This document shows positions 1 to 64,000 of a DNA stretch of 64,000 nt, in pieces. A program made the translations under genes and the position numbers. The notes beneath the pieces are model-generated. The model was not told the origin of the DNA and ran no database searches. It saw nothing but the letters and a program-made list of their open reading frames with translations. The stretch lies in the NCBI GenBank assembly GCA_963805645.1, contig CAWDVA010000005.1, positions 62,113 to 126,112 on the forward strand, written 5' to 3'. Positions within the stretch are counted from its first letter, which is position 1; the number at the start of each line of letters is the position of its first letter. This DNA comes from an uncultured Chloroflexia bacterium. Its GTDB lineage: Bacteria > Chloroflexota > Limnocylindria > QHBO01.

Positions 1-281
1 CCCGCACCTCCGTAGGCCTCCGGAACGTCGATCCCCAGGAATCCATCGCGCCCGAGCCGCTCGAGGAGCGCCCGATGGGCCGCGTAATCCTTCCCGTCCA
101 CGCCCTCCACCGCGTCACGGCGGGGGAGCACCTCCTTCTCGACGAAGGCGCCCACCGCCTCGCGGATGGCGCGGTGCTCCTCGCTGAGCCGCTCCGGGGT
201 GAAGACGCCGTCGGCCGGCGCGGCGCCGGTCATGAAGCTGCCGCCCTTTGCCGTCGGCGCGGCGCGAGTCTCCGTGGTCAT
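1..281 (-). CDS. Acyl-CoA dehydrogenase, N-terminal fragment (gene continues past window start)
   Basis: Reverse-strand translation from the ATG at 281 reads MTTETRAAPTAKGGSFMTGAAPADGVFTPERLSEEHRAIREAVGAFVEKEVLP, a typical ACAD N-terminus. The ATG overlaps the thiolase stop as ATGA. Confidence 0.6.
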   Translation of the reverse strand, partial: MTTETRAAPTAKGGSFMTGAAPADGVFTPERLSEEHRAIREAVGAFVEKEVLPRRDAVEGVDGKDYAAHRALLERLGRDGFLGIDVPEAYGGA

Positions 282-1507
282 CCTGCCGCCTCCGTGTCCG
301 ATACCGCCGCGCGGGCCGGTTGCCGCCCGCCCAACCACTCGATGACTCCCGCCGCCCCCTGTCCACCGCCCACGCACATCGTCACCAGGCCGTACTTCGC
401 ATCGCGCCTGGCGAGCTCGGAGAGGATCTGGACCGTCAGCTTGGCGCCGGTGGCGCCCAGCGGGTGGCCGAGCGCGATCGCGCCGCCGTTGACGTTCGTG
501 GTCTCCTCGTCGAGACCCAGGGCTCGCACCACGGCCACGACCTGCGCCGCGAACGCTTCGTTGAGCTCGGTGACGGCGATGTCGTCCAGGGTCAGGCCGG
601 CCTTGCTGAGGGCCTTGGGGACCGCGTCCACCGGCCCGATCCCCATGATCGCCGGATCCACGCCCGCGGTCGCGAAGCTCACCAGGCGGCCCATGGGCTC
701 CAGGCCGAGCGCCGCGGCCCGCTCGCCGGTCATGACCAGCATCGCTGCAGCGCCGTCGCTCATCTGGCTGGAGTTCCCCGCGGTGACGGTCCCGCCTGTG
801 GCGAAGACCGGGCGCAGGCTCGCCATCTGGGCGGCATCGGAGTCATGGCGAATCCCTTCATCGGCATCGAATGTCACTTCGGCGGTGCTGGGGCGGCCGT
901 CCGGGTCGGTCCGGGTCTGGTGGGCCTGGACCGGAGCGACCTCGTCGATGAAGCGTCCTGCCCGCTGCGCGGCGGAGGCGCGCTGGTGCGAGCGAAGGCC
1001 CCACGCGTCCTGGTCCTCTCGCGACACGCCGAACCGCTCGGAGACGTTCTCCGCGGTGAGGCCCATGGACAGGTAGACCTGCGGACGGGTATCGGCCAGG
1101 CCCGGATCGGGGCTGAATCGGTGCCCGATCATGGGCACGAAGCTCATGGACTCCATGCCTCCGGCCACGACCACGTCGTGCACGCCGGCCTGGACGGCCT
1201 GGCTGGCCAGTGCCAGCGCCTGCAGCCCCGAGGCACAGAAGCGGTTGATGGTCATGGCACTGGCGCTCTCCGGCAGGCCGGCGCCCAGGGCCACCTGGCG
1301 GGCGATGTTCAGGCCCTGGGCTCCCTCCGGCATGGCGCATCCCAGGACCAGGTCCTCGACCTCGGCCGGATCGAATCCCGGGGCGCGATCCAGGACCGCC
1401 CGGATGGCGGCCACGGCCAGGTCTTCCGGAGGCGTCTCGCGCAGCGTGCCGCGCGGCGCCTTGCCCACGGCCGTGCGGGCGGCGGAGACGATGACGGCGT
1501 CACGCAT
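278..1507 (-). CDS. fadA: Acetyl-CoA C-acyltransferase (thiolase)
   Basis: ORF 278..1516(-); MRDAVIVSAARTAVGKA...NRFCASGLQA...CVGGGQGAAGVIE are thiolase catalytic motifs. GAGGAG RBS precedes the ATG at 1507. Confidence 0.9.
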   Translation of the reverse strand: MRDAVIVSAARTAVGKAPRGTLRETPPEDLAVAAIRAVLDRAPGFDPAEVEDLVLGCAMPEGAQGLNIARQVALGAGLPESASAMTINRFCASGLQALALASQAVQAGVHDVVVAGGMESMSFVPMIGHRFSPDPGLADTRPQVYLSMGLTAENVSERFGVSREDQDAWGLRSHQRASAAQRAGRFIDEVAPVQAHQTRTDPDGRPSTAEVTFDADEGIRHDSDAAQMASLRPVFATGGTVTAGNSSQMSDGAAAMLVMTGERAAALGLEPMGRLVSFATAGVDPAIMGIGPVDAVPKALSKAGLTLDDIAVTELNEAFAAQVVAVVRALGLDEETTNVNGGAIALGHPLGATGAKLTVQILSELARRDAKYGLVTMCVGGGQGAAGVIEWLGGRQPARAAVSDTEAAG

Positions 1508-1519
1508 GGTGTGCACTCC

Positions 1520-3826
1520 TCAGTTCCGCAGCGGCTTGCCGGTCTTGAGGATGTGCCGGATCCGGTCGCGCGTCAGCCGTTCGCCAAGCAGGCGGAGGAA
1601 TGCCTCGCGCTCCAGGTCCAGCAGGTAGGCCTCGCTGACCGGCGTTCCCTCGGCGACATTGCCGCCGCTCATCACGGTTGCCAGCTCCAGCACGACCAGC
1701 CGGTCGTGCTCGCTCATCTGGTGACCGACCAGCTGGTTGTAGGTGAGCGACTCGGCCGCCGCGATGCCCCGGCGACCCAGCACCGGGATGCGGGTCTCGC
1801 CCGGGGCTCGATAGCCGGCGGCCGCCAGCGTGGCGGCGGTCCGGGCGGCATCCGCCCACTGGCGATCGGGATCGGCCGTGAGCGGGTCGCAGTCGCGCAG
1901 CAGGAGGTAGTCACGGGCGTCGGGCGCACCCATGGCCACGCGGGCCGTGGCGATGCCGGTGAACACCTGCTGGAAGATGGGGAAGAGGTCCGCACGCGCG
2001 CCCTCCGGCAGCTGCTCCGCGGCCCGTCGCGCCATGGCCGTGGACCCGCCCCCGGCCGGGATGAGACCCACGCCCACCTCCACCAGCCCGATGTACGTCT
2101 CCATCAGGGCCTGCGCACGGTCCGCGGCGAGAACCATCTCGGCGCCGCCTCCCAGCGTCCGCCCGCGCGGGGCGACGACCACCGGGATGGGGGAGTGGCG
2201 GATGGCCGTCGAAGCGGCCTGGAAGGCACGAATCGCCCGGTCCAGCTCGTCCCACTCGCCCTCCTCCGCCTCGATCAGCAGCAGGGCCAGGTTGGCGCCC
2301 GCGGAGAAGTCGGGGGCATCCGTGCCGATCACCAGGCCGTCGTAGCGGTCCGTGGCGAGATCGACCGCGCGCCGCACCATGCTGATGGTCTCCGGTCCGA
2401 TGATGTTCAGCTTGCCGTGCAGCTCCAGGCCCAGGATCCCGTCCGGCAGCTCGAGCATGGAGGCCGAGGAGCTGGTGGGCAGTCCCGCCGACGCGGCGGT
2501 TGCCCGGGCCGCAGGCAGGCCGAGCGCACCCGGACGCGCCTCCAGGGTCCGCAGGCCGCCATCGATGAAGCTCCAGCCACTGCCATTCGCGTAGTACGCG
2601 TCGGGGACCGCGGAGGCCGCCTCGCCCAGCAGCCGGGGTCGCGCATCGGGCCCCAGTGCGTCGAGAAGCTGGAACGGCCCCAGCGCCCAGCCGAAGCCCC
2701 AGCGCATGGCATCGTCGATGCTCCGGGCGTCATCAGCGATCTCCGGACCGGTCGCGACGGCATAGGCCAGCGCCGCGCTGAAGGTCCGGCGCAGGAACTC
2801 CCCGGCGGTGTCGTGCGCGGCCAGGAGCATGCCCATGCGCCGGGGGAGGTCCTGCTCGTTGCGCGCCATCTCGACCGCGCCCGACTGCACGCGCCGGCGT
2901 GGCCGATAGTCGCCGGTCGCAAAGTCGAGGGCCAGGATCTCGCCCTTCTCCTTGCGGAAGAAGCCCGCCCCGGTCTTCTCGCCCAGGGCACCGCGCTCCA
3001 CGAGCGAGCGCAGGAGCGGCGGCACGGCGAAGTCATCTCGCCGCGGGTCGTCGGGAAGATCCGCGTGGCAGTGGTCCGCGACGGCGACGGCCACGTCGAT
3101 CCCCACCAGGTCCAGGGTGCGGAAGGTGGCGCTCTTCGGACGGCCGATGAGTGTCCCGGTCAGCTCGTCCACCTCGTCGGGGCCCAGGCCGAGCTCCTGC
3201 GCGAGGCGCAGGGAGACCATCAGGCCGTGGACGCCCAGCCGGTTGGCGATGAACGCGGGCGTGTCGCGCGCCACGACGGTGCCCTTGCCCAGCAGCCGCG
3301 AGCCGATGTCGGCCATCCGGTCGACCACCGCGGGGTCCGTGCCGGCGACCGGGATGAGCTCCAGCAGACGGGTGTATCGGGGTGGGTTGAAGAAATGGGT
3401 GCCCAGGAACCGCGCCCGGAACGCCTCGCTCCGTCCCGTGAGCAGCGCATTGATCGAGATGCCGCTGGTGTTGGTCGACACGATCGGCGGACGTTCGCTG
3501 CCCGCCACGGCCTCCTCGACGCGCGCGAGGAGGTCGCGCTTGGGCTCGAGCTGCTCGACGATGGCTTCCACCACCCAGTCGGCATCAGCGACGGCATCGG
3601 CGAGACGGTCCAGGCCGTCCGTCCGGATGTTGCCGCGATCCGACCGCAGGTAGAACGGCGCCGGGCGCAGCTTGGCCGCGCGATCCAGCCCGGCACGGGC
3701 GACGTCGGCGTCGAGGTCGAGGAGGCTCACGCGCACCCCGTTTCCGGCCAGCAGCGCCGCAATCTGGGCTCCCATCGTCCCGGCGCCCAGGACGGCGACG
3801 CGGCGCAGACGCGCGATGTGGCTCAT
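1520..3826 (-). CDS. fadN: Bifunctional 3-hydroxyacyl-CoA dehydrogenase (N-terminal, NAD Rossmann GAGTMGAQIA) / enoyl-CoA hydratase (C-terminal), FadN-like
   Basis: Internal start MSHIARLRRVAVLGAGTMG in ORF 1520..3922(-); HCDH domain followed by crotonase fold. ATGA overlap with the TetR stop. Confidence 0.85.
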   Translation of the reverse strand: MSHIARLRRVAVLGAGTMGAQIAALLAGNGVRVSLLDLDADVARAGLDRAAKLRPAPFYLRSDRGNIRTDGLDRLADAVADADWVVEAIVEQLEPKRDLLARVEEAVAGSERPPIVSTNTSGISINALLTGRSEAFRARFLGTHFFNPPRYTRLLELIPVAGTDPAVVDRMADIGSRLLGKGTVVARDTPAFIANRLGVHGLMVSLRLAQELGLGPDEVDELTGTLIGRPKSATFRTLDLVGIDVAVAVADHCHADLPDDPRRDDFAVPPLLRSLVERGALGEKTGAGFFRKEKGEILALDFATGDYRPRRRVQSGAVEMARNEQDLPRRMGMLLAAHDTAGEFLRRTFSAALAYAVATGPEIADDARSIDDAMRWGFGWALGPFQLLDALGPDARPRLLGEAASAVPDAYYANGSGWSFIDGGLRTLEARPGALGLPAARATAASAGLPTSSSASMLELPDGILGLELHGKLNIIGPETISMVRRAVDLATDRYDGLVIGTDAPDFSAGANLALLLIEAEEGEWDELDRAIRAFQAASTAIRHSPIPVVVAPRGRTLGGGAEMVLAADRAQALMETYIGLVEVGVGLIPAGGGSTAMARRAAEQLPEGARADLFPIFQQVFTGIATARVAMGAPDARDYLLLRDCDPLTADPDRQWADAARTAATLAAAGYRAPGETRIPVLGRRGIAAAESLTYNQLVGHQMSEHDRLVVLELATVMSGGNVAEGTPVSEAYLLDLEREAFLRLLGERLTRDRIRHILKTGKPLRN

Positions 3827-4416
3827 CCGCCACCCACCCGTGGCGCGAGACCCTGGACGAACAGGCCCACGAAGGCATCGGCGATCTCGTCCACCGCGAG
3901 CGCCCCCTTGGGGCGGTACCACTGCGTGAACCAGTTGCAGACCGACAGGATGCCGATGCCGGCCAGGCGAACATCGACGTCGCGAATGGCGCCGGTGGCA
4001 ACCGCCTCGCCGATGGTCCGGCGCCAGGCAGCCTCGTACGCGTCGCGTCGCTCGATGAGCTGCGAGCGGCGTTCGGGGCTCAGGGAGCGGAGCTCGATCT
4101 GGATCAGGCTCATCTCGTCCGCGTGGTCGGCCGCGACGCCGAGATGGGCGTGTATGGCAGCGGTCAGGCGGTCCAGCGGGGGAGCGTCACCTTCCAGCAG
4201 CCCGACCACCCGCTCCTCGAGGAGGTCGAAGGTGCGGTCGAGGATGGACCACAGCAGGTCGTCCTTCGAGTTGATGTAGTGGTACAGGCTGCCGCGGTTC
4301 ATGCCCAGCGCCTCGGCAAGGTCCTGCATCGAGGTCGCGTGGTAGCCGCGCTGCCGGAAGAGCCGGGTGGCGGCGGCCCACAGCTCGGTCTCGCGGGGAC
4401 GGGTGATGGTCGTCAT
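3823..4416 (-). CDS. TetR family transcriptional regulator (probable fatty-acid degradation repressor)
   Basis: N-terminal HTH LFRQRGYHATSMQDLAEALGMNRGSLYHYINSKDDLL. Sits at the head of the fad operon, divergent from the HD-domain gene. Confidence 0.8.
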   Translation of the reverse strand: MTTITRPRETELWAAATRLFRQRGYHATSMQDLAEALGMNRGSLYHYINSKDDLLWSILDRTFDLLEERVVGLLEGDAPPLDRLTAAIHAHLGVAADHADEMSLIQIELRSLSPERRSQLIERRDAYEAAWRRTIGEAVATGAIRDVDVRLAGIGILSVCNWFTQWYRPKGALAVDEIADAFVGLFVQGLAPRVGGG

Positions 4417-4448
4417 GGGCCGATCGCGGCGCTCCACCTTGTGGTCAT

Positions 4449-4462
4449 CAAACGAACGTTTG
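4449..4462. promoter_or_regulatory. Inverted repeat CAAACG-AA-CGTTTG, candidate TetR operator
   Basis: Near-perfect 6-bp-arm palindrome about 33 nt upstream of the TetR ATG in the divergent intergenic region. Confidence 0.3.
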
Positions 4463-4540
4463 GTTGAGAAGAGATCGTAGCCCAGCCGTCAAGCGCGGTC
4501 GAGCCCCAACCGCTTGCGCAGATCGCGACAATGGGCCCCC

Positions 4541-5128
4541 ATGTCGCGCCTCGCCGATGCCTTCGACCTGGCCTCCCAGCTCCACGCCGATCAGCGGCGC
4601 AAGGCCACTGCGGTCCCGTACGTCGCCCACCTGCTGCAGGTCTGCGGCCTGGTGCTCGAGGACGGTGGAGACGAGGACGAGGCGATCGCCGCGCTCCTGC
4701 ACGACGCGCCGGAGGACCAGGGCGGTACCCGGACCCTGTCCCTGATCCGCGAACGCTTCGGCGACCGCGTGGCCGATATCGTGGCCGGATGCTCGGACGC
4801 CATGCCGGCCCCGGGCGAGGCGAAGGCGCCCTGGCGTGGGCGGAAGACGGCATACCTGGCCCATCTCGACGAGGCGGCGCCATCGGTCCTGAAGGTGTCG
4901 CTGGCGGATCGGCTCCACAACGGGCGCAGCCTGGTGGCCGACCTGGCCGTCACCGGGCCGGCCGTGTGGGACCGATTCAACGCCGGCCCCGCGGACCAGG
5001 CCTGGTTCTTTGGCGCCGCGCTCGCCGTGTACGAGCGCCGGCTGCCCGGCTCCTGGAACCTGCCGGCGTTCCGGGAGGTCGTGACCGCGATCCAGGGCGC
5101 CGTACTCGACATCGCGGATCTCGGCTAG
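4541..5128 (+). CDS. HD-domain phosphohydrolase, RelA/SpoT-hydrolase (Mesh1/small alarmone hydrolase)-like
   Basis: YVAHLLQV...DEAIAALLHDAPEDQGG matches the H...HD...D motif of (p)ppGpp hydrolase domains. Ends 54 nt before the cyclase gene. Confidence 0.6.
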   Translation: MSRLADAFDLASQLHADQRRKATAVPYVAHLLQVCGLVLEDGGDEDEAIAALLHDAPEDQGGTRTLSLIRERFGDRVADIVAGCSDAMPAPGEAKAPWRGRKTAYLAHLDEAAPSVLKVSLADRLHNGRSLVADLAVTGPAVWDRFNAGPADQAWFFGAALAVYERRLPGSWNLPAFREVVTAIQGAVLDIADLG

Positions 5129-5181
5129 ACGCCCGCGGAGTCCGCCCCCGGCACGAGTCGAGTGTCGAGTATTGTCGCGCG

Positions 5182-6426
5182 ATGGTTGTCCTGCGGCCCC
5201 TCGGGCGCATCTGGCCTCTCGTCAGGTCCTTCGGCGCCTATCCGGGTGAGACCGACGTCCACCGAGGGAAGCGGCAGATCGTCGTCGGGTACTTCTTCTT
5301 TGGTGTGCTGGCACGGGTCCCGTTCGCCGCCGGGGAGTTCGCCGGGGGTACACCGTGGGCGGGGGTTGTTGACGTAGGGGCTGTGCTGGTCGGCCTTGTC
5401 GGGCTCGGCGCACTGCGAATCCGGCCCGGCTGGTTCACGTGGATCGTCAACGCAGGGCTGTTCTTCCTGCTGGCGGAGGTCCTCGCGGCGACCCTCGTCG
5501 TGGGCGGGCTGGTTCCGTCGTCGCTGGTGATCCTGTTCGGGCTGATCGCGGTGGTCGGCGCCCTGATCGTCCTCGACACCTGGGCCGCGTTCGCATGGTT
5601 CGTGGCCTTCCTGCTCACCCTCACCCTGGCAGTGGTCCTTCCCGGCGTGATCCCGCCGATCTACGTGGTGGAGACAACCGCGGGCGACCTCGCGTTCACC
5701 GTAGTTGGCGTGGCTGCCTTCGTGTTCGCGGCAATGGCGTACTTTGTGCGCCAGCGGGATCGGTTGCAGGCCGAGTCCGACGGCCTCCTCCACAACATCC
5801 TCCCCGACGAGATCGCCGGGAGGCTCAAAGCCAGCCAGACCATGATCGCCGACGACTACGTGGCGGCCTCCGTGCTGTTCGCCGACGTGGTCGACTTCAC
5901 GCCGATGTCGGCCGAGATGTCGCCGCCCGAGCTGGTGGGGCTGCTGAACGCGGTGTTCACGACCTTCGACGGCCTCGTGAACGAGCTTGGGCTGGAGAAG
6001 ATCAAGACAATCGGAGACGCCTACATGGTCGCGGCGGGCGTGCCGCGGGAGCGGCCCGACCATGCGGACGCCATTGCCGACCTGGCGCTGCGGATCCGTG
6101 ACTGCGTGCAGACCACCACGTTCGCCGGACACAGGATCAGCCTGCGGATCGGCATCAACTCCGGACCGGTCGTTGCCGGGATCGTGGGCACCCACAAGTT
6201 CGCCTACGACCTGTGGGGTGACGTCGTCAACACCGCCAGCCGCATGGAATCAGAGGGCGTCCCGGGGTCGATCCAGGTGAGCCAGGCAACCTGCGAGCTG
6301 ATTCGGGATCGCTACCTGTGCGAACCCCGCGGCGGCATCCACGTCAAGGGGAAGGGAGAGATGAACACCTTCATCCTCGTTTCGAAGCGAGGCGACGAAG
6401 CCACGGTGGCGGACGCAGCCCGGTAG
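5182..6426 (+). CDS. Membrane-anchored class III adenylate/guanylate cyclase (about 6 TM segments + CHD)
   Basis: Internal start MVVLRPLG within ORF 4531..6426. Hydrophobic N-terminal half; C-terminal FADVVDFT...KTIGDAYMVAAG...GPVVAGIVG...YDLWGDVVNTASRMES cyclase motifs. Confidence 0.8.
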   Translation: MVVLRPLGRIWPLVRSFGAYPGETDVHRGKRQIVVGYFFFGVLARVPFAAGEFAGGTPWAGVVDVGAVLVGLVGLGALRIRPGWFTWIVNAGLFFLLAEVLAATLVVGGLVPSSLVILFGLIAVVGALIVLDTWAAFAWFVAFLLTLTLAVVLPGVIPPIYVVETTAGDLAFTVVGVAAFVFAAMAYFVRQRDRLQAESDGLLHNILPDEIAGRLKASQTMIADDYVAASVLFADVVDFTPMSAEMSPPELVGLLNAVFTTFDGLVNELGLEKIKTIGDAYMVAAGVPRERPDHADAIADLALRIRDCVQTTTFAGHRISLRIGINSGPVVAGIVGTHKFAYDLWGDVVNTASRMESEGVPGSIQVSQATCELIRDRYLCEPRGGIHVKGKGEMNTFILVSKRGDEATVADAAR

Positions 6427-6445
6427 CCTCGCGGTCCGCGGAGGG

Positions 6446-7753
6446 TCACGCGGGAGCAGCCAGCAGCTCGCGGATCACCTGCTCGGAGCCGGCGTAGTCT
6501 CCCTCGCCCCAGTGGGTGTGCCGGATCTGTCCCTGCCTGTCCACGAAGTAGAAGGCCGGCCAGTAGCGGTTGTGGTACGCGTTCCAGGTGGCGTACTGCG
6601 GATCGAAGGCGACCGGGAAGGTGACCGCGTCATCGGCGACCGCCTTGCGCACGTTGGCGATCTCCCGCTCGAAGCTCAGCTCGGGCGTGTGCACGCCAAT
6701 GACCACCAAGCCGTCCGCGGCGTACCGGTCGTACCAGGCCTTCACGTAGGGCTGGACGTGGATGCAGTTGATGCAGGCGAAGGTCCAGAACTGCACCAGC
6801 ACGACCTTGCCGCGCAGCGCGGCGAGCGTCAGCGGCTCCGAGTTGATCCAGTCGGTGATGCCGGCCAGCTCCGGCGCCGGGCCCAGGTTTTCCAGGGACA
6901 CCGATGCCGGCAGCGACGACGCCACGGGCGTCGGCAGGGGATTGCCCTCCGCGTCAGTCATGGGTGTCAGCGCAACGCCGGCCCGGGTTCCCATCTGGCC
7001 CAGCTCATTGCGCACCGCGGGCTGCTCCTCCACTGCCAGCAATGCCGAGCCCCAACCGGCGGGAAGCAGGTTGCCGACCGCGGTCTGGAGCGGGATGTCC
7101 AGGCCGGTGGCGACCACCAGCGCCACCGCGACCATGCTCGCGCCGAAGATCCGCTGCAGCCGGGCACGACGCTCGGGACGACCCAGGGCCTGGACCGCGG
7201 CCCGGCCCGCGCCGGCCACCAGGGCCAGGGGAATCGAAGCCCCCGCGACGTAGGCCAGCGCAATGGCCAGGGCCTGCAGCGACGGTCCGGAGGTGACCGC
7301 CACGGCGATCACCCCGGCCATGATGGGGCCCACGCAGGGCGCCCAGATCAGGCCGATGGCGCCGCCCAGGACGATCCCGCCTGCAAAGCCGGAGCGCGTC
7401 CCGGCTCCGGTTGACGACCCGGCGAGCGAGGTCCCGAGCCGGGTGAGCGACGCCGTGCGCAGCTCCAGCCAGCGACCCAGCGCAGGAACGAGGAGCACGG
7501 CGCCGAACGCGCCGAGGAGGAGGACGCTCGCCAGGCGCAGGCGGTCCGTGGTGAGGCCGGCAGCGGCGAGCGTCGACGCCAGCAGGACCGTGACGGTCAC
7601 GAACATCGCCGCGAAACCCACGATCAGCCCGGCCACCCGCCGGCGGCCGCCGGCGCCTGCGCTCCCGAGCAGGAGCGGCACGACCGGCAGCGTGCAGGGC
7701 GACAGGATCGTGAGCACCCCGGCGATGAACGCGAAAGCAATGACCAGCGCCAT
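6446..7753 (-). CDS. dipZ: Cytochrome c biogenesis CcdA-like membrane domain fused to thioredoxin-like (redoxin) domain, DipZ-like
   Basis: TM domain with the Cys pair (LSPCTL / WAPCVGP) followed by the WTFACINC thioredoxin motif. Confidence 0.8.
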   Translation of the reverse strand: MALVIAFAFIAGVLTILSPCTLPVVPLLLGSAGAGGRRRVAGLIVGFAAMFVTVTVLLASTLAAAGLTTDRLRLASVLLLGAFGAVLLVPALGRWLELRTASLTRLGTSLAGSSTGAGTRSGFAGGIVLGGAIGLIWAPCVGPIMAGVIAVAVTSGPSLQALAIALAYVAGASIPLALVAGAGRAAVQALGRPERRARLQRIFGASMVAVALVVATGLDIPLQTAVGNLLPAGWGSALLAVEEQPAVRNELGQMGTRAGVALTPMTDAEGNPLPTPVASSLPASVSLENLGPAPELAGITDWINSEPLTLAALRGKVVLVQFWTFACINCIHVQPYVKAWYDRYAADGLVVIGVHTPELSFEREIANVRKAVADDAVTFPVAFDPQYATWNAYHNRYWPAFYFVDRQGQIRHTHWGEGDYAGSEQVIRELLAAPA

Positions 7754-8173
7754 GTCGCGGATCCTCGTGTTCCTATGCGGGTGAGGATGCCGTCCGCGTA
7801 TGACGAACCGATGACGTCGCCGTGACCGTGGCGGCGCCGGGTCAGGCGACGCTGCTACGGCAGGCCGTCGCGCCCGTAGTTGTCGACGATGGCGTGCAGG
7901 CTGGTCTCCATGGCTCGTTCCTGCGCGTGACGCCGTCGCAGCAGTCCGCCATAGAGGTAGGTGGCAATGGCCAGGGCGGCCAGCAGCAGGCTGGTGGCCA
8001 CGGGCTGGGCGGCGAATGGGTCAGCAGGCACCGCGATCCTCCGGAGCGTGTCCCTTGAGTCTGGTGGGCGACGCCTCACGCCACAAGAGGCGAAATGGGA
8101 CTGGTACCCGGTGCGCTGGAGCACCAGGACCCAATGCGCGACGCCTGCGCCCGGGCAGACGCTCGTGTGTGGC

Positions 8174-9070
8174 ATGGTTCGCGCCATGGCGGACCGACTC
8201 GAGCTCACCCTCGCCGATGGGCGGACCCTGGAGGTCCACGTGCACGGCATGCCAGGTGGCGTACCAATCGTCTTCCACAACGGGACGCCGGGTGGTGGGA
8301 ACGCGTACGCGCCGTTCGTTGCGCTGGCCGCCGGCCGGGGCCTCCGGCTGATCACCTATGCGCGACCCGGGTACGCGCGCTCCACGCGCAATCCCGGTCG
8401 CAGCGTGGCCTCCGTGGCGCCCGACGTGGCCGAGCTCCTTGACCAGCTGGGGGCATCCCGCTGCTACACCGTGGGCTGGTCCGGAGGGGGACCCCACGCA
8501 CTCGCCACCGCCGCATTGCTCCCGGATCGCGTCATCGCGGCCGCGACCATCGCCGGGGTCGCACCCTATCGAGCCGAGGGCCTCAACTGGATGGCGGGCA
8601 TGGGCCGGGAGAACCTGCTCGAGTTCGAAGCCGCGCTCGAGGGCCAGGAAGCACTGCGGGCCTTCCTCGAACACGAAGGGTCATGGGTGCGCTCGGTCAC
8701 CGCCGAGCAGGTGGCCAACGGCTTCGGTGACCTGATCTCCGAACCCGACCGCTCATCGCTGACGGGGCCCTTCGCGGACTGGCAGGCGGCCAGCTTCCGG
8801 GCGGCGGTATCGACCGGCATCTGGGGCTGGTTCGACGATGACATGGCATTCACCCGCCCATGGGGCTTCGAGCTCGGCGCCATTGAGCGTCCGGTGGCCA
8901 TCTGGCAGGGCGCCCAGGACCGGATGGTTCCCTTCGCTCACGGCGAGTGGCTGGCTGCCCACGTCGGCTCTGCCACCGCGCATCTCCTGCCGCAGCACGG
9001 GCACCTGTCGCTGGCCGTGGGGTCGATGGCCGCGATCATCGACGATCTGCTCACCATCGGCGGTGGGTGA
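8174..9070 (+). CDS. Alpha/beta hydrolase
   Basis: Internal start in ORF 7961..9070; nucleophile elbow GWSGGG and overall alpha/beta-fold layout. Confidence 0.7.
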   Translation: MVRAMADRLELTLADGRTLEVHVHGMPGGVPIVFHNGTPGGGNAYAPFVALAAGRGLRLITYARPGYARSTRNPGRSVASVAPDVAELLDQLGASRCYTVGWSGGGPHALATAALLPDRVIAAATIAGVAPYRAEGLNWMAGMGRENLLEFEAALEGQEALRAFLEHEGSWVRSVTAEQVANGFGDLISEPDRSSLTGPFADWQAASFRAAVSTGIWGWFDDDMAFTRPWGFELGAIERPVAIWQGAQDRMVPFAHGEWLAAHVGSATAHLLPQHGHLSLAVGSMAAIIDDLLTIGGG

Positions 9071-9261
9071 ACGCCTCGACGAGCGTGCTACGCTGCGGGG
9101 CACCATGACGCGCTGGAACCCTCACTGGTCAACCATGGCGATGCCCGGGCGGCCCCGCCTGGGTGAGGGTTCCTAGACCGACATCGGTCCACCTCCATCC
9201 GCGGCGGAGCGCCGCGCTGCCGCATCCACTTCTCCTGCGACAGACCGATGGAGGCACCATC

Positions 9262-10368
9262 ATGGCCACCCGCGCCGCCCACCTCGTGGGCAGCACCCCC
9301 TTCGACGATGCCGACGAGGCCATCGACATCGCGCTGGATCGCCTGGGCGGGCACCTGCACACCGTGCCGGACGGCGAGACCGGCGACCGCCGCAACTGGA
9401 TCATCCACATCATCGAGGCACTGCGCGCGCACCCGGATCTGGAGGTCGCCCGCGATGGGGACTGGTCCGACTATGACCGAACGCCGGTCTTCCGCGTGCG
9501 CCGCGGGCATCGGCTGAGCGGCGGCGCGCTGGACCTGCAGCACGTGGCGCCGTTCGAGGCGGCATACCCGGTGTTCGCCCGGCGACGCGAGGCAGCCGTG
9601 GCGGCGGGCGTGCCGGGCGCCGGCGATCTCGCCTTCCAGGTGGGGATCCCCGGTGACTTCGACATGGCGCTCTTCGCCCTGGGGCCTACCGGCCCCTTCC
9701 GGCACCGTCAGCCCTTCGCCGACGCCACGGTGGGGGAGATCGAGCAGATCGTCTCCCTTGCCGGGCACGATGCCTCGGGACGTTCGGACGTCGTCTTCCA
9801 GCTGGAGATCCCGGCCGAGCTCGTGTTCGTGGCGCGGTTCCCCGGGCCGTTGCAACCCGTCGTAGCCCGCTGGCTGGGCGGGGGCGTCGCGCACCTGGCG
9901 GCCCGGGCGCCGGAGGGCACCCGTTTCGGAATTCACCTGTGCGTAGGCGACATGAACCACCGCGCCCTGGCCCGGCTGAGGGACGTGGCGCCGCTGGTGC
10001 GGCTCGCGAACGCCATCGTCCGGGCCTGGCCGGCAGGTCGGTCGCTGGAGTTCATCCACGCCCCGTTCGCCGCGGCCGTGCTCCCACCTCCGTCGCCGGC
10101 CACTGCCGACGGTGCGGCCTTCTACGCGCCACTCCGGCGCCTGCGGCTTCCGTCCCGGGTCCGGCTCATCGCCGGCTTCGTCCACGAGTCGCGTCCCCTC
10201 GAGGAGCAGCGCGAGACGCTCGCGCTCATCGAGTCGCTCGTCGGGAAGCGGGTCGACGTGGCCACCTCGTGCGGGCTGGGTCGCCGGGACCGCGATTCGG
10301 CGCTGGCGACCATCGATCGCGCGCGCGAGCTCGTGGCGGAGGCCCCATCGGGCACAATCGGTCCATGA
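9262..10368 (+). CDS. Hypothetical protein (possible MetE/UROD-like fold)
   Basis: ORF 9163..10368 with ATG at 9262 preceded by GGAGG. Balanced amino-acid composition, unlike the antisense ORF 9088..10383. Confidence 0.5.
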   Translation: MATRAAHLVGSTPFDDADEAIDIALDRLGGHLHTVPDGETGDRRNWIIHIIEALRAHPDLEVARDGDWSDYDRTPVFRVRRGHRLSGGALDLQHVAPFEAAYPVFARRREAAVAAGVPGAGDLAFQVGIPGDFDMALFALGPTGPFRHRQPFADATVGEIEQIVSLAGHDASGRSDVVFQLEIPAELVFVARFPGPLQPVVARWLGGGVAHLAARAPEGTRFGIHLCVGDMNHRALARLRDVAPLVRLANAIVRAWPAGRSLEFIHAPFAAAVLPPPSPATADGAAFYAPLRRLRLPSRVRLIAGFVHESRPLEEQRETLALIESLVGKRVDVATSCGLGRRDRDSALATIDRARELVAEAPSGTIGP

Positions 10369-10814
10369 CCGACCGTGCGCCAAAGCAGATCGACGGCATG
10401 GCCGTCGCCGAGTTCGCGTTTCCGGGGCCGCTCCGCGAGGAGCTCATCGCGGCCATCGTGCGCGGCGAGAAGACCGCGACCTCCGGACTGCTGAGCGATT
10501 ACGAGCGAGAGGGTGACGCCATTGCGCGACCGGGGGAGCGGCAGGTCGTCATCGACTCCGAGCTCCGGCCGGTTGCCATCATCGAGATGGTCGAGGCGCG
10601 GGTCATGCGGGTGGCGGACGTCGACGAGGCGTTCGCCCACGACGAGGGCGAGGGGTTCGCCTCCGTGGCGGAGTGGCGGGAAGCGCACGAACGGTTCTGG
10701 CATGGATACGCGGACGAGACGCGCGCCTGGCTGGGCGACCCGGACTGGCAGGTCACCGACGACACGCTGATCGTCGCCGAGCGGTTCCGCCTGGTCCGCA
10801 CGCTCGACGCCTGA
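10365..10814 (+). CDS. ASCH-domain protein
   Basis: ATGA overlap with the upstream gene. Sequence ...AIVRGEKTATSG...GERQVVIDSELRPVAIIEMVEARV is typical of ASCH beta-barrel proteins. Confidence 0.6.
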   Translation: MTDRAPKQIDGMAVAEFAFPGPLREELIAAIVRGEKTATSGLLSDYEREGDAIARPGERQVVIDSELRPVAIIEMVEARVMRVADVDEAFAHDEGEGFASVAEWREAHERFWHGYADETRAWLGDPDWQVTDDTLIVAERFRLVRTLDA

Positions 10815-10825
10815 CCCGACCGGGC

Positions 10826-11914
10826 TCAGGTGGGTGGAGCGGGTGGGGCCGGCAGATGGCGCACCGCGCCGCGGTCGCCGATCCACAGCGCCGGAGGCGT
10901 GACCCAGTAGAGCGCCATCTCGTTGAGACGGGCGGCGTAGCCCGAGCGCAGCGTGACGAAGCGGTCCCAGGCGGTATCGACGTCGCGGAGGCTCCAGCCG
11001 GCATCGGCCAGTCGCTGCCGCGCCTCGTCGAACTCGGTGCGCTCCACCAGGGCGACCGGCGCCTGGCCCCAGCCGAAGAACGTGGCCAGGTCCTCGACCA
11101 CGTGGCCGCCGATGCGCTGGACCATGGTCGCCTCGCCGGTGGGTCCGTCGACCACGCAGGTGAGCACCAGCGCCGACGCGTCGAGGACGGCGCCCAGCGC
11201 CGAGACCCACGACGCGTTGTCGTGCGAAGAGCGGAAGTAGGGGAGGATCGGGTACGCGACGTGCGTGTCGAGCACCTCTGCGGCCCACACCTCCCATTCG
11301 AGGAAGAACGCCGGGAGGGCGGACCGCATGTCCTGCGCCCCGTAGGCCTCCAGGAGCGCGACGCCGGACGGCGGCGCGCCGGCACGAGGCTCGAGGCGCA
11401 CCACGAGCGTCTCTCGGCGCTGGAACGAGGCGTACAGGCTGAAGAGATACGTGATCCCCAGCGCCAGGACGCCCAGGCCGAGCCCGCCGCCCAGGACCGC
11501 GGCAAGCCGCGACAGGCCGCCGGTCGCGCTGAAGTCTCCGAAGCCGATGGTCAGCACGGACTCGCCCGAGAAGTAGAGCGCGCTACCGAAATCGGGGATC
11601 GGGGTGAGCTCGTCACGGAGGGCGTACACGATCAACCCAAAGCCCAGGATCATCAGCGCCATCCACGTCATCAGCAGGATCAGGACCACGGCCGGCGCGT
11701 AGGAGCCCAGGATCTTCTCCTGGTCGACGTTCGTCACCTTGCGGACCGCACGGCGGCGCCAGAGCGGCCAGGTCAGGCGGATCAGCGTGCGGGCCAGCCG
11801 GACGCGGGTGTGGGCCGGTCGAGGGAGCACCACCGTCTGGAAGATGTCCCACAGGACCAGGGCGATGAGGAACAGCCCGGCCAGCGACTGGACGACGCCA
11901 GCGAACCAGCCCAT
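10826..11914 (-). CDS. Potassium-channel-like protein (2TM pore, TIGFGD filter) with C-terminal cytoplasmic domain
   Basis: GESVLTIGFGDFSATGG resembles the K+ selectivity filter, flanked by TM helices. Confidence 0.6.
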   Translation of the reverse strand: MGWFAGVVQSLAGLFLIALVLWDIFQTVVLPRPAHTRVRLARTLIRLTWPLWRRRAVRKVTNVDQEKILGSYAPAVVLILLMTWMALMILGFGLIVYALRDELTPIPDFGSALYFSGESVLTIGFGDFSATGGLSRLAAVLGGGLGLGVLALGITYLFSLYASFQRRETLVVRLEPRAGAPPSGVALLEAYGAQDMRSALPAFFLEWEVWAAEVLDTHVAYPILPYFRSSHDNASWVSALGAVLDASALVLTCVVDGPTGEATMVQRIGGHVVEDLATFFGWGQAPVALVERTEFDEARQRLADAGWSLRDVDTAWDRFVTLRSGYAARLNEMALYWVTPPALWIGDRGAVRHLPAPPAPPT

Positions 11915-12269
11915 CAGCCGGCGACCCGCCGGATTGCCCGTGGCGATCTCATGCGCGTGCTTACACCCTCCTTCGGCGTCGCGTTCCGGGTCGCGACGAT
12001 CATGGCAGACCGCGTCGCAGGCGGCGCGCTCTCTCGTGACCTGTCAGACAGGCGACTGACAGGGCCGGTGCGACCTGCCACGGTCGTGCACGCGGACGAG
12101 GACCGTTGCCAGTGGGCACCACTCCTCGCTCGAGACTGGTGCATTTGTCACTGATTCTGTAGTACCAATGGCACTGGAAACACGGTAGACTCCTTCGAAC
12201 GTCCGAGCAGCGCCCGATGTGCCACCGCTGGATCGCGGCCGGATTCGAATCAAAGGCTGAGAGGAAGCA

Positions 12270-13253
12270 ATGCACCACCGTTTCCCCCGTATCGTTGGAG
12301 CGCTTGGACTCGCCATCGCCCTGAGCAGCGGCATGCTCGCCAGCACGGCCGTCGCGTCGAACCCAGCTGGCTGGTTGGCGTCTGTAACGCCGGAGCCGAG
12401 CAAGGTCTCAGCGGGCGACAGCGCTGCCTTTCTCGTGAAGTTCGTAAACCAAGGCCCAAGCAACATCTCGCAGCTGTACCTGACGGCTGCCACCCCGAAG
12501 GATGCGACGTTCATCGTTGCCACGCCGAGTCAGGGCACCTGCAACACGTCAGGCCCGCTTTACTGCGACCTCGGCGCGGTGAACGCGGATGCATCGGCGT
12601 CGCTGAGCGACCCAGAGGTCACGATTACCATCGTGTACCAGACTCCGGCGTCTGGCTCCTCGATGCCCATTACTTTCCAGCTCAACACCACCGGGGTCGC
12701 TTCAGACAAAGGCAACAACAGCCACGGGGATGCCTATAACCTGCCGACCTCGGTCACTCTGAGCACCTCCAATCGAGATTTCGCGGGCCGCTACATCTAC
12801 GACTCGTCGTTCTACGTCTTCACCGATCCCTCGTTCAGCCACAGGAATCCCCACAGCACCGCAGTCACCGCGCCTGGTACCGATATGCCCGTCACGGTGG
12901 CGGATCAGGACGGCAGCACGTATGCATGCCCTGCGGACATCGCGAGTGACTGCTTTGGGCAATGGTCCGTCGTTTCTGTGGACAGCGGAGAGCCGTTCCC
13001 GGCGACTGGTTTCCAGGTCGTCCTTGGCTTCAGCCACTTCGAGCTTCATGGGGGCGTCAACGCCGGCAACATTCAGATTGTCCACCTGATCAGTGCTGAC
13101 CCCGGGTACGAACTCATCACGCAGGCAGACAACACATGCACTTCGGCAACGCCCGATGTCAGCGAGATGCCTTGCATGATCCCGGAGCAGGATGGGAACG
13201 ATGTGATCGTGACCCTGTGGCTGCTCCAGAACGGTCCAATCCGCGGATGGTGA
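12270..13253 (+). CDS. Secreted Ser/Thr-rich hypothetical protein (signal peptide), on a lower-GC island
   Basis: Signal peptide MHHRFPRIVGALGLAIALSSGMLASTAVAS; GAGGAAG RBS. Local GC is about 58-60% against about 72% in the flanks. Confidence 0.6.
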   Translation: MHHRFPRIVGALGLAIALSSGMLASTAVASNPAGWLASVTPEPSKVSAGDSAAFLVKFVNQGPSNISQLYLTAATPKDATFIVATPSQGTCNTSGPLYCDLGAVNADASASLSDPEVTITIVYQTPASGSSMPITFQLNTTGVASDKGNNSHGDAYNLPTSVTLSTSNRDFAGRYIYDSSFYVFTDPSFSHRNPHSTAVTAPGTDMPVTVADQDGSTYACPADIASDCFGQWSVVSVDSGEPFPATGFQVVLGFSHFELHGGVNAGNIQIVHLISADPGYELITQADNTCTSATPDVSEMPCMIPEQDGNDVIVTLWLLQNGPIRGW

Positions 13254-13278
13254 AACCCTTAGGGTTCCGCGCTGAAAT

Positions 13279-13304
13279 CGACGCCCGGTCTCAGGACCGG
13301 GCGT
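13279..13304. terminator. Perfect 11-bp-stem hairpin GACGCCCGGTC-TCAG-GACCGGGCGTC between convergent genes
   Basis: Read directly from sequence; overlaps the stop of the minus-strand cyclase-STAND gene. Confidence 0.45.
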
Positions 13305-16300
13305 CGCTCGTTCCAAGCTCCGACCGGATCCGAGCTGACGAAATGAGGTCGCCCTTCCCCTCGTAGAGTCGCAGGGCATCGGAGAAGTGCTGGTTGGCGT
13401 CCGAGGGATGACCGCACGCTCCCTCCGTTGCGGCCAGCGCCACGAGCATGTCTGCCTGAAGACGCGGCGCGTCTGCCCGCCGGGAGATCTCCACGGCCTC
13501 GCGGGCCAGGGCAACTCCCTCGTCCCGCTGCCCCTCAAGTGCCACGACCCGTGCCTTCACCGCGCGCCACATGGCCTGGCTGTCGATGTCATCCGGAGGT
13601 GCCAGATCCCGCACCTCATCAGCCAGCGCACCGGCGGCGTCGAGGTGCCCGGCTTCGATCTCGACGTGTCCCAGGAAGCCGGCGATCGTCGAGAGGAGGA
13701 ATTTCTCGCCCATGGCAGTCAGGGCATCGTAGTCGCGGCGGAGCTCACGCTCGGCTGCGGCCAGATCGCCGGCTAGCAGCTCGACGCGGGAGGAGTCAAT
13801 GGACGTGGACGCCGAAAGCACGCCGGCTCCCAGATCCTCGAGCGTGGCCCGCGCACCGCGGTACAGATCCCGGGCCTTCTCGAACTCGCCGCGCATGGCG
13901 TACAGCTGCGACAGGGCGGAGTTGATGGTGGCCACGGTCCGCTGATCCCCGTGCGAGGACCTTGCCAGCTCCTCGCAACGTTCGATCGCTTCCGGTACCG
14001 GGATGGGACCGTACGGCGCGGAGGTCGCATACCCGGACGCGCCGCGGGTCTGGGCCCGAAAGTCGCCGGCCAGCCGGGCATGCTCGATCACCTGGTCGGC
14101 CGCCCGGGCTGCATCGCCGTACTTGCCTTCGGTGCCGAACATCCCAAACCGCAACCGCCAAGCGAGCGCCAGACCGGCATGGTCGTCCATCGCCTCGAAG
14201 ATCGGAACAGCTCGATCCACCTGGGTCGCGACGGATTCCGCCCAGTCCGTGGCATCCGCGGTGTATAGCTGCAGCATGAGCGCCAGCAGGGACGCCTCGG
14301 CCTCGAGCCGGTCATCGGAGTGCTCCCGAGCACCCGCGATCGCCTCCTTCAGCACTCGCTCCGCGTCTTCGAACTCGCCCAGTTCCATGAGCGATTCGCC
14401 GAGGTCGGGCAGGATCGCCAGACGGTCGGGATCGCTCAGCGACCGCGTGGAGACCGCCCGCCGCAGGAGGCTCGCGGCCGCCGGCATGTCGCCACGCGCC
14501 TGGGCGCGCCGCCCCGCGCTGGAGAGCTTCTCCGACGCCCGGATGCCCACCCGTCGTGCGTGCTCGTCGATGGTGCCAAGCTCGCTCAGGTAGCGGTACG
14601 CCTGCTCGAGGTGATAGCCGTGGATCTCCTCGAACTCGTGGCCGGCGCGACCCTGGCGAAGGTTGAGCTCCTCCGCCCAGTCGACGAAACGTTCGTGGAA
14701 GTCTGCGCGGGCGCGCTTGAGAAGCCCGTTGTAGGCGGCGTCACGGACGAGGATGTGGGCAAACTTGTAGGCCGCTTCATCCTCGCCCGTTCCCGCGCTC
14801 GACGTGATCAGCTCACGACGCGCAATAGCCCTGAGATGGTCCGGCACCTGCGGCGATGCATCGGCGGGAACCAGCTCCGCGACGGCGGCCTGCGCGAATG
14901 TCTGGCCGATTACCGAGGCCGGCTCGATCACCCCGCGCTCCGTGGACTGCAACAGGTCGAGGCGAGCCGCCAGCAGCGCCTGGATGGTGGGCGGCACCTC
15001 CAGGGCGGTGAGGTCGCGCACCTGCTCCCAATGTCCGTCGGCCTGGCGCAACGATCCGTTGTCGATAAGCATCGAGAGCAGCTGCTCCACGAACAGCGGA
15101 TTGCCGGCTGCGGCGTCCACGATCCGCTGTTGCACGACCTCCGGCAGGCCGGTGCCGCCCAGCAGCCCGGCCACCACCATTCCGGCATCCGCATCGCTCA
15201 ACGGCCGCAGGACGAGGCGGACGGCACCATCGGCCAGCCCCCAGTCGGGATCCCGGTCGAGCAGCTCGTGGCGGCTGGTGCACAGCAGCAGCACGGGCGC
15301 GTGCTCGACGTTGGTGACCAGGTTCTGCAGCAGCTCGAGGAACGTCGTCTCGGCCCAGTGGATGTCCTCGACGATCATGACCACCGGCTGCGTGCCGGCC
15401 AGGTGCTCGAGGAACTTGCGGGCCCCCCACTGGATCTCGGGGACCGGGTAGGGCGTCGTCGAGAGCCCCATCACCGATGCCAGGCGGTCGACCACCTCCT
15501 CTGCCTCGATCGCGCTGCGGAGCTTGCCGAGGGCAGATTCGGCTCCCTCGTCGACGCCGATGCCGGCAGCATCACGCGCGGCCTCCCGCAGCGGCCAGAA
15601 CGTGATGCCGTCGCCATATGGCAGGCACTTGCCGCGGATGACCCGCGCCCCGGCGGCCGCGCTCGCGGTGAACTCGGCAATGAGACGTGACTTGCCGACG
15701 CCGGCATCCCCAACGACGGTCGCCAGCTCGCAGGAGCCCTGCTCGGTTGCGCGGGCGTACAGGCCGGCGAGCGCCGCCATCTCCTGTTCGCGGCCAACCA
15801 TGGGCGCGTCATTTCGCCTGTGGACCGCCTGGTCGACGGTGGCCACCCCGCGCAGGCGGAAGGCGGGGACCGGTTCCGCCTTGCCCTTGAGGGTCAGCGG
15901 TTCGACCTCGTCGACCTCGATCTGCTCGCGCGCGAGGCGGTAGGTGAGATCGCCCAGGAGCACCTCGCGCGCCCCGGCGGCCTGCTCGAGACGCGCGGCG
16001 GTGTTCACGGCGTCGCCCGTCACCAGCCGCTGGCCCAGGCTGGCATCCCCGGCAATCACCTCACCGGTGTTCACGCCGATGTGGCTTTCGAACGACACAC
16101 CCCAATCGGAGGCGATCTCGGCGTTGAGGGCGGGCAGGGCCTGCTGCATCTCCAGGGCGGCCCGGACCGCGCGGAGCGCGTCGTCCTCGTGGAGGGTGGG
16201 GAGCCCGTAGACCGCCATCACCGCATCGCCGATGAACTTCTCGACCGTTCCTCCGTGGCGCTCCAGGATGGGACGCATGACATCGAAGTAGCGCGACATG

Positions 16301-17202
16301 ACGGCCCGCAGGGCCTCGGGGCTGGGCCGGTCGCCCGATTCGGTGACGGGTCGCGGATCCGCGAAGACCAGGGTCACCGTCTTGCGCCGGTCCGCTGCTG
16401 GTGCGGTGCGGTCCAGGACGGCGCCGCAGGTGCCGCAGGTGACGAAATCGGCCGGGTTGTCCTCACCGCAGCTGGGGCAGGCGCGAGCGCCGTCGCTGGC
16501 CGCGTCCTTCGACTCGTTGACCGACGCCTCCGCCGCAGCCGAGACGGCCACCAGCCGGTAGGCCGTGATGGGTTCCTCGAGGCCCTTGGGGACGAAGGGG
16601 CCAATGGGCTCGACCTCTACGGCGTCGCGCACGATCTCGTAGGTCGAGCCGGCCAGCAGCGCCTCCGACGGCAGAGCGTTCTGCTCCATCACCGTGGCGA
16701 TGCGCATGGTGTCCCCGGTGAGCACGTGCTGGCCCTCGCTCGCCTCGCCGACGATCACCTCGCCCGTGGCGATCCCGGTCCGGTTGACCAGCTCGACGCC
16801 GTAGATTCGTTCGAACTGCTCGTTCAGCGAGCTGAGCGTCCGCAGGCTCTCGACAGCGGCCACCACGCCGCGCAAGGGATCGTTGTCATGGTGGGTCGGC
16901 AGTCCGAAGACCGCGACGATAGCGTCGCCGATGATCTTCTCGATCGTCCCCCCGTGCGACTCGAAGACGATGCGCATCTCGTCGAAGTAGCGGGTGAGGA
17001 GCTCGCGAAGCGACTCGGGATCCAGGCGCTCACCCAGCGCGGTCGAGCCCTTGAGATCCGAGGTCACGACAGTGACCGTCCGACGAATCTCTTCGGGAGC
17101 GCGGCTCGGATCCAGGACCGTTCCACAGTACCCACAACGTCGGAACCGATCCGGAACGGACCGGCCGCAGTGCGGACACGGCATTGCTTGCACCCGATTC
17201 AT
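13291..17202 (-). CDS. Multidomain signalling protein: two tandem (zinc-ribbon + class III cyclase) modules, then NB-ARC/AAA STAND ATPase, then TPR repeats
   Basis: CPHCG...CGYCG and CPSCG...CGTCG zinc ribbons each precede a CHD (FSDLKGST / FADPRPVT...GDAVNTAARLE). Walker A GDAGVGKSRL; long C-terminal TPR-like helical region. No C-terminal LuxR HTH. Confidence 0.85.
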   Translation of the reverse strand: MNRVQAMPCPHCGRSVPDRFRRCGYCGTVLDPSRAPEEIRRTVTVVTSDLKGSTALGERLDPESLRELLTRYFDEMRIVFESHGGTIEKIIGDAIVAVFGLPTHHDNDPLRGVVAAVESLRTLSSLNEQFERIYGVELVNRTGIATGEVIVGEASEGQHVLTGDTMRIATVMEQNALPSEALLAGSTYEIVRDAVEVEPIGPFVPKGLEEPITAYRLVAVSAAAEASVNESKDAASDGARACPSCGEDNPADFVTCGTCGAVLDRTAPAADRRKTVTLVFADPRPVTESGDRPSPEALRAVMSRYFDVMRPILERHGGTVEKFIGDAVMAVYGLPTLHEDDALRAVRAALEMQQALPALNAEIASDWGVSFESHIGVNTGEVIAGDASLGQRLVTGDAVNTAARLEQAAGAREVLLGDLTYRLAREQIEVDEVEPLTLKGKAEPVPAFRLRGVATVDQAVHRRNDAPMVGREQEMAALAGLYARATEQGSCELATVVGDAGVGKSRLIAEFTASAAAGARVIRGKCLPYGDGITFWPLREAARDAAGIGVDEGAESALGKLRSAIEAEEVVDRLASVMGLSTTPYPVPEIQWGARKFLEHLAGTQPVVMIVEDIHWAETTFLELLQNLVTNVEHAPVLLLCTSRHELLDRDPDWGLADGAVRLVLRPLSDADAGMVVAGLLGGTGLPEVVQQRIVDAAAGNPLFVEQLLSMLIDNGSLRQADGHWEQVRDLTALEVPPTIQALLAARLDLLQSTERGVIEPASVIGQTFAQAAVAELVPADASPQVPDHLRAIARRELITSSAGTGEDEAAYKFAHILVRDAAYNGLLKRARADFHERFVDWAEELNLRQGRAGHEFEEIHGYHLEQAYRYLSELGTIDEHARRVGIRASEKLSSAGRRAQARGDMPAAASLLRRAVSTRSLSDPDRLAILPDLGESLMELGEFEDAERVLKEAIAGAREHSDDRLEAEASLLALMLQLYTADATDWAESVATQVDRAVPIFEAMDDHAGLALAWRLRFGMFGTEGKYGDAARAADQVIEHARLAGDFRAQTRGASGYATSAPYGPIPVPEAIERCEELARSSHGDQRTVATINSALSQLYAMRGEFEKARDLYRGARATLEDLGAGVLSASTSIDSSRVELLAGDLAAAERELRRDYDALTAMGEKFLLSTIAGFLGHVEIEAGHLDAAGALADEVRDLAPPDDIDSQAMWRAVKARVVALEGQRDEGVALAREAVEISRRADAPRLQADMLVALAATEGACGHPSDANQHFSDALRLYEGKGDLISSARIRSELGTSDARS

Positions 17203-17272
17203 TCCAGCGCGAGTGTAGATGGTGCGGGGACCCCCGGACCTGTCGCCGGCGCCGGATGCGGACGAGGGAATG

Positions 17273-17788
17273 TCAGTCCGGAAGCAGGGCGAGCCACGCG
17301 GACACCCGGTCCAGCGCGTCGTCGAGGACCGGCCGGATGCCGTGGCCCACCCGCGGGTACGTCACCAGCTCGGCCCGGGGCAGGCGCGCGACCGCCCGGC
17401 GCAGGAGGGCGATCCGTGCGAACGGATCGGACTCGCCCGAGAGAAGCAGCACCGGGCAGCCGATGCGTTCGAAGTGGTCGGTGCGTTCCTCCCACTGTTC
17501 CGGATGACCGGGCCGATGGAGCGGGTACGCGAAGAGAACGAGGCCGGCCGCCGGCTGCTCCGCGGCAAGAAGGCTGGCAACGCGCCCGCCGAAGGAGTGA
17601 CCGCCGATCACGGCGTCGGTCGCACCGTCGACCGCCGCGCGGTAGGCGGGCACCGCGCGGTCCGCGCGCCCACGCGGCAGCACCACAGCCTCCGTCTCGA
17701 TGCCACGCGAGCGCAGGCCGTCAAGCTGGGGACGAAGCCCGGCGACCGACCCTGACGCGCCAGGAGCGAGAAACATGCGCGGTGCCAT
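17273..17788 (-). CDS. Alpha/beta hydrolase (short, dienelactone-hydrolase/Tex30-like)
   Basis: Only the last 171 codons of ORF 17273..18454(-) look genuine: MAPRMFLAPGASGS...IGGHSFGGRVASLLAAE...YPRVGHG. Confidence 0.6.
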   Translation of the reverse strand: MAPRMFLAPGASGSVAGLRPQLDGLRSRGIETEAVVLPRGRADRAVPAYRAAVDGATDAVIGGHSFGGRVASLLAAEQPAAGLVLFAYPLHRPGHPEQWEERTDHFERIGCPVLLLSGESDPFARIALLRRAVARLPRAELVTYPRVGHGIRPVLDDALDRVSAWLALLPD

Positions 17789-17858
17789 AGCCGGACGATA
17801 CCCCGCGACCCGGACGCTTCGTCGTGCTTTCACACGTCCGTCACACGCAGTCGCTTCA

Positions 17859-19433
17859 ATGCACACCATGCACCGACCCTCCCGCCTCGCCGGCGCGCTC
17901 GCCGGGCTACTCGCCGGAGGCGCCGCCCTGGGCATCGCCGAGCTGCTGGCGGGCCTGGTCGACGGGGTTCCCTCGCCGCTGAACGCCATCGGCTCGCTGG
18001 TCATTGCCCTGCAGCCGCCGGGGGCCAAGCAGATCGTTGCCGACCTGTTTGGAACCAACGACAAGCTGCTGCTGACGCTGGCGGTCCTCGTCGTGGCCCT
18101 GGTCCTGTCCGCTGGCCTGGGGATCCTGGCACGGTCCGGGCGCGGGGACGAAGGGCCGGACCCGACGCGCTTCCGGATGGCGGTGGCCGGCTTCGTGGGG
18201 GTCGGCGTCGTGGCGGTCGTGGCCTCGCTCACCAATCCGCCGGTCAATCCGGTCCTCGCCGTCGTCTCCGTCACCATCGCGATCGTGGTCGCCTGGCAGG
18301 TGCTGGCGCTGCTGCTGGGCCGCGCCGGTGAGCGAGCGGGGCACGGGCCGGTGGCTGAGATGCCCGACTGGTCCCGACGCCGGTTCCTGGGAACCAGCCT
18401 GGCCGTGGGCGCCGGTGCCGTGGCCAGTGGCACCGTGGGCCGGCTTCTCATCAACTACCGCAACGCGGCGGCCGTGCCCATCGCCGACGTTCCCGCCCCG
18501 GCCGCGACGGTGCCTCCCGTACCGGCGGACGCCCGGCTGGACGTGTCGGGCATCTCGCCGCTCGTCACGCCGAACAAGGACTTCTACCGGATCGATACCC
18601 AGCTGATCACCCCGCACGTCGACGCCGGCACCTGGAAGCTGACCGTGACCGGCATGGTCAACAACGAGCTGAGCTTCACCTACGACGACCTGCTGGCCAT
18701 GCCCCTGTACGAGCAGTACGTGACGATCCAGTGCGTCTCCAACGACGTCGGCGGCAACCTGGTGGGGAACGCGTTGTGGCGAGGGGTTCGGCTCCGCGAC
18801 ATCCTCGACCGCGCCGGGGTGCAGCAGGGCGCCACCCAGATCGTCGGCCGGGCGGTCGACGGCTGGACCTGCGGGTTCCCGACCGCGTGGCTCACCGAGT
18901 CGGACCGCGAGGCGCTGGTCGCGGTGGCCATGAACGGCGAACCGCTGCCTGCGGCCCACGGCTTCCCGGCTCGGCTCATTGTCCCGGGCCTGTACGGCTA
19001 CGTATCGGCCACCAAGTGGCTCACGAACATCGAGCTCACCACGCTCGAGGCGTTCGACGCCTACTGGGTGCCCCTGGGCTGGTCGAAGCTGGGGCCCATC
19101 AAGACCACCTCGCGCATCGACACGCCGCGGGCCGGCTCCTCACCCCAGGCCGGCGTCGTCCCGGTGGGCGGCGTCGCGTGGGCACCGGACCGCGGGATCA
19201 GCAAGGTCGAGGTCCAGGTCGACGACGGTGCCTGGCAGCCTGCCGAGCTGGCCACCGCCATCTCGGACGCGACCTGGGTGCAGTGGGTGTACCGATGGCA
19301 GGCGACGGCAGGACGCCACACCCTGCGCGTGCGCGCGACCGATGGCGACGGCACCCTGCAGGTGGCCACCCCCCACGATCCCGCCCCCGACGGCGCTACC
19401 GGGTATCACGAGGTAACCGTCCAGGTCTCCTGA
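17859..19433 (+). CDS. Sulfite-oxidase-family molybdopterin oxidoreductase with N-terminal polytopic membrane domain and internal Tat-like SRRRFLGTS motif
   Basis: Internal ATG MHTMHRPSRL in ORF 17700..19433. C-terminal SO/Moco domain with immunoglobulin-like dimerisation domain. Confidence 0.75.
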   Translation: MHTMHRPSRLAGALAGLLAGGAALGIAELLAGLVDGVPSPLNAIGSLVIALQPPGAKQIVADLFGTNDKLLLTLAVLVVALVLSAGLGILARSGRGDEGPDPTRFRMAVAGFVGVGVVAVVASLTNPPVNPVLAVVSVTIAIVVAWQVLALLLGRAGERAGHGPVAEMPDWSRRRFLGTSLAVGAGAVASGTVGRLLINYRNAAAVPIADVPAPAATVPPVPADARLDVSGISPLVTPNKDFYRIDTQLITPHVDAGTWKLTVTGMVNNELSFTYDDLLAMPLYEQYVTIQCVSNDVGGNLVGNALWRGVRLRDILDRAGVQQGATQIVGRAVDGWTCGFPTAWLTESDREALVAVAMNGEPLPAAHGFPARLIVPGLYGYVSATKWLTNIELTTLEAFDAYWVPLGWSKLGPIKTTSRIDTPRAGSSPQAGVVPVGGVAWAPDRGISKVEVQVDDGAWQPAELATAISDATWVQWVYRWQATAGRHTLRVRATDGDGTLQVATPHDPAPDGATGYHEVTVQVS

Positions 19434-19534
19434 TCGCGCCGCGATCGTGACTGAGTGCGAAACCGCCGCCGGGACCCCCGGCGGCGGTGTTCGATCTTGG
19501 GTGGCTGTCGCCGGACGGGCGGCAGCCAGGCGGT

Positions 19535-19942
19535 TCAGGGTCGATGAGCGAGCCCATCGGTCGCCTGGGAAGGCTCGGCCGGGCTCGGTGCCGCGGTGCC
19601 GTTGGCACCCGCCGCCTGCTGACCCCAGCCCCTGGCGATGGAGCTCACGTAGGCACCGTGGTTCGCCCAGCTGCCGTCGGTCGGCGTCGGGTTCTGGGCT
19701 GCCTGCGACACGGTGTACCCGTGGGTGTCCGTGGGCCGCGCGCTGGGATCGGCAGCATTCGAAGCCTGCGGATCCGTGAACGAGCCGTCAACCCCCATGG
19801 GAACGGTCTTGCCGGACGCGGCTGACGCGGTTGCGAGGCCGTTGGTGGAGGCGGCCGGCATGAAGTGCGCGGTCGCGACCCCGGCGGTGAGAGCCAGGGA
19901 GGCAACGGCCCCAATGAGGCTCAGTGTTCGTCGATGACGCAT
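19535..19942 (-). CDS. Small secreted hypothetical protein (signal peptide)
   Basis: MRHRRTLSLIGAVASLALTAGVATA signal peptide; GAGGA RBS upstream of the ATG at 19942. Low-complexity mature region. Confidence 0.4.
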   Translation of the reverse strand: MRHRRTLSLIGAVASLALTAGVATAHFMPAASTNGLATASAASGKTVPMGVDGSFTDPQASNAADPSARPTDTHGYTVSQAAQNPTPTDGSWANHGAYVSSIARGWGQQAAGANGTAAPSPAEPSQATDGLAHRP

Positions 19943-20110
19943 GGGAACGGGAAGGTCCTCTTGCTTGAGGGCGGATTGGATTGCTCGGGCGTTCAATCGT
20001 TGGAACGCAGGACATGCGGCATGCGTTAGCGGACATTCACCCCGGACTCGCCGGTACGAACGTCCCATCTGGCGCTCGCCGAGCACCCGTGAGCAGGCAC
20101 AATCTGCGGC

Positions 20111-21067
20111 GTGCCGCCATCCATCGCTCCGCTGCTCATCGTCAACCCGGTCGCGGGTGACGGTCGTGCGCTGCACCTCGAACCGTGGATCAGGCGGCAT
20201 CTCGAGGTTTCCGCGCCATCGGCCGTGATGGTGGAGACCGAGGCGCCCGGCCACGCGCAGGAGCTCGCGCGGCAGGCGGCTTCGCAGGGACACGATCGGG
20301 TCATTGCCGTGGGTGGCGACGGCACCGTGCAGGAGGTGGTGAACGGGCTGATCGAGTCGGAAACGGCGCTCTCGCTGGGCATCCTGGCGGGCGGCGCGGG
20401 AAACGACCTGGCTCGCAGCCTGCACCTGCCGAAACGTGGCGAGGATGCCCTGGCCGTGGCACTGGGAGGAGCCCTGCTGCGGATCGACGTGGGGATCGCG
20501 AGCCGGGGCGACGGCCTACGACCCGAACGCCGCTACTTCGCGGCTGCCGGTGGCGTTGGATTCGATGCCCAGGTCGCCGCCGCCATGTACCGCCGCGCGT
20601 GGTGGCAGCGGGGGAGGATCGGGTACCTGCTCTCGACCCTTTGGGAGCTGCAGCGGTTCCACAACCGGACCCTTCGGCTGCGGCTGGACACCCCCGACGG
20701 GCCGCTCGAGCTTGAGCGTACGGCGCTCTTCATCGCGTTCGCCAACGGGATGTACTACGGGGGTGGCATGCAGATCTGCCCCTCGGCCACCGTGCTCGAC
20801 GGCTGGATGGACCTGTGCATCGTTGGCGACATCTCGCGCCTCGAGGCGATCCGGCAGCTGCCCGGCATGTACCACGGGGCCCACGTCACCCATCCGGCGG
20901 TGGAGTTCCAGCGTGCCCGCAGCGTCACGCTCGAGGGCGACGCGGACACGCGCGTCCACCTGGACGGAGAGCCGTTCGGAACGGTCCCGCTGCGCCTGGA
21001 GATCCAGCATGCCGCCCTCGACGTCGCCGCACCGCCAGCCGTCGCCGAGGCGGGGGACATGGGGTAG
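20111..21067 (+). CDS. Diacylglycerol/lipid kinase catalytic-domain protein (YegS/DgkB-like)
   Basis: GTG start; VGGDGTVQEVVNGL motif. Confidence 0.75.
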   Translation: MPPSIAPLLIVNPVAGDGRALHLEPWIRRHLEVSAPSAVMVETEAPGHAQELARQAASQGHDRVIAVGGDGTVQEVVNGLIESETALSLGILAGGAGNDLARSLHLPKRGEDALAVALGGALLRIDVGIASRGDGLRPERRYFAAAGGVGFDAQVAAAMYRRAWWQRGRIGYLLSTLWELQRFHNRTLRLRLDTPDGPLELERTALFIAFANGMYYGGGMQICPSATVLDGWMDLCIVGDISRLEAIRQLPGMYHGAHVTHPAVEFQRARSVTLEGDADTRVHLDGEPFGTVPLRLEIQHAALDVAAPPAVAEAGDMG

Positions 21068-21079
21068 GGTACCCACAGC

Positions 21080-21334
21080 ATGAACGTGCGTCCCGTCCCC
21101 TCGATCCCCGCCGGCGCGAGCGTCTTCGGTGCCGATGGCCGGCAGCTGGGACGTGTCGACGCGGCCTTCGCCGACTACCTCCTGGTGCGCACCACCACCC
21201 TGGTTCCGGTGGACCTCTACGTTCCGCTGAGCGCCGTGGCAGGAACCCAGGGCGATCGGGTCCTCCTTGACCAGCCCGCGACCGGCGCCTACGAGCGCTG
21301 GCATCGGCCGCTCAAGCGCGCGCCGCACGACTGA
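21080..21334 (+). CDS. Small hypothetical protein
   Basis: 84-aa ORF immediately after the lipid kinase; no recognisable motif. Confidence 0.35.
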   Translation: MNVRPVPSIPAGASVFGADGRQLGRVDAAFADYLLVRTTTLVPVDLYVPLSAVAGTQGDRVLLDQPATGAYERWHRPLKRAPHD

Positions 21335-21395
21335 CCGCAGCCGCGGCCGGAGCCGCTGACCGGGGCCCCGCCGGCCGCCTGCTACGCTGTCGCCG

Positions 21396-21770
21396 ATGCC
21401 TGAGCGATTCCCCGGACCGATCCTTTCCCTCCTGCGCTCCACGGATGAGGTCCGCATCGAGACCTCGTCCGATGCGGGCACCGTCCACTCCACGATCATC
21501 TGGGTCGTGGTCGACGAGCAGGGCCGCGTCCTGATCCGCTCGTATCGTGGTCCCACCGCCCGCTGGTACCGCGAGGCGCTCAGCCACTCCTCCGTGGTCC
21601 TGGACGCCGGCGGGCGCCGCATCCCGGCCACCGCCCTGGTGGCCACCGACGACGATCGTATCGAGGCGGCCAGCCGTGGCTTCCTGGAGAAGTACGCGGG
21701 TGACTCGGCCACGCCGGCCATGGTCGCCGACGCCGTCCTGCCCACGACCCTCGAGCTCGCCCCACGCTGA
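21396..21770 (+). CDS. Hypothetical protein (split-barrel/DUF-like)
   Basis: 124-aa ORF with balanced composition. The opposing long antisense ORF 21312..22604 is low-complexity. Confidence 0.45.
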   Translation: MPERFPGPILSLLRSTDEVRIETSSDAGTVHSTIIWVVVDEQGRVLIRSYRGPTARWYREALSHSSVVLDAGGRRIPATALVATDDDRIEAASRGFLEKYAGDSATPAMVADAVLPTTLELAPR

Positions 21771-21824
21771 GGCGGCGGCGCGGGGCATGCGGTACCCTAG
21801 GACGAGATGCCCGGAGGTGATGCC

Positions 21825-22754
21825 GTGACCGCGACCATGGACGAATCTGCCCGCGCTGAGGCGTTCTACGCGCACGTCTCCGGCGGCGGCAAGGTCGAGG
21901 CGGACGACCCGATGCCGGACGACTACCGTGCCGCCGTCCTCAAGTTCGTCGAGATGCACGCCAACTCGGAGCTCATGGGCGTGCTGCCGGAGCGCGAATG
22001 GATCCTCCGCGCGCCGACCCTCAAGCGCAAGCTGGCACTGACCAGCAAGGTCCAGGACGAGGTGGGCCATGCCCAGCTCCTGTACCGCGTGGCTGAGGAC
22101 CTGGGCAAGCCTCGTGAGCAGATGCTCGCGGACCTGATGGATGGCAAGACCAAGTTCCACAACGTCTTCCATTACCCAACCGAGTCGTGGGCCGATGTCG
22201 GCATCATCGCCTGGCTCGTGGACGCAGCAGCGATCGTCTCGCAGCAGGCGCTGCGAGACTCCTCGTACGCGCCGTACGCACGGACGATGAAGAAGATCTG
22301 CTGGGAGGAGAGCGTCCACATCATGCACGGGCGCGACGTGGTGCTCACCATGATGAACGGGACCGACTCCCAGCGCGCGCTTGTCCAGGATGCCCTGGAC
22401 CGATGGTGGGGCCCGCTGATGCAGATGCACGGCCCGCCCACCGACCCCGCGAAGGATCGGGACCTGATCTGGAAGATCAAGGCCAAGAGCAACGAGCAGC
22501 TTCGCCAGGAGTTCCTGTCCATCTACGTCCCGCGGATCCTGGAGCTGGGCCTGACGCTCCCGGACCCGGAGCTGCTCTACGACGAGGCGGAGGGTCGCTG
22601 GCACTACACCGAACCCGACTGGAACGAGCTCCGGTCAGTGGTGACCGGACACGGGCCGCGCTCGCAGGAGCGCCTCGCCTTCCGCCGCCAGAACTACGAC
22701 GCGACCCAATGGGTTCGTAACGCGATCCTGGGAGCTGCGCCCGCGGCGGCTTGA
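21825..22754 (+). CDS. paaA: 1,2-phenylacetyl-CoA epoxidase subunit A
   Basis: Di-iron ferritin-like oxygenase motifs (EMHANSELMG...EVGHAQLL...EESVHIMHG). GGAGG RBS before the GTG at 21825; alternative ATG at 21807 or 21837. Confidence 0.85.
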   Translation: MTATMDESARAEAFYAHVSGGGKVEADDPMPDDYRAAVLKFVEMHANSELMGVLPEREWILRAPTLKRKLALTSKVQDEVGHAQLLYRVAEDLGKPREQMLADLMDGKTKFHNVFHYPTESWADVGIIAWLVDAAAIVSQQALRDSSYAPYARTMKKICWEESVHIMHGRDVVLTMMNGTDSQRALVQDALDRWWGPLMQMHGPPTDPAKDRDLIWKIKAKSNEQLRQEFLSIYVPRILELGLTLPDPELLYDEAEGRWHYTEPDWNELRSVVTGHGPRSQERLAFRRQNYDATQWVRNAILGAAPAAA

Positions 22755-22817
22755 CCCATGCCCCCCGCGCCGCGGTCTGCCCGTCCCATTCCGCGGGCCG
22801 CGCGGTACCCTTCCCGC

Positions 22818-23174
22818 ATGGAGCAGCAGACGCAACCACGCGACAGGGTGTGGGAGGTCTTTTCGCAGGAAGCGGAGGGGGACCCCATGGTCCATTCGGG
22901 CAGCGTCCGGGCACCCGACGATGAGCTCGCCCTCCACTACGCCCGCGAGTTCTACGGCCGCCGGCAGGAGAGCCACCGCCTGTGGGTGGTTGACCGGGCG
23001 GAGATCACCGAGCTGGATGACCCGGACCTGCTGAATCCGCCCTTCGATCGGTCGTTCAAGCGCCCAGGCGGGTACATCATCAAGCACAAGCTCGAGGCAG
23101 CCAAGGCGCGGGTGGGGGCGCGGGCTGCGCAGTCGGACGACGAGTCGACCGCCGCAGGAGAGCCGGTCGCGTGA
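22818..23174 (+). CDS. paaB: 1,2-phenylacetyl-CoA epoxidase subunit B
   Basis: WEVFSQEAEGDPMVHSGSVRAPD...LHYAREFYGRR matches PaaB. Confidence 0.85.
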   Translation: MEQQTQPRDRVWEVFSQEAEGDPMVHSGSVRAPDDELALHYAREFYGRRQESHRLWVVDRAEITELDDPDLLNPPFDRSFKRPGGYIIKHKLEAAKARVGARAAQSDDESTAAGEPVA

Positions 23175-23953
23175 CCAGCATCCCGGTACCCGACACTGCG
23201 CTCCCGCGCGACGCCGTCGCGGAGCTGCTGCTGAGCCTCGCTGACGACGAGTTCGTCATCGGCTTCTGGGACTCGGAGTGGACCGGGATCGCGCCGATGC
23301 TCGAGGAGGATGTCGCGACCAGCTCCATCAGCCAGGACGAGATCGGGCACGCCAGGGCGCTTCACGAGCTCCGCGCCCAGCTGACCGGCGAGGACCCTGA
23401 TCTGGTCGCCTTCGGGCGGAACCCCGACGAGTATCGGCACGCGGCCCTGCTGAACCATCCGCGCACCGACTGGGCGTTCACCGTCGCCCGCCGCTACCTG
23501 TACGAGACCGCGGATGCCGTGCGTCTCGAGGCGCTGGCCCTGTCCACCTATGAGCCGCTCGCCCTGCTTGCGGCCAAGATGCGGCGCGAGGAGCGGTACC
23601 ACCTCATGCATCTTGGCGCCTGGATGGAGCGGCTGGCGCGCGGCGGTCCTGACACGCATCGTCGCCTCGCGGAGGCGCTCGTCACCCTGTGGCCCGACGC
23701 GCAGACGGTCTTCACGCCACTCGACGGTGAGCGAGCACTCGTGGAGAGCGGTGTCCTGCCCGAGCCGATGGTGGCGCTCCGACGCCGCTGGGCGAAGGAG
23801 ATCGGAGAGACGCTGGGTAGCCTGGATCTCCCGGTGCCGGACGCCACCCTGGAACCGACGGCCGACGGGCGCCGTCGCCGGACCGACGACTTTCGCTGGC
23901 TCCACGGCGAGTTCACGATGGTCGCGCGCTCGGACCCGGAGGCGACGTGGTAG
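23171..23953 (+). CDS. paaC: 1,2-phenylacetyl-CoA epoxidase subunit C
   Basis: GTG start overlapping the paaB stop. ADDEFVIGFWDSEW...SQDEIGHARALH ferritin-like. Confidence 0.75.
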   Translation: MTSIPVPDTALPRDAVAELLLSLADDEFVIGFWDSEWTGIAPMLEEDVATSSISQDEIGHARALHELRAQLTGEDPDLVAFGRNPDEYRHAALLNHPRTDWAFTVARRYLYETADAVRLEALALSTYEPLALLAAKMRREERYHLMHLGAWMERLARGGPDTHRRLAEALVTLWPDAQTVFTPLDGERALVESGVLPEPMVALRRRWAKEIGETLGSLDLPVPDATLEPTADGRRRRTDDFRWLHGEFTMVARSDPEATW

Positions 23954-24453
23954 CCACCCGTGACCCGCGCGAGACGGTCGTCTGGGCGGCCCTCGACGAG
24001 GTGTCCGATCCCGAGATTCCCACCATCAGCGTCGTGGAGCTGGGGGTCATCCGCGGTTTCGCCTTCGAGGAGCAGGCCGGTGGTGGCGAGCGCCTGCGGG
24101 TCGAGCTGTTGCCGACCTTCGTCGGCTGCCCGGCCATCGACATCATGCGCGAGCAGGTGGGGGAGCGGCTGCGGGCGCTGGGTGTCGCCGACGACGTGAT
24201 CGTCGAGCTCAGCTTCGCCGAGCCGTGGACATCTGAGCGGATCTCGGAGGCGGGCCGCGAGAAGCTGCGCGGCAGCGGCTTCGCCCCGCCGGCGGTGGGC
24301 GGCAGCCTGCTGACCATGGTGGACGACACGCCCTGCCCGTACTGCGGATCGCGCAACACGTCGCTGGACAATCCGTTCGGTCCGACCCTGTGCCGCGCCA
24401 TCTACCACTGCGACGACTGCCACCAGCCGTTCGAGCAGTTCAAGGCGATTTGA
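23947..24453 (+). CDS. paaD: Phenylacetate-CoA oxygenase subunit PaaD
   Basis: DPEIPTISVVELGVI...TFVGCPA and C-terminal CPYCGS...CDDC Cys cluster. Confidence 0.75.
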   Translation: MVATRDPRETVVWAALDEVSDPEIPTISVVELGVIRGFAFEEQAGGGERLRVELLPTFVGCPAIDIMREQVGERLRALGVADDVIVELSFAEPWTSERISEAGREKLRGSGFAPPAVGGSLLTMVDDTPCPYCGSRNTSLDNPFGPTLCRAIYHCDDCHQPFEQFKAI

Positions 24454-24456
24454 ACC

Positions 24457-24939
24457 ATGGCGTCCATCGCCAGGCGCGCCGTCGTCGCCGGGGCCCTGGG
24501 ACTGCTGCTGGCCTGCGGCGCCTGTGCCGCGAACCCCTCGCCGTCGCCGACCGGTGCACTCCCCTCACCAACGGCCAGTGCCTCTGCCGGCGATGCCGCG
24601 GCGACCGCCCAGTTCAACCTCTTCCTGCGTGCTCCCGTGCCACACACGACCGCCTTTCGCCTCTTCGTCCAGACCGATCCACCGGCGGTCGATGAGACGC
24701 ACCGCGTGTTCTGCGGTTCGGCCACCGGCGACCCGCAGGCCTGTGATCCATCGCGGTTTCCGCTCACCGTGCGCGTGGGCGGGCTGATGGGCGGCTCCAT
24801 GCTGAGCTACCGTTTCGAGCGCGTGGACAGCGACGGGAGCGTGGAGACCCTGGACCAGGGCAGTGCCCGACTGGATCGGGCCCTCATTCGCGAATTCACC
24901 TACCCAACGCCGGCACCCACGCCCCGCCCCACCCCGTAG
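24457..24939 (+). CDS. Putative lipoprotein (signal peptide with lipobox LLAC)
   Basis: MASIARRAVVAGALGLLLACGACAANPSPSP. Ends 50 nt before the heliorhodopsin gene. Confidence 0.55.
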   Translation: MASIARRAVVAGALGLLLACGACAANPSPSPTGALPSPTASASAGDAAATAQFNLFLRAPVPHTTAFRLFVQTDPPAVDETHRVFCGSATGDPQACDPSRFPLTVRVGGLMGGSMLSYRFERVDSDGSVETLDQGSARLDRALIREFTYPTPAPTPRPTP

Positions 24940-24988
24940 CGCGTAATCGGCCGGAGATCCATCGCCCGGTATCATCCGTATCAAGGCC

Positions 24989-25798
24989 ATGAACCAGATC
25001 GCCTCGTCTCTCCCCGGCGCAGCGCCCGTCCCCGACATCGCGGCGGTCGAGCGACGCATCGGACGGCTCCGCATCTACAACGTTGTCATGGGCTTCCTGC
25101 ATCTCGTGCAGGGTGCCGCCATCCTGGTGCTGGCCAACGACTTCGCCCTGCCGGTGACGGCGTCCTTCATGGCCGGACCACCCGGCTCCGGCCTCGTTCG
25201 CGACACGACCCTCTTTGACCTCCGCTTCGGGTGGGCCATCGCAGCGTTCCTGTTCCTCTCCGCGGCGGCGCACTTCCTGGTCGCGAGCCCGGGCATCTTC
25301 GGCTGGTATCGCGCCAACCTGCTGCGCGGCCGCAACTACGCGCGCTGGATCGAGTACGCGTTCAGCTCATCGCTGATGGTGGTGCTGATCGCCATGCTGC
25401 CCGGGATCAGCGACGTGGCCGCCCTGGGTGCGATCTTCGGGGTGAACGCGGCGATGATCCTCTTCGGCCTGCTGATGGAGCACTACGAGCAGCCAGGCCG
25501 GCCGAACTGGATGAGCTACTGGTTCGGTGTGCTCGCGGGCGCGGTGCCCTGGATCCTCATCGGCATCTACCTGTGGAATCCTGGATCGGAGGTTGCGGCA
25601 CCCGCCTTCGTGTACGCGATCTTCATCTCGCTCTTCGTCTTCTTCAACAGCTTCGCGGTCAACATGGTGCTGCAGTACCGGCGCGTGGGGCCGTGGCGCA
25701 ACTACCTGTTCGGCGAGTCGGTCTACATCGCCCTGTCTCTGCTGGCCAAGTCGGCGCTGGCCTGGCAGGTCTTCGCCGGGACCCTCGCACCGCGCTGA
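24989..25798 (+). CDS. Heliorhodopsin (7TM retinal protein, inverted topology family)
   Basis: RIYNVVMGFLHLVQ...NYARWIEYAFSSSLMVVLIAML...IFGVNAAMILFG...FFNSFAVNM...LSLLAKSALAWQVFAGTLAP. TM7 lysine in the SLLAKSALAW context and a TM3 glutamate, as in characterised heliorhodopsins. Confidence 0.8.
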   Translation: MNQIASSLPGAAPVPDIAAVERRIGRLRIYNVVMGFLHLVQGAAILVLANDFALPVTASFMAGPPGSGLVRDTTLFDLRFGWAIAAFLFLSAAAHFLVASPGIFGWYRANLLRGRNYARWIEYAFSSSLMVVLIAMLPGISDVAALGAIFGVNAAMILFGLLMEHYEQPGRPNWMSYWFGVLAGAVPWILIGIYLWNPGSEVAAPAFVYAIFISLFVFFNSFAVNMVLQYRRVGPWRNYLFGESVYIALSLLAKSALAWQVFAGTLAPR

Positions 25799-25846
25799 CG
25801 GACGCGGCCGAGCGCGCCTGGCCGATGCGCTACGCTTGCGCGCACC

Positions 25847-27658
25847 ATGGCCATCGACTCTGACGAGTACCGCTCCGCGGCACACGAGCTCCTCGACGCA
25901 GGCGCGCATGATCCGCTCGACACCATGCGCCACTCGGCCGCGCACATCATGGCCTCGGCCGTCCTCGAGCTGTTCCCCGACGCGAAGCTGGGCATCGGCC
26001 CTGCCATCAAGGACGGGTTCTACTACGACTTCGACCTGCCGCGGCCGCTGACCCCTGCCGACCTCGAGGCGATCGAGGGCAAGATGCGCGAGCAGGTGGC
26101 GGCGGACCTGGCCTTCCAGCGTACCGAGCTGGATCGCGAGGCCGCCCTGGCCCAGCTCGAGTCCGAGAAGCAGCCCTTCAAGGTCGAGATCGTTCGCGAG
26201 CTTCCCGACGAGGAGGCGCGGATCGTCAGCTTCTACCGCCACGGCGACTTCAACGACCTGTGCCGCGGGCCGCACGTCGCGACCACGGGACGGCTGGGGC
26301 CGTTCAAGCTGCTCAACAGCGCTGCGGCCTACTGGCGCGGTGACGAGAAGCGACCCATGCTCCAGCGCATCTACGGCACGGTCTGGGAGACGCAGGAGGA
26401 CCTGGACCGCTACCTGTGGCGCCTCGAGCAGGCCCGCGCTCGCGACCATCGGCGCCTGGGCCGGGAGCTGGACCTGTTCACCTTCCATCCGGAGTCGCCG
26501 GCGGCCCCCTTCTGGCATCCGAAGGGCATGGTCCTGTACCGAACCCTGGAGGCGTGGTCGCGCCAGGTCCGTGCCGATGGCGGGTTCGCGGAGGTGCGCA
26601 CGCCATCACTGGTCCGCCGCGAGCTCTGGGAGCAGTCCGGGCACTGGGACCTCTACCAGGACAACATGTTCGTCCTGGACGACTACGACCATCCCTCCGG
26701 GCTCAAGCCCATGAACTGCCCGCAGGAGATCCTGGTCTACAAGACACGGTCCCGCTCGTACCGCGACCTCCCGATTCGCTTCGCCGACTACTCGACCCTG
26801 TTCCGCAAGGAGCGCACGGGGGCCCTGGCCGGCATGTTCCGGGTGCGCCAGCTCACCCAGGACGACTCCCACGTGTTCTGCCGGGAGGACCAGATCGCCG
26901 ATGAGCTGCGCCTGGCCCTCTCGCTGGTGAAGCGGCAGTTCGCACCGTTCGGCTTCGAACCGCGCTTCAAGCTCGCCACCCGCCCGGCCAAGAAGCTGGG
27001 CAGCGACGAGTTCTGGGACATGGCCGAGGGCAAGCTGCGGGACGCCCTCGAAGCGGACCAGCTTCCGTATACCCTCGATCCGGGCGGTGCGGCCTTCTAC
27101 GCCCCGAAGATCGACGTCTTCATCGAGGATGCGCTGGGACGGGAGTGGCAGATGGCGACCGTCCAGCTCGACTACCAGCTGCCGCAGCGGTTCGACCTGG
27201 AGTACCGCACCGCCGATGGCGGCTTCGAGCGACCGGTGATGATCCACTACGCGATCTACGGCACCTTCGAGCGCTTCACCGGGATCATCGTCGAGCACTT
27301 CGCCGGCGCCTTCCCGCTCTGGCTCGCGCCGGTGCAGGTGGTGGTCATCCCCATCGCAGATCGGCATCTCGAGTACGCCGGATCGGTTCGCGATGCCCTG
27401 GCCGCCGCGGGCATCCGGGCCGAGGTGGACGAGCGCTCCGAACGGATGCAGGCCAAGCTGCGCGACGCGCAGGAACAGCAGATTCCCGTCATGCTCGTGG
27501 TGGGCGACCGCGACCAGGAGGCCGGGGCGGTGAGCCCGCGGCTGCGCACCGGGCGCACCCGACAGGGGGTTCCACTCGATGAGTTCGTCGAGCACCTCCG
27601 GACGCGCAGCGAGGCCCGGGAGCTGTGGCCCTACGACGACAACGCCCCCGCTGACTGA
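25847..27658 (+). CDS. thrS: Threonine--tRNA ligase (lacks N-terminal TGS domain)
   Basis: RHSAAHIMA editing-domain motif, class II catalytic core, C-terminal anticodon-binding domain; 603 aa. Confidence 0.9.
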   Translation: MAIDSDEYRSAAHELLDAGAHDPLDTMRHSAAHIMASAVLELFPDAKLGIGPAIKDGFYYDFDLPRPLTPADLEAIEGKMREQVAADLAFQRTELDREAALAQLESEKQPFKVEIVRELPDEEARIVSFYRHGDFNDLCRGPHVATTGRLGPFKLLNSAAAYWRGDEKRPMLQRIYGTVWETQEDLDRYLWRLEQARARDHRRLGRELDLFTFHPESPAAPFWHPKGMVLYRTLEAWSRQVRADGGFAEVRTPSLVRRELWEQSGHWDLYQDNMFVLDDYDHPSGLKPMNCPQEILVYKTRSRSYRDLPIRFADYSTLFRKERTGALAGMFRVRQLTQDDSHVFCREDQIADELRLALSLVKRQFAPFGFEPRFKLATRPAKKLGSDEFWDMAEGKLRDALEADQLPYTLDPGGAAFYAPKIDVFIEDALGREWQMATVQLDYQLPQRFDLEYRTADGGFERPVMIHYAIYGTFERFTGIIVEHFAGAFPLWLAPVQVVVIPIADRHLEYAGSVRDALAAAGIRAEVDERSERMQAKLRDAQEQQIPVMLVVGDRDQEAGAVSPRLRTGRTRQGVPLDEFVEHLRTRSEARELWPYDDNAPAD

Positions 27659-27676
27659 GCGATCACCGTGAGGAAG

Positions 27677-28033
27677 ATGCGCGGCGTCGGCCAGCTGGCC
27701 CTCCGCTCGACCGACCCGCTGCGCTGCGCCGAGTTCTACGCGCATGCCTTCGGCTTCAAGCTCCGGGCGGGGAACGAAGCCGGCGTGGACCTTGAGCTCG
27801 GCGGGTTCGAGCTCTCGTTCCGGCGGGCCGAGACAGCCACCCGAGACGGGATCCAGATCGGCTTCCGCGTCGACACCGCATCCGAGGTGGACGGCTGGGC
27901 GCAGGAGCTGGCGCAGCGCGGATTCGCGCTGGTTGCGCCGCCCTCGGGCGATCGCTGGGAGGGGTCTCGGTCGTTCCGCGTCGCGGACCCCGACGGACGC
28001 CAGGTCGCCGTCTTCTACGACTGGCCGACGTGA
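27677..28033 (+). CDS. VOC (glyoxalase/bleomycin-resistance) family protein
   Basis: GAGGAAG RBS before the ATG; small beta-alpha-beta-beta-beta VOC fold signature. Confidence 0.65.
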   Translation: MRGVGQLALRSTDPLRCAEFYAHAFGFKLRAGNEAGVDLELGGFELSFRRAETATRDGIQIGFRVDTASEVDGWAQELAQRGFALVAPPSGDRWEGSRSFRVADPDGRQVAVFYDWPT

Positions 28034-28135
28034 GGCGCGCCACGGGCCGCCCCGCGTTGACTGAGAACGTCCGTTCGAGGTATAGTCCTGCGGCGTTTTC
28101 GCGTTGGTTTTGAGGGCCTCCGACCGCACCGGCCG

Positions 28136-28834
28136 GTGGCCTGTTTATTGAAGGAGCTGGGCAAGATCGCAAGGGACCTCCGAGTCAACGAGATGATCCG
28201 GATCCGCGAGGTGCGGGTCATCGACGATGAAGGGCAACAGCTGGGCGTCATGCCGACATCGCGGGCGTACGCGCTGGCCCAGGAGAAGGGCCTCGACCTC
28301 GTGGAGGTCGCGCCAACGGCGGCCCCGCCGGTCTGCCGGATTCTCGACTACGGTCAGTACAAGTACGAGCTCCAGAAGCGCGAGCGCGAAGCGAAGAAGA
28401 AGCAGAAGTCGCAGACCTTCAAGGAGATCCGTCTCCGGGTCAAGATCGACACCAACGACCTGCGGACGAAGACCCGCCGGGCGGCCGAGTTCCTCGATGA
28501 CGGGGACCGGGTGAAGGTGACGGTCCAGTTCCGGGGGCGGGAGATGACGCACGCGAACCTGGGGCGTGCGCTTCTCGACCGGGCCGCCGAGATGCTTGCC
28601 GAGAGCGGCATCGTCGAGCGGCAGCCGCTCCTCGAAGGGCGCAGCATGTACATCGTCATGGCCCCCATCGACAAGAGGGCCGAGAAGAAGAGCGAGAAGG
28701 GCGACGGCGACTCACCCGCGTCGACCGCCGAAGGCGGAGAGACGATCGGCGAGGCGCTGGCGGCAAAGGGGAAGTCCCCGGCACCGCCACCGCCGTCCGC
28801 GCCAGAGCCAGCCAATCCACCCGTGGAGCAGTAA
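28136..28834 (+). CDS. infC: Translation initiation factor IF-3 (start codon uncertain, possibly non-canonical)
   Basis: INEMIRIREVRVIDDEGQQLGV...GLDLVEV...RVKIDTNDLRTK...VQFRGREMTH. IF-3 genes often use unusual start codons. Confidence 0.8.
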   Translation: MACLLKELGKIARDLRVNEMIRIREVRVIDDEGQQLGVMPTSRAYALAQEKGLDLVEVAPTAAPPVCRILDYGQYKYELQKREREAKKKQKSQTFKEIRLRVKIDTNDLRTKTRRAAEFLDDGDRVKVTVQFRGREMTHANLGRALLDRAAEMLAESGIVERQPLLEGRSMYIVMAPIDKRAEKKSEKGDGDSPASTAEGGETIGEALAAKGKSPAPPPPSAPEPANPPVEQ

Positions 28835-28838
28835 TACA

Positions 28839-29036
28839 GTGCCGAAGATGAAGACCCACAAGGGGACGGCCAAGCGCTTCAAGAAGACCGGATCGGGGAA
28901 GTGGGTCCGGCCCAAGGCATGGCGCGGCCATCACCTCGAGATCAAGTCCAGCCGCCGGACCCGCCGCTACGCGGGCAAGGCGATCGTGAGCAAGGCGCAT
29001 GACGCTCAGCTGAAGCGCCTCATGCCGTACGAGTAG
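28839..29036 (+). CDS. rpmI: 50S ribosomal protein L35
   Basis: GTG start; MPKMKTHKGTAKRFKKTGSGK. Confidence 0.85.
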   Translation: MPKMKTHKGTAKRFKKTGSGKWVRPKAWRGHHLEIKSSRRTRRYAGKAIVSKAHDAQLKRLMPYE

Positions 29037-29045
29037 GTCTGACCA

Positions 29046-29405
29046 ATGGCACGAGTCAAGCGCGGCGTCGCCGCCCACAAGCGCCACAAGCGGCTCCTGG
29101 CCCAGGCTTCCGGCCGGCGCGGAACCCGCTCGACGCTGGTCCGTCCGGCGCGTGAAGCGCTCTTCCATGCGCTCGTCTACGCGTATCGCGATCGCCGGAA
29201 CCGCAAACGCGACATGCGTCGGCTGTGGATCCAGCGGATCAACGCAGCGTCGCGCAGCCACGGACTTCCCTACGCGCGCCTGATCGCCGGTCTGCGGGCC
29301 GCGGGCGTCGCGGTCGATCGCAAGGTGCTCGCCGATCTCGCCATCCGCGACGACGCGGCGTTTGCCAAGGTGGTCGAGACGGCCAAGGCCTCCTTTACCA
29401 GCTAG
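29046..29405 (+). CDS. rplT: 50S ribosomal protein L20
   Basis: [18 protein letters not shown]... Confidence 0.9.
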
Positions 29406-29435
29406 CCGGCGTCGCCAACGCCGGCCACCGACCCT

Positions 29436-29465
29436 GCTCCGTTCGCGGAGCGGGGTCGTTTGTTT
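29436..29465 (+). terminator. Hairpin GCTCCG-TTCG-CGGAGC followed by a T-rich tract (GGGGTCGTTTGTTTT); candidate intrinsic terminator or attenuator between rplT and pheS
   Basis: Read directly from sequence; a second upstream hairpin (GCCGGCG..CGCCGGC) lies at 29405..29425. Confidence 0.4.
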
Positions 29466-29518
29466 TCGCGCGACAATCCCGTAGACCGGATCGAACCGAA
29501 CCGCAGGAGAGACGACCG

Positions 29519-30607
29519 ATGGACGCGAGCGAGCTGAGAACCCGCCTGGAGCGTGTTCGGGCCAGCGCCGCCGCTGCGGTCGACGCGGCAGCCGATGCCG
29601 CCGCGCTCGAAGCGCTTCGGACGCAGTTGCTCGGCCGCGCGGGTGCGCTTACCGGGCTCCTGCGGGAGCTCGGCACCGTCGACCCCGCCGAGCGGCCGGC
29701 CCTGGGGGTGCTGGCCAACGAGGTCCGATCCGGCGTCGAGCGCGCGATCGGCGAGGGACTCGATGCGCTGCACGCGCGGGGACTTGCATCTCGGCTGGAG
29801 GCCGAGCGGGTGGACATGACTGCCCCGGGCCGCCCGGTGCGCATCGGCCATCTCCATCCCCTCATGACCGTGGATCGCGATCTGCGCGAGATCTTCCACG
29901 CCTTCGGCTTCGAGGTCTTCGAGGGCCCCGAAATCGAGGACGACTGGTGGAACTTCGAGGCGCTCAACATCCCGCCGGACCACCCGTCGCGCGACCTGTG
30001 GGACACCCTCTACGTGGCCGAGCCGGGCAGCTGGGAGACGGGACCGGCCCGTCCCGCGGATGACGGCACCATCCTGCGCACCCACACCAGCCCCGTGCAG
30101 ATCCGCGCCATGAAGGCCCTGACGCCGCCGATCCGGACCATCATGCCCGGTCGCTGCTTCCGCTACGAGGCGGTGGACGCCAGCCACGGCTTCGAGTTCT
30201 TCCAGGTGGAGGGCCTCGTCGTCGACCGCGACACGTCCCTGGCCGACCTCAAGGGCATGCTGGAGGAGTACGCACGGGCGATCTACGGACCCGACACCGC
30301 GACGCGCTTCCGACCGGGCTACTACCCGTTCACCGAGCCGTCGGTGGCGTTCGACGTGGCCTGCCTGGTCTGCGGCGGTCCGGGCTGCCCGGCCTGCAAG
30401 CGGACCGGCTGGATGACGATCCTGGGCGCCGGCATGGTCCACCCGGTCGTGCTGCGCAGCGGTGGAATGGACCCCGACGAGTATCAGGGCTACGCCTTCG
30501 GCATGGGTCTCGACCGCATGACCCTCCTGCGCTACGGCATCCCCGACCTGCGCCTGCTGATGAGCGGCGACCTGCGGTTCCTCGATCAGTTCGCGGAGGG
30601 GCGCTGA
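29519..30607 (+). CDS. pheS: Phenylalanine--tRNA ligase alpha subunit
   Basis: AGGAGA RBS; class II motifs 2 and 3 (FRPGYYPFTEPS...GMGLDRM). Confidence 0.9.
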   Translation: MDASELRTRLERVRASAAAAVDAAADAAALEALRTQLLGRAGALTGLLRELGTVDPAERPALGVLANEVRSGVERAIGEGLDALHARGLASRLEAERVDMTAPGRPVRIGHLHPLMTVDRDLREIFHAFGFEVFEGPEIEDDWWNFEALNIPPDHPSRDLWDTLYVAEPGSWETGPARPADDGTILRTHTSPVQIRAMKALTPPIRTIMPGRCFRYEAVDASHGFEFFQVEGLVVDRDTSLADLKGMLEEYARAIYGPDTATRFRPGYYPFTEPSVAFDVACLVCGGPGCPACKRTGWMTILGAGMVHPVVLRSGGMDPDEYQGYAFGMGLDRMTLLRYGIPDLRLLMSGDLRFLDQFAEGR

Positions 30608-30609
30608 CG

Positions 30610-33054
30610 ATGCTGGTTCCGCTCTCCTGGTTGCGCGACTACGTCAGTTTCGACCTGTCTCCGCGCGCGCTCGCCGACCTGCTCACGCTCCGCGGCATGG
30701 AGGTGAGCGGCATCGAGATCAGCGGCGTCGAGTGGGACAACGTCGTCGTCGGCCGCCTCCTGTCCGTCACGCGCCACCCCAACGCGGACACCCTGTGGCT
30801 GACCACGGTCATCACCGAGGAGGATGGCGAGCCGCTCGAGGTCGTCTGTGGCGCACAGAACATCGCCGCCGGCCAGCTCGTCCCGGTGGCGCTTCCCGGC
30901 GCCGTCCTGCCGGGCGACCGCCGCATCGAGCGCACCAAGATCCGCGGCGTCGTCTCGAACGGGATGCTCTGCTCCGCAAGGGAGCTCCAGCTCGGGACCG
31001 ATGCCGACGGCATCCACATCCTGGGCAAGGCCGACGAGTACGCGCTGGGCACCGATCTGCGGACGATCTTCGGCGAGGTCGTCCTCGACGTCGACGTCAA
31101 GCCCAACCGCGGCGACGCCCTGTCCATGGTGGGGCTGGCCCGCGAGATCGCCGCCTTCACCGCAGGCGAGCTGCGATCGCCCGCGGTGTCAGTGCCCGAA
31201 TCCTCCGAGCGCGCCGACGGCCACGTCCGGGTCACGATCGATGATCCGGCCCTCTGCCCGCGGTTCACGGCGCGCTGGTTCGACGGCGTTGCCAACGGAC
31301 CCGCGCCGGAATGGATGCAGCGCCGCCTGCTGGCGGCCGGGATGCGACCCATCAGCGCCGTCGTCGACGTCACGAACTACGTCATGCACGAGCTGGGCCA
31401 GCCGATGCACGCCTACGACGCCGATGCGCTCCCCGGCGGGCACATCGTGGTTCGCCGTGCGCGCGCCGGCGAGACGCTCGTCACCATCGACCACGAGCAG
31501 CGAACCCTGGATGACCGAATGCTCGTCATCGCGGACGAGACCCGCCCCATCGGTCTGGCCGGCATCATGGGTGGCGAGGCGACCGAGGTGGGGGAGAGCA
31601 CGACCCGGGTCATCCTCGAGTCCGCCGTCTTCCACGGGCCCACCATCCGCAACACGGCGCGGCGCCTCGCCCTTCGCTCCGAGGCGAGCATGCGCCACGA
31701 GAAGGGGATCGGCTGGAACCTTCCGCGGTACGCCGTCGATCGCGCCGCCCAGCTGATCGCGGAGATCACCGGGGCCAGGGTGGCTACCGGCATCGTCGAC
31801 AACGACCCGGAGCCGAAGCCGCTGGTCCAGGTCCCCGTCGACCTGGCGCACACCGAGCGGTTGCTGGGCATCGAGCTCAGCATGCCGGCCGTGACCGAGC
31901 TCCTGGCACCCCTCGGCTTCGACGTCGCGGCCCAGGGCGACGGTCGGTTCGAGGTGGCCGTTCCGCCGCATCGGCTCGACGTTCTCGGTGCCGCGGACGT
32001 CGCGGAGGAGGTCGCCCGCGCCTACGGCTACGACGCGGTTCCGGGCCGTCTGCCCGCGCCGACGCTGCCGCCATTCCGTCCCGATCCGTCGGAGCCACGG
32101 CATCGCGTGCGGCGCATCCTGGCCGGCCTGGGGCTCGACGAGACCGTCACCCATGCCCTCATCGGCCCGGACGCCCTGCGGCGTACCGGCTATGACCCCG
32201 ACGACGAGCACCTGGTGCGCGTGGCTAACCCGCTCTCCGAGGACCACTCGCTCCTGCGACCGGTCCTGTACCCGTCGCTCCTCGCGTCGCTCGCCGAGAA
32301 CGCCCGGCAGCGCCGCCACGACCCGTGGATCTTCGAGATCGGAAAGACGTACCGCTACGACCCGCACGGGGGCCGGCAACCGCGGGGCGCCGACACGGCA
32401 GGCAAGGGACGCTTCGAGCTATGGCACGTGGGCATCGCGCTCCTGGGCCCGCGCACTCCGCGGTCGGTGGGAAGCGCGCCAACCGACGCCGATGTCGCTG
32501 CTCTCAAGGGCATCGTCGAGGCGCTCCACGCGGCGCTGGGCGCGCCACGACCGGCCTATCGCCCGGAGGAGGGCGACGACCGCCATCCCCATCTGCATCC
32601 GGGGCGCGCGGCACGGATCGTGGACGCCGGAGGACACGCGTACGGCAGCCTCGGCGAGGTCCATCCGGTGGTCGCCGAGGCGTGGGGCCTCACGGGACGA
32701 CCGCAGGTTGCCGCACTCGAGCTGCCGGCGCTGCTGGCCCTCGTTCCGGATGAGTTCCGCGCCACACCCATCCCGTCCGCCCAGCCCGTCGACCGAGACC
32801 TCGCGGTGGTCCTCGACGAATCCACTCCCGTTGGTGAGCTCCTGCGCATCGTGCGCATGAGCGCCGGCCCGATGCTCGTCACGGCGCACCTGTTCGACGA
32901 GTACCGTAGCGAGCAGATCGGTGCGGGCCGAGTCTCCTACGCGGTTGCGCTTCGGTTCCAGCCGGAGACCGCCGGTGACGAGAAGGCCGTGGAGAAGGCC
33001 ATGAACCGGATCCGCGGCTCCGTTCGACACCATCTCGGGGCGGAGATCCGCTGA
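30610..33054 (+). CDS. pheT: Phenylalanine--tRNA ligase beta subunit
   Basis: MLVPLSWLRDYV... 814 aa with tRNA-binding, B3/4 and B5 domains. Confidence 0.9.
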   Translation: MLVPLSWLRDYVSFDLSPRALADLLTLRGMEVSGIEISGVEWDNVVVGRLLSVTRHPNADTLWLTTVITEEDGEPLEVVCGAQNIAAGQLVPVALPGAVLPGDRRIERTKIRGVVSNGMLCSARELQLGTDADGIHILGKADEYALGTDLRTIFGEVVLDVDVKPNRGDALSMVGLAREIAAFTAGELRSPAVSVPESSERADGHVRVTIDDPALCPRFTARWFDGVANGPAPEWMQRRLLAAGMRPISAVVDVTNYVMHELGQPMHAYDADALPGGHIVVRRARAGETLVTIDHEQRTLDDRMLVIADETRPIGLAGIMGGEATEVGESTTRVILESAVFHGPTIRNTARRLALRSEASMRHEKGIGWNLPRYAVDRAAQLIAEITGARVATGIVDNDPEPKPLVQVPVDLAHTERLLGIELSMPAVTELLAPLGFDVAAQGDGRFEVAVPPHRLDVLGAADVAEEVARAYGYDAVPGRLPAPTLPPFRPDPSEPRHRVRRILAGLGLDETVTHALIGPDALRRTGYDPDDEHLVRVANPLSEDHSLLRPVLYPSLLASLAENARQRRHDPWIFEIGKTYRYDPHGGRQPRGADTAGKGRFELWHVGIALLGPRTPRSVGSAPTDADVAALKGIVEALHAALGAPRPAYRPEEGDDRHPHLHPGRAARIVDAGGHAYGSLGEVHPVVAEAWGLTGRPQVAALELPALLALVPDEFRATPIPSAQPVDRDLAVVLDESTPVGELLRIVRMSAGPMLVTAHLFDEYRSEQIGAGRVSYAVALRFQPETAGDEKAVEKAMNRIRGSVRHHLGAEIR

Positions 33055-33080
33055 GGTGCCCGCCGTGAGGACCTTGTCCA

Positions 33081-33110
33081 CGCGCGAAGCCGCCTGCTAC
33101 GCTTCGCGCG
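33081..33110 (+). terminator. Perfect 10-bp inverted repeat CGCGCGAAGC-(10 nt)-GCTTCGCGCG downstream of pheT (no U-tract)
   Basis: Read directly from sequence. Confidence 0.3.
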
Positions 33111-33159
33111 CCCGAGCGGTGCCTGCTCCGTCCGGGTTGCCATTCACGAGGGGCTGGCT

Positions 33160-33750
33160 GTGCTCGATTTCATCCAGAGTCTGAACTACATCGACTTCGC
33201 ACTGATCGTCGTCCTGGCCACCGGGGCGTTCTTCGGCTTCCAGCAGGGGCTCATCCGCTACGTCCTCAGCTGGGTCTCGCTCGTCGTCGCCTTCATCCTC
33301 GCCGCGCAGCTCAAGGGCCCGGTGACCGACGCCCTGTCCGTCTTCTGGACCGCGTTCGATCCCGTCGTCCGCGAGTTCTGGGTCTTCATCTTCCTCTTCC
33401 TGGGCCTGTCGGTGGGCGGATGGTTCATCGTCCGGATGTTCTACCGGACCACCCGCCTGCCCATCGTGAAAGAGCTCGACGAGGTCGGAGGCGCACTCAT
33501 CGGCATCACCTTTGCCGCGACCTTCATCGTCCTCTTCCTCGTCGTCTTCGACTCGCTGTTCAAGGGCGCGGCGACGCTGCCCGGCGGACCCGGGTTGCCC
33601 GCGGGCCAGACGGACTGGCTCAAGGGCTTCTACAAGGAGATGAACGACTCGGTGCTGCTGGGCGTCTTCAACCGTACCGTGATCCCCATCGCCGGCACCC
33701 TGGCGAGGCCGTTCGTCCCGACCGAGATCGCGCAGTTCCTGAAGCTGTGA
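33160..33750 (+). CDS. cvpA: CvpA-family membrane protein
   Basis: GTG start after GAGGGG; four TM helices with CvpA-like layout. Conserved cvpA-mutS2 neighbourhood. Confidence 0.7.
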   Translation: MLDFIQSLNYIDFALIVVLATGAFFGFQQGLIRYVLSWVSLVVAFILAAQLKGPVTDALSVFWTAFDPVVREFWVFIFLFLGLSVGGWFIVRMFYRTTRLPIVKELDEVGGALIGITFAATFIVLFLVVFDSLFKGAATLPGGPGLPAGQTDWLKGFYKEMNDSVLLGVFNRTVIPIAGTLARPFVPTEIAQFLKL

Positions 33751-34400
33751 TCGCGCTGCCCGCGGGAGGGCCGGCGGACCCGGCAACCGCGGACACCGGA
33801 AATCCGCCGGCGGGACCCCCCATCACCGATCGCGCCTGGTTCGACCGCTCGGCCCTTGCAGTCGCCACGGCACTCCTGGGCTGCCGGCTCGTCCACGCCA
33901 CGGCCGACGGGGTCGTGGCCGGGCGCATCGTGGAAACCGAGGCCTACACCGGGCCCGAGGATCTTGCCTCTCACGCCGCGCACGGCCAGACGGCCCGAAA
34001 CCGGACCATGTTCGGCGCGCCGGGACACCTCTACGTCTACCTGGTCTATGGCATCCATCACTGCGTCAACGTGGTCTGCGGACCCGGGGCCAAACCGGAG
34101 GCGGTCCTCATCCGCGCCGTCGCGCTGGAGGAGGGCCTGCAGCTGGCCCGCGCCCGCCGCGGCGAACGTGCAGCCGCCCACCGCCTGGCATCGGGACCGG
34201 GCAACGTGGCCCGTGCCTTCGGCATCGATCGCGGCCTGGACGGCGCCGACCTGCTGGCCGGACCCGTGACCATCACGGATGGCCTCCCCGCCAAGCGGAT
34301 CTCGCGCCGGCCCCGCGTGGGCGTCGCCTACGCGGGTGCATGGGCCTCTCGACCGTATCGCTTCCTGGTGACCGATGACCCGCACGTCTCCCGTCGCTGA
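33747..34400 (+). CDS. mpg: DNA-3-methyladenine glycosylase (Mpg/AAG family); start uncertain
   Basis: FDRSALAVATALLGCRL...GRIVETEAYTGPEDLASHA...GHLYVYLVYGIHHCVNVV. GTG overlapping the cvpA stop is the only nearby start. Confidence 0.7.
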   Translation: MIALPAGGPADPATADTGNPPAGPPITDRAWFDRSALAVATALLGCRLVHATADGVVAGRIVETEAYTGPEDLASHAAHGQTARNRTMFGAPGHLYVYLVYGIHHCVNVVCGPGAKPEAVLIRAVALEEGLQLARARRGERAAAHRLASGPGNVARAFGIDRGLDGADLLAGPVTITDGLPAKRISRRPRVGVAYAGAWASRPYRFLVTDDPHVSRR

Positions 34401-36834
34401 TCCTGATCGGGCGCCGGCACCCGGCGCCGCGGCTGATCCAGGAACCCTGCGCGCCCTGGAGTTCAGCGCGATCGTCGAGCGCCTCGCGGCGCGGACCGCG
34501 TTCGCGCCGTCTCGCGAGCTGGCCGAGGCCATGCTGCCCATGGCACATGCGCGCCACGTCGCCCTGCTCCAGGAGCAGACCGACGAAGCCGCCCGGCTCC
34601 TGGACGAGCAGGCGCAGGCCACGGTGGGCGGGGCACGGGACGTTCGCGGAGCACTCGAGCGCGCCCGGCGCGGGGGGCGCCTTGCCGCCGCGGAGCTCCT
34701 GGAGATCGCCGATACGCTTCGCGCCACGTCCGGCTTCGCCGCGCGTCTCGCCAGCTGGCGTGGCCCGCACCTCGGGGAGGTGCGCGACCTGCTGGAGGAC
34801 GCGCCGGCGCTCCGCGAACGGATCGAGCGCAGCGTCGACGAGGCCGGCGAGGTCCTGGACACCGCATCTGCGGACCTCGCCGCCATCCGCAAGCGGATGC
34901 GGACCGCCCAGGATCGCGTCCGCGAGCGCCTGAACGCCATGCTGCGCTCGACCGACCTGGCGAGCGCCATCGGCGAGGCGATCGTGACCGTCCGGGCCGG
35001 CCGCTACGTCATACCCGTGCGCGCCGAGGCCAAGAGCCGGGTCAAGGGCATCGTCCACGACCAGAGCGCATCGGGTGCGACTCTCTTCGTCGAGCCGCTG
35101 GGCGTGGTGGAGCTGAACAACACCTGGACCCAGGCCGCCCTCGACGAACAGCGGGAGGTCGAGCGGGTGCTCGAAGCGCTCTCGCGCGGGGTGGAGGCAC
35201 AGGCGGAGGCGCTCACCGCCTCTCTCCAGGCGCTGGCGCGGGCGGATCTGTGGATGGCCAGGGCCCGTCTCGGTGCCGAGCTGGACGGCGTGCGCCCGGC
35301 GGTATCCGCCGATGCCCTCGAGCTGCTCTCCGCCCGCCATCCTCTGCTGGGGCCCGGCGCGGTGCCCATCGACCTTCGGCTCGGGGACCGGTTCGGGTAC
35401 CGGGCCATGGTCATCACCGGTCCCAACACGGGCGGCAAGACCGTGTCACTCAAGACGCTCGGATTGCTGGCCCTCATGCACCAGGCCGGCCTGCGCGTGC
35501 CGGCCGCCGACGGCGCCCGTCTGCCGGTCTTCGAGCGGGTCATGGCCGACATCGGCGACGAGCAGAGCATTGCGCAGTCGCTCTCCACCTTCTCGAGCCA
35601 CCTGCGCAACGTGGTGCGATTCGTCGAATCCGCCGGCGAGGGTGCGCTCGTGCTCCTCGACGAGATCGGCGCGGGCACCGACCCCACCGAGGGGTCTGCC
35701 CTGGCCATGGCCATCGTCGAGCGGCTCCTGGCCGCCGGCGCCACGGTCGCCGCCACGACGCACTACGCCGAGCTCAAGACCTTCGCGACCGACCACCCGA
35801 ACGTCACGAACGCATCGGTCGAGTTCGACGTGGCGACGCTGCGCCCCACGTATCGCCTCACCATCGGGCTGCCGGGCAAGAGCCAGGCCTTCGCCATCGC
35901 GGAGCGCCTTGGGCTGCCCCAGGAGGTTCTTGCCGACGCGCAGCAGCGTCTCTCGGCCGAGCACCTGTCCATGGAGGAGACGCTCGCCGCCATCCAGCGT
36001 GCCGAGGTCGCCCGCGGCGAGGAGCTGGAGGAGGCGCGCGGCGATCGGCAGCGAGCCCGCGAGGAGCGCGAACGCGCGCGGGCCGGCATCGCCCGTGCGC
36101 GTCGCGAGGCGGCGCAGATCCTCGCCGATGCCCGCCACGCAGCCGACGACCTGCTCGGTCGCACGGAGCGCGAGGTGGCCGACCTGCGCCGCGAGATGCA
36201 TCGCCTGGAGAACGTCACTCGCGGCCGGCGACGCGGCCCGGGCGAGGCGGGGCTGGAGGTGCTGGAGCAGCGCGCCGCCGCGGCCCGCGCGGCCGCGGAC
36301 GATGCGATCGCGCCCCGCTCTCCCGGATCTGAGGCTCGAGCGGACGGCGATACCCCCATGGGCGAGGGCGCGGAGGTCCAGCCGCGCGTCGGGCTGTGGG
36401 GTCGCAGCCGCACGTTGGGAAGCACGGGCCGCATCGTGGAGCGCTCGGGGAAGACCGGGCGCCTGACGCTGGAAACCGAGGGTGCCCGGCTGGTCCTGCC
36501 CGCCGACGACGTCGAGGTGGTGCCCGAACCGATCAGCGGCCCACCGCCGCGCGATGCCGAGGCCGACGAGATGCGCCGCCGCGCCGCCGCTCGGGTGACG
36601 CCCACGCTCGATCTGCACGGAGAGCGAGTGGCGGCCGCGCTGGAGCGGGTGGACGAGTACCTCAACGACGCCCTGCTGGCCGGCATGGACAGCGTTGCGA
36701 TCATCCACGGCGCGGGGACCGGTGCCCTCCGCCGCGCCGTGCGGGAGCACCTCACCCAGCACCCGCGCGTGCGCGGAGCCCGTCCCGGCCGCCGCGAGGA
36801 GGGCGGCGACGGGGCGACGATCGTCGAGCTCTAG
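34375..36834 (+). CDS. mutS2: Endonuclease MutS2 (with C-terminal Smr domain)
   Basis: LEFSAIVERLA N-terminus, Walker A GPNTGGKT, C-terminal Smr (TLDLHGERV...AIIHGAGTGALR). Confidence 0.85.
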   Translation: MTRTSPVADPDRAPAPGAAADPGTLRALEFSAIVERLAARTAFAPSRELAEAMLPMAHARHVALLQEQTDEAARLLDEQAQATVGGARDVRGALERARRGGRLAAAELLEIADTLRATSGFAARLASWRGPHLGEVRDLLEDAPALRERIERSVDEAGEVLDTASADLAAIRKRMRTAQDRVRERLNAMLRSTDLASAIGEAIVTVRAGRYVIPVRAEAKSRVKGIVHDQSASGATLFVEPLGVVELNNTWTQAALDEQREVERVLEALSRGVEAQAEALTASLQALARADLWMARARLGAELDGVRPAVSADALELLSARHPLLGPGAVPIDLRLGDRFGYRAMVITGPNTGGKTVSLKTLGLLALMHQAGLRVPAADGARLPVFERVMADIGDEQSIAQSLSTFSSHLRNVVRFVESAGEGALVLLDEIGAGTDPTEGSALAMAIVERLLAAGATVAATTHYAELKTFATDHPNVTNASVEFDVATLRPTYRLTIGLPGKSQAFAIAERLGLPQEVLADAQQRLSAEHLSMEETLAAIQRAEVARGEELEEARGDRQRAREERERARAGIARARREAAQILADARHAADDLLGRTEREVADLRREMHRLENVTRGRRRGPGEAGLEVLEQRAAAARAAADDAIAPRSPGSEARADGDTPMGEGAEVQPRVGLWGRSRTLGSTGRIVERSGKTGRLTLETEGARLVLPADDVEVVPEPISGPPPRDAEADEMRRRAAARVTPTLDLHGERVAAALERVDEYLNDALLAGMDSVAIIHGAGTGALRRAVREHLTQHPRVRGARPGRREEGGDGATIVEL

Positions 36835-39609
36835 GGCGCCGCGGTCGGGGTTGGGATCGGGGTGGGGGTCACGACGGGCGCCGGCGTGGGCGTCCCTGAT
36901 CCCTTCGGGGTGGGCTTGGGCGGGGGACTGATGCTCGGCCCTGGGGTCACGGTCGCCTCGGGCGTGGGGCTCGGCGACGGGGTGGGGGACGGGTGTTGGT
37001 GTCGAGGTCGGGACCTCGCCCGGGGTGCACAGCTGGGTGGGCGCCAGCGGGGCGTCCAGGGCCGGGGTCGGGAAGCGCGGCACCTTTGACTCCCTGCCGC
37101 GCCACTTGTCGATCCACTTGACGTTCGCGCTGACCCAGGTGGGCTGGTCCGCGTTCCACTTCGACAGATCCAGGTAGACCTCGCTGGCCGGTGCCGTGGG
37201 GCTGGCCGAGGCCGACGGGCTGACGCCGGGGCTCGCCGATGCGTCGGGCACCGGCGTGGCACCCAGCTGGTCGCCGCAGCCGGGCTGCCAGATCTTGCCG
37301 GTCGCTGCCTCGATGGTGAGCTGCACGTGCGTCGTGTCCTGCTGTGTCGGCACGTCATCGGCCTTGAAGACCTCGGTGACGGTCCTGGTCGTGTGAGGAC
37401 CCGGCAGCATGCCGCTGATGGCGTCGACCTTCTTCTCGACGATGCCCTCGGGCCGGATGAAGTCGTTGTCGGGCAGCTTGTTCTTCGCCGCGACCTCCGC
37501 CATGTAGTCATGCCAGATGAACGTGGGTCCATCCGCGGCGAACACGCCCTTGATCGGCGAGTTGTCGCTGTTTCCCACCCAGACGCCGGTGACGATGGCG
37601 CCTGTGCTGTCGCTCGTATCCTTGGCGGGAGCCAGGTAGCCGAAGGCCTGCAGGTCCTTGAAGTCGTTCGTGGTCCCCGTCTTCAGGGTTGCGGGTCGTC
37701 GGCCGCCGTCGAGTCCGGGCAGCTGGAAGCTGGGACCCCACCACGGGTTGGCCCTTGGATCGGTGTTGTCGGCAAGGATGTCGGTGGTCAGGTACGCGGC
37801 CTGCGCCGAGAGGACCCGCTTGGGCTGTTCGCCGTCGGTGGCATGGTCGTAGATGACCGTCCCGTTGCGATCCGTGATCTTCTCGATCAGGTACGGCGAG
37901 GCGAGCTCGCCGCCGTTGGCGATGGCACCGTAGGCGCCCGCCAGGTCGATCATGTGGACGCCGATGGTGCCCAGGGTCAGCGAGGGCACCGCCACCTCCT
38001 GCTCCTGGCGCGGATCCCAGCGGATGCCCATCTTCACGGCCTGGTCCACGACGTTCTGCGTCCCGATCACCTGCTGCGCCTTCACTGCCGGGATGTTCAG
38101 CGAGTACTTCAGCGCGTCGCGGATGCGGACGGGGCCGCGCTCCTGGTTGTCCGCGTCCGGCACGGAGTAGCCGTTCACGATGTCGCCCCGCACGTCCATG
38201 AACATGGACGCCGGCGTGATCTTGTTCAGCTCGAAGCCGGTGGAGTAGGTGATGGGCTTGAAGGCGGACCCCGCCTGCCGGTAGGCGGTGCCCACCACGT
38301 CGTAGTAGGGCTTGAAGGTGTCCGACTCCTCGCCGTAGTAGTTGGCGCTGCCGACATAGGCCAGCACGGCGCCGGTCCGGTAGTTCACGGTGACCAGCGC
38401 GTCGTTGTTGATGTTCCGCTTCTGGTTGAGCCGGTTGATCCAGGTCATGGCCGCCGAGCCGTATTTCGCCTTGAGCTGGGCCGTGGTCATGTGGTTCATG
38501 TCGTAGGCGATGGCCGCCCATTTCTCGGCCGAGACCTGGTAGCCGTTGTAGTCGAGGGTTGTGGTGATGGTCAGCCCGCCCGAGTCCAGAAGTGTCTCGC
38601 CACCAAGGAGGTCGTTCGCCGCCGCGCGCACGGCGTAGACGAAGTGGGGCGCCTTGTACTGCTGCGATTTCGTGGGCGCCAGGACGATCGTCTCCTGCTT
38701 CGCGGCGTCGTGCTGCGCCTGGGTGATGAACCCCGACGAGAGCATGTTGTCGAGCACGTAGCCCTCGACGCGGGCGGCATCGGCGTCAGCGGGCACCACG
38801 AGGATCTTGTTGCCATCAGCATCGGTCTGCTGCACCTCGGCCTTGGTGGGATCGAGCGCCGATGGCGCTCGCACCAGGCCGGCCAGCATGGCCGCCTCGC
38901 CCAGCGTCAGGGTGTTCGCCGCATCGGTCTTCGTGATGTCCTTGCCGAAGTAGGCGTTGGCTGCCGCCCAGATCCCGTAGGCGTTGTCGCCGTAGTAGAT
39001 CTGGTTCATGTACATCTCGAGGATCTTCTGCTTGCCCGCGTCGCCGCTGTAGCGCTGCCCCAGGCGCAGGGCGAGGACGGCCTCCTTGAGCTTGCGCTCG
39101 ACCTGGCGGCTGGGGTCGGCGAGCAGGTCCGCACCGAAGAGGCGCATCCGGACCAGCTGCTGGCAGATCGTCGACGCTCCGGAGACCTCGCGACCGGAGG
39201 TGACGTTCTGCAGGAAGGCACGCACGATGCTGCGGAAGTCCACGCACGGGTTGGTCCAGAAGGTCTGGTCCTCCGCGGCGACCTGGGCATCCACCATGAC
39301 CTGGGGAATCTGATCGAAGGTGATGGACCGGCGCTGCTCGGCAGCGAAGGTCGCCAGCTGGACGCCGTCGGCCGAGAGCACCTCCGATCCCTCGGAGAGC
39401 TGGAAGTCCTCCACCCCTGCGACGTTCGGCAGCCCCGAGGTGTACGACGCGTAGACCGCCATCACGCCCAGGAACAGGCCGGCGGCCAGCACGGCGGAGA
39501 CGCCCAGGATCATCGCGGGCAGGGCCGCGAGGGAGCCGGATGATCGAGGGCGCGCGGAACGGCGCGGTGCGGGGCCGCGCTGCGGCCGCGGCGGAAGGCG
39601 TCGGGTCAT
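36831..39609 (-). CDS. ponA: Class A penicillin-binding protein (transglycosylase + transpeptidase); 3' boundary unresolved
   Basis: TM anchor, GT51 motifs (EDQTFWTNPCVDF, RMRLF), TP motifs (SAFKP, SLN, KTGTT). The in-frame ORF (35446..39711) has no stop for 1.39 kb antisense to mutS2. An alternative frame ends at 36831 with a Pro/Thr-rich tail. Confidence 0.7.
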
Positions 39610-39655
39610 CGGCCGAGCAGAGTAGCACGGACCGTACCGGTATACTCCACCGGCC

Positions 39656-40921
39656 ATGAGCGGCTCCGTGTTCGACGACCTCAGCTGGCGCAACCTCATC
39701 GCGCACAGCACCGACCCCGATGCACTGCGCGCGGCGCTGGACGGCGCACCGGTCGTCTTCTACTGCGGCTTCGACCCCACCGCGCCGAGCCTCCATTTCG
39801 GGAACCTGGTCCAGCTGGTCACCATGCGCCGCCTGCAGCTGGGCGGGCACAGCCCGATCGCCGTGGTGGGCGGCGCAACCGGCCTGATCGGCGACCCGAG
39901 CGGACGCAGCGAGGAGCGGGCGCTGAACGCCGAGGAGGTCGTCGCCGACTGGGTCGAACGCATCCGCGGCCAGGTGGAGCGCTACCTCTCATTCGAGGGC
40001 CACAACGCCGCGCGCGTGGTGAACAACCTGGAGTGGTCCCGGCCGATGCACGCGATCGAGTTCCTGCGCGACGTCGGCAAGCACTTCAGCGTCAACCGCA
40101 TGCTCGACAAGGAGGTCGTGAGCGCGCGACTGGAGACGGGCATCAGCTACACGGAATTCAGCTACCAGCTGCTGCAGGCACTCGACTACCTGGAGCTCCA
40201 TCGCCGTTACGGCGCCGTGCTGCAGACCGGTGGCAGCGACCAGTGGGGCAACCTGACCGGGGGCGTCGACCTCATCCGACGCGTCACCGGCGACACGGTG
40301 CATGCCCTGGCGACCCCCCTCATCACCAAGGCGGACGGCACCAAGTACGGCAAGACGGCGAGCGGCTCCATCTGGCTGGATCCGCAGATGACCAGCCCGT
40401 TCGCGTTCTACCAGTACTTCCTCAACCAGGCCGATGCCGACGTCGGTGCGCTGCTGCGCACGTTCAGCTTCCGGACGCATGAGGAGATCGAGGCGCTCGA
40501 TCGCGCCACGACCGAGCGACCAGAGGAGCGTGCAGCGCAGCGGGCGCTGGCCGGTGAGCTCACCGCGCTCGTGCACGGGGAGGAGGAGTCCGAACGTGCT
40601 CTGGCGGCATCCTGGGCCCTGTTCGGCCAGGGTGACCTGGGCGCGCTCGAGGCCGCGACGCTGGCAGCCGCCACCGCCGAGCTGCCGCGAGCCGAGGTTC
40701 CCGCCGCGGCCCTTCCCTCGGTGGTGGACCTGCTGGTGGCCACCGGGCTGTGCGAGAGCCGCGGCGCTGCCAAACGAGCCGTTGCCGAGGGGGGTGTCTA
40801 TCTCAACAACGCCCGCGTGAGCGACGCCGGTACGAGCCCGGATCCCGCCGACCTCCTGGCGGGTCGCTGGCTGATCCTGCGTCGGGGACGGCGTTCCCTG
40901 GCAGCCGTCGAGGCCCGCTGA
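39656..40921 (+). CDS. tyrS: Tyrosine--tRNA ligase
   Basis: HFGNL (HIGH-like) and KYGKTASG (KMSKS-like) motifs; C-terminal S4 domain. Confidence 0.9.
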
Positions 40922-40927
40922 GCGACC

Positions 40928-41824
40928 TCAGCCCAGCAGCTCCTCCACGAGCTGGCTGGCGACCTCGTCGGCGCGGGCAGGGTAGGGAAGCTCCAGGCGG
41001 ATGGCGAGGTCGGTTGCCTGGCGGCGGAAGAGATCCATCGTGGCCCGCAGGCCGCGGATGATGTCCGCCGTCTCGTAGCGGGCAAACGCGTCCCCCAGCG
41101 CATCGACCACCTCGGGTTCCGTCCACCGCTCAAGGAACCGGCCGCCGAACCACGGATCACCGTCGCCGCCATCGCGGCCGCGTGCCTGCCACTCCAGGAC
41201 GGTGAGCAACCGCGCTTTCATGTAGCCATCCAGGCAGTCCAACGCCACCCAGCGCTCGCCCCGGCGCAGCTTTCGCGCGGTCCACAGCGCGTGGTACCAG
41301 AAGTCGGAGACGAGGTTCTCGAACTCGACCAGCTGAGGCGGCCACTCGTCGGCCCGTGGGCGGCTCGCGACCCACTCCGGCAGGCTGGACAGGATTCCCT
41401 CGCGATCGAACAGGATCCGGAAGCCGCGGCCCAGCACCTCGAGCCCCAGCATCCCGTCCGGGCCGGCCCGAATCTCGTCCACCGAGACGGGTACCAGGTC
41501 CACGTCCGTGCCGTCGGCGAAGAGCACCCGCCGCTCGCGCCGGCCATGGCCGGTCCGCTCGAGGAACGTGATCGCCACCGGTCCCAGGTGCGCCGACCAG
41601 CCAGCATCGGCCAGAAAGAGCTCCGGGTCGTCGACGACCAGCAGCAGGTCGGTGTCGGACCACTCGTCGGCGGGATGATGCTCGCGCGCTCGCGAGCCGA
41701 GCAGGACCAGGGCATGAATGGCGGGCTCGGTCCTGGCGTGGTCCACCACGCGTTCCAGCATGCCGGCCGGGTCCGGCGCGAACCGGACGCCGGCGCCTAT
41801 ACGGAACGCGGCGCGCGGGGTCAT
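40928..41824 (-). CDS. Aminoglycoside 6-nucleotidyltransferase (AadK/ANT(6))-family protein
   Basis: LLGSRAR...DEWSDTDLLLVVDD nucleotidyltransferase motif and AadK-like C-terminal helical domain. Confidence 0.65.
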   Translation of the reverse strand: MTPRAAFRIGAGVRFAPDPAGMLERVVDHARTEPAIHALVLLGSRAREHHPADEWSDTDLLLVVDDPELFLADAGWSAHLGPVAITFLERTGHGRRERRVLFADGTDVDLVPVSVDEIRAGPDGMLGLEVLGRGFRILFDREGILSSLPEWVASRPRADEWPPQLVEFENLVSDFWYHALWTARKLRRGERWVALDCLDGYMKARLLTVLEWQARGRDGGDGDPWFGGRFLERWTEPEVVDALGDAFARYETADIIRGLRATMDLFRRQATDLAIRLELPYPARADEVASQLVEELLG

Positions 41825-41834
41825 GACGTCCTCC

Positions 41835-43913
41835 TCAGTGCTTGTCGCCGGCAGCCACCCTGGCCTGGTGATCGCTGATCACGCGGTCCGCGACGTTGTG
41901 CGGGACCTCCGCATAGTGGTCGAGGGCCCACGTGAACCGACCACGCCCCTGCGTGATGCTGCGCAGCTCGGTCGCGTAGTGGAACATCTCCGCCTGCGGA
42001 ACCTGTGCCTTGAGGCGCTGCATCCCGTCCGACGAGTCCATCCCGAGCACGTGTCCGCGCTTGGACGTGATCTGGCCCATCACGTCGCCCATGTACTCGT
42101 CGGGCACCGTCACCTCCACCTCGAGCACCGGCTCGAGGAGAATCGGGTCCGCCTCGGTGAAGGCACGCTTGAGGGCCTGGGAGGCGGCGATCTTGAACGC
42201 CATCTCCGAGCTGTCGACGGTGTGGTACGAGCCATCGACCAGGGTCGCCTTGAGGTCGACGATGGGGAAGCCGGCCAGCGCACCCTCGTCGAGCGCCTCG
42301 CGCAACCCCTTCTCGACGGCGGGGATGTACTGCTTGGGAACGACCCCACCCACGATCCGGTCCCCGAACTCGAAGCCCGTGCCGGATTCGAGCGGCTCGA
42401 ACTCGATCACGACGTGCCCGTACTGGCCGTGGCCGCCGGTCTGGCGCTTGAACTTGTTGTCGATCTTGGCCCCCCGTCGGATCGTCTCGCGGTAGGGCAC
42501 CTGCGGCGTGCCGGTCTTCACCGCGGCCCCGAACTTGCGCTTGAGCCGATCGACGATGACGTCCACGTGCGCGTCGCCCATGGCGGTGAGGACCGTCTCA
42601 CCGGTCCCGTCCTGGCGATGGACCTGGACCGACGGCTCCTCCTCCAGGAGCCGGCTCAGGGCCTGTCCCAGCTTGTCCAGGTCTGCCTTGGACTCGGGCT
42701 CGATGCTGACCTGCAGGCTCGGCGCCGGGAACGTGAACGCGGGCAGCTCCACGGCCTGCGAACGATCCGCCACGAGGGTGTCGCCGGCCTGCGTGGAGGT
42801 GAGCTTGGCCACGGCCGCAATGTCGCCGGGGCCAACTTCGGGCAGGTTCTCCTGGTCCTTGCCCATGATGGCCAGCAGGTTGCCGATGCGCTCCTCCTCC
42901 TTCCGCGAGGCGTTGTACAGGTGTCCCTGCGAGCTCAACGTGCCGGAGACCACGCGGAAGTAGGTCAGGCGGCCGACGAACGGATCCGAGGTCGTCTTGA
43001 AGACCTGGGCGACGAAGGGGCCGCTCGGATCGGGAGCGATCGCCTTGCCGTCGGTGGTCGTTCGCGAGCCGACCTCGGCGGGAGAGGGGACGTGCTTGAC
43101 GATCATCGACAGGAGCTCGCGAACGCCGATGTTCTTCGCGGCCGATCCCACGAAGACCGGCACCACGGACCCCTCGCGGGTGCCCTTGTGAAGGGCCGCT
43201 CCGACCTCCGCATCGCTGATCTCCTCGCCCTCGAGGTACTTCATCATGAGCTCGTCGCTTGCCTCGGCCGCGGCCTCGACCAGCGCGTCCCGGCGGGAGT
43301 GCTCGGCGCCTTCCATCTCCGGCGGGATGGGCACTTCCTTGGCCTTGCCGCCCTCGTAGACGTTGGCGTGCTCCTCGATGACGTCGATGTAGCCGCGGAA
43401 GCCGTCGGCGGAGCCGATGGGAAGGTAGACCGGCGCGATCTTGGGGCCGAAGCGCGCCTTGAGCTGGTCAAGGGTCGCGTCGTAGTTCGCGTTCTCGCGA
43501 TCCATCTTGTTGATGAACACGAAGCGGGGCAGGCCGCGCTCGTCGGCCAGCCTCCAGACCTCCTCCGTTCCGACCTCGACCCCCGAGCTGGCGTCGAGGA
43601 CCACCACCGCGGCATCCACCGCGGCCAGAGCCTCGACCACGTCGGACTGGAAGTCCGCGTAGCCCGGCGTGTCGACGATCGTGACCCGTACGCCGTCGTG
43701 CTCGAGCGAGCCGATGGCCAGGTTGATGCTCTGCTGGCGCTTCTGCTCGTCGGGATCCCAGTCCAGCGTGGCCGTGCCGGCGTCCACGCTTCCCTGCCTC
43801 TGGATCGCGCCGGCGTCGAAGAGCATCGCCTCCGCGAGGCTCGTCTTGCCGGCGCCGCCGTGGGAGATGAGCGCGACGTTCCGGATCTTGTCGGGGGAGG
43901 TGGGCTGCATCAA
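41835..43913 (-). CDS. fusA2: Elongation factor G paralogue (EF-G2 / ribosome-protection-like translational GTPase)
   Basis: G-domain AHGGAGKTSL, DTPGYADF, NKMD, plus EF-G domains II-V; 692 aa. Confidence 0.85.
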   Translation of the reverse strand: MMQPTSPDKIRNVALISHGGAGKTSLAEAMLFDAGAIQRQGSVDAGTATLDWDPDEQKRQQSINLAIGSLEHDGVRVTIVDTPGYADFQSDVVEALAAVDAAVVVLDASSGVEVGTEEVWRLADERGLPRFVFINKMDRENANYDATLDQLKARFGPKIAPVYLPIGSADGFRGYIDVIEEHANVYEGGKAKEVPIPPEMEGAEHSRRDALVEAAAEASDELMMKYLEGEEISDAEVGAALHKGTREGSVVPVFVGSAAKNIGVRELLSMIVKHVPSPAEVGSRTTTDGKAIAPDPSGPFVAQVFKTTSDPFVGRLTYFRVVSGTLSSQGHLYNASRKEEERIGNLLAIMGKDQENLPEVGPGDIAAVAKLTSTQAGDTLVADRSQAVELPAFTFPAPSLQVSIEPESKADLDKLGQALSRLLEEEPSVQVHRQDGTGETVLTAMGDAHVDVIVDRLKRKFGAAVKTGTPQVPYRETIRRGAKIDNKFKRQTGGHGQYGHVVIEFEPLESGTGFEFGDRIVGGVVPKQYIPAVEKGLREALDEGALAGFPIVDLKATLVDGSYHTVDSSEMAFKIAASQALKRAFTEADPILLEPVLEVEVTVPDEYMGDVMGQITSKRGHVLGMDSSDGMQRLKAQVPQAEMFHYATELRSITQGRGRFTWALDHYAEVPHNVADRVISDHQARVAAGDKH

Positions 43914-44003
43914 TGCTCCTTGTGGTCGCTATGAAGCGAGCGCCGCCCACCGGTCGGAAATGCGCCGGGGCGGCGAATCATCGGGCCTCGGAATGGGTAT
44001 CCA

Positions 44004-44183
44004 TTATAGGTGCGCCGACCCGCAGGTCTCGGCCAGCCACTGGCCCTCGGGACGGTCGAAGGTGCCGACGTACCAGCCCGGCGCGAACTCGGCGGTGAGG
44101 TCGAGGGCGCCGCCCGCCGTGCGACAGGTATGCACCGTCTCGAGCACGCCGCGGTTCTCTGCGCCCCGGTGAGGGCGGGTCAT
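44004..44183 (-). CDS. Small hypothetical ORF (59 aa), ATGA-coupled to upstream methyltransferase gene
   Basis: MTRPHRGAENRGVLETVHTCRTAGGALDLTAEFAPGWYVGTFDRPEGQWLAETCGSAHL; aromatic-containing, non-repetitive composition. Confidence 0.25.
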   Translation of the reverse strand: MTRPHRGAENRGVLETVHTCRTAGGALDLTAEFAPGWYVGTFDRPEGQWLAETCGSAHL

Positions 44184-45331
44184 TCGCTCGACACCCGGGT
44201 GAGGCGCTTGGTGGCGAACGGCGCCGGGCGGCCGGCCCGCGTGGCGGTGAGCTGGTGTGACCAGCTGTCGCGGGCCGCGTCGTAGGCGAAACGGTTCGTG
44301 AACGGCCCGCCGGCGTAGGCGAAGGTGAACGTGACCCCCTCGGCCTCCGGCACGCCGGTCCCCACGCTCCGCTCGGCAGCCACGCCCGTGGAGTCGAGCA
44401 GGTGCATGACCATCCGTCCCGACGACGGCTGGTACCCGATGTGGTACACGGCCTCGTAGGGCGTGGCGTCGGGTGGTGCCCCGATCTGCGTGCAGCGCAT
44501 CTCCACGTAGCGCCCGCCCAGCGCCCATTCGGCCTCGACGCGCTGGTGGAGCGGGATGGACCCCATGTCGCCGCGGAGCTCCCAGGACCCAACCATGCGT
44601 TCCAGGAGGCGCGATGCACGCTCGTTCGCGCCCGGGGCCGGGGCAACGCGCCGCGTGACGAAGACGTACTGGGGGCTGTCCTCGGTGAACGGCTCCGCCG
44701 CGAAGCCTCCGTGGAGCGTCTCGAGCTCCAGGCCCGCGACGTCGATGAGGCCGAGCCACTCGTTCCTGGTCGCCCACCACAGTGAGCTGCGCCCACCGCT
44801 GTCGATGTCCATGTCGATCCGGTTGTCGCCGACCCGGTGGCTGACGGTGTGCGGCACCGGCTCGTCTCGGTGCACGCGGTCGAGCTTCGTCGCCACCTGG
44901 TGTGAGAAGGCGAAGGCATTCCAGGCAAAGCGACCGCCGGGACGAAGGACCTCCCCCACCCGCTCGAACGTGCGGCGCCGGTCGGCCCAGGTCGGCAGGT
45001 GCATGAGCGCGTTGGCGGGGCAGTAGACGAGGGCGGCCGGCTCCGCCAGGGCAAGGTCGCGCATGTCACCCATGCGCAGGTCGAGACTCACCCCCGCCGC
45101 AGCGCTCCGCTCGCGCGCCTGGGCGAGCATGGATGGTGAGGTGTCGATACCGATCACGGGGCGACCCGTCTCCCGCGCAACCGGGATCGCCACGCGGCCG
45201 CTGCCGACGGCGAGCTCCACGATCGGCCCATCGGTCTGCCGTCCCAGCTCGACGTAGAAGGGGATGTCGTCGACCATACCGGCCGTCCACTCGTCGTAGC
45301 GAACCGAGAAGGCCTCGTCCCAGCTGCTCAT
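44180..45331 (-). CDS. Class I SAM-dependent methyltransferase fused to C-terminal DUF1579-like domain
   Basis: VELAVGSGRV...GIDTSPSML...DLRMGDMRDL SAM-binding motifs. C-terminal about 170 aa resemble the DUF1579 lipocalin-like fold. Confidence 0.65.
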   Translation of the reverse strand: MSSWDEAFSVRYDEWTAGMVDDIPFYVELGRQTDGPIVELAVGSGRVAIPVARETGRPVIGIDTSPSMLAQARERSAAAGVSLDLRMGDMRDLALAEPAALVYCPANALMHLPTWADRRRTFERVGEVLRPGGRFAWNAFAFSHQVATKLDRVHRDEPVPHTVSHRVGDNRIDMDIDSGGRSSLWWATRNEWLGLIDVAGLELETLHGGFAAEPFTEDSPQYVFVTRRVAPAPGANERASRLLERMVGSWELRGDMGSIPLHQRVEAEWALGGRYVEMRCTQIGAPPDATPYEAVYHIGYQPSSGRMVMHLLDSTGVAAERSVGTGVPEAEGVTFTFAYAGGPFTNRFAYDAARDSWSHQLTATRAGRPAPFATKRLTRVSSE

Positions 45332-45457
45332 CGACCCATGCTAGGGTGAAGGCACAACGAGTCAACGCCTCGCCGTGGCCGGCGCGCCGGGTGACGCTGC
45401 CCGGGCTGGGCTCGCGGCGCCAGGTCCCCACCCTGCCGGGGTGAGCGGCGCACTTGG

Positions 45458-45463
45458 TAGAAT
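45458..45463 (+). promoter_or_regulatory. Candidate extended -10 (TGGTAGAAT) upstream of yebC
   Basis: TGnTAnAAT-like element about 85 nt upstream of the yebC ATG; GAAGGAGG RBS at about 45533. Confidence 0.3.
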
Positions 45464-45544
45464 CGGCCGCACACGAATGTCCACGAGGCCCGGTCCGGCT
45501 GCGCCATCGGTCGCATCGGTCGGGCAGCCCATGAAGGAGGACCG

Positions 45545-46303
45545 ATGTCCGGCCACAGCAAGTGGTCGCAGATCAAGCGACAGAAGGGCGCGAATGACGC
45601 GAAGCGCGGCGCGCTCTTCACGAAGCTGACTCGCGAGATCATCACCGCCGCCCGGCAGGGTGGGGGAGATATCGAGGCGAACTACCGCCTGCGCATGGCG
45701 GTGGACAAGGCCAAGCGCGAGTCCATGCCCGCGGACAACATCAAGCGCGCAATCGAGCGCGCCACGGGCAGTGGCGCGGATGCCGAGCAGTACGAGGAGA
45801 TCACGTACGAAGGCTTCGGCCCCGCGAATGTCGCGGTGATCGTGGCGGCCATGACCGACAACCGGAACCGGACCGCCTCGGAGGTGCGCTCGATCTTCAA
45901 CAAGATCGGCGGTTCGCTGAGTCCGGTCGCCTGGCAGTTCGAGCAGAAGGGGATCATCAGCCTGCCACTCAACGGGCGGGACCCCGACGAGGTCACCCTT
46001 GCCGCCATCGACGCGGGCGCGGCGGACGTGGGCACGCCGGAGGGCGGCTCGATCACGGTGACGACGGAGCCCACCGAGCTCGAGCAGGTCCGCGTGGCGC
46101 TGGGCGCCGCTGGGTACGAGGCCGAGTCGGCTGAGCTTTCGATGGAGCCCACCACGCTGGTCGAGATCAGCGACGAGAAGATCGCGAAGCAGGTCCTGGG
46201 TTTCGTCGAGCGTCTCGAGGACCTCGACGACGTGCAGAACGTGTACGTCAACTTCGACATCCCCACCGAGCTCCTCGAGCAGCTGGAGGCCTCAGTCGCC
46301 TGA
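45545..46303 (+). CDS. yebC: YebC/PmpR family DNA-binding transcriptional regulator
   Basis: MSGHSKWSQIKRQKGANDAKRGALFTKL hallmark N-terminus. Confidence 0.9.
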   Translation: MSGHSKWSQIKRQKGANDAKRGALFTKLTREIITAARQGGGDIEANYRLRMAVDKAKRESMPADNIKRAIERATGSGADAEQYEEITYEGFGPANVAVIVAAMTDNRNRTASEVRSIFNKIGGSLSPVAWQFEQKGIISLPLNGRDPDEVTLAAIDAGAADVGTPEGGSITVTTEPTELEQVRVALGAAGYEAESAELSMEPTTLVEISDEKIAKQVLGFVERLEDLDDVQNVYVNFDIPTELLEQLEASVA

Positions 46304-46366
46304 GCCACCCCCGGTGCCGCTGGCAGATCCACGACGGGCCTGGCCCGCCGCGCCCGCTACGATACG

Positions 46367-46867
46367 GTGGTGATCGTCCTGGGCATTGATCCCGGCACCG
46401 CCAGCCTGGGCTTCGGGGTGGTGGCGCTCGAGGAGAACCGCCTCCGGCTCGTCGACGCCGGCGTGGTGCGCACCGGTCCCGAACAGACCGATGGCGAGCG
46501 CCTCGCCCAGCTGGAGTCCGCCATGCGCTCGCTGGTGGCACAGCACCGGCCGGAGCGGATGGCCGTCGAGCGTCTCTTCTTCCAGCGCAACGTGCAGACC
46601 GCCATGGCAGTCGGTCAGGCACGTGGCGTGGCGCTGCTGGTGGGAGCGCATGCCGGCCTGCGCATCGACGAGCCCACTCCGAACGAGGTGAAGCAGGCGG
46701 TCTGCGGGAACGGATCAGCCGGCAAGCGGCAGGTGGCCAGCATGGTGGAGCGCCTCCTCGGCGTGCGGCTCACGGGCGCCGCCGACGACGCGACCGACGC
46801 CCTGGCCTGCGCCATTGGCTGCCTGTACCGCGCCCGCAGCGAGCCCCGGCCGGTGGGCGCGCGATGA
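46367..46867 (+). CDS. ruvC: Crossover junction endodeoxyribonuclease RuvC
   Basis: VLGIDPGTASLGFGVV...ERLFFQRN...TDALACA catalytic motifs. Confidence 0.85.
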   Translation: MVIVLGIDPGTASLGFGVVALEENRLRLVDAGVVRTGPEQTDGERLAQLESAMRSLVAQHRPERMAVERLFFQRNVQTAMAVGQARGVALLVGAHAGLRIDEPTPNEVKQAVCGNGSAGKRQVASMVERLLGVRLTGAADDATDALACAIGCLYRARSEPRPVGAR

Positions 46868-47442
46868 TCGGGTCGATTCGCGGGCGGGTTACGCACCTTG
46901 GGCCGGACTCCGCCCTGATCGAGGTGGGCGGCATCGGCTACCGCGTGGTCGCGGGGCCGTCGCTGCTGGCCCGGCTCCGGCCGGGGACCGAGGCATCGGT
47001 CTTCACCCACCACCTGGTCCGCGAGGACCAGCAGGCGCTCTTCGGCTTCGCGAACCTCGACGAGCTGGGCTTCTTCGAGCTGCTGATGACCGTCTCCCAG
47101 GTTGGCCCGCGCCTGGCGCTGGCGATCACCGCGGCCCACCCCGTCACCAAGCTCCAGCTCGCCATCCTCAATGACGACGTGGATGTCTTCACGTCCGTCT
47201 CCGGCGTGGGGCGCAAGACGGCACAGCGGATCATCCTGGAGCTCAAGGAGAAGATTCATGCCGCCGGCCTGGCGGCCGGTGGGGGAGGCCTGGGAACGGA
47301 TTCCGACGTGGTGGCCGCCCTCGAATCGCTGGGCTACACCCTGACCGAGGCGAGGCGCGCGGCGTCGGCGGTCGCCGGGTCGGACGCCGGCCTGGATACG
47401 CGCATCAAGGCGGCGCTCCAGGAGCTGGCGCACGCCCGATGA
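46864..47442 (+). CDS. ruvA: Holliday junction branch migration protein RuvA
   Basis: MIGSIRGRVTHLGPDSALIEVGGIGYRV... Confidence 0.85.
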   Translation: MIGSIRGRVTHLGPDSALIEVGGIGYRVVAGPSLLARLRPGTEASVFTHHLVREDQQALFGFANLDELGFFELLMTVSQVGPRLALAITAAHPVTKLQLAILNDDVDVFTSVSGVGRKTAQRIILELKEKIHAAGLAAGGGGLGTDSDVVAALESLGYTLTEARRAASAVAGSDAGLDTRIKAALQELAHAR

Positions 47443-47912
47443 CCTCCCAGCCGCGACCCGGGGCGTTCGCCGATCCAGGCGACATCGAGCGCGTGCTGCG
47501 TGAGACCCATACCTGGGCCGTGGTGGGGTGCTCGTCCAACCCGATGCGCCCGAGCCACGGCGTCTCGCGGACGCTGCTGGCCCACGGGTACGAGGTCATC
47601 CCGGTCAACCCGCGAGAGACGGCGGTGCATGACCGGGTCGCGCACCCGGACCTGGCCGGGGCGGCGGCCGCGGCGGCGGCCGCGGGACATCCCATCGAGG
47701 TGGTGGACATCTTCCGGCGCTCCGCCGAGGCGGGAGCTCATGTCGACGAGGCGATCGCCATCGGGGCACGTGCGGTCTGGATGCAGCTCGGAGTCATTGA
47801 TCCGGCGGCCGCGCAGCGCGCGCGGGACGCCGGCCTGCTGGTGATCATGGATCGCTGCCCGGCCATCGAGCTCCCGCGCCTCGACCCGCCCCTCCCGCGC
47901 GAACGCGCCTGA
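47439..47912 (+). CDS. CoA-binding domain protein (YccU-like), occupying the usual ruvB position
   Basis: WAVVGCSSNPMRPSHGVSRTL...YEVIPVNP motif; ATGA overlap with the ruvA stop. Confidence 0.65.
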   Translation: MTSQPRPGAFADPGDIERVLRETHTWAVVGCSSNPMRPSHGVSRTLLAHGYEVIPVNPRETAVHDRVAHPDLAGAAAAAAAAGHPIEVVDIFRRSAEAGAHVDEAIAIGARAVWMQLGVIDPAAAQRARDAGLLVIMDRCPAIELPRLDPPLPRERA

Positions 47913-47983
47913 CCGGAACTTCTGGCCAGGAACGTCCGAACCCCTGTTCGGCGGACCGCCACCGCGATATCCTGTCACTCACC

Positions 47984-48400
47984 ATGGCCGCGAACGACAA
48001 GATGGACGAGCTGCGCCGGGTTCCGCTCTTCTCGGGACTGGGCAAGCGCGAGCTCGCCGAGCTGGGGACCCTCGCCGACGAGATCGAGGTCGCGGACGGC
48101 CGTGCCCTGACACGTGAGGGCGAGTCGGGCCACGAGTTCTTCGTGGTACTCGACGGCCACGTCTCGGTCGAGATCGATGGCAGGCGCGTCGCCGAGCTGG
48201 GCCCCGGCGACTTCCTGGGGGAGATTGCGCTGATCGACGGCAAGTCGCGCACCGCCACCACCCGTGCCGTGGGCGCCACGAAGCTGCTCGTGGTGGGCCA
48301 CCGCGAGTTCCACCAGCTCATGGCCGACTTCCCGACGGTCCAGACCGCCGTCCTGCAGGCGCTCGCCGCACGGGTCCGGCGCAACGAGCAGCTCGGCTAG
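47984..48400 (+). CDS. Stand-alone cyclic-nucleotide-binding (CAP effector) domain protein
   Basis: EFFVVLDGHVSVEIDGRRVAELGPGDFLGEIALIDGKSRTATTRA cNMP-binding signature; no output domain. Confidence 0.7.
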   Translation: MAANDKMDELRRVPLFSGLGKRELAELGTLADEIEVADGRALTREGESGHEFFVVLDGHVSVEIDGRRVAELGPGDFLGEIALIDGKSRTATTRAVGATKLLVVGHREFHQLMADFPTVQTAVLQALAARVRRNEQLG

Positions 48401-48407
48401 CCACCGC

Positions 48408-48866
48408 ATCGTTCGCCGCGCCCGGCCCGACGAGGCGGCCGATCTGCGGGAGCTCGCACACCGCTCCAAGGCCCACTGGCCCTACAGCACCGAGTTCCTG
48501 GAGGCTGTCCGACCCCTCCTGGTGCTCGAACCCGCCGACATCCGCCGTGACGAGGTCCACGTTCTCGAGCTGGGCGGCGCCCGCGTGGGCTGGCACCGGG
48601 TCCGCTTCGACGGCGACCGCGCCGAGCTCGAGGACCTGTGGGTCGAACCCACCTTCATCGGCCAGGGGCATGGCCGGGCGCTGTTCGAGCACGCGGTCGG
48701 GGTGGCGCGGCGCGGCGGTGCGAACCGCCTAGAGTGGGACGCGGAGCCGTTCGCGGCCGGGTTCTACGCCGCCATGGGAGGACGCGAGTTCGCCCGGTCG
48801 CCCTCTGCCGTGGTCCCGGGTCGCACGCTGCCGCGGATGCGGCTGCGGCTCGCACCCGATGCCTGA
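48408..48866 (+). CDS. GNAT family N-acetyltransferase (start codon uncertain)
   Basis: IRRARPDEAADLRELA...WVEPTFIGQGHGRALFEHAV acetyl-CoA-binding motif. No canonical start between the upstream stop at 48400 and the conserved N-terminus. Confidence 0.5.
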   Translation: MVRRARPDEAADLRELAHRSKAHWPYSTEFLEAVRPLLVLEPADIRRDEVHVLELGGARVGWHRVRFDGDRAELEDLWVEPTFIGQGHGRALFEHAVGVARRGGANRLEWDAEPFAAGFYAAMGGREFARSPSAVVPGRTLPRMRLRLAPDA

Positions 48867-48884
48867 GGCAGCTCCTGAGACAGC

Positions 48885-49634
48885 TCAGGGCACGCGGAAC
48901 AGGTAGACCCCGAAGCCCAGGCAGTCGCGCCCGCCGCGCAGGTATCGGTCCCGGACCAGCCTGGCCTGCTCCACGAAGGCGTCGCGATCGGGGTCATCCG
49001 GGTGCGCGGCGGCCCAGCGGTCGACCGTCGCGAAGTACCCGAACTCGTACCGGTCCCAGTCCTGCTGGCTCGCAGAGCCGCTCCACAGCGGTTGCATGTC
49101 CAGGTCCACCCCGGCCATGGCGTTGAGGTCGTGGGTCGTCATCTCGTCGCGCCGCGCTCCGAGCAGCCCGAGGTACTCGGCGCCGGGCTCCGTGCGCCAG
49201 TAGCCGTCTCCCACCAGGAGCTGGCCCCCAGGCACCACGTGGCGCTCCAGGTCCTCCAGGAGCGCCCGGAAGCTCGGGTGCTCCCACCCGGGGCCGATGC
49301 ATACGACCAGGTCGAACGGCTCCGGCGACTCGTAGGTCCGGGCATCTCCCTCCACGATCTCGGCCGTCCCCGCCGGGAGTGCGGCCACCCGCTCTCGTGC
49401 GACGGTCAGCAGATGGGGCGACACCTCCACGCCCACGCCCCGAGCGTCGTAGCGCTCCACGATGCGAGCCAGCAGCTCCGCCTTGCCGCAGCCCAGGTCC
49501 AGGACCCGGGCCGCCGGCGCGAGCGCCACCGCCTCGACTGCGCGATCCACCGTGTCCGCGGAGAGCGGGTTCATGATCGCCATCTCCCCGTGGGCGATGG
49601 CGGAGAAGCGCTGTCGCAGCGCCTCGTCCATCAT
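48885..49634 (-). CDS. Class I SAM-dependent methyltransferase
   Basis: VLDLGCGKAELL...VGVEVSPHLL...EIVEGDA motifs. Last gene of the urate operon; ATGA overlap with uricase. Confidence 0.7.
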   Translation of the reverse strand: MMDEALRQRFSAIAHGEMAIMNPLSADTVDRAVEAVALAPAARVLDLGCGKAELLARIVERYDARGVGVEVSPHLLTVARERVAALPAGTAEIVEGDARTYESPEPFDLVVCIGPGWEHPSFRALLEDLERHVVPGGQLLVGDGYWRTEPGAEYLGLLGARRDEMTTHDLNAMAGVDLDMQPLWSGSASQQDWDRYEFGYFATVDRWAAAHPDDPDRDAFVEQARLVRDRYLRGGRDCLGFGVYLFRVP

Positions 49635-50566
49635 CCGTCCCGCCGCAGCACCAGCTCGATGCGGCCGTGGGGCGGACGCGGGTCGGTGTAGACCTTGACC
49701 GCATCATCCTCGGCCGATTCGGCGCCCACGTCCCAGAGCCGGTTCTGACCGTCGAAGGAGACCGATGCCAGCTGCGGCCAGCGCGCCAGCATCCGCTGCC
49801 CGATCTCGTGGAGCAGGTGCTGGATCGAGAGGCTGACGAACCCGTGGAAGACCGATGCCGCCAGGTCCGCCACCTGCTCACCGGCGACGTAGCGCTCCGG
49901 GCGGCCGCCGAGGCCGTCGGTGGCATCGGCGTAGGTCCACCCGATGTCGCACCAGATGTAGAGCGGCCGGTCGCGCCGCTCGGGGAGGGTCGTGAACTCG
50001 TCGCGGGCGAACGAGGCGAACGCGGACCCGGTGGTCTTGATCATCTGCAGCTCGGCGCGACCGCAGGCATGCTCCGTGATCCGGACGCCGCCATCGGCTC
50101 GCTCCAGGTGCATCCGGGCGGTGGAGTGGTCGCAGCGGTCGCGGGTGAAGAGGACCTCCGAGAGGGCGAATGAGCCCGGCTCGTCCCCGGGAACCACCGC
50201 GGCGGGGTAGGGGAGCTCGCGGCCGAGCATGGTGACAGACTCCATCTGCGGGTAGGTCGCCAGGAAGCGGGCACCCACGTCGTGGATCCAGCCCTCCAGG
50301 GTCGGGGCCCGCGTCTCCAGCGAGACGGACCCGATGAAGTTCTTCATGGTGTCGGTGGCCACCACCATCCGGTTGTCGCCCTCGGTGTAGGCCTCCCAGA
50401 ACGCGTCGCCGTGGACCGTGACCTCGATCTCGGCGCCCATCAGCCGGTTCTCGCGCCCGCTGAACGCGGATTCGGGAATGGTGGTGACCCCTCGCAGGGG
50501 CACGCCTCCGGTGCGATAGACCCGCACCTCCGCCTTTCCGTATCGGATCTCGTGCTTCACGCCCAC
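49631..50566 (-). CDS. Urate oxidase (uricase)
   Basis: YGKAEVRVYRT and DNRMVVATDTMKNFIGS match the uricase T-fold signatures (compare Arthrobacter uricase VVATDTQKN). Confidence 0.75.
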   Translation of the reverse strand: MGVKHEIRYGKAEVRVYRTGGVPLRGVTTIPESAFSGRENRLMGAEIEVTVHGDAFWEAYTEGDNRMVVATDTMKNFIGSVSLETRAPTLEGWIHDVGARFLATYPQMESVTMLGRELPYPAAVVPGDEPGSFALSEVLFTRDRCDHSTARMHLERADGGVRITEHACGRAELQMIKTTGSAFASFARDEFTTLPERRDRPLYIWCDIGWTYADATDGLGGRPERYVAGEQVADLAASVFHGFVSLSIQHLLHEIGQRMLARWPQLASVSFDGQNRLWDVGAESAEDDAVKVYTDPRPPHGRIELVLRRDG

Positions 50567-51642
50567 TCCTCCGTCTCCGGTGGCGGCCCGCCACGCATGG
50601 TCAGCAGCCGATCGGCCGCGATCCGGACACAGTCGTCCACCGCACGGCGCAGCTCCGCCTCGCGGTCGTTGCGCAGGGCCGCTTCGATGAGTGGGATGAT
50701 CGCGGAGCGCGGCCGTCCCGCCACGAACACGGCGAAGCGAAATCCGAAGCGCGACTCATAGACCTCGTTGAGTGCCGCGAGCTCCTCGCCCACCCATGCC
50801 GGCTCGCGCCCATCCTCCTCGTCAGACCCATCCGCACCGTCGTAGCCCTGCTCGACACGGCTCGCGGCCGACAGCGACGCTGCGTCCGCGCCGATCCGCG
50901 GGTGCGCACTCACCAGCTCGATCGCCTCGTCCTCCGGGAGAACGCGCCCGACTTCCTGCGCCACCGCTACCAGGCCGTCGTCGTCGATGAACGGCCGTGC
51001 GGCAGCCAGCCACGCAAGGAACCGCGGCGCCCCCTCGAACAGCGGGGCCAGCTGGTCGGCGACTGCCGCGTCCGGCAGCGCATCGAGATCGGGGACCGCC
51101 GGGAAGGCGACACGTCCGGCGGGCTCCTCCATGGGATCCAGCGCGAACTCCACGAGATCCCGGATGGGCAGCCCATTGTCCGGGTTGGTCGCAGGGATCT
51201 GCGGCTTGAGCCGCCGGTCAGAATCCACCGCGCCCTCGTGCACGCGAACCACGTGGAAACCGCGCCGCAGGTAGAACCCGATGGCCGGCAGGTTGTCGTT
51301 GGTGGTGACCAGCCAGAGCCGATGGTGCCCGCTCGCCGCCGCCACCTGCCGGACGGTCTCCACCAGCGCGGTCCCGGCCCCGGCCCCCCGCGGCTCGGCG
51401 TGGAGGGTGACGATCTCCATCCCTCCGTCGGGCACCTCCTGGACGGTCGCCAGGCCGATCGGCGCGCCCTCGCGCTCCGCCACGAGGCCCTGGAGCGTGA
51501 ACGGGTCGATCAGCTCTCCGAGGCGCGCGACCTTGCGCACCCCGCCGCCCAGGTCACCGAGCAGCGTCTCCGCCCACGCCCGGTCACCAGGCTCGAAGTC
51601 CCGCACCTCGACGCCGCCGACCACGAGCGCGTCCATGGTCAT
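50557..51642 (-). CDS. Fusion protein: N-terminal GNAT acetyltransferase domain + C-terminal OHCU decarboxylase (UraD) domain
   Basis: N-terminal GNAT motif RQVAAASGHHRLWLVTTNDNLPAIGFYLRRGF; C-terminal ...ELVSAHPRIGA... OHCU decarboxylase motif. Confidence 0.65.
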   Translation of the reverse strand: MTMDALVVGGVEVRDFEPGDRAWAETLLGDLGGGVRKVARLGELIDPFTLQGLVAEREGAPIGLATVQEVPDGGMEIVTLHAEPRGAGAGTALVETVRQVAAASGHHRLWLVTTNDNLPAIGFYLRRGFHVVRVHEGAVDSDRRLKPQIPATNPDNGLPIRDLVEFALDPMEEPAGRVAFPAVPDLDALPDAAVADQLAPLFEGAPRFLAWLAAARPFIDDDGLVAVAQEVGRVLPEDEAIELVSAHPRIGADAASLSAASRVEQGYDGADGSDEEDGREPAWVGEELAALNEVYESRFGFRFAVFVAGRPRSAIIPLIEAALRNDREAELRRAVDDCVRIAADRLLTMRGGPPPETEEWA

Positions 51643-51993
51643 CTAGCTGCCGCGATACGTGGAGATCCCGAACGGGGTCAGCAGCAGGGGAATGTGGTAG
51701 CTGCGGTCGGGATCGTCGATGCGGAAGCCCACCGCCATGTTCTCGAAGAACCCGTCACGATCCTCCGTGTCGAGCCACGCCGCGACGTCGAAGACCAGCT
51801 GGTAGCTGCCCGGGGTGAGCTCGCCGGGCAGGAGGGAGCGCACGCGCCCGTCGCCATCGGTCTCCACCTCGGCCAGCAGCTCCGGCTGGCCATCGCCGCC
51901 CAGGCGGAAGAGTGCCACCGGGAATCCGGCCGCAGGCTCGCCAGTTTCCAGGTCCAGGACGTGGGTCGAGATGGTCGAAGGCCCGTCGGCCAC
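51643..51993 (-). CDS. 5-hydroxyisourate hydrolase (transthyretin-like)
   Basis: STHVLD N-terminal motif and C-terminal YRGS tetrapeptide. Confidence 0.8.
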   Translation of the reverse strand: MADGPSTISTHVLDLETGEPAAGFPVALFRLGGDGQPELLAEVETDGDGRVRSLLPGELTPGSYQLVFDVAAWLDTEDRDGFFENMAVGFRIDDPDRSYHIPLLLTPFGISTYRGS

Positions 51994-52007
51994 GTTATCC
52001 TCCGCAC

Positions 52008-52430
52008 ATGGGTACGCTGCAGATCCGGGTTGGCGACCTCCACTTTACCGCCCACTGGGAGGCGGATGCGCCGCGGACGGTGGAGGCGGTTCGGGCGCTG
52101 CTGCCGATCCGCAACCGGCTGATCCACTGCCGATGGAGCGGCGAGTCGACCTGGATCCCGTTGGGCGACCTGCGGGTTGGCGTCGGCTATGAGCATCACA
52201 CCTCGCACCCATCGCCCGGGGAGCTGCTGATCTACACCGGCGAGCTGTCCGAGTGCGAGATCCTGTTCCCGTACGGTGCCTGCGCGTTCAGCTCGAAGCT
52301 GGGCCAGCTGGCCGGCAACCACTTCGCCACCCTCGATCCGGACGACGCCTGGCGGGAGCGGCTGGCCGAGGTCGGACGACGGACCCTGTGGCACGGAGCC
52401 CAGGAGATCGAGATCATGGAGGTCCCCTGA
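52008..52430 (+). CDS. DUF3830-like hypothetical protein (cyclophilin-like fold)
   Basis: Internal ATG MGTLQIRVGDLHFTAHWE within ORF 51912..52430. Confidence 0.5.
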   Translation: MGTLQIRVGDLHFTAHWEADAPRTVEAVRALLPIRNRLIHCRWSGESTWIPLGDLRVGVGYEHHTSHPSPGELLIYTGELSECEILFPYGACAFSSKLGQLAGNHFATLDPDDAWRERLAEVGRRTLWHGAQEIEIMEVP

Positions 52431-52432
52431 CC

Positions 52433-52747
52433 GTGGCCTGGCTGATCCTGGGCGTGGTGGTGGCCCTCTTCGTCCTCGTGGTATTCCGGGTGCTGACACT
52501 GCTGGTGGGGCTGGTGGCCATCATCCTGGCCTTGCTGGCACTCGTGGCATTCGGTGAATGGCGGGACCGCCATCGGCAGCGCGGAATCCACAATCCGGCT
52601 GCAGCATTCGACCCGAACAAGCCCAACGAGTACGGACGTTCGAGCCAGCAGCACTGGGAGCCACCCACCCCCTACATCGACCATCCCGACGGCGGGGGAG
52701 CCCCTCCCGGCGTGGACCGCGGCGATGACCGCCCACGACCCAGGTAG
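52433..52747 (+). CDS. Small membrane protein (single/double TM), hypothetical
   Basis: GTG start overlapping the upstream stop; VAWLILGVVVALFVLVVFRVLTLLVGLVAIILALLALVAF. Confidence 0.4.
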   Translation: MAWLILGVVVALFVLVVFRVLTLLVGLVAIILALLALVAFGEWRDRHRQRGIHNPAAAFDPNKPNEYGRSSQQHWEPPTPYIDHPDGGGAPPGVDRGDDRPRPR

Positions 52748-52750
52748 CCC

Positions 52751-54139
52751 GTGACCGACCTCGTAGTGGCGGGAGGCACGGTCGTGACCGCCGACCGCTC
52801 GTTCGCGGCAGACATGGCGGTGGGCGACGGACGGATCGAAGCCGTGGCCCCCGGCCTTGCGGGACGCCATCGGGATGCCCGCGTGATCGACGCGACCGGG
52901 CTGCTGGTTCTGCCCGGCGTGGTGGACGTCCACACGCACACCCGGCTGCCCACAGACGAGCGTCCAGACCGTTTCTACGACGATTCGGTTGCCGCGGCGT
53001 TCGGGGGCACCACCACGTTCCTGGCCTTCAACAACCCCGGGACAGGGATCAGCGAGGCCGGCGCCGCGTCGCTCCTCCGCGGTCTCGACGAATTCAGGGC
53101 CCGGACAGAGGGGGAATCGGCGGTCGACTACGGGCTGAGCGCGGTCCTCACCGGATCGCAGCCCGACCCCATGGGCGAGCTGCCGGCCCTCATCGGATCG
53201 GGGGTGCCCACCTTCAAGGCCTTCATGATCTACGACTTCCGCCTCAGCGACGAACGGCTCTTCGAGATCCTGCGGGTGGCCGGGCGCTCCGGCGGGATGC
53301 TCCAGGTCCACTGCGAGAACGCCACCATCATCGACGCCCTGACGGCGGAGGCGATCGAAGCCGGCCACGTTGCCTGCCGCTACCACGCGGCGACTCGACC
53401 GTCCTACGCGGAGGCGGAAGCCACCCACCGGGCCATTGCCCTGGCGCGCGCAGCGGGGGCGTCGCTGTTCATCGTCCACCTCTCCTGCGCCGATGCCCTG
53501 GCCGAGGTCGCCGCCGCCAAGGCGCGCGGCTGGCCGGTGTACGCCGAGACCACGCCGCCCTACCTTGTCTACACCGATGAGCGATACGAGACCGATGACG
53601 AGGCGGAGGCGATCCGCTCGGTCATCTCGCCGCCCTACCGCTCCGACGCCGATCGCTCCGCCCTGTGGCTTGGCGTGCGGGCCGGCGGCCTGGACCTGGT
53701 GGCCACCGACCACGTGCCGGACCGCCTGGACACCGACAAGCGCCTGCCGGCGCCCCCCTTCCCGCAGATCAGCAACGGGGCGCCGGGCATCGAGACTCTG
53801 CTGGCCGTCGTGTATGGCGAGGGTGTCGCTCGCGGGCGGCTCACGCTGGAGCGGATGGTTGACCTGCTCTCGACCACGCCGGCGCGGCTGTTCGGGATGC
53901 CGTCGAAGGGAGCGATCGAGGTCGGCCGAGACGCGGACCTGGTGCTGCTCGACCCGGATGCGTCACGCACCATCCGCCAGGCGGACCTGCACCACAGCTC
54001 GGACTTCACGCCGTTCGAGGGCCTGCACGTGACCGGCGCGGTGCGAACCGTGCTGTTGCGGGGCCAGCCCGTTGTCCGTGACGGCATCTTCGTCGGGCGC
54101 CGGGGGATGGGCCACTTCCTGGAGCGGGCCCTCCGGTAA
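52751..54139 (+). CDS. Cyclic amidohydrolase (allantoinase/dihydropyrimidinase family)
   Basis: VDVHTHT metal-binding motif and carboxylated-lysine region; 462 aa. Sits in the purine-catabolism context. Confidence 0.8.
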   Translation: MTDLVVAGGTVVTADRSFAADMAVGDGRIEAVAPGLAGRHRDARVIDATGLLVLPGVVDVHTHTRLPTDERPDRFYDDSVAAAFGGTTTFLAFNNPGTGISEAGAASLLRGLDEFRARTEGESAVDYGLSAVLTGSQPDPMGELPALIGSGVPTFKAFMIYDFRLSDERLFEILRVAGRSGGMLQVHCENATIIDALTAEAIEAGHVACRYHAATRPSYAEAEATHRAIALARAAGASLFIVHLSCADALAEVAAAKARGWPVYAETTPPYLVYTDERYETDDEAEAIRSVISPPYRSDADRSALWLGVRAGGLDLVATDHVPDRLDTDKRLPAPPFPQISNGAPGIETLLAVVYGEGVARGRLTLERMVDLLSTTPARLFGMPSKGAIEVGRDADLVLLDPDASRTIRQADLHHSSDFTPFEGLHVTGAVRTVLLRGQPVVRDGIFVGRRGMGHFLERALR

Positions 54140-54385
54140 GACGACCCTCGCGCACGCCAGTTTGGGATACCCGCCCGAACGAATCGGGAGGACGAGCGCG
54201 CGGCCGGGATGCCTTGCGCCCGTGAGCGCTTCGCGCTCCCCCCGATCCAGCGCATACTTCGGTGACCCGGAAGAGAGGCATCGGGACTGCCCTGTCCCCA
54301 CCAGCGCGGCGTCCCCCATACGGTCGCCTCGATCGTCGCGCAGGGCCAATGGCGAGCCCGACTCCTCCGCGCACAAGGAGCCTCC

Positions 54386-54820
54386 ATGCGCATCCAGGCC
54401 AGCATCACCACCAAGCGACCGATCGGCGAGGTGTTCGCCGCTCTGAGCGACTGGACGAATACGTCGACATGGATCTCGGGCACGCAGTCCGTCACGAAGA
54501 CCTCGGACGGGCCGATCGGCGTCGGTACGACCTGGCAAGCGGCCGGCAAGACCCTGGGTCGCACGATCGAGACCGGTGTCACGGTGACCGAGTTCGAGCC
54601 CGACCACAGGTTCGTCTGGACGACCGACAAGCCATTCAAGGCCACGACCACCTTCACCTGCGAGTCAGTTGACGGCGGTACCCGCGTGGACCAGACCACG
54701 GACGGAGAGCTCGAAGGATTCTTCAAGCTGGCCGGGCCGATGATGCAGCCGATGGCGAAGCGACAGATCCAGCATGACCTGGAGAACTTCCGGGACCTGA
54801 TGGACGGGCACGCCCTCTGA
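54386..54820 (+). CDS. SRPBCC (polyketide cyclase/START-like) family protein
   Basis: 144 aa with the typical SRPBCC beta-grip pattern. Confidence 0.6.
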   Translation: MRIQASITTKRPIGEVFAALSDWTNTSTWISGTQSVTKTSDGPIGVGTTWQAAGKTLGRTIETGVTVTEFEPDHRFVWTTDKPFKATTTFTCESVDGGTRVDQTTDGELEGFFKLAGPMMQPMAKRQIQHDLENFRDLMDGHAL

Positions 54821-55122
54821 ACGAGCGGGCGGAGCCCACTGCACCGCCATCGCGCCGCTGGGCTGGGGGCGGAACCGACATCAATGATGCCCGCCCGACG
54901 CCCCCTCTCACGACAGCACTGAGCACTGGCACGCGCAGCGCTCGCAGCCGAGGTCGGTCTCGTCTCGGCCGTCGGCGCTCCCCTGGCCCACCCCGCCGTT
55001 GCCCGATTCCATCATCGGGCGGGATCGTCGGAACGCTCAGCTGCTCGGCATTGGGCACCGACGAGCGGTGACCGCTGACACCTGGCGACACGCTGCTCCG
55101 AAGGGTCTCGTTCGGCGCTTCG

Positions 55123-55147
55123 GGTGACAGTACCGAACACTCGCGCA
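55123..55147 (+). repeat. Conserved 25-nt intergenic motif, copy 1 (GGTGACAGTACCGAACACTCGCGCA)
   Basis: Read directly from sequence; 24/25 identical to copy 2. Confidence 0.6.
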
Positions 55148-55162
55148 TGCTGCTCTGCCCCC

Positions 55163-55714
55163 TCACCCCCTTGTGACGCCCTCCGCGCTCGAAACCGAGC
55201 CGAGGGCCGCACGAAGTGCGTGCAGCTGGGCATTGCTCAGTGACCGTTTCGGAATCGTCAGCACCCAGCGTGCACGCGCTCCTGTTCCCTCCACCAGATG
55301 GATGCAGCGCGCGTCTTCATGTACCGCGCTCAGAGCGCTCCAGGCGATGTCGCGCTGCCGGGATCCGATGACCCGGTGCACACCGGAGGCATCCATCGAT
55401 ACGACCGTGTCGTTGGTGAGGTACGGCCGCACCCCAGGACCCCGGCTCAGTACCGGCCACAGGAACCGCAGGGGTGGGATGCGCTCCAGCAGGAGGTACC
55501 CAGCAGCCACTACCGCCAGCGAGCCCGCCCACACCGAGGCGAAGCCAACGGACCAGCCCACGAGGCCAGCCAACAATACGAGCAGGACGATTCCGTCCGT
55601 GACCCGTTGCTGGGCAGCGTTCGCGATCCGGACCCCATCCAACAGCTCCTCGAAGGTGGTACGGAACCGAATTGAGGCGCTTGGAGGGACGGGGGTGGTT
55701 GGGTCTTCGGCCAT
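55163..55714 (-). CDS. Membrane protein, YcxB-like (hypothetical)
   Basis: Two TM helices (IVLLVLLAGLVGWSVGFASVWAGSLAVVAAGYLLL) then a PH-like domain. Motif copy 2 lies 46 nt upstream of the start. Confidence 0.5.
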   Translation of the reverse strand: MAEDPTTPVPPSASIRFRTTFEELLDGVRIANAAQQRVTDGIVLLVLLAGLVGWSVGFASVWAGSLAVVAAGYLLLERIPPLRFLWPVLSRGPGVRPYLTNDTVVSMDASGVHRVIGSRQRDIAWSALSAVHEDARCIHLVEGTGARARWVLTIPKRSLSNAQLHALRAALGSVSSAEGVTRG

Positions 55715-55764
55715 TCCTCCATCCTAGTGACAAGGGCTCTTGGGATGCGGAGGCGCCCCACTCT

Positions 55765-55789
55765 GGTGACACTACCGAACACTCGCGCA
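55765..55789 (+). repeat. Conserved 25-nt intergenic motif, copy 2 (GGTGACACTACCGAACACTCGCGCA)
   Basis: Read directly from sequence. Confidence 0.6.
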
Positions 55790-55818
55790 GGGGGCTGCGA
55801 TCGCTCGCGCTTCTCCTG

Positions 55819-56229
55819 TCAGCAGCCAGTGGTGGTCTCCGCGCGTCCGGCTGGCGCAAGTCCAGGCATGGGCTCGTTGTTCGTTGTGACGGAGGCCTTC
55901 TCGGCCGCGTCGATCGAGATGACCACGTACTGCGCCTTGGTCTGGGCCCCGGTCACGACCTGGCAGTGCTCGGTGAGCACCTGGACCGTTCCGACGAATG
56001 CGCCCCAGCCCTCGTCAATCACCAGCGATGCGTGAGCGGGGATCGTGAAGGAGCGCCCCACCGGCCCATCCTCGAGGCGAACCAGGAAGCCCGCGGCACT
56101 CTCGTTACTGGCGGTCACCGACCATCGGTCGACGCATGCCGTGGTGAGCACTGCGAGACACGCCAGAAGAAGAAGCACTCCGACACTACGGCGTCGTGGC
56201 GGACCCGGAGTCCGGTGGCTGACCCCCAT
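55819..56229 (-). CDS. Putative small lipoprotein (hypothetical)
   Basis: VGVLLLLACLAVLTTAC lipobox-containing signal peptide. Motif copy 3 lies about 67 nt upstream of the start. Confidence 0.45.
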   Translation of the reverse strand: MGVSHRTPGPPRRRSVGVLLLLACLAVLTTACVDRWSVTASNESAAGFLVRLEDGPVGRSFTIPAHASLVIDEGWGAFVGTVQVLTEHCQVVTGAQTKAQYVVISIDAAEKASVTTNNEPMPGLAPAGRAETTTGC

Positions 56230-56298
56230 GACTCCAGTGTGTCCATCCCGAGTCCGTCGTCAAGATTCGCATCGTCCAGCGGGGTGGTATCCCTTTCG

Positions 56299-56323
56299 GG
56301 TGACATTACCGAAGTCTCGCGCA
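56299..56323 (+). repeat. Conserved 25-nt intergenic motif, copy 3 (GGTGACATTACCGAAGTCTCGCGCA)
   Basis: Read directly from sequence; 22/25 identical to copy 1. Downstream flank CTCTCCGTGCCACCCCC resembles the copy 1 flank CTCTGCCCCCTCACCCCC. Confidence 0.55.
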
Positions 56324-56609
56324 GACCTCTCCGTGCCACCCCCTGAACGATTCGGTAGGACCACCACGCGACCGGGATGCTGCGCTCTTGCCGGCGCGGA
56401 AAGCACAGGGACGCGGACCGGTGATGGCGCAGAGGCGCGTGTCCACGCCCCAACCCCTCAGCGGGCGGTGGACGCCTTGCTCGTCGCGTCCCACGGCCTC
56501 GACCGATACCTCCGCGAGCAGCGCGCCCGCATGATCGCCCCGACAACCTCACGCCCGCGGAGGATGGGTTGTCGGGCACACGCAGGGGTGATGGCGTAGG
56601 GTTTGCATC

Positions 56610-57068
56610 GTGAGCCGCGACGTCGAGGACCTGAACCGGCGCCTGCTGCGCGCCCGCGACGCGATGGACCGCGCCTATGCCGAGCCGCTCGACGTCCGCG
56701 CCGTGGCCGCGGTGGCCCACATCTCGGAGGCGCACTTCATCCGCAGCTTCCGCGCCGTCTTCGGCGAGACGCCGCACCGGTATCTGCAGCGGCGGCGGGT
56801 GGAGCGCTCGATGTTCCTGCTGCGTGAGACCGACCGTACCATCACCGATATCTGCCTCGATGTTGGCTTCACCAGCCTGGGGACCTTCAGCCGCACGTTC
56901 CGGGAGATCATCGGCCAGACGCCGTCCGACTACCGCGCCGGGCATGAACCGATGGTGGCGCCCAACTGCATCCAGATGTGGGCCATGCGGCCGCGCGTTG
57001 CTGCGAGCGAACCAGGCGGATTCCGCAGTTTTGGAGAAGCCCGCGTCCCGGGCCCTCCCCTAACCTGA
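56610..57068 (+). CDS. AraC-family HTH transcriptional regulator (short, DNA-binding domain only)
   Basis: VAAVAHISEAHFIRSFRAVFGETPHRYLQRRRVERSMFLLRETDRTITDICLDVGFTSLGTFSRTFRE. Confidence 0.7.
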   Translation: MSRDVEDLNRRLLRARDAMDRAYAEPLDVRAVAAVAHISEAHFIRSFRAVFGETPHRYLQRRRVERSMFLLRETDRTITDICLDVGFTSLGTFSRTFREIIGQTPSDYRAGHEPMVAPNCIQMWAMRPRVAASEPGGFRSFGEARVPGPPLT

Positions 57069-57106
57069 TCCTCGTTCGTCCCGACCCTCGCAATGGAGCA
57101 GGTTCA

Positions 57107-57535
57107 ATGATCACCAGGCTGAACGTCGCCTCCATCTACGTCCTCGACAAGGACGAGGCCCTCGACTTCTACATCCACAAGCTCGGGCTGGAGAAGGCAT
57201 CGGACTTCACTCAGGGTTCCTACCGCTGGCTGACGGTGCGGGTTCCGGGCCAGCCCGGCATCGAGATCTCCCTCGAGCAGCCGGGCCCGCCCCTCCACGA
57301 CGACGCGACCGCCGAGCAGCTCCGCGAGCTGATCACGAAGGGCGCCCTGAGCGGCCTCGTCTTCCACACCGATGACGCCCGCGGCCTGTACGACGCCCTG
57401 CGCGAGCGCGGCGTCGAGGACTTCACGCAGGAGCCCATCGACCATTTCTACGGGACCGACATCGGCCTTCGCGATCCCTTCGGCAACGCGATCCGAATCA
57501 TCCAGCCGAAGGCCGCCCGAGTGGCGACCGCCTGA
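57107..57535 (+). CDS. VOC (glyoxalase/bleomycin-resistance) family protein
   Basis: Internal ATG with GGAGCAGG RBS; MITRLNVASIYVLDKDEALDFY... The AraC + VOC pair is a common stress/drug-response module. Confidence 0.7.
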   Translation: MITRLNVASIYVLDKDEALDFYIHKLGLEKASDFTQGSYRWLTVRVPGQPGIEISLEQPGPPLHDDATAEQLRELITKGALSGLVFHTDDARGLYDALRERGVEDFTQEPIDHFYGTDIGLRDPFGNAIRIIQPKAARVATA

Positions 57536-57559
57536 CCCGATAGCGAAAGGAGCCACAGC

Positions 57560-58036
57560 ATGGCTGACACCAAGCCCGCCACCGGGCGAAACCGAACATC
57601 CCGCACGTCCACCAGGGTCTGGACGGATGAAGAGCGGGCCGCAATGGAGGAGGGCGCCCGGGAGCGGAAGACCACCTCACGACGCAGCCCGGTCGACGAG
57701 CGGGCCCAGGGCGAGCGCGAGCTGCTCGCCAAGATCGCCGGGTTGCCCGAGCACGATCGGGTCATGGCCGAGCGGCTCCACGCCCTCGTCACGACCTCGG
57801 CGCCGACGCTCGTGCCGCGGACGTACTACGGGATGCCCGCCTACAGCAGGGACGGCAAGGTGGTCTGCTTCTTCAAGCCTGCCTCGAAGTTCAAGGAGCG
57901 ATACGCGACCTTCGGCTTCGAGCAGAAGGCGAACCTCGACGACGGCTCCATGTGGCCGACCTCCTTCGCGCTGACCGAGCTGACCGCGGACACCGAGGCG
58001 AGAATCGCCGCGCTCGTGAAGAAAGCGGCGGGCTGA
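57560..58036 (+). CDS. DUF1801 (YdhG-like) domain protein
   Basis: C-terminal [33 protein letters not shown] conserved block. Confidence 0.6.
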
Positions 58037-58039
58037 GCC

Positions 58040-60391
<2,352 letters not shown>

Positions 60392-60539
60392 CCGTTTCAG
60401 CGTCGAGAGACCGGGCGACCAGCCGACTGCTGCCAGCATCCGCTCATGACGCTTCTGGTCGCGGGCTGGCTCGTCCTGGTCCCGACGCTCCTCGTAATCC
60501 AGATGCGCTTCTACGACGCCCACCAGCGGCCCTGAGCCA

Positions 60540-61052
60540 TCACGCGAGGAGTGCGCCCATGCTCGCCGAGTCCCCGGTCTTCCCGATCCGGTAGGCGGTG
60601 AGCACGGCGTCGAGCTTGGTGAATGCCTCGGCCCAGCCGTTCTCGGTGGGTGCCGCGTAGCCCTCCGGGAGCCACTGGCGGATCTCCAGCCGGGTCCGTC
60701 CGTCGGCCTCGTCGTGGAATTCGAGCCGGACCCGGGTCTCGAACGGCTCGAAGCCACCAGGCAGCTGGCCGGTGATGTGCATGATGCCGTCCAGCAGCGC
60801 ACCGTCGACGACGTCGGTGAGATCAAGGCGGCCCTGGGACCAGATGGCGGGATCGGCCGGGAAGATCTCCTTCCATTGCAGGTAGCCGCCGGGGCGCACG
60901 TCGAACTCGACCTGATCGCGAGGCAGCGCGTTGCCGATGGGACCCCACCACGCCGCGAAGTGGTCGGGATCCGTGAACGCCCGGTACACGAGAGCGCGCG
61001 GCGCGTCGAAGACGCGCGTCACGGCGAGCTGTGGGGTCGCGGTCGTGGTCAT
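60540..61052 (-). CDS. SRPBCC/AHSA1 (activator of Hsp90 ATPase homologue)-like protein
   Basis: Internal ATG MTTTATPQLAVTRVFDAPRALVYRAFTDPDHFAAWWGP; ATGA overlap with the ArsR stop. Confidence 0.65.
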   Translation of the reverse strand: MTTTATPQLAVTRVFDAPRALVYRAFTDPDHFAAWWGPIGNALPRDQVEFDVRPGGYLQWKEIFPADPAIWSQGRLDLTDVVDGALLDGIMHITGQLPGGFEPFETRVRLEFHDEADGRTRLEIRQWLPEGYAAPTENGWAEAFTKLDAVLTAYRIGKTGDSASMGALLA

Positions 61053-61447
61053 GGGCTGCCTTTCGTCTTCTCGGTTGGTGGTCTGCGCCCGCTTTCGGGC
61101 TCTTCTGACGCGAGGCGAGCAAGGTGGCTGTCCAACCGGTCGAAGCGCTCGATCCAGAGCCGCTCGTAGCGGGCCAGCCACGTCGCTGCGGGGGCGAGGG
61201 AGGTGGGGGAGAGCCGCGCATGGCGCCAGCGGCCCTCCTTGCTGCGGGTGATGAGCGACGCGCGCTCGAGCACCTTGAGATGCCGGGAGATGGCCGGGAG
61301 GCTGATGGAGAACGGCTCCGCAAGCTCGGTGACCGTGGCATCACCGCCGGCCAGCCGCTCCAGGATCCCGCGGCGGGTCGCGTCGGCGAGAGCGCCGAAG
61401 AGGAGGTCCAGGTTCGCTGGAGTCCGTTCTGGAACTACACTTAACAT
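61049..61447 (-). CDS. ArsR/SmtB-family transcriptional regulator
   Basis: LADATRRGILERLAGGDATVTELAEPFSISLPAISRHLKVLERASLI winged-HTH. Confidence 0.75.
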   Translation of the reverse strand: MLSVVPERTPANLDLLFGALADATRRGILERLAGGDATVTELAEPFSISLPAISRHLKVLERASLITRSKEGRWRHARLSPTSLAPAATWLARYERLWIERFDRLDSHLARLASEEPESGRRPPTEKTKGSP

Positions 61448-61551
61448 ACTCGTTAACTATAGACCGGGTTGCATCGAATGACAAGGCAGGTTCGGCCGCG
61501 GCGGGGCAGACTACCACCGGGCCGGTTTCCACGCCCGAATCCCTTGCGGAG

Positions 61552-61941
61552 GTGGTCGACATGCTCGGCGCGTACCCCATCTTCCCGATCCTGCTCTCCC
61601 GCGACCTGGGGGAGAGCCGGCGCTTCTACCACGACGTCCTGGGGCTCGAGGTCCTGCACGAGGACGAGGAGCGAGTCGTCTTCCGCTGCGGGGGCGATAC
61701 GACCCTGGCCTTGAGCCGCAGCACCATCGGCACCGCGGACGCCCAGACCCAGGTCGGCTGGCGAGTACCGGACATTCACGCCGCCGTTGCCGAGCTGCGG
61801 GAACGCGGCGTCCGGATCGAGGAGTACACCGCGCCGGACCCGGTGACGACCGACGGCGTGGCCGACATGGGCTGGCTGTGGGCCGCCTGGTTCCTGGACC
61901 CCCACGACAACGTGCTCTCCGTGGTCCAGCGCAAGGCCTGA
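61552..61941 (+). CDS. VOC (glyoxalase/bleomycin-resistance) family protein
   Basis: YPIFPILLSRDLGESRRFYHDVLGLEV... Third VOC protein in the window. Confidence 0.65.
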   Translation: MVDMLGAYPIFPILLSRDLGESRRFYHDVLGLEVLHEDEERVVFRCGGDTTLALSRSTIGTADAQTQVGWRVPDIHAAVAELRERGVRIEEYTAPDPVTTDGVADMGWLWAAWFLDPHDNVLSVVQRKA

Positions 61942-61945
61942 GCCG

Positions 61946-62368
61946 ATGGCGATCGACCCGCAGAATCCCATCGTCCGCGTACTCGCCGACGCTGCGGCCC
62001 GCGAGGCGACGGAGCCCGATGCCGCCGCTGCCGCCTATCGCCGGGCATGGGATCTCGCCACCGACGACTACGAACGCTGCATGGCCGCCCACTACCTCGC
62101 TCGCATCCAGGTGTCGGAGGATGACCGATACCGATGGAACGCCGTGGCCCTCGAGAAGGCGCTCGCGGTGGCCGATGGCGGGGCCGATGGATTCCTGGCC
62201 TCCCTGCGGCTCAACCTGGGGCGATCGCTCGAGGACCTCGGGCGGATGGACGAGGCGCGCGCCGAGTACGGCGCGGCCCGCGACGCGGCACGGGAGCTAC
62301 CCGAAGGCGCCTATCGGTCCACCCTCGAGGAGGCCCTGGATCGCGCCGGCCGGCGTGTCGGTCAGTAG
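61946..62368 (+). CDS. Hypothetical helical (TPR-like) protein
   Basis: 140-aa ORF in an Ala/Arg-rich helical pattern; start 5 nt after the VOC stop. Confidence 0.4.
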   Translation: MAIDPQNPIVRVLADAAAREATEPDAAAAAYRRAWDLATDDYERCMAAHYLARIQVSEDDRYRWNAVALEKALAVADGGADGFLASLRLNLGRSLEDLGRMDEARAEYGAARDAARELPEGAYRSTLEEALDRAGRRVGQ

Positions 62369-63219
62369 ATCTCCGGCACGAAGTTCTGGTCTGACAGGGG
62401 TGGACGAATGTACCCGATGTCCGGCTCGCGCGGGGGCAGCACGATCTTCCTGGGCGTGAGGTCGGTGTAGGGGACCAGGCTCAGCAGGTGGGCGATCACG
62501 TTGAGGCGCGCCCGCTTCTTGTTGTCGGCGTTGACCACGTACCACGGCGCCTGCTTGATGTCGGTGTGGGCGAACATCGTGTCCTTGGCCTTCGAGTACT
62601 CCACCCATTTCGCGCGGGACTGGAGGTCCATGGGCGAGAGCTTCCAGCGCTTGGTCGGATCGTCGATGCGTGCCTGGAAGCGGCGCTCCTGCTCCTCATC
62701 GCTCACGCTGAACCAGTACTTGATGAGCTGGATGCCGGAGCGCACCAGCATCCGCTCGAACTCCGGGCATGAGCGCAGGAACTCCTGGTACTCCTCCTCC
62801 GTGCAGAAGCCCATCACCCGCTCGACGCCGGCGCGGTTGTACCAGCTGCGATCGAAGAAGACCATCTCGCCGGCCGCCGGCAGGTGCCCCACGTAGCGCT
62901 GGAAGTACCACTCCGTCTTCTCGCGCTCGGTGGGCGTGCCCAGGGCGACGACGCGAGCGTACCGGGGGTTGAGGCTCATGGTCATCCGCTTGATGGCGCC
63001 GCCCTTCCCGGCTGCGTCACGACCCTCGAAGATCAGCACCAGGCGAAGGCCCTCGTGACGGATCCACTCCTGCATCTTGACCAGCTCGATCTGCAGCTTC
63101 GCCAGCTCGCGCTCGTAGACCTTGGTCTTGATGCCGGGGATCGATTCCTCCGCGCTGTCGGCGACCGATGCGGGGCTGGGAGGCGTCCCACTGGCATCAC
63201 CGGCCTTCTGCTTTGCCAT
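62362..63219 (-). CDS. ppk2: Polyphosphate kinase 2 (PPK2)
   Basis: Walker A FEGRDAAGKGG and lid/Walker B regions. Lower GC than surroundings. Confidence 0.85.
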   Translation of the reverse strand: MAKQKAGDASGTPPSPASVADSAEESIPGIKTKVYERELAKLQIELVKMQEWIRHEGLRLVLIFEGRDAAGKGGAIKRMTMSLNPRYARVVALGTPTEREKTEWYFQRYVGHLPAAGEMVFFDRSWYNRAGVERVMGFCTEEEYQEFLRSCPEFERMLVRSGIQLIKYWFSVSDEEQERRFQARIDDPTKRWKLSPMDLQSRAKWVEYSKAKDTMFAHTDIKQAPWYVVNADNKKRARLNVIAHLLSLVPYTDLTPRKIVLPPREPDIGYIRPPLSDQNFVPEIY

Positions 63220-63311
63220 TCAGTGCCTCCTTCGGGTGGGCGGGGACACGCGGCCCGTCAGTAGGGTCTTCATTGTGCCCCCATCGCCAAGCAGGCGTGC
63301 CGGACGCCGAC

Positions 63312-64000
63312 CTACGCGCGGTCCAACGCCTGAAGCACCGGCCCCATCGCCTCCACCGCGGCCATGGTTTGCGGCCAGGTCATGACCTCCACGCTCGTCA
63401 CGCCCATCTCCGCAAACCGACGCAGCTCGTCCGCGATCTCGGTGGCGGAGCCACGGATCGGCTCACCCAGGTCCCACTCGGCTGTGCCCGTTTCCTCGGT
63501 GGGCTCGACAAAGACACCGATGGAGCGGCCAATGCGCCCCGGGTCCCGGCCGACCTCGACGCAGGCCGCGTCGAGGTCCGCCAGGGCTTCCGCAAACGCG
63601 TCGGGATGGCTGCTCTCGGTGGCGAACCAGCTCCAGATGTCGGCGTGGCGGGCGGCCAGGCGCATCATCTTCGGCCCGCGGGCGCCCAGGAGCAGGGGCA
63701 CGCCGCCCGGCCGAGGGCCGCGGGGCCGCAGCCCCAGGTCCTCGGCACGGTAGTAGGTGCCGTCATGATCCGCGTGCCCGGTCTTCAGCAAGGTCAGGAT
63801 CAGGTCGAAGGCCTCCGCGAAACGGGCGAAGACGTGGTCCTGCGCATACCCGAACGCGGCCATCTCGTCGCCGCCGTTGCCGGCTCCCAGACCGAAGACC
63901 AACCGACCGCCGGAGATCTCGTCAAGGGTGTCCACGATCTTCGCGGTGAGGGTCGGGTTGCGGTGCGGGTTGGAGAGAGTCCAGGTCCCCACCTTGATCC
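63312..64000 (-). CDS. LLM-class (luciferase-like) flavin/F420-dependent oxidoreductase, C-terminal part (N-terminus beyond window end)
   Basis: LDEISGGRLVFGLGAGNGGDE signature and C-terminal TIM-barrel helices. The ORF runs off the 3' end of the window. Confidence 0.7.
   Translation of the reverse strand, partial: IKVGTWTLSNPHRNPTLTAKIVDTLDEISGGRLVFGLGAGNGGDEMAAFGYAQDHVFARFAEAFDLILTLLKTGHADHDGTYYRAEDLGLRPRGPRPGGVPLLLGARGPKMMRLAARHADIWSWFATESSHPDAFAEALADLDAACVEVGRDPGRIGRSIGVFVEPTEETGTAEWDLGEPIRGSATEIADELRRFAEMGVTSVEVMTWPQTMAAVEAMGPVLQALDRA

Follow-up and report, generated by a model that had tools for sequence, protein, structure and literature searches.

A small alarmone hydrolase gene and a membrane adenylate cyclase gene in a variable slot beside a fad operon of a Limnocylindria genome

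The 64-kb stretch of DNA analysed here (the window) belongs to a MAG of the uncultured soil Chloroflexota class Limnocylindria and carries a gene for a small alarmone hydrolase (SAH; the HD gene below) followed on the same strand by a gene for a membrane adenylate cyclase. The taxon is indicated by EF-G of the window, 83-86% identical to proteins recorded as Candidatus Limnocylindria, and by the SAH relatives; on this evidence an actinobacterial origin was set aside. The likely explanation of this arrangement is that two ordinary, independently acting signalling enzymes sit in a variable slot of the genome, with transcription of the slot possibly linked to a neighbouring TetR-family regulator. 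Each protein clearly belongs to a well-studied family, and relatives do not conserve the adjacency of the two genes, a result that guards against over-reading an appealing "(p)ppGpp–cAMP module". It also leads to a small regulatory hypothesis, namely that one PsrA-type operator serves both the fad operon and a slot with exchangeable signalling genes.

Families of the encoded proteins

The HD gene (4541..5128, + strand) runs from ATG 4541 to TAG 5126-5128 and encodes a protein that the first-pass annotation recognised correctly but counted as 196 aa instead of 195. Its HD signature, VPYVAHLLQV...AIAALLHDAPED, is present as described. HD_4 (PF13328) covers residues 7-135 with E=1.2e-22; no second Pfam family scores significantly, no other domain is found, and the generic HD model stays below its own cut-off. 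The NCBIfam spoT_relA model matches with its N-terminal region (E=7e-16), and homologues of the protein, 187-220 aa in length, likewise carry PF13328 only. According to PDB sequence matches, the best relatives are RelH of Leptospira levettii (7qoe, 4.6e-46) and RelH of C. glutamicum (7qoc, 6.6e-24). With the AF2 model (pLDDT 94.8, pTM 0.91), Foldseek against the PDB gives 7qoe at E=9.7e-12 and 7qoc at TM 0.88 and rmsd 2.3 Å, followed by PaSAH and Mesh1. All of the top 20 Foldseek matches (20/20) are stand-alone HD_4 chains, comprising named SAHs (RelH, PaSAH, and Mesh1) and the unannotated Listeria Lmo0812. In family terms the protein belongs, as had been proposed, with the SpoT/Mesh1-like small alarmone hydrolases; the profile search places it in the HD_4/RelA–SpoT hydrolase family and not among HD-type cNMP phosphodiesterases.

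All six RelA/SpoT hydrolase motifs (HD1-HD6) are intact. Across 23 homologues no variation is seen at R20, H30, H54-D55, E58-D59, D123, and N127; these residues (D123 being followed by R124 in the motif) pair with R24, H34, H58/D59, E62/D63, D122, and N126 of RelHCg, the roles of which have been described (PMC9293644). The gene has a dN/dS of 0.17-0.19. As for the subgroup, the HD1 motif is reported missing from pbcSpo, pbcSpo2, and divSpo, and RelHCg is classed as Mesh1-L. With R20 (HD1) kept and two RelH proteins as the best PDB relatives, the sequence points to the Mesh1-L/RelH subgroup. The protein is predicted to be a Mn2+-dependent (pp)pGpp 3'-pyrophosphohydrolase, an activity demonstrated for RelHCg and RelHLl (PMC5954133, PMC9293644). 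As an orphan SAH of this type, it would strip the 3'-pyrophosphate from (pp)pGpp to leave GTP, GDP, or GMP, and may in this way help reset the stringent response.

The HD superfamily also includes cyclic (di)nucleotide phosphodiesterases, and the HD gene adjoins a cyclase gene; on this basis the protein could be imagined as degrading the cyclase product, the two forming a synthesis/degradation pair. This is extremely improbable, however, and is rejected by the HD_4-only profile and by the intact set of RSH motifs, which includes the guanine-stacking Arg of HD1 and the ED pair of HD4. PDB matches down to E ~1e-3, both by sequence and by fold, are all to SAHs or to the hydrolase domain of long RSH proteins, with no phosphodiesterase among them. 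Moreover, the HD gene is found without the cyclase gene, and the cyclase gene without the HD gene.

Another possibility is that the SAH is mainly protective or accessory, acting either as an immunity or antitoxin-like hydrolase against alarmones that are toxic, namely (pp)pApp or (p)ppGpp from toxSAS enzymes or interbacterial toxins, or as a promiscuous Mesh1-like phosphatase, e.g., an NADPH phosphatase. Such a role would explain the patchy presence of the gene, which is present or absent at strain level, and the fold matches do include PaSAH and the human Mesh1–NADPH complex. PMC7229694 and PMC9765508 describe a promiscuous orphan SAH, as well as SAHs that serve as antitoxins or give self-resistance alongside toxic alarmone synthetases. 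We nevertheless regard this role as quite unlikely. The SAH gene has a TetR gene and a cyclase gene as neighbours, so a toxSAS–SAH toxin–antitoxin pair is not seen, and neither its immediate surroundings nor the ORFs scanned across the 64 kb contain a RelA_SpoT synthetase or toxin gene. PADLOC gives no match for the HD protein, and hydrolysis of (pp)pGpp has been shown for RelH of L. levettii and of C. glutamicum, its nearest relatives with solved structures.

The second gene (5182..6426, + strand) starts at ATG 5182 and encodes a class IIIa membrane adenylate cyclase of 414 aa, similar to Rv1625c/Cya, in which six predicted TM helices lead through a helical linker into the catalytic domain. 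Both the catalytic domain (Guanylate_cyc PF00211, Pfam E=1.6e-57) and the hydropathy profile, in which hydrophobic segments at residues 33-190 fit six TM helices, agree with the earlier call of a 6TM cyclase. The match to the full-length M. tuberculosis Cya (7yzi, 1e-54) covers residues 93-403, the alignment beginning inside the membrane region, and matches to mammalian AC9, AC8, and AC5 in the PDB reach around 1e-65. Its motifs FADVVDFT, KIKTIGDAYM, and YDLWGDVVNTASRM align with their counterparts in C1 and C2 of AC9, and one chain holds both metal-binding Asp residues, the Lys/Asp that specify ATP, and the Asn and Arg of the transition state. Since this is the full set of canonical catalytic residues in a single chain, the cyclase is expected to be active as a homodimer, making cAMP from ATP. 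A Pycsar anti-phage system was considered and rejected. PycC matches are weak and generic (4.2e-11, vs 1.6e-57 for Pfam and 1e-54 for Cya), the substrate residues are Lys/Asp of the ATP type, and an adjacent effector is absent. For this and other defence systems, PADLOC yields generic domain matches only.

Two further cyclic-nucleotide genes named in the first-pass annotation are also present. The STAND-type signalling protein (13291..17202, − strand, 1303 aa, Pfam) consists of a zinc ribbon, a cyclase domain, a second zinc ribbon, a second cyclase domain, an AAA_16 NTPase, and TPR, the two cyclase domains being 45-47% identical to each other; orthologues of 1301-1305 aa occupy the same relative position in three related contigs (L087-L089). 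The stand-alone cNMP-binding protein (47984..48400, + strand, 138 aa, cNMP_binding E=2.2e-18) matches CNB domains of the PKA, PKG, and MloK1 type in the PDB. The neighbouring downstream ORF (48264..48866) encodes a GNAT acetyltransferase, but the idea that the two ORFs are a split Rv0998-like cAMP-dependent acetyltransferase is not supported, as neither matches an Rv0998-like chain in the PDB sequence search. No more cyclase or cNMP-binding domains were found in the 64-kb window by tblastn and Pfam. The "notable density" of cyclic-nucleotide components thus amounts to three genes in 64 kb, a count that stands, while an excess over the lineage background is not established.

Gene content and divergence of the slot

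Close relatives were reached via HD homologues and cluster members, which gave six related contigs (L081, L082, and L086-L089). At the syntenic locus the frame is TetR gene, slot, and DsbD–thioredoxin gene. The last of these (6446..7753, − strand; Pfam DsbD_TM, Redoxin, and AhpC-TSA) encodes a protein in which a thioredoxin/redoxin domain is fused to a membrane domain of the DsbD/CcdA type, and forms the conserved right border, its position being kept in all six contigs. Within this frame the slot shows four states, separated by precise indels. Both genes are found only in L089 besides the window; L087 and L088 have the cyclase without the HD gene, which is missing by a precise indel; L086 keeps the HD gene and, of the cyclase, a 47-aa remnant; and in L081 and L082, contigs from different samples, an XRE/HTH_3 gene replaces the cyclase next to the HD gene. 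The relatives are metagenome assemblies (tetR is split in L087), and single indels could in principle be assembly errors, but four independent assemblies agree on the variability of the slot. Since close relatives carry either gene alone, the pairing appears to be accidental, in a slot prone to recombination.

Divergence along the locus is uneven as well. In comparison with L086, the window is 100% identical over 4241-4600 and 6461-6801; the HD body is 92-95% identical, 5148..6286 is absent, and the remnant is ~85% identical. These limits outline an approximate tract (4600..6460) of HD body, cyclase, and 3' intergenic region, with a history unlike that of its flanks. The tract that diverges from L086 covers both the HD body and the cyclase, and the two could have come in once, together. 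In comparison with L088 and L089, nucleotide identity is 98-100% for the cyclase and 82-86% for tetR, fadB, and dsbD. Synonymous divergence from the relatives (dS) is 0.017-0.022 for the cyclase, 0.18-0.21 for the HD gene, and 0.47-0.53 for tetR, i.e., the cyclase lies ~25-fold below tetR and ~10-fold below the HD gene. The ~25-fold difference between neighbouring genes indicates a recombination mosaic. A foreign origin of the cyclase by composition was rejected, its GC3 of 0.88 matching that of its neighbours. Because the anomaly of the cyclase is a low dS relative to its relatives, it points to exchange within the lineage. The slot would accordingly gain, lose, and exchange genes by homologous recombination among close relatives, which makes the tandem a strain-level configuration and not a conserved module.

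The opposite view is that the HD and cyclase genes form a dedicated operon coupling alarmone removal to cAMP synthesis, e.g., by pairing the exit from the stringent response with a concurrent cAMP signal, and that messenger cross-talk is its selected function. The tandem itself is real: the genes lie on the same strand, in the window and in L089, with a spacer of 53 nt (5129..5181, + strand; previously given as 54 nt) and no terminator-like structure between them. Neither terminator nor promoter consensus sites were found in 4300..6600, although a sigma-70 consensus scan has little value in a Chloroflexota genome of 70% GC. The spacer contains no inverted repeats and is not unusually stable (RNA fold z-score +1.27 vs shuffles), and its last ~30 nt stay with the cyclase in the HD-less L087 and L088. 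With a short gap, a common strand, and no terminator-like hairpin, the sequence is compatible with co-transcription of the two genes.

A dedicated operon is still very improbable in view of the relatives. One gene is missing without the other at the same locus in L086, L087, L088, and L081/L082, and the synonymous divergence of the HD gene and the cyclase differs ~10-fold between the same genomes. Beyond this locus, the tandem occurs in 0/112 other SAH loci for which 1.3 kb or more of sequence is available downstream. Among 80 SAH loci from the genome collection, the best of which are Limnocylindria, a cyclase domain lies within 6 kb in 3 and adjacent in none. Among 80 from the metagenome collection, a cyclase domain is present only at L142, where it is part of a divergent 1077-aa STAND-type protein gene ~750 nt upstream of the SAH gene. 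At L007, two ORFs stand between a cyclase fragment and the SAH gene. The functional tandem of two messenger enzymes implied by the first-pass annotation is therefore not supported: the pair is conserved neither at the syntenic locus nor in the 112 loci, and lack of conservation in related genomes is what that annotation had itself given as grounds for refutation.

Some loose association of SAH genes with cNMP genes may exist. At three other loci, from another Limnocylindria lineage (L001, L004, and L006), a cNMP-binding gene is located 2-3 kb from the SAH gene, and at L004 a small cyclase is also ~0.6 kb away, so that cNMP-binding or cyclase genes fall within 3 kb of an SAH gene at all three, as the coupling view would favour. 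These neighbours, however, are on other strands and behind unrelated intervening genes that differ between the loci. The STAND cyclase gene and the cNMP-binding gene of the window also lie ~8 kb and 43 kb, respectively, from the SAH gene, from which chance proximity is to be expected fairly often.

The TetR gene and its operator-like palindrome

The slot is bordered on the left by a gene for a TetR-family regulator (3823..4416, − strand, 197 aa; Pfam TetR_N 2.4e-16 and TetR_C_24 3.1e-33). Its start, ATG 4416, is invariant in 7 relatives while the GTG at 4437 varies, and gene calls in L081, L088, and L089 also give 197 aa. The gene heads a beta-oxidation operon, with FadB-like 3HCDH/ECH, thiolase, and more genes downstream. 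The best NCBIfam match is FadR, at 49.2 bits under the equivalog cut-off of 200, and PsrA is matched with E=0.0022, values that fall short of orthology to the characterised proteins. By analogy the regulator may work like FadR/PsrA, and it is called PsrA/FadR-like in this sense, membership not being established.

The HD–cyclase pair diverges from this TetR gene across an operator-like palindrome, in line with the earlier description. The palindrome, CAAACGAACGTTTG (4449..4462), is an inverted repeat of the form CAAACG-AA-CGTTTG; its centre lies 39.5 nt from the ATG of tetR and 85.5 nt from that of the HD gene, upstream of both. In 7 related loci all 14/14 bases are invariant and the flanks are variable, and the palindrome is kept whether the slot holds the HD gene or the cyclase. 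Read as CAAAC-GAAC-GTTTG, it agrees with the PsrA operator consensus C/GAAAC-N4-GTTTG/C (PMC5722320). No further copies are found in the 64-kb window within 2 mismatches, and 3-mismatch matches are at chance level. The palindrome is thus a probable TetR operator, and its position upstream of the regulator's own gene suggests autoregulation.

Since the slot adjoins this invariant site and no terminator is seen between the genes, it is plausible that the slot occupants are transcribed from the divergent promoter region, where fatty acids or acyl-CoA could derepress them together with the fad operon. A stronger version holds that a PsrA-like fatty-acid-responsive TetR, through one invariant operator, controls both the beta-oxidation operon and the signalling gene or genes of the slot (SAH, cyclase, or both), and that the wiring is shuffled between strains. 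If so, the clearance of (p)ppGpp and the production of cAMP would be tuned directly by lipid availability, with recombination determining the messenger that a given strain couples to the lipid signal. This version is tentative and, in our estimate, rather unlikely.

Comparison with known systems

The HD protein resembles RelH (7QOE, 7QOC/7QOD) in having a single HD_4 domain of ~190 aa, six hydrolase motifs, and C-terminal helices beyond the core HD fold. In structural alignments, identity is 42% to RelH of L. levettii and ~31% to that of C. glutamicum, with TM-scores of 0.78-0.88. Like Corynebacterium relH, which has often been lost independently within the genus (PMC5954133), the HD gene is dispensable and patchy in distribution. 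In this uncultured class of soil Chloroflexota, as reported for Corynebacterium, genes for orphan alarmone hydrolases are accessory and vary between strains. In contrast to the RelH proteins of L. levettii and C. glutamicum, the HD protein comes from Chloroflexota (Limnocylindria) and is known here from its sequence and a model. Its gene diverges from a fad-operon TetR gene, a context not described in the cited RelH papers.

As for the cyclase, its N-terminal six-TM region, helical linker, and single catalytic domain are those of M. tuberculosis Rv1625c/Cya (7YZI/7YZK; eLife 2022, PMC9433096), a protein tied to lipid and cholesterol utilisation in M. tuberculosis (PMC8856561). The cyclase gene of the window also adjoins a beta-oxidation operon, a likeness of position only. 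Unlike Rv1625c/Cya, this cyclase belongs to another phylum, and its allele appears to have been recently exchanged among related strains. The TetR protein, finally, is similar to PsrA, the repressor of fadBA5 in Pseudomonas aeruginosa, and to FadR-type TetRs in that the regulator heads beta-oxidation genes; unlike them, it is only weakly similar to the curated models, and the operator role of its palindrome is a predicted one.

The predicted hydrolase and the neighbouring cyclase

GC content is ~70% across the whole window. On the forward strand, the HD gene extends from the ATG at 4541 to the TAG at 5126-5128 (195 codons) and is separated by a 53-nt spacer from the cyclase gene, which runs from the ATG at 5182 to 6426 on the same strand (414 codons). 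The lengths reported by the first-pass annotation for the protein and the spacer (196 aa and 54 nt, respectively) are each off by one, while all other elements it described are present. Both neighbours lie on the reverse strand: upstream is tetR, with a conserved start at ATG 4416 (197 aa; the alternative GTG 4437 is unconserved in the relatives compared), and downstream is a DsbD_TM-redoxin fusion gene (6446..7753). The tetR gene is the first of a beta-oxidation operon, of which the window holds a FadB-like 3HCDH/ECH gene and a thiolase gene; in relatives, acyl-CoA dehydrogenase and acyl-CoA synthetase genes follow further on.

According to Pfam, the HD protein matches HD_4 (PF13328, the RelA/SpoT hydrolase domain; E=1.2e-22), with generic HD under the cut-off, and of the NCBIfam spoT_relA models it matches the N-terminal hydrolase part alone. 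The top solved relatives in a PDB sequence search are both RelH, from Leptospira levettii (7QOE, E=4.6e-46) and Corynebacterium glutamicum (7QOC, E=6.6e-24), followed by Listeria Lmo0812, the hydrolase domains of long Rel/RelA/SpoT proteins, and human and Drosophila Mesh1. RelHCg has six catalytic motifs (R24, H34, H58-D59, E62-D63, D122, and N126; PMC9293644) and belongs to the Mesh1-L subgroup, in which motif HD1 is kept (PMC5954133). By sequence alignment these residues correspond to R20, H30, H54-D55, E58-D59, D123, and N127 of the HD protein, all invariant across 23 homologues. The AlphaFold2 model is confident (pLDDT 94.8, pTM 0.91), and a PDB fold search with it ranks RelH (TM up to 0.88), Lmo0812, PaSAH, and Mesh1 highest, with no phosphodiesterase among the matches. 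Domain, RelH matches, motifs, and modelled fold together identify the protein as a predicted small alarmone hydrolase (SAH), in agreement with the SpoT/Mesh1-like assignment made in the first pass; an HD-type cNMP phosphodiesterase was set aside on the HD_4 score and the fold matches. The dN/dS of 0.17-0.19 against two relatives indicates purifying selection on the gene. Neither an alarmone synthetase nor a toxin gene was found near it or in the scanned window ORFs, which rules out a toxSAS-SAH pair, and PADLOC reported no match for the protein. That the SAH is a protective or promiscuous enzyme acting on (pp)pApp or NADPH appears unlikely. The HD start codon falls within an imperfect inverted repeat at 4524..4548, CGCGACAATGGG / CCCCATGTCGCG, whose outer arms (CGCGACA / TGTCGCG) are present in two related loci (L089 and L086) and absent from two others (L081/L082); the repeat might mask the codon in the mRNA or be due to chance.

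As for the cyclase, Guanylate_cyc is matched with E=1.6e-57, and residues 93-403 match full-length M. tuberculosis Cya/Rv1625c (7YZI, E=1e-54), as well as both halves of mammalian membrane cyclases. According to hydropathy, residues 33-190 form a hydrophobic block compatible with six helices. The two metal-binding Asp, the Lys/Asp pair that specifies ATP, and the catalytic Asn and Arg are all found in the motifs FADVVDFT, KIKTIGDAYM, and YDLWGDVVNTASRM. The six-TM adenylate cyclase noted beside the HD gene is thus recovered, and is predicted to be a homodimeric class IIIa membrane enzyme of a well-known type.

Gene content and mosaic structure of the slot

The frame consisting of fad operon and TetR, the slot (the variable interval up to the DsbD-redoxin gene), and DsbD-redoxin is common to close relatives, and the slot contents vary. 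HD gene and cyclase stand in tandem on one strand in the window and L089. Only the cyclase is present in L088 (window 4520..5163 absent) and L087 (4494..5130 absent, with the sequence directly after the HD stop kept). Conversely, L086, 95% identical overall at the nucleotide level, has only the HD gene, with 5148..6286 absent and a 47-aa 3' cyclase remnant. In L081 and L082, an XRE/HTH_3 gene on the opposite strand replaces the cyclase next to the HD gene. Single indels in the L087 contig are to be read with caution, given that its tetR orthologue (7099..7714) is split into two ORFs with separate TetR_N and TetR_C_24 and several of its fad genes are fragmented, through either assembly frameshift errors or pseudogenisation. 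Relatives of the HD protein in L083 and L085 (76% and 67% identity, respectively) have different neighbours. Of 167 SAH-homologue loci, 112 extend 1.3 kb or more downstream, and L089 alone has the tandem. The first-pass annotation had named a non-conserved pair in advance as the refuting result, and this is what was obtained; the loci compared lend no support to the functional tandem that it implied.

Against L088/L089, nucleotide identity of the window is 98-100% for the cyclase, 92% for the HD gene, and 82-86% for tetR, fadB, and dsbD, with dS values of 0.017-0.022 (cyclase), 0.18-0.21 (HD gene), and 0.47-0.53 (tetR). Comparison with L086 gives the reverse pattern: identity is 100% in the flanks (up to ~4600 and from ~6461 onward), 92-95% in the HD body, and ~85% in the cyclase remnant. 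With a GC3 of 0.88, the cyclase is native to the lineage. These contrasts indicate that HD gene and cyclase have no single common history and that the TetR-DsbD slot (4241..6801, compared with L086-L089) is a recombination mosaic, implying recent exchange of alleles and gene content among related Limnocylindria strains. Judging from sequence, the two genes are new members of known families with predicted activities, quite probably brought together by chance in a strain-variable slot.

Cyclic-nucleotide genes and other content of the window

The notable density of cyclic-nucleotide components claimed in the first pass holds in part: the STAND double-cyclase and the cNMP-binding protein are real, but domain scans and homology search found no further cyclase or cNMP-binding domain in the window. 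The STAND protein (1303 aa, 13291..17202, reverse strand) comprises a zinc ribbon, a cyclase, a second zinc ribbon (DUF7577), another cyclase, AAA_16, and TPR; its cyclase domains share 45-47% identity, and L087-L089 have syntenic orthologues of 1301-1305 aa. The cNMP-binding protein has 138 aa (47984..48400, forward). For the cyclases and this protein PADLOC gave only generic domain matches. As a rough background of mixed taxonomy, ~1.25 Mb of sequence around SAH genes of diverse taxa was searched with the window's own domains, which gave five cyclase-domain and three cNMP-binding matches.

Three other Limnocylindria MAGs (L001, L004, and L006; SAH 60-65% identical) have a cNMP-binding gene at a distance of 2-2.4 kb downstream from the SAH gene, with varying genes between. 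Its partner in L001 (8183..10130) and L004 (8850..10878) is a flavin monooxygenase-like (Pyr_redox_3 flavoprotein) gene; L006 (~3456..3968) stops short of that point. L004 further encodes a 262-aa soluble cyclase (7162..7950), which is on the strand opposite to the SAH gene and ~0.6 kb downstream of it. The cNMP genes of the window are ~8 and 43 kb away from its own SAH gene. The recurring proximity is a weak signal, which we read as reflecting a lineage with many genes for cNMP signalling; no evidence of a specific SAH-cNMP association was seen in the window and SAH-centred loci.

At 47984..48866 (forward), a GNAT acetyltransferase ORF comes after the cNMP-binding gene in a different frame; taken from its first possible start codon, the ORF overlaps the gene. 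The layout recalls mycobacterial cAMP-dependent acetyltransferases; in a PDB sequence search neither ORF matched such chains, and the two therefore look like separate genes.

The window is core chromosome and carries ThrRS, IF3, L20, PheRS, TyrRS, EF-G, RuvC/RuvA, class A PBP, and MutS2. Its EF-G is 83-86% identical to proteins named Candidatus Limnocylindria (Chloroflexota), and Limnocylindria MAGs also supply the nearest SAH loci of the genome collection. In this soil Limnocylindria genome, a heliorhodopsin gene (24947..25798, forward; PF18761, E=1.1e-99) directly precedes the threonyl-tRNA synthetase gene. Other genes include a purine/urate catabolism cluster at 49631..54139 (uricase, an OHCU decarboxylase ORF also with a GNAT domain, transthyretin-family HIU hydrolase, and amidohydrolase), paaA-D-like phenylacetate oxygenase genes (21801..24453), and PPK2 (62362..63219).

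The palindrome and comparison with known systems

The operator-like palindrome reported between the HD pair and the fad-operon TetR is CAAACGAACGTTTG at 4449..4462, its sole exact copy in the window. Seven related loci share it without a change in any of its 14 bases, where the surrounding intergenic sequence is variable, and it stays in place with either HD gene or cyclase as the divergent neighbour. The distance from its centre to the ATG is 39.5 nt for tetR and 85.5 nt for the HD gene. The simplest reading is a putative autoregulatory operator of the TetR, which may also control the divergent gene or genes. Scans found neither a terminator-like site nor an inverted repeat in the HD-cyclase spacer, which folds no better than shuffled sequence; this is compatible with co-transcription but no proof of it.

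[quoted passage not shown] The sole mildly novel idea remaining, that a PsrA-type, lipid-responsive candidate operator controls whichever signalling gene fills the slot, is doubtful. The likeness to the PsrA system lies in the operator form beside a fad-operon tetR; the window TetR is not an orthologue of the curated FadR or PsrA models. As for the cyclase, it resembles M. tuberculosis Rv1625c/Cya both in aligning with the full-length chain and in its six-helix-compatible hydrophobic block.

Follow-up and report, generated by a model that had tools for sequence, protein, structure and literature searches.

Heliorhodopsins (HeRs) are a family of light-sensing membrane proteins that has been known since 2018 and whose hosts are, as a rule, monoderm prokaryotes. 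HeRs of the 48C12 type were reportedly found by Pushkarev et al. in 2018 not to transport ions. HeRs act via binding partners, among them a glutamine synthetase (PMC9529153), a photolyase (PMC9769723) and an ABC transporter (PMC11109279), and their genes often have neighbours that serve translation or the response to oxidative stress, members of the glyoxalase family included (PMC8612252; 10.1101/2021.02.16.431466). Tight linkage was used as an operon criterion by Bulzu et al. (PMC8612252). A viral HeR, V2HeR3, transports protons (PMC9448325). A 2025 preprint proposes that HeRs acquire exogenous carotenoids from outside, uses a carotenoid-site motif to argue for a light-harvesting role and sets the transporting viral HeRs apart as a subfamily without the carotenoid site (10.1101/2025.11.27.691015).

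Here we describe an HeR gene in a 64-kb stretch of DNA (the window, by which we mean the whole stretch analysed). An earlier note on this DNA had suggested that the HeR and a lipoprotein encoded upstream of it may be a functional unit. In its fuller form this reading makes the pair specific to one clade, the lipoprotein docking on the extracellular face of the HeR and either delivering retinal or a xanthophyll or relaying or receiving the light signal. The account that we consider probable is a different one: a sensor HeR of the 48C12 type with a recent, dispensable and non-general lipoprotein neighbour, at a variable junction between paaD and thrS.

Organization of the locus

The features of the region are as follows:

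21807-22754, + strand, paaA (NCBIfam TIGR02156, 392 bits, cut-off 280)
22758-23174, + strand, paaB (61 bits, below the cut-off of 85.45)
23171-23953, + strand, paaC (TIGR02158, 210 bits, cut-off 133)
23947-24453, + strand, paaD (TIGR02159, 151 bits, cut-off 108)
24457-24939, + strand, small lipoprotein gene (160 aa; lipobox, in-frame GC3 of 0.82, orthologues in 6 lineages)
24940-24988, + strand, spacer from the lipoprotein stop to the HeR start (49 nt)
24989-25798, + strand, heliorhodopsin gene (269 aa; Pfam PF18761, NCBIfam NF038020)
25847-27658, + strand, thrS, following the HeR gene (TIGR00418, 655 bits)
27668-28033, + strand, glyoxalase-family gene, after thrS (PF00903)

The HeR ORF, the ORF upstream of it and thrS downstream were all found where the earlier note had placed them; the gap between the first two is 49 nt, not 50. 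On the upstream side, the junction is flanked by paaABCD (21807..24453), which encode subunits of the phenylacetyl-CoA epoxidase type; the scanned window genes include neither paaE nor another reductase of the PaaE type. Its downstream flank consists of thrS and the glyoxalase-family gene (25847..28033). The whole region around paa, HeR and thrS is a long, tightly packed and co-directional array. Gaps along paaA-paaB-paaC-paaD-lipoprotein measure 3, -4, -7 and 3 nt, the last being the distance from the paaD stop to the lipoprotein ATG, and the lipoprotein gene forms the end of the tightly packed paaABCD string.

A site scan from paaA to thrS detected no promoter-like or terminator-like site in the 49-nt spacer, its only matches being a terminator-like site inside paaB and a promoter-like site before infC. 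At the related loci L003-L007 and L013 the lipoprotein ORF is longer and takes up this spacer, so that it and the HeR gene share 4 nt at the HeR ATG. Given the 3-nt and 49-nt gaps, this overlap in relatives and the scan result, the lipoprotein and HeR genes are probably co-transcribed. The window gave no matches when scanned for Rfam families and tRNAs, so neither a T-box nor another leader was indicated between HeR and thrS. The shared strand, the short gap and the 4-nt overlap speak for a functional unit, and because such packing amounts to operon linkage in the sense of Bulzu et al., a lipoprotein-HeR interaction specific to the clade is conceivable. The packing, however, is tighter against paaD (0-6 nt among the loci) than against HeR, which argues the other way.

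The heliorhodopsin

The 269-aa ORF matched the Pfam model PF18761 from end to end (profile positions 1-242 of 242; E = 8.9e-100, 333.4 bits, cut-off 26.7) as well as the NCBIfam equivalog NF038020, 'heliorhodopsin HeR' (331.8 bits, cut-off 100), and 7943 homologues were retrieved at E <= 1e-20. These searches bear out the family assignment of the earlier note, whose four quoted peptide stretches are all present in the translation. In a phmmer alignment to 6su3, the Schiff-base lysine is K254 in TM7 (K241 of 48C12) and the counterion glutamate is E122 in TM3 (E107), the lysine being the residue on which the assignment had been expected to turn; the histidine pair His38/His95 aligns with His23/His80, and Ser250 is present (S237 in 48C12). 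The proposed carotenoid-site motif is found as Y177/V181/G184/F219/N220/A223.

Seven hydrophobic segments were recognized. Under an N-in model, the predicted loops hold 12 K+R inside versus 3 outside, a count that is indirect because loop boundaries were carried over from the alignment and from hydropathy. This positive-inside pattern fits the inverted topology, with a cytoplasmic N-terminus and the C-terminus outside, in line with the N-in orientation anticipated earlier. Ratios of dN/dS versus orthologues (0.05-0.14) indicate strong purifying selection on the HeR. Judged by its sequence, the ORF encodes a full-length bacterial HeR, canonical and of the 48C12 type; the host is an uncultured Chloroflexota lineage from soil. 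By analogy with characterized family members, the protein would bind all-trans retinal, undergo a slow photocycle with no net ion transport and serve as a light sensor, modulating a partner protein through direct contact with it. The gene itself adds little beyond cataloguing, as the NCBIfam equivalog names it automatically and the residues that it encodes are the ones known from 48C12, a well-studied protein.

A Pfam scan of 40 called genes of the 64-kb window (a dozen or so other called ORFs were inspected by eye or skipped) gave no match to BCD/Blh, RPE65, CrtI-type amino oxidase, SQS_PSY or lycopene cyclase, in agreement with the earlier observation that retinal-synthesis genes are not seen here. 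That observation had been presented as worthy of remark; it is instead the published norm for HeRs and already a generalization, since blh is rare around HeRs and HeR-only genomes mostly do not have a full retinal pathway (PMC8612252; 10.1101/2021.02.16.431466). Retinal for this HeR would come either from synthesis genes at other places in the genome or from uptake of an external supply. A window without the retinal pathway and an HeR that keeps the proposed carotenoid-site motif (10.1101/2025.11.27.691015) are both what one would expect if the lipoprotein delivered a chromophore.

The upstream lipoprotein

The product of the upstream ORF matched nothing in Pfam or NCBIfam and belongs to no named family. 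Its N-terminus (MASIARRAVVAGALGLLLAC20GAC23) comprises a basic region, then hydrophobic residues and a lipobox with Cys as its last residue, the lipobox having been called by eye and by a PROSITE-type rule. In the window sequence alone the lipid-modified residue is ambiguous (LLLAC20 or CGAC23); C23 is the invariant lipobox Cys in six orthologues, where it lies within LGAC, MSAC or LAAC, and a lipobox Cys is found in most full-length members of the family. The protein is Ala/Pro-rich. A linker rich in Ser, Pro and Ala (about residues 24-50) leads into a predicted seven-stranded beta-sandwich domain (about residues 48-149 in an AF2 model with a pLDDT of 69 overall and 70-89 within the domain), two Cys of which, C86 and C96, are invariant in 24 sequences. 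Foldseek comparison of the model with the PDB returned only generic beta-sandwich matches, the best being CBM20 starch-binding and FN3 domains, at query-normalized TM-scores of 0.3-0.4 and 7-14% identity.

The ORF has been kept open in 6 lineages with dN/dS of 0.31-0.50 and evolves 3-5 times faster than the HeR. An exhaustive profile search gave 31 matches among 1.84e9 representatives, and a word-indexed profile search with the 24-member alignment only 4 proteins. The conserved lipobox Cys, the orthologues and the C86/C96 pair uphold the earlier prediction of a lipoprotein gene, and ORF 24457..24939 can be regarded as a real, fast-evolving gene. Its product is predicted to be lipidated and cleaved, to yield a membrane-anchored extracytoplasmic lipoprotein with a beta-sandwich domain. 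The host envelope we take to be monoderm, as is usual for Chloroflexota; in a monoderm, a lipoprotein is tethered to the external side of the membrane in which the HeR resides. This small unnamed family (lipobox, linker and disulfide-containing beta-sandwich) could be given a DUF-type description.

An extracytoplasmic location, as predicted from the lipobox and the two invariant Cys, is the one that a partner docking on the extracellular face would need. The generic fold, however, has no recognizable lipid- or carotenoid-binding relatives, and the faster evolution of the lipoprotein comes with no sign of co-evolution with the HeR; both count against the pair as a unit.

Distribution among related genomes

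Among relatives, whose flanks were compared over +/-8 kb, the junction between paaD and thrS exists in three states: (i) empty, with thrS straight after paaD (L100, L106 and L107; 27 nt between the two genes in L100), (ii) HeR alone, with paaD abutting HeR (L010, L011, L016, L039, L044, L103-L105, L108 and L109) and (iii) lipoprotein plus HeR. The loci without HeR nest among HeR-bearing lineages in the tree, support for their positions being moderate (0.42-0.55). The third state is confined to one narrow clade. When 91 HeR loci were scanned with an HMM, the lipoprotein domain turned up in that clade alone, and it was absent near about 65 other HeR loci. Weak HMM matches beside HeR at L035, L062 and L084 proved to be unrelated lipoproteins in which only signal peptide, lipobox and linker were matched. 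A distant family member, P0146, lies in an integrase/holin neighbourhood that contains no HeR.

Locus L012 is nested in the lipoprotein-bearing clade (bootstrap 0.93-1.0). There, paaD is followed after 60 nt by an HeR that is 93% identical to that of the window (omega 0.08-0.12), and the lipoprotein gene is missing. The evidence for this loss is a single contig of a long-read MAG in which indel errors are evident, but such errors do not explain the loss because the entire gene of about 500 nt is gone. We rejected the reading of the L012 paa genes as pseudogenes: thrS on that contig is frame-split as well, so the frame breaks are attributed to assembly indels.

Taken together, the distribution indicates that the lipoprotein gene was gained once, recently, between paaD and HeR in a narrow Chloroflexota clade and was later lost in L012. 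Inserted in this way, it would very probably be co-transcribed with HeR. As far as sequence comparison can tell, the HeR does not need the lipoprotein, and the lipoprotein is no general HeR partner. The co-occurrence of the two genes is seen in one small clade and does not recur across lineages. More broadly, HeR and lipoprotein both behave as optional cassettes at this junction, and its three states advise caution in inferring function from adjacency in packed co-directional arrays.

Alternative explanations

How far do these data leave room for a functional unit? In L005-L007 the lipoprotein-HeR pair has stayed intact through a rearrangement of the downstream side, as a unit should. The pair is nevertheless not a general one, because close relatives have lost the lipoprotein without change to the rhodopsin: a single gain followed by loss beside a 93% identical HeR still under an omega of about 0.1, absence from all sister lineages as well as from the other HeR loci scanned, and a distant relative in an unrelated, mobile-element-like context all count against a unit. 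We therefore regard the unit as stated in the earlier note as weakly supported, and its clade-specific form as very unlikely. If the lipoprotein did bind the HeR, this would bear on what HeRs do and on chromophore acquisition from outside the cell.

A related proposal is that, in one young clade of soil Chloroflexota, a newly acquired outer-leaflet lipoprotein was recruited as an extracellular accessory of the HeR, capturing exogenous retinal or a xanthophyll or coupling the photoreceptor to the envelope. Translational coupling of the two genes in several relatives, and a predicted location of the lipoprotein on the right side of the membrane, keep this proposal conceivable, and it would provide the first extracytoplasmic HeR partner; we nonetheless give it a very low probability.

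The neighbour on the other side of the lipoprotein offers a further candidate. By analogy with the glutamine synthetase and photolyase cases, in which HeRs regulate soluble enzymes encoded next to them (PMC9529153, PMC9769723), the HeR might be a light-dependent regulator of the PaaABCD di-iron oxygenase, phenylacetyl-CoA epoxidase. Adjacency of paaABCD and HeR reaches deep into this lineage (HeR identity down to 66%) with short gaps of 0-95 nt, two independent downstream rearrangements (in L005-L007 and in L012) left HeR on the paa side, and published neighbourhood surveys tie HeRs to oxidative-stress genes. The paa genes, however, do not need the HeR, because L100, L106 and L107 keep intact paaABCD-thrS without it. 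No paa gene was found near any HeR outside the window's lineage among the HeR loci compared; since the adjacency is confined to one lineage, it has not recurred independently, and surveys that covered hundreds to thousands of HeR loci do not list paa as a neighbour class. Adjacency is in any case weak evidence in a region that is long, tightly packed and co-directional throughout. A regulatory link to paa is thus judged highly improbable.

That the HeR transduces energy or transports ions (as a proton transporter like V2HeR3 or a light harvester with a carotenoid antenna) and is not a sensor is scarcely credible, the proton transport of one viral HeR (PMC9448325) and the carotenoid-site motif in the window HeR being outweighed by its 53% identity to 48C12 with the same counterion and histidine cluster, by the assignment of transporting viral HeRs to a separate subfamily without the carotenoid site (10.1101/2025.11.27.691015) and by the putative nature of any function of HeR carotenoid binding. 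The preferred reading remains the sensor HeR with a recent and dispensable lipoprotein neighbour.

Comparison with described heliorhodopsins

The closest described protein is 48C12, the freshwater actinobacterial HeR that is the founding member of the family (PDB 6SU3/6SU4/6UH3), with 132 of 247 aligned residues identical (53%, E = 6e-78). K241/E107/H23/H80/S237/N101/W105/Y108 of 48C12 appear in the window HeR as K254/E122/H38/H95/S250/N116/W120/Y123, and the fenestration motif is common to both. The window HeR differs from 48C12 in an N-terminus that is 15 residues longer, a TM5-TM6 extracellular loop that is two residues shorter, Met (M226) in place of Q213, Val in place of C166 and a host from the Chloroflexota.

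With generic Ig-like or CBM-like beta-sandwich lipoproteins, the upstream gene product has in common a signal peptide, a lipobox Cys, a low-complexity linker and seven strands; unlike them, it has no sequence family assignment and only about 30 detectable members.

As regards gene neighbourhoods, the glutaredoxin/GSHPx, DegV and DUF2177 genes highlighted in surveys (PMC8612252; 10.1101/2021.02.16.431466) are not among the window genes scanned, whereas the succession of HeR, thrS and a glyoxalase-family gene does resemble the neighbourhoods that these surveys describe. The window neighbours (paaD or lipoprotein upstream, thrS downstream) fall into 0 of 10 published neighbour classes. The partners in the AbHeR-glutamine synthetase, TfHeR-photolyase and OcHeR-OmrDE pairs, for which binding has been demonstrated, are cytoplasmic or integral-membrane proteins, whereas the neighbour here is a predicted extracytoplasmic lipoprotein, and one that is dispensable next to HeR (L012). 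What the window does have in common with these three systems is a close neighbour gene on the same strand, suggestive of co-transcription, and an HeR that likely acts through protein contact.

A heliorhodopsin gene within a co-directional array

The heliorhodopsin (HeR) gene is part of a long, tightly packed array of co-directional genes: DAGK/YegS-like kinase, DUF2171, DUF2255, paaA, paaB, paaC, paaD, a small ORF, HeR, thrS, a glyoxalase-family gene and infC. The ORFs that come after infC were assigned by eye to pheS and pheT. The core spacers are 3, -4, -7, 3, 49, 48 and 9 nt. A site scan found no promoter-like or terminator-like site between paaA and thrS, and Rfam and tRNA scans of the window were negative. 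The two ORFs of interest lie where an earlier note had placed them:

24457..24939, + strand: small lipoprotein gene, 160 aa
24989..25798, + strand: HeR gene, 269 aa (Pfam PF18761, NCBIfam NF038020)

A point absent from that note is that only 3 nt lie between the paaD stop and the start of the small ORF. The paaABCD genes (21807-24453; phenylacetyl-CoA epoxidase type) are not accompanied by paaE or another paa pathway gene among the genes scanned in the 64-kb window, and PaaB scores below the NCBIfam cut-off (61 versus 85). Located 17-21 kb upstream of the paa genes are:

278-1516: thiolase gene
1520-3922: hydroxyacyl-CoA dehydrogenase/enoyl-CoA hydratase fusion gene
3823-4437: TetR gene

The 269-aa protein, whose translation contains all four peptides previously quoted as diagnostic, had been correctly identified: it covers the whole Pfam Heliorhodopsin model (PF18761; 333 bits, cut-off 26.7), scores 332 bits against the NCBIfam equivalog 'heliorhodopsin HeR' (NF038020; cut-off 100), and its top matches among solved structures are heliorhodopsins, the first being the founding member 48C12 (6su3; E 6e-78, 132/247 identical residues). 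In this alignment the functional residues of 48C12 map one-to-one onto the window HeR: the Schiff-base lysine K241 to K254, the counterion E107 to E122, H23 and H80 to H38 and H95, S237 to S250, and N101, W105 and Y108 to N116, W120 and Y123. With loops placed from the alignment and hydropathy, 12 Lys+Arg fall on the cytoplasmic side of the N-in model versus 3 on the opposite side, which is consistent with the inverted topology expected of HeRs. The motif described for the carotenoid-binding fenestration of HeRs (aromatic 162/206, small 166/210, Gly169, Asn207; 2025 preprint, 10.1101/2025.11.27.691015) was also found (Y177, F219, V181, A223, G184, N220). As judged from its sequence, the protein is shown here to be a complete, constrained heliorhodopsin in which every residue needed for retinal binding and 48C12-type photochemistry is present; all sequence-level criteria tested place it in the family.

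The Pfam scan covered 40 called genes of the window (about 12 more called ORFs were either inspected by eye or skipped), and among these 40 no BCD/Blh, RPE65, CrtI-type oxidase, phytoene synthase or lycopene cyclase was found. The reported lack of retinal-synthesis genes nearby therefore stands for the genes scanned within 64 kb, but not as a special feature: since Chazan et al. noted the 'rarity of the blh genes ... among HeR neighbors' (10.1101/2021.02.16.431466) and Bulzu et al. found a full retinal pathway in only 1 of 381 HeR-only genomes (PMC8612252), such a lack is not unusual but the norm.

A small lipoprotein family

The small ORF had been passed over by initial gene calling solely because of its high GC2, which results from an Ala/Pro-rich composition; its in-frame GC3 (0.82; gene mean 0.89) is the highest among the + frames. 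It has no match in Pfam or NCBIfam, and among 5.8 billion proteins only three matches were obtained, namely itself and two relatives (54% identity). Orthologues have an open frame in six lineages, with dN/dS of 0.31-0.50, whereas HeR of those genomes has 0.05-0.14; the small ORF is therefore a real, quickly evolving gene. In all orthologues a basic N-terminus precedes a hydrophobic stretch and a lipobox whose Cys is invariant; a Ser/Pro/Ala/Thr linker then leads to a conserved domain of ~100 residues. When 1.84 billion cluster representatives were searched exhaustively with a profile, only 31 proteins were retrieved, most of them lipoproteins of 100-195 aa with the same build. C86 and C96 (window numbering) are invariant across 24 aligned members, consistent with a disulfide in an extracytoplasmic domain. 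The AlphaFold2 model, built from a shallow alignment, has a seven-stranded all-beta domain (pLDDT 70-89 in the domain, 69 overall), for which Foldseek returned from the PDB only generic sandwiches (CBM20, FN3) with low TM-score and 7-14% identity. The product is a predicted lipoprotein with an unassigned beta-sandwich domain, belonging to a tiny unnamed family; the modelled fold offers no clue to a ligand.

One closer family member (P0124) is again encoded directly after paaD, on a contig that ends before the next gene. A distant one (P0146; locus L094, 396-869) has neither HeR nor a paa gene nearby; it is surrounded by unannotated small genes together with an HTH regulator, a phage-type integrase fragment and a holin-family gene. 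This integrase/holin context points to mobile elements as likely carriers of some members.

Variability of the paaD|thrS junction

The reference genomes closest to the window are MAGs that carry the title uncultured Chloroflexia, one deeper relative being labelled Ca. Limnocylindria. In the set of 80 reference-genome loci whose HeRs are most similar (62-93% identity), the order paaABCD-HeR-thrS is confined to this lineage, outside which no paa gene or lipoprotein was found within 8 kb of HeR. Likewise, an HMM of the lipoprotein family applied to every ORF in 91 HeR loci gave no domain match outside the lineage; weak matches beside other HeRs were rejected because only signal peptide and linker were matched.

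The order paaD-lipoprotein-HeR occurs in the window, L001/2, L003/4, L005-7 (= L014), L008/9 (= L015) and L013, and in L003-L007 and L013 the lipoprotein gene and the HeR start overlap by 4 nt. The lipoprotein gene is absent from L010, L011, L016, L039 and L044 and from metagenomic loci L103-L105, L108 and L109, where paaD is 0-95 nt from HeR, and from L012 (spacer 60 nt), whose HeR is the most similar of all (93%). Searching metagenomes with PaaD yielded three loci, L100, L106 and L107, in which thrS directly follows paaD and HeR is missing; in L100 the spacer is 27 nt, and paaABCD, thrS and the glyoxalase gene are all present. The distance of these three from the window is like that of HeR-bearing loci, for example L104, and the tree places them within HeR-bearing lineages (with only moderate support for their exact position). 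From these loci the junction (window 23947-25847) is seen in three states: empty, HeR only, and lipoprotein plus HeR. The paa genes and thrS are independent of HeR, and HeR is independent of the lipoprotein.

In a neighbour-joining tree of flanking proteins, all lipoprotein-bearing loci and L012 form one clade (bootstrap 1.0), with L012 sister to L008 (0.93-1.0) and lipoprotein-less loci outside. One gain and one loss of the lipoprotein gene is the simplest history. The HeR of L012 stayed intact after the loss, and its constraint is unchanged (omega 0.08-0.12). In L012 (5279-16167), matches to paaA, paaB, paaD and even to the essential thrS are broken into several HSPs that differ in frame; pseudogenization was rejected, the breaks in thrS pointing to indel errors in a long-read MAG contig, which calls for caution in fine-scale comparisons.

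Two independent rearrangements occur downstream of HeR, an Opp-type importer in L005-L007 and a LuxR/AAA_16 block in L012. The former (L005-L007 / L014, 8925-12629) is a peptide ABC importer (two permeases and a substrate-binding protein) on the opposite strand, directly after HeR and replacing thrS. The junction behaves like a permissive insertion/deletion site inside a conserved housekeeping array.

Other features of the window

A minus-strand ORF of 1421 aa (35446..39711) is a high-GC artefact, of which only one part is a gene. The genes concerned here, and a short ORF discussed below, are:

34372..36834, + strand: MutS2/Smr gene, real, antisense to the apparent 3' part of the 1421-aa ORF
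36901..39711, - strand: PBP1A-type gene (transglycosylase + transpeptidase), the only real part of that ORF
51643-51993: short ORF, transthyretin/HIU-hydrolase-like by eye

The last belongs to a purine (urate) catabolism cluster (49631-54139) with uricase, a GNAT-OHCU decarboxylase fusion, DUF3830 and an amidohydrolase. Two class III nucleotide cyclase genes and a stand-alone cNMP-binding protein are present (5200-6426, 13291-17202, 47984-48400); one cyclase (1303 aa; two cyclase domains, AAA_16, TPR repeats) is syntenic in relatives L005 and L008. GC dips to 0.64 at 12001-14000, around a DUF11-repeat protein gene (12261-13253). A 401-aa ORF (9163-10368) has good coding statistics without a Pfam match, and 1.8 kb (54821-56674) contain no confident ORF, Rfam match or tRNA.

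Function and comparison with known HeR partners

Most likely, the lipoprotein is a co-transcribed passenger at a permissive junction. The functional unit with HeR suggested in the earlier note is favoured by proximity and weakened by the lack of recurrence across lineages, the gene being lineage-restricted, lacking from several loci even within the lineage, and lost in L012 with HeR intact; a clade-specific extracellular accessory role is very unlikely. A functional tie between HeR and PaaABCD, which the shared gene order within the lineage might favour and the HeR-less junctions speak against, is equally hard to credit, and an ion-transport or light-harvesting role is the least probable of all. 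By analogy with characterised relatives, the window HeR is probably a slow-cycling photosensor that works via protein contact.

Partners are known for other HeRs: glutamine synthetase (PMC9529153), photolyase (PMC9769723) and an ABC exporter (PMC11109279), from which the Opp-type importer of L005-L007 / L014 differs in type. Such units are defined by recurrence across lineages; the lipoprotein-HeR pair shares their proximity but not their recurrence. A 2024 survey distinguishes ten neighbour classes, and the window neighbours fall into none of them; nor do they match the associations (glutaredoxin, GSHPx, DegV, DUF2177) that other surveys describe. Translation and glyoxalase-family genes have, however, been reported near HeRs in those surveys, and in the window thrS and a glyoxalase-family gene follow HeR.

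Follow-up and report, generated by a model that had tools for sequence, protein, structure and literature searches.

One extra base at the start of the Pro/Thr-rich tail of a class A PBP gene in a Limnocylindria assembly

The class A PBP gene and its convergent neighbour mutS2

The window, which is the whole stretch of DNA analysed (64 kb), comes from a soil Chloroflexota belonging to Ca. Limnocylindria and not from an actinobacterium, although the original prediction had likened the PBP tail to actinobacterial ones. Its central part carries a class A PBP gene on the minus strand and a mutS2 gene on the plus strand, and the two are convergent (Table 1). The ORF listing of the minus strand gave one frame of 1421 aa (35446..39711) and another of 233 aa (36831..37532), referred to here as frame 1 and frame 2. 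The original prediction had described a long frame with no stop before 35446, and another that ends at 36831 in a Pro/Thr-rich tail; the listing confirmed both.

Table 1. Features of the PBP-mutS2 region (positions in the window)
Feature	Position	Strand	Description
Class A PBP core	36996..39609	-	Frame 1; Arg-rich, predicted cytoplasmic N-terminus, putative TM anchor, transglycosylase, transpeptidase and C-terminal domain
Site of the single extra base	36991..36994	-	Exact base ambiguous within these 4 nt
True PBP 3' end	36831..36992	-	Frame 2; 53-codon Pro/Thr/Ser-rich low-complexity tail plus TAG stop at 36831-36833
Frame-2 ORF, upstream part	36993..37532	-	Overlaps the real PBP frame in another phase; non-coding
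Spurious frame-1 read-through	35446..36830	-	Shadow ORF, codon-aligned antisense to mutS2
mutS2 (endonuclease MutS2, 819 aa)	34375..36834	+	Convergent with the PBP gene; TAG stop at 36832-36834

The domain content indicated that the gene on the minus strand encodes an ordinary class A PBP, with a predicted TM anchor, glycosyltransferase, transpeptidase and lineage-specific C-terminal domain. PF00912 (Transgly, glycosyltransferase family 51) matched residues 82-259 (E=1.5e-49, profile positions 2-164 of 178), and PF00905 (Transpeptidase) matched residues 405-649 downstream of it (E=1.7e-21). By inspection, an Arg-rich stretch, MTRRLPPRPQRGPAPRRSARPR, was found at the N-terminus, followed by a hydrophobic stretch, LAALPAMILGVSAVLAAGLFLGVMAVYASY, as a putative TM anchor. 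The best PDB matches were the PBP1A structures 4oon (3.6e-57) and 5u2g. The intact orthologue P0001, encoded by the same-species genome L084, covered positions 1-533 of 535 of the NCBIfam 'PBP1A family' profile TIGR02074 at 387.3 bits, below the curated cut-off of 508.75 bits. The label class A PBP is thus safe, but that of PBP1A, as NCBIfam strictly defines it, is not established.

Two start codons were considered, namely 39609 (ATG, MTRRLPP...) and the 39513 of the public gene call (MILGVSAV...). The start at 39609 is conserved, since the tblastn matches of close relatives begin at query residue 1. P0001 aligned to frame 1 over the PBP core, and the C-terminal domain of the core was conserved in the lineage and ended ...LCTPGEVPTSTPT. 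The homology in frame 1 ran to ...LCTPGEVPTSTPTP, at ~36995, further than the limit of at least ~37090 originally given for conserved PBP sequence. In frame 2, the part at 36993..37532 had no Pfam match, and all homologues there aligned to frame 1. In GC-rich DNA, this part is open by chance.

On the opposite strand, the mutS2 product matched TIGR01069, the NCBIfam mutS2 equivalog, at 808.9 bits (cut-off, 400 bits) over profile positions 4-790 of 790, and both MutS_V (PF00488) and Smr (PF01713) were matched in Pfam. The stops of the two genes overlap in the palindrome CTAG at 36831-36834, as had been noted for the second frame. The same arrangement of the two genes was found in L084, and CTAG lay at the PBP stop in 60 of 76 Limnocylindria loci. 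A small feature documented by these comparisons is that the PBP gene in Limnocylindria meets the convergent mutS2 stop-on-stop.

The extra base and the two candidate C-termini

L084 belongs to the same species as the window (99.365% identity over 22,683 columns). The window has exactly one extra base at 36991-36994, its minus strand being CCAACACCCG and that of L084 CCGAC-CCCG; the 9-nt version without it reads CCAACACCG or CCAACCCCG. In a MAFFT alignment with the six closest relatives, the one-column insertion occurred in the window only, and megablast against L084 placed the gap at window position 36994. This was the sole coding indel between the window and L084 in 22.7 kb, and all 19 other genes common to both were intact with equal ORF lengths. 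Removal of one base at 36991-36994 gave ...TPSPTPS..., identical to P0001, which is an intact protein of 893 aa. Shortening the C5 run (36984-36988) by one base instead yielded ...TPVPTPS... and was less parsimonious.

A 1-nt indel had been predicted within ~36840..37080, a segment rich in C runs. The indel lies in that interval and the base is absent from the 99.4%-identical L084. A clear change of C-run length was not seen: relative to L084, the change can be read as an A inserted inside a C4 run beside a G>A substitution, or as CC>CCC with two synonymous substitutions. Metagenome contigs were also scanned. A strain-specific 27-mer beside the indel gave no matches; a 20-mer from the conserved KWIDKWR codons gave three, all unrelated beyond the seed, and no same-species contig was found.

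Both candidate C-termini were compared with those of orthologous loci. In all 76 Limnocylindria loci with a complete 3' end, the PBP gene kept a single frame to its end. Each encoded a PT/PS tail of 35-97 aa, and the stop after the tail adjoined or overlapped that of the convergent mutS2. Residues 841-893 of P0001 matched window 36992..36834 in frame 2 with 96% identity (51/53 residues), and the tails of L005, L002, L003, L001 and L031 were collinear with it. Across the 76 loci, no orthologue had a frame-1 stop near 37000 and none had the long extension. These comparisons identified a disordered Pro/Thr-rich tail of ~55 residues, ending at 36831, as the real C-terminus of the PBP, as predicted originally, and they documented that the class A PBP of Limnocylindria invariably carries a PT/PS-rich tail of this disordered type.

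The tail was hypervariable between strains, differing from L084 at 4.3% of positions compared with 0.6% overall. Seven differences from L084 fell in it, of which five were synonymous and two were conservative non-synonymous when read in frame 2; read in frame 1, one was synonymous and six were not (chance of at least five of seven substitutions in one phase, 0.045). Downstream of the extra base, the frame-2 tail had no stops and showed no decay. In L042, an apparent independent frameshift was found in the last ~20 codons of the tail.

After the shift, frame 1 continues for 512 codons (35446..36830 plus 36831-36990), of which ~460 are antisense to mutS2 over 1.39 kb, and its peptides would include GDRDPR.../AEHQSPAQAHPEGIR. 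The original prediction had judged such an antisense extension implausible, and it was absent from all 76 orthologous loci (0/76). It was also absent from the 120 best database homologues (839-941 aa) and contained no Pfam domain. The differences from L084 in this stretch were 13 synonymous and one non-synonymous in the mutS2 frame, and 0 and 14 in the extension frame. The extension frame is codon-aligned antisense to mutS2, so that stops arise only where the sense strand has TTA, CTA or TCA as a codon. Together, the three accounted for 13 of 6,571 codons (0.2%) in 20 genes of the window, or ~1 stop per 500 codons, and mutS2 holds a single one, the TCA at 35446. Frame 1 is thus open for 512 codons because it is antisense and codon-aligned to a gene with 90% GC3, where stops almost never arise. 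In relatives, the open antisense frames over mutS2 had a median of 174 codons and reached ~1,000. This open frame is no longer than chance gives. It is a chance shadow ORF, with no translation into a conserved protein.

This over-extended ORF has a public product of 1355 aa, P0121, which was clustered with the intact 893-aa protein. A mis-called 3' end had been among the causes proposed; it was seen as a consequence of the shift, in P0121, and did not stand as an independent cause. In sum, the comparisons across loci showed that the extra base is present in the assembly, that the true C-terminus is the frame-2 tail and that the frame-1 extension is spurious.

Consensus error or genuine allele

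The integrity of reading frames in the rest of the window was judged by comparison with L084 (19 genes) and by Pfam coverage of the remaining ORFs, of which ~39 had near full-length matches. No second frameshift was found by these two approaches in the ~58 genes of the window. Two candidates for a second lesion were rejected: an alpha/beta-hydrolase at 17273-17850 (-), whose Pfam match is N-terminally truncated but whose ORF of ~190 aa is intact, and a UvrA-like ORF at 58037-60391, which lacks a canonical start codon, yet has no frame break. Three approaches based on composition were unusable for this purpose. A GC3 phase track over the whole window merged adjacent genes of the same phase; maximal segments of codon log-odds absorbed mutS2 into the shadow frame of the PBP; a Viterbi model with frameshift transitions made its calls where ordinary genes meet and overlooked the real frameshift. 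Shadow frames, other antisense frames included, generally score positively on codon usage in this genome.

The case is an ordinary assembly error or a very recent mutation, not new biology, and the two causes named originally, a sequencing or assembly error and a genuine frameshift, both still hold. We infer, with a probability of roughly 0.6, that the extra base arose as a consensus error during assembly and not by real mutation. The error would have arisen in a low-complexity segment of ~78% GC whose sequence differs from strain to strain. One extra base at the start of the tail would shift the PBP frame, and frame 1 would then run antisense through mutS2, while the organism itself would make a normal PBP of 925 aa (893 aa if the start is 39513). 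The source contig is 445,518 bp in length (NCBI/ENA), which suggests a long-read assembly. Related MAGs had contigs of 80 kb to 2 Mb, and several of them came from the Microflora Danica set.

A less probable but serious reading is that the base really occurs in the strain that dominates the population sampled, so that a recent allele keeps the catalytic domains and loses the PT tail. Its product would gain a 512-residue nonsense extension rich in Ala, Gly, Arg and Leu, or would be truncated or degraded in practice. Since class A PBPs can do without their disordered tail, such an allele would be tolerated: B. subtilis PBP1 without its 121-aa C-terminal IDR keeps its enzymatic activity, and at wild-type expression growth is normal (PMC9732909). 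The absence of a second frameshift in ~58 genes indicated that the indel error rate of the assembly is low and comparable to natural pseudogene formation, so that there is no special reason to expect a random consensus error in these 64 kb. In addition, the change adjoins a substitution in the hypervariable stretch, which fits a real local mutation, and relative to L084 it does not look like a simple homopolymer-length error, which counts against an artefact. The frameshift that L042 seems to have near its own tail end implied that genuine frameshifts may arise, and be tolerated, in a tail that looks dispensable. However, the insertion was unique among the 76 loci and the 120 best database homologues, and the retention of the tail in every orthologue implied selection for it. 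An exported extension of 512 aa of junk would likely be costly, and the frame-2 tail showed no relaxed constraint, so that the mutation could only be very recent.

Two further readings also accept the base as real. By +1 slippage, the peptidyl-tRNA-Pro on CCC (36993-36991) would re-pair with CCG in frame 2 and yield the wild-type protein; the junction is indeed CCC followed by G, skipping one base gives P0001 residue for residue, and CCC-N sites are known to be prone to +1 shifts by tRNA-Pro (PMC4519876; PMC7577736). On the other hand, none of the 76 orthologues needs a shift (0/76), same-species L084 included, and CCC is followed in frame 1 by GUC (Val; GTC in DNA), a common codon in this genome of 90% GC3. 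The site has no rare codon, frame 1 meets no stop for 512 codons, and upstream no conserved SD-like element was identified. Outside programmed sites, +1 shifts are typically rare, in general <0.003% per codon (PMC4519876). P-site re-pairing (CCC-G) was the one hallmark of programmed +1 frameshifting present; with neither conservation, a slow or stop codon in the A site nor a stimulator, a programmed mechanism was rejected, and the site would be incidentally leaky at best. It is thus very unlikely that slippage makes up for the extra base, and equally so that a strain with a frameshifted PBP has some wild-type protein restored by a spontaneous tRNA-Pro slip at CCC-G. More improbable still is a functional extended PBP of 1387 to 1421 aa with ~460 C-terminal residues antisense to mutS2. 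The ORF is open, a simple codon-usage score is positive and a public collection holds the 1355-aa product; yet shadow frames generally score positively in this genome, an antisense frame that is codon-aligned is expected to be this open by chance, and no homologue or Pfam domain accompanies the extension. Together with the substitution pattern, in which the extension frame had only non-synonymous differences, this reading was refuted for practical purposes.

Significance and comparison with known systems

The main value of this case lies in annotation hygiene, given that a public collection contains the mis-extended P0121; a gene caller forced to take it may also down-weight or clip mutS2. As a worked example, it shows cleanly how a single base and a codon-aligned shadow frame at 90% GC3 produce a false gene overlap of 1.4 kb. 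If the base is real, the strain would be a modest natural experiment on the dispensability of the aPBP tail. If slippage did occur, a proline codon that is inherently prone to shifting, within a proline-rich coding region, would buffer a frameshift allele.

The closest parallel is B. subtilis PBP1, whose modules are TM-GT-TP-FN3-IDR (Brunet et al., 2022, PMC9732909). Like it, the PBP described here has a putative N-terminal anchor, GT and TP domains, an extra folded C-terminal domain (~160 aa, before the tail) and a low-complexity extracytoplasmic tail. As in IDR-type aPBPs, the tail in Limnocylindria is conserved in presence and composition and variable in length and sequence. Conserved presence combined with variable length and sequence is the typical pattern of disordered regions. 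Unlike that of B. subtilis PBP1, the tail here is strictly Pro/Thr/Ser-rich, with PT/PS repeats, and is out of frame in this assembly. By analogy with the B. subtilis tail, it may act as an extracytoplasmic disordered region and might steer the synthase to wall gaps; a need for the tail in full synthase function or localisation in vivo is known for B. subtilis only (PMC9732909).

The lesion itself resembles the indel errors of long-read MAGs: one base in a GC-rich, run-rich and strain-variable segment, a gene caller that over-extends the ORF, and an intact version in a 99.4%-identical genome. It differs from them in that the window has no other frameshift and the change is not an unambiguous change of homopolymer length. 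With prfB/RF2-type +1 shifting and tRNA-Pro slippage it shares the CCC-G junction, at which a +1 slip restores the wild-type protein exactly; unlike the prfB/RF2 type, it has no conservation among orthologues, no in-frame stop or hungry codon and no identified stimulator. The extension is like other shadow ORFs of high-GC genomes in being codon-aligned antisense, with GC3 of 0.90 and substitutions that follow the mutS2 frame only. Unlike the usual shadow ORF, it continues a real gene in frame as a result of the frameshift, and so it looks like a C-terminal extension and not like a spurious ORF of its own.

Reading frames at the 3' end of the PBP gene

The gene product is a class A PBP with both catalytic domains present. 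The Transgly (1.5e-49) and Transpeptidase (1.7e-21) matches both fell within the first 650 residues of the 1421-aa ORF, and no Pfam match was found beyond them. The closest solved structures were PBP1A entries (4oon and 5u2g); the NCBIfam PBP_1a_fam model gave 387 bits, short of its curated threshold of 508.75, and the name "PBP1A" therefore applies only loosely. The convergent mutS2 ORF passed the NCBIfam equivalog cut-off of 400 with 808.9 bits. The original prediction of a long open minus-strand frame (frame 1) and a second, PT-tailed frame (frame 2) was borne out by the ORF list. When the three minus frames were translated, frame 1 read ...LCTPGEVPTSTPTPVPHPVAEPHARGDRD... near the junction, and the PT-rich character switched from frame 1 to frame 2 at ~36990.

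Features at the PBP/mutS2 junction and elsewhere in the window
Feature	Coordinates	Strand	Basis or content
Long PBP ORF, 1421 aa	39711 to 35446	-	ORF list
Second ORF, 233 aa	37532..36831	-	ORF list; PT-rich end
mutS2 ORF, 819 aa	34375..36834	+	ORF list; MutS_V and Smr (Pfam); NCBIfam mutS2 equivalog
CTAG palindrome	36831-36834		common to PBP and mutS2 stop codons
Pur_DNA_glyco gene	33747-34400	+	3-methyladenine DNA glycosylase
YebC/TACO1-like gene	45545-46303
ruvC	46367-46867
UvrA-like ORF	58037-60391	+	double ABC ATPase
Heliorhodopsin gene	24971-25798	+	PF18761, 1.1e-99, profile positions 1-242 of 242
Urate-degradation cluster	49631-54139		uricase, GNAT-OHCU decarboxylase fusion, HIU hydrolase/transthyretin, DUF3830, amidohydrolase
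Phenylacetate cluster	21801-24453		PaaABCD

Related loci were taken from a scan with one genome per species (80 loci, all MAGs, 59%-89% identity), and in each the PBP frame was extended to its first stop. All 80 belonged to Chloroflexota, class Candidatus Limnocylindria. The window organism is therefore no actinobacterium. In each of the 76 loci whose 3' end was complete, among them L084, the locus of a same-species genome, the PBP ended in a single frame. A PT/PS-rich tail, 35-97 residues long with a median of 52, followed a conserved ...CTPGEVP motif, which identified the frame-2 tail as the true C-terminus, as had been proposed. The PBP stop lay at the end of convergent mutS2, with CTAG at the stop in 60 of the 76. 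This overlap, kept in most Limnocylindria loci sampled, leaves zero intergenic space and therefore no room for a terminator between the two genes.

In one relative (L079, 8670-8780), a Cys-bracketed acidic module, QCADGIDNDGDLLVDLLDPGCTDASDPQEGPP, replaced further PT repeats after the PT tail; this module could represent a small appended domain that binds metal or calcium. Eight loci (L004, L034, L045, L076, L026, L051, L077, and L060) came from bins labelled Steroidobacteraceae, Zixiibacteriota, Dormiibacterota, Binatia or Angelobacter and had the typical Limnocylindria PBP-mutS2 arrangement, which hints that contigs were mis-binned or that the taxonomic labels are incorrect.

The extra base and the antisense extension

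The L084 contig (GCA_964627465.1) was collinear with window 26831-49509 at 99.365% identity, with 139 mismatches and three indel events. One of these was an extra base at window 36994, where the minus strand read CCAACACCCG in the window and CCGAC-CCCG in L084. The 1-nt indel expected in the C-run segment was thus located at 36991-36994. The junction sequence of the closest relatives corresponded to a fusion of the window's frame 1 with its frame 2; when the window was aligned at the DNA level with the six closest loci, exactly one gap column was needed in this region, and the window base there was absent from 6/6. In the protein search, the intact PBP of L084 (P0001, 893 aa) was 99% identical to the window PBP, and none of the 120 best hits exceeded 941 aa. 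Residues 841-893 of P0001 gave a second HSP in the other frame, at 36992..36834 (tblastn, 96% identity), and deletion of one base at 36991-36994 brought the window protein into full agreement with P0001 across the junction. The correct CDS is therefore 39609..36831 minus one base at 36991-36994. The two other indels both fell in the spacer that separates the YebC/TACO1-like gene from ruvC: a T was absent from the window at 46312 after a C5 run (CCCCC-GG vs. CCCCCTGG in L084), and nine bases beyond, at 46321, one GCC unit (3 nt) was absent.

Frame 1 is codon-aligned antisense to mutS2, the codons of both occupying the same triplets, so that a frame-1 stop requires a sense TTA, CTA or TCA. These made up only 13 of 6,571 codons (0.2%) in 20 window genes with a GC3 of 0.90, and the sole one in mutS2 was the TCA at 35446, the exact end of the long ORF. 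An open run of ~460 codons is thus of expected length and no anomaly, and long open antisense frames across mutS2 were also common in relatives. The extension had no Pfam family match and no homologue. The 14 strain differences between the window and L084 in 35446-36830 were 13 synonymous and 1 non-synonymous in the mutS2 frame, against 0 and 14 in the extension frame. The 1.39 kb overlap is an annotation artefact, in agreement with the view that this stretch is not genuine PBP. A 1355-aa product identical to window 39513..35446 (P0121) is nevertheless contained in a public protein collection, where it shares a 90%-identity cluster with the intact P0001; its source contig (445,518 bp) is in NCBI and ENA.

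The true tail (36831-36992, 162 nt) was a divergence hot spot between these two 99.4%-identical strains, with 7 differences (4.3%, against 0.6% overall). Five were synonymous and two conservative (I/V and I/T) in frame 2, whereas one was synonymous and six non-synonymous in frame 1; the probability that at least five of seven fall in one codon phase by chance was 0.045. The tail has thus evolved as frame-2 coding sequence until the present or nearly so, a pattern that fits an artefact and a very recent mutation alike.

Origin of the extra base

Here, we favor an artefact, with a probability of roughly 0.6. The base was unique among the 76 loci and all database homologues, the sequence downstream showed no decay, and the site lay in a ~78% GC segment with abundant base runs and sequence variation between strains. 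In addition, the 445 kb source contig resembled the Microflora Danica MAGs among the relatives, which are Nanopore-only and Medaka-polished (PMC12313526). A genuine recent allele is a tentative second explanation. The assembly was otherwise clean: no other coding indel was found against L084, all 19 other genes called there were matched in the window by intact, equally long ORFs, ORFs elsewhere gave near full-length Pfam matches, and two further suspect ORFs were cleared or remained as non-frameshift oddities. The change was no unambiguous homopolymer-length change, and L042, a related locus, seems to bear an independent frameshift within the final ~20 tail codons (8640-8730), where the called frame ends ...PTPTAVARAGGAGRAAAHRDA and the +1 frame stays Pro-rich (...PLSPVPVAQVAPLPTATPEP) until it terminates at the stop of mutS2, like the PBP frame of other loci. 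A real allele would also be tolerable if the tail behaved as in B. subtilis PBP1, whose disordered tail is needed neither for enzymatic activity nor for growth at normal expression (PMC9732909).

Recoding would leave the base in place: at the junction, frame 1 has the codon CCC with a G after it, CCC-N sequences are known to be prone to shifts (PMC4519876), and a +1 slip of tRNA-Pro from CCC onto CCG would restore the exact wild-type sequence. However, a programmed +1 frameshift was rejected, since no orthologue needs the shift, the next codon is the common GUC, and no in-frame stop occurs at the junction; with non-programmed +1 shifts being rare, such a slip is improbable. Whether artefact or allele, the original observation is real and its interpretation supported, and the biology is ordinary.

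Neighboring genes and architecture of the PBP

Three co-directional genes lay tightly packed, with the Pur_DNA_glyco gene sharing 26 nt with the start of mutS2 and 4 nt with the end of the CvpA-like gene upstream of it; L084 showed an identical arrangement. The heliorhodopsin gene was full-length and adjoined the threonyl-tRNA synthetase gene. The UvrA-like ORF opened right after the TGA that ends the gene before it, and its conserved N-terminal motif (IEVRGARENNL...GVSGSGKSS) was not preceded by any ATG, GTG or TTG; the first canonical start was the TTG at 58127, just ahead of the Walker A motif. Translation may begin at a non-canonical codon (CTG or ATC), or the start codon may have been lost.

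The modules of the window PBP were ordered as putative membrane anchor, GT, TP, a ~160-aa lineage-conserved domain and the presumably disordered PT tail. This architecture parallels that of B. subtilis PBP1 (TM-GT-TP-FN3-IDR), whose tail has been proposed to hold the synthase at wall gaps (PMC9732909). By analogy, we speculated that the tail of the window PBP might play the same gap-holding role.

Follow-up and report, generated by a model that had tools for sequence, protein, structure and literature searches.

Results

A hypervariable region follows the dihydropyrimidinase gene

The window, meaning the whole stretch of 64 kb that was analyzed, is a core chromosomal region, and ThrRS homologues point to Candidatus Limnocylindria (Chloroflexota) as its nearest named relatives and not to Actinobacteria, as the GC content had suggested. 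The region just downstream of the dihydropyrimidinase gene is hypervariable in nine distinct syntenic arrays of relatives. Its left boundary in the window is a right-half-only site, S0, which directly abuts the dihydropyrimidinase stop codon; core-genome alignments with three relatives (L006, L010 and L009) stop at 54150-54161, and backbone synteny is back at 60593. The features between these limits are listed in Table 1.

Table 1. Features of the variable region in the window, and motif copies at related loci
Feature	Location	Strand	Details
S0, right-half-only site	54137..54154	+	TAA stop (54137-54139), GACGACC, core CTCGCGCA (54147-54154)
Cassette 1	54155..54933		230-nt leader and SRPBCC/polyketide-cyclase-like gene (54386-54820, +)
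Decayed fourth motif copy	54909..54933	+	ctct-CACGACAGCACTGAGCACTGGCACG; 17/25 to family consensus
Gene-less segment	54934..55122		Between decayed copy and copy 1; no ORF with genome codon bias
Motif copy 1	55123..55147	+	GGTGACAGTACCGAACACTCGCGCA; 35.3 bits
YcxB-like cassette, 642 nt	55148..55789		Membrane protein gene 55163-55714 (-); ends with copy 2
Motif copy 2	55765..55789	+	GGTGACACTACCGAACACTCGCGCA; 35.6 bits
Lipoprotein cassette, 534 nt	55790..56323		Putative lipoprotein gene 55819-56229 (-); ends with copy 3
Motif copy 3	56299..56323	+	GGTGACATTACCGAAGTCTCGCGCA; 33.5 bits; identical copy in L002
Remnant	56324..56521		Resembles cassette 1 leader; contains GAACGATTCGG element
AraC block	56522..60592		AraC-type regulator, VOC/glyoxalase, DUF1801, UvrA-like ABC ATPase (Pfam); rest of variable region
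Motif copies in relatives	L005 9412; L006 15450, 15826, 16411, 18143; L007 11859, 13337; L008 12626; L013 four; L019 7630; L002 two

The cassettes have GC and GC3 below those of core genes, and their products mostly have no family assignment. GC3 is 0.76 in the YcxB-like cassette and 0.78 in the lipoprotein cassette, compared to about 0.9 in core genes. The SRPBCC/polyketide-cyclase-like protein of cassette 1 matches Pfam PF10604 (E 1.6e-18), while the match of the YcxB-like protein to PF14317 is sub-threshold (16.4 bits against a 23.3-bit cutoff). The first bases of cassette 1, CGCCAGT, mirror the core at 7/7 positions, and a full inverted arm is matched there at 14/23. The gene-less segment that follows it may be the remnant of a cassette. 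The remnant behind copy 3 is collinear with 54155-54390. The GAACGA(A/T)TCGG element that the initial annotation had recognized at both places is genuine and belongs to a homology of about 50 nt with 78% identity (score 49 versus 20.5 +/- 2.5 in shuffles); in each place it begins equally far from a CTCGCGCA core (54147 and 56316). The first part of the AraC block (56522-58256) is 97.9% identical to L006, whereas core sequence reaches only 81-84%. No motif was found at the right end of this block of about 4 kb, which counts against the cassette model proposed below.

A conserved one-way motif closes the putative cassettes

The three 25-nt plus-strand copies picked out by the initial annotation form a true repeat: the pattern GGTGACANTACCGAANNCTCGCGCA matches each of them exactly and has no match in 100 dinucleotide-preserving shuffles, even with three mismatches allowed. 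Copies 1 and 2 agree at 24/25 positions and copies 1 and 3 at 22/25, as had been reported, and the spacings of 642 and 534 nt fit the earlier estimate of about 0.5-0.65 kb. These strong copies are clustered within 1.2 kb, with no other significant copy in the window. In the decayed fourth copy the 10-mer GAGCACTGGC is intact, as is the left flank ctct; by itself this copy has only weak significance (nhmmer E 1.8). Four further conserved nucleotides on the left, yTCk, bring the element to about 29 nt, with the family consensus yTCk-GGTGACAKTACCGARCACTSGCRCA. The motif had been described as non-palindromic. This holds for the 25-mer itself, although its final 7 nt are often mirrored, across a central CA, by the 7 nt beyond it (mean 4.2/7, versus 2.54 +/- 0.24 at random positions and 3.0 or less at all other offsets).

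Some 18 further or orthologous copies occur in the nine arrays of relatives. At syntenic loci the motif is again confined to the variable stretch behind the dihydropyrimidinase gene; none was found outside this hot spot in the 64-kb window or in about 150 kb of relatives' flanks (about 200 kb examined). All copies lie on the strand of the dihydropyrimidinase gene irrespective of the orientation of neighboring genes, and the motif separates consecutive genes of either orientation. According to the gene tables of the loci, 6 of 16 copies sit between convergent gene 3' ends with no adjacent start codon.

Gene content changes at the motif

At the motif, homology between genomes is interrupted. In L002, a close relative, an unrelated plus-strand ORF takes the place of the YcxB-like gene, and 97% homology with the window begins at 55761, 4 nt to the left of copy 2. 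The lipoprotein cassette recurs in L002, L005, L013/L014 and L015 with different neighbors and in the same orientation relative to the motif. The cupin cassette stands after S0 (L008), after a 116-aa cassette (L007), after the lipoprotein cassette (L013) and after a 126-aa cassette (L019), and a 210-aa gene is found after S0, after an S51 peptidase or after AHSA1. For the lipoprotein, cupin and 210-aa cassettes alike, homology begins at the motif, and each cassette keeps its own fixed orientation relative to it in every genome. One genome type (L010, L016, L017 and L018) has an empty site, stop-GGCGAGTCTCGCGCA/CGCGAGTCGCC-210-aa gene, which is an imperfect palindrome around the same CA. In L008, 1.25 kb comprising the cupin and AHSA1 cassettes, with the motif at its end, is inserted exactly at the point marked by the slash. 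Decayed and internally deleted sites are also present, among them one with a 21-nt internal deletion in L007.

A sequence G(G/A)CGAN-N-CTCGCGCA follows the stop codon in L005, L006, L007, L008, L010 and L019, whichever cassette comes next. The overlap of S0 with the cassette sites is limited to the motif's right part (CGAG-N-CTCGCGCA, about 12 nt). Its 1-nt spacing within CGAG-N-CTCGCGCA and the C at core position 3 are constant and independent of the next cassette, whereas cassette sites have a 2-nt spacing and often a G at core position 3. Since these two features of S0 stay constant and those of cassette sites differ, the exchange would lie to the right of motif position 20. The rare GCACA before the cupin gene in both L007 and L013 fits only an exchange between positions 20 and 23, a placement that is based on a few polymorphisms. 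To the right of the crossover, internal junctions are barely conserved (6-10/23 versus a null value of 7.3), which would not usually be the case in a recombinase site with two arms. A good full right arm is limited to S0 junctions and the flank of the 210-aa gene.

Searches for a recombinase and for wider occurrence

No recombinase gene was found in the 30 of about 55 window ORFs that were scanned, which counts against the cassette reading. The gene tables of the other loci (about +/-10 kb; about 4 kb on one side for L015 and L018) contain none except one IS481 transposase, and there is no cognate integrase module in the units of the nine distinct arrays. Searches of Pfam, NCBIfam and PDB gave no assignment for cassette proteins. 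The 210-aa protein beside the empty site was considered as a candidate recombinase and set aside after the same searches gave no assignment.

Pattern scans of genome, metagenome and viral collections, which required an A at position 15 and CTCGCG, both absent in most family members, returned chance matches in coding regions (L001, L003, L004, L011 and L012) and one true relative, L002. Plasmid and phage collections yielded weak matches to the AraC gene only, and an exact look-up of two window proteins gave no record. In a full-text literature search with 11-12-nt sub-strings of the motif we found no paper describing it; the matches listed were unrelated by title and abstract.

Rfam searches at gathering and E-value thresholds gave no match at the copies, and RNAalifold predicts no pairs across 16 copies, so an RNA structure, for which the initial annotation had suggested a covariation test, was rejected, as was a riboswitch. 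The only Rfam match, to c-di-GMP-II-GAG, is sub-threshold and lies elsewhere. A tRNA fragment was likewise rejected, the window containing no tRNA or tmRNA.

Discussion

Repeats of one-way polarity, gene-content breakpoints that coincide with them, an empty site and cassettes that recur in different contexts together characterize this locus. We propose, with a probability of roughly 60%, that the motif is an attC/attP-like site of trans-mobilized single-gene cassettes, with crossover at or next to the invariant CA; the evidence is comparative and comes from metagenome-assembled contigs. Each cassette, 0.4-1.0 kb in length and usually with one ORFan gene and its own expression signals in either direction, would carry the motif at one end. 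In this Ca. Limnocylindria-like lineage, cassettes would build up at one chromosomal hot spot, immediately behind the dihydropyrimidinase stop codon. A recombinase, which we infer to be encoded elsewhere in the genome, could join the site of a circular cassette to S0 or to another cassette site, with crossover at or a few bases from the CA at the end of the motif, a dinucleotide that is non-palindromic and nearly invariant. The expected products are x-core/cassette...motif/y junctions without target duplication, in which the polarity of all sites and cassettes is fixed. Recombination between two direct sites would release a cassette, so that arrays would differ between strains, and point mutations or small deletions in the sites would immobilize old cassettes. 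We infer that the recombination is enzymatic and site-specific and passes through a circular intermediate; the geometry points tentatively to a large serine recombinase as the enzyme, with a tyrosine recombinase as the alternative.

Alternatively, the motif might be a passive 25-29-nt intergenic module, such as a transcriptional insulator or a terminator-like 3' element that is copied together with the junctions, with gene content changing by homologous or short-homology recombination and flank-mediated transfer and no dedicated recombinase taking part. We consider this unlikely. It would agree with our finding no recombinase near the arrays in the ORFs and gene tables scanned, and the empty site, with convergent genes on either side, forms a strong GC-rich palindrome of the kind expected in a bidirectional terminator. 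The 97.9%-identical AraC block has moved without a motif at one end, and the 21-nt deletion in L007 shows that illegitimate events do occur at the repeats. An expression element should, however, track gene orientation, and polarity is chromosomal in all of the approximately 18 copies. There is no consistent hairpin: single-strand DNA folds of 10 sites have no shared structure (z +0.75 to -1.7), in line with the unpaired RNAalifold prediction. Moreover, 25 nt is very short for RecA-dependent exchange, and unrelated cassettes have the same element at the same end with base-precise junctions.

The initial annotation offered two readings: a promoter or operator common to the genes of a small regulon, or a short repeated mobile or regulatory element. 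The second leads in the right direction, the motif probably marking the ends of mobile single-gene cassettes; the first, in which TAnTGT would act as a minus-strand -10 element or a regulator such as the nearby AraC or ArsR protein would bind the motif, we now regard as improbable. The hexamer is present on the minus strand of each of the three copies (TACTGT, TAGTGT and TAATGT), and copies 2 and 3 do lie upstream of minus-strand genes, with gaps of 50 and 69 nt by our own ORF calls instead of 46 and 67 nt, a trivial difference. Some copies in L006 and L007 are likewise 41-83 nt upstream of genes, but these are on the plus strand, and the orientation to the downstream gene is thus opposite to that in the window. 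Copy 1, only 15 nt away from the YcxB-like stop codon, has a gene start on neither side, and 6 of 16 copies have no neighboring gene start. Scans for sigma-70 promoters and for terminators were negative at the copies, with no -35/-10 match at any of them, and the motif lacks the dyads or direct repeats that characterize ArsR and AraC operators. In addition, arrays are present where the AraC gene is absent, polarity follows the chromosome and not the genes, and the coincidence of breakpoints with the motif would be left unexplained.

A selfish dispersed repeat, REP- or MITE-like or a transposon end that inserts genome-wide, would be short, conserved, intergenic and present in several copies in one region, as the motif is. 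We give this reading little chance: terminal inverted repeats, a palindrome and target-site duplication are all absent, polarity is strictly one-way, a cassette has one copy and not two ends, and there are no copies elsewhere in the 64-kb window or in the flanks of relatives.

It is very improbable that the locus is an ordinary integron cassette array without integrase (CALIN) with unusually conserved attC sites: single-gene, mostly ORFan cassettes of 0.4-1 kb would suit it and integrons are known in Chloroflexi (PMC4889954), but the GTTRRRY / RYYYAAC pair is found at none of the junctions in about 25 kb of arrays (the one pair in the window is a chance occurrence inside a coding region, and about 20 kb of other arrays contain none), the imperfect-palindrome fold is absent, cassette genes occupy both strands within one array, no IntI adjoins the array, whose left neighbor is dihydropyrimidinase, and no Phage_integrase match was obtained in the scanned ORFs or gene tables.

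Returning to cassette recombination, we tentatively suggest, at somewhat less than even odds, that the locus represents a previously undescribed integron analogue of Chloroflexota (Ca. Limnocylindria). It would consist of a chromosomal platform 3' of the dihydropyrimidinase gene that takes up and reshuffles single-gene cassettes, a 25-29-bp asymmetric site, a trans-encoded recombinase, and cassettes in either orientation with autonomous expression. The enzyme could be a promiscuous large serine recombinase for which one well-defined half-site and the CA dinucleotide are enough. Integrons rely on one integrase family and one type of folded site and are, to our knowledge, the only well-understood system that stockpiles single-gene cassettes. 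If our proposal is correct, a second and mechanistically different cassette platform exists in an abundant uncultured soil phylum, and this organization of accessory genes has evolved more than once. It would also explain part of the strain-level variation in gene content among such metagenome-assembled genomes, and the short, defined DNA site could serve as bait for the responsible recombinase. Should the latter be a serine recombinase that needs one specific half-site, it might be of interest for genome engineering, and an nhmmer profile of the motif could provide a simple marker for cassette cargo in metagenomes.

Comparison with known systems

Several known systems share parts of this organization. 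Tycheposon arrays in Prochlorococcus islands have partial-tRNA attachment sites and consist of kb-long elements with tyrosine recombinases (Hackl et al., bioRxiv 10.1101/2020.12.28.424599). Unlike these, the present locus has no tRNA, while the fixed hot spot beside a conserved gene, and successive integrations that leave partial att sites and degenerate remnants, are common to both.

Xer-dependent IMEX arrays at dif and the pdif modules of Acinetobacter plasmids are integrase-less, bounded by short sites and served by a host enzyme in trans. The Limnocylindria cassettes are likewise integrase-less modules bounded by short recombination sites. A dif-type site has 28 bp in an 11-6-11 arrangement and lies at the replication terminus. 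Published dif sequences match the motif poorly: only ATGTCA is common to the motif and Frankia dif CACGCCGATAATGCACATTATGTCAAGT (PMC3025954), and there is no ATAA-N6-TTAT; no GC-skew switch was seen at the locus. Unlike in dif-type recombination, the breakpoint is at the end of the motif and not at its center, and pdif sites, in contrast to those described here, alternate in orientation.

The tandem ssrA-specific islands of Dehalococcoides and the staphylococcal SCC composites are about 10-30 kb in size, many with a six-gene integration module (McMurdie et al. 2011, PMC3146451). Dehalococcoides belongs to the same phylum, and its islands also integrate at the 3' end of a single-copy gene. In both systems tandem accretion is bounded by short direct repeats of one orientation (20 bp there), as expected for tandem integrative elements at gene 3' ends: here S0 abuts the stop codon and same-strand copies bound each unit. 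Some ssrA and SCC units have no integration genes and are thought to be mobilized in trans or in cis. The recombinase of these islands is a large serine recombinase. Whereas their repeat copies the end of the target gene, the motif has about 12 nt in common with the resident site; the units described here are single genes, and none of them encodes a recombinase.

The resemblance extends to the attP site of large serine integrases, in that the conserved arm, at about 25 bp, is as long as one half-site of attP (Rutherford et al. 2013, PMC3783163), and the non-palindromic central dinucleotide, here CA, would set polarity. The ZD motif lies 5 bp nearer the center in attB than in attP (PMC3783163). 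A corresponding 5-bp shift separates GGTGA at -23..-19 in cassette sites from RGTRA at -18..-14 in S0 (seven genomes), a post hoc comparison of a 4-5-nt block that includes the stop codon. Large serine recombinase att sites have two imperfectly inverted half-sites of about 20-25 bp around a 2-bp crossover. Here the left half-site is strongly conserved and is mirrored by the proximal 7 nt of the right half; unlike in serine att sites, the second half-site is barely conserved at internal junctions. Since serine integrases alone are inactive on attL/attR, a promiscuous CcrAB-like enzyme would be required for the arrays.

Integrons are a further parallel in overall design and differ in the site itself. 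The attC site is a folded imperfect palindrome of 57-141 nt, R''(RYYYAAC)-L''...L'-R'(GTTRRRY) (Cury et al. 2016, PMC4889954), in contrast to the conserved sequence of 25-29 bp found here. The array described here is located at the 3' end of a metabolic gene, without an adjacent integrase or Pc promoter, and its genes lie in both orientations and would therefore need their own promoters, whereas integron cassettes are mostly co-oriented and promoterless. As in integron and CALIN arrays, however, shuffled cassettes of 0.4-1 kb are mostly single-gene and mostly ORFan (PMC4889954). A recombination site closes every cassette, the sites are all direct repeats of one another, those of old cassettes have decayed, and S0 and the cassette sites, like attI and attC, have only a short core in common.

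Motif copies and their setting

The window (69.8% G+C) is ordinary core chromosome with ThrRS, IF3, PheRS, EF-G and YebC-RuvC-RuvA genes and a purine-catabolism cluster that ends in a dihydropyrimidinase/hydantoinase gene; no tRNA genes were found in it, and no Rfam families at gathering threshold. Its ThrRS (25847-27658) shares 80-81% identity with MAG proteins of Candidatus Limnocylindria (Chloroflexota), the nearest relatives that bear a name, and 91-96% with other MAG contigs. Despite its high G+C, the organism thus most probably belongs to this Chloroflexota class and is not an actinobacterium. A heliorhodopsin gene (24989-25798, + strand; PF18761, E 9e-100) adjoins the ThrRS gene.

The window contains exactly three instances of the 25-mer GGTGACANTACCGAANNCTCGCGCA, the number reported by the initial annotation, all on the + strand; 100 dinucleotide-preserving shuffles contained none, even with three mismatches tolerated. 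The pairwise identities claimed (24/25 and 22/25) were reproduced, as were the TAnTGT hexamers on the minus strand, and neighbouring copies are spaced 642 and 534 nt apart. Conservation reaches 4 nt further left (yTCk) and ends abruptly at the right side; the family consensus is GGTGACAKTACCGARCACTSGCRCA. The copies lie between an SRPBCC gene (+), a YcxB-like gene (-), a putative lipoprotein gene (-) and an AraC/VOC/DUF1801/UvrA-like block (+). The segment that bears them has 65-67% G+C, and the two minus-strand genes have a GC3 of 0.76-0.78 vs about 0.9 in core genes.

Motif sites in the window and in related loci
Locus	Feature	Position	Remark
Window	Copy 1	55123	
Window	Copy 2	55765	
Window	Copy 3	56299	
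Window	Decayed copy	54909-54933	17/25 vs family consensus, incl. 10-mer GAGCACTGGC
Window	S0, right-part-only site CTCGCGCA	54147-54154	7 nt past stop codon of gene 52751-54139
L002	Motif copies		n = 2
L005	Motif copy	9412	
L006	Motif copies	15450, 15826, 16411, 18143	
L007	Motif copies	11859, 13337	
L008	Motif copy	12626	
L013/L014	Motif copies		n = 4
L019	Motif copy	7630	

The related GAACGAWTCGG element belongs to a longer homology of about 50 nt (78% identity; score 49 vs 20.5 +/- 2.5 in shuffles) and its two occurrences begin equally far from the CTCGCGCA cores at 54147 and 56316, respectively. To the right of copy 3, 56324-56521 repeats part of the SRPBCC leader (54155-54390) in diverged form. 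The similarity fades toward an ATG (~56530) that corresponds in the alignment to the start of the SRPBCC gene, close to where the AraC block starts (56522); the stretch resembles what would remain of a second SRPBCC-type cassette after replacement of its gene. The 230-nt SRPBCC leader also holds a sub-threshold match to the c-di-GMP-II-GAG riboswitch (RF03169; 54265-54372, +; 26.3 bits vs a gathering score of 40, E 0.037), whose conserved parts ACGGUCGCCU and GCCAAUGGCGAGCCCGAC are well aligned but whose outer helix is not.

Gene content changes at the motif

Exact-pattern scans of sequence collections returned chance matches in coding regions and one true relative, the 1.3-kb contig L002. Its identity to the window is 97% over a stretch that starts 4 nt left of copy 2 and takes in the lipoprotein gene and copy 3; further left, L002 carries an unrelated + strand ORF where the window has the YcxB-like gene. 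Syntenic loci from other genomes (L005-L010, L013-L019) were collected using dihydropyrimidinase and the lipoprotein as anchors. Their core genes share 77-88% nucleotide identity with the window (mostly 79-84%), and core alignments run to the site past the dihydropyrimidinase stop codon (window 54150-54161), beyond which gene content differs in nearly all genomes compared. In these loci, fuzzy and nhmmer-profile searches placed the motif solely in this variable stretch and always on the dihydropyrimidinase-gene strand, with further degenerate remnants in L007, L008, L009 and L015.

Gene-content breakpoints fall within a few bases of the motif and delimit units of 0.4-1.0 kb, usually with one gene and mostly without family assignment. 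Four loci (L010, L016, L017, L018) have an empty site, in which the stop codon and GGCGAGTCTCGCGCA directly abut CGCGAGTCGCC, followed by a gene for a 210-aa protein; in L008, 1.25 kb is inserted exactly at this junction, comprising a cupin cassette and a motif-ended AHSA1 cassette. The cupin cassette begins directly 3' of the CA that closes the motif, whether preceded by S0 (L008), a 116-aa cassette (L007), the lipoprotein cassette (L013) or a 126-aa cassette (L019). Neighbours of the lipoprotein cassette likewise differ among the window, L002, L005, L013 and L015, while its orientation relative to the motif is constant. L007 and L013 are 96.5% identical across 2.4 kb from the left edge of one motif copy and unrelated further left.

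L013 has an intact motif between its cupin and S51-peptidase cassettes (reverse strand, 9414-9387). In L007 (12396-12402) this site has lost 21 internal bases, fusing the two cassettes, and in L008 it is partly deleted in a different way. In L006, an IS481-family transposase gene (rve, LZ_Tnp_IS481; 16452-17402, -) lies within one array cassette, 16 nt from a motif copy. The AraC block is 97.9% identical between the window (56522-58256) and L006 (19655-21389) vs 81-84% in the flanking core genes, which indicates recent horizontal exchange within the same hot spot; no motif is present at its right end (60391-60593).

Proposed position of the exchange

S0 reads G(G/A)CGAN-N-CTCGCGCA in seven genomes. 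Regardless of the cassette that comes next, its spacer is one base long and its third core base is C; in cassette sites the spacer is two bases long and that core base is frequently G. Since the features of S0 are independent of the following cassette, the core would stay with the left partner, and exchange would occur right of motif position 20. A rare GCACA variant precedes the cupin cassette in two different contexts, suggesting exchange left of position 23. We place the probable crossover in GCRCA or immediately after it.

The CA is nearly invariant, and the 7 nt 3' of it mirror the 7 nt 5' of it (ACTSGCR-CA-YGCSAGT). The mean match is 4.2/7 vs 2.54 +/- 0.24 at random positions and at most 3.0 at all other offsets; with homologous cassettes collapsed, this value was reached in 0/5000 resamplings. 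A full-length inverted right arm occurs only following S0 in L006 (17/23), following S0 in the window (14/23) and at the flank of the 210-aa gene (15/23), and internal junctions score at background level. Flanked by convergent genes, the empty site (L010 11388-11420; also L016, L017, L018) forms a near-perfect palindrome, GAGGCGA(GT)CTCGCG-CA-CGCGAG-TCGCCTC. Its fold is -18.6 kcal/mol (z -1.2), and it could double as a bidirectional terminator.

Proposed mechanism and alternative explanations

Conservative site-specific recombination is the best-supported reading of this evidence, which is wholly comparative and comes from metagenome assemblies. A motif-bearing circular cassette would recombine with S0 or with another cassette's site, and recombination of two direct sites would excise cassettes again. 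The asymmetric site would fix polarity, and site decay, such as the 21-nt deletion in L007, would freeze old cassettes. No tyrosine or serine recombinase was found among the window ORFs scanned or in the gene tables of the other loci up to ~10 kb each side of the array; the inferred enzyme must act in trans.

The main rival, in which the motif is merely a short homology for illegitimate exchange, is rather unlikely. It leaves unexplained both the strict polarity and why unrelated cassettes all carry the same element at the same end. The shared promoter proposed in the initial annotation did not hold up. Copies lie between successive genes irrespective of gene direction: in L006 and L007 they precede + strand genes by 41-83 nt, in the window they precede - strand genes, and 6 of 16 sit between two convergent 3' ends. 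These placements rule out that the copies act in common as a directional promoter, and are as expected if the site itself sets polarity; no sigma-70-type promoter match was found at the copies. A structured RNA, also raised there, was rejected: the copies have no Rfam match and no common fold, and RNAalifold gave 0 pairs. The motif is also unlikely to be a REP/MITE element: it is neither palindromic nor framed by inverted repeats, and the ~200 kb examined contain no copy beyond the hot spot. A dif/Xer site is likewise unlikely, given that just ATGTCA is common with Frankia dif and a GC-skew switch is absent. As to a phage or plasmid origin, searches of such collections gave no matches other than weak ones to the AraC gene.

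Comparison with known systems

We found no published description of the motif. Several features resemble att sites of large serine recombinases: a conserved putative half-site of 25 bp, a central dinucleotide that is non-palindromic, and an empty site that is palindromic. Relative to the cassette half-site, the distal GGTGA block of the chromosomal half-site is also shifted 5 bp towards the centre, as has been described for attB vs attP (PMC3783163), a likeness that rests on 4-5 nt including the stop codon and was spotted post hoc. Unlike those of a classical serine integrase, however, the right arms at motif sites are weak. The ssrA islands of Dehalococcoides, also Chloroflexi, are likewise tandem, direct-repeat-bounded units, and use a large serine recombinase as their integrase (PMC3146451); elements of the ssrA/SCC/tycheposon type differ in unit size, and the arrays described here are without any integrase-bearing unit. 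Functionally, integron cassette arrays are the nearest counterpart of the proposed system. The tests that define integrons failed here: attC structure (R''/R' core sites are absent at all junctions), IntI and cassette orientation.
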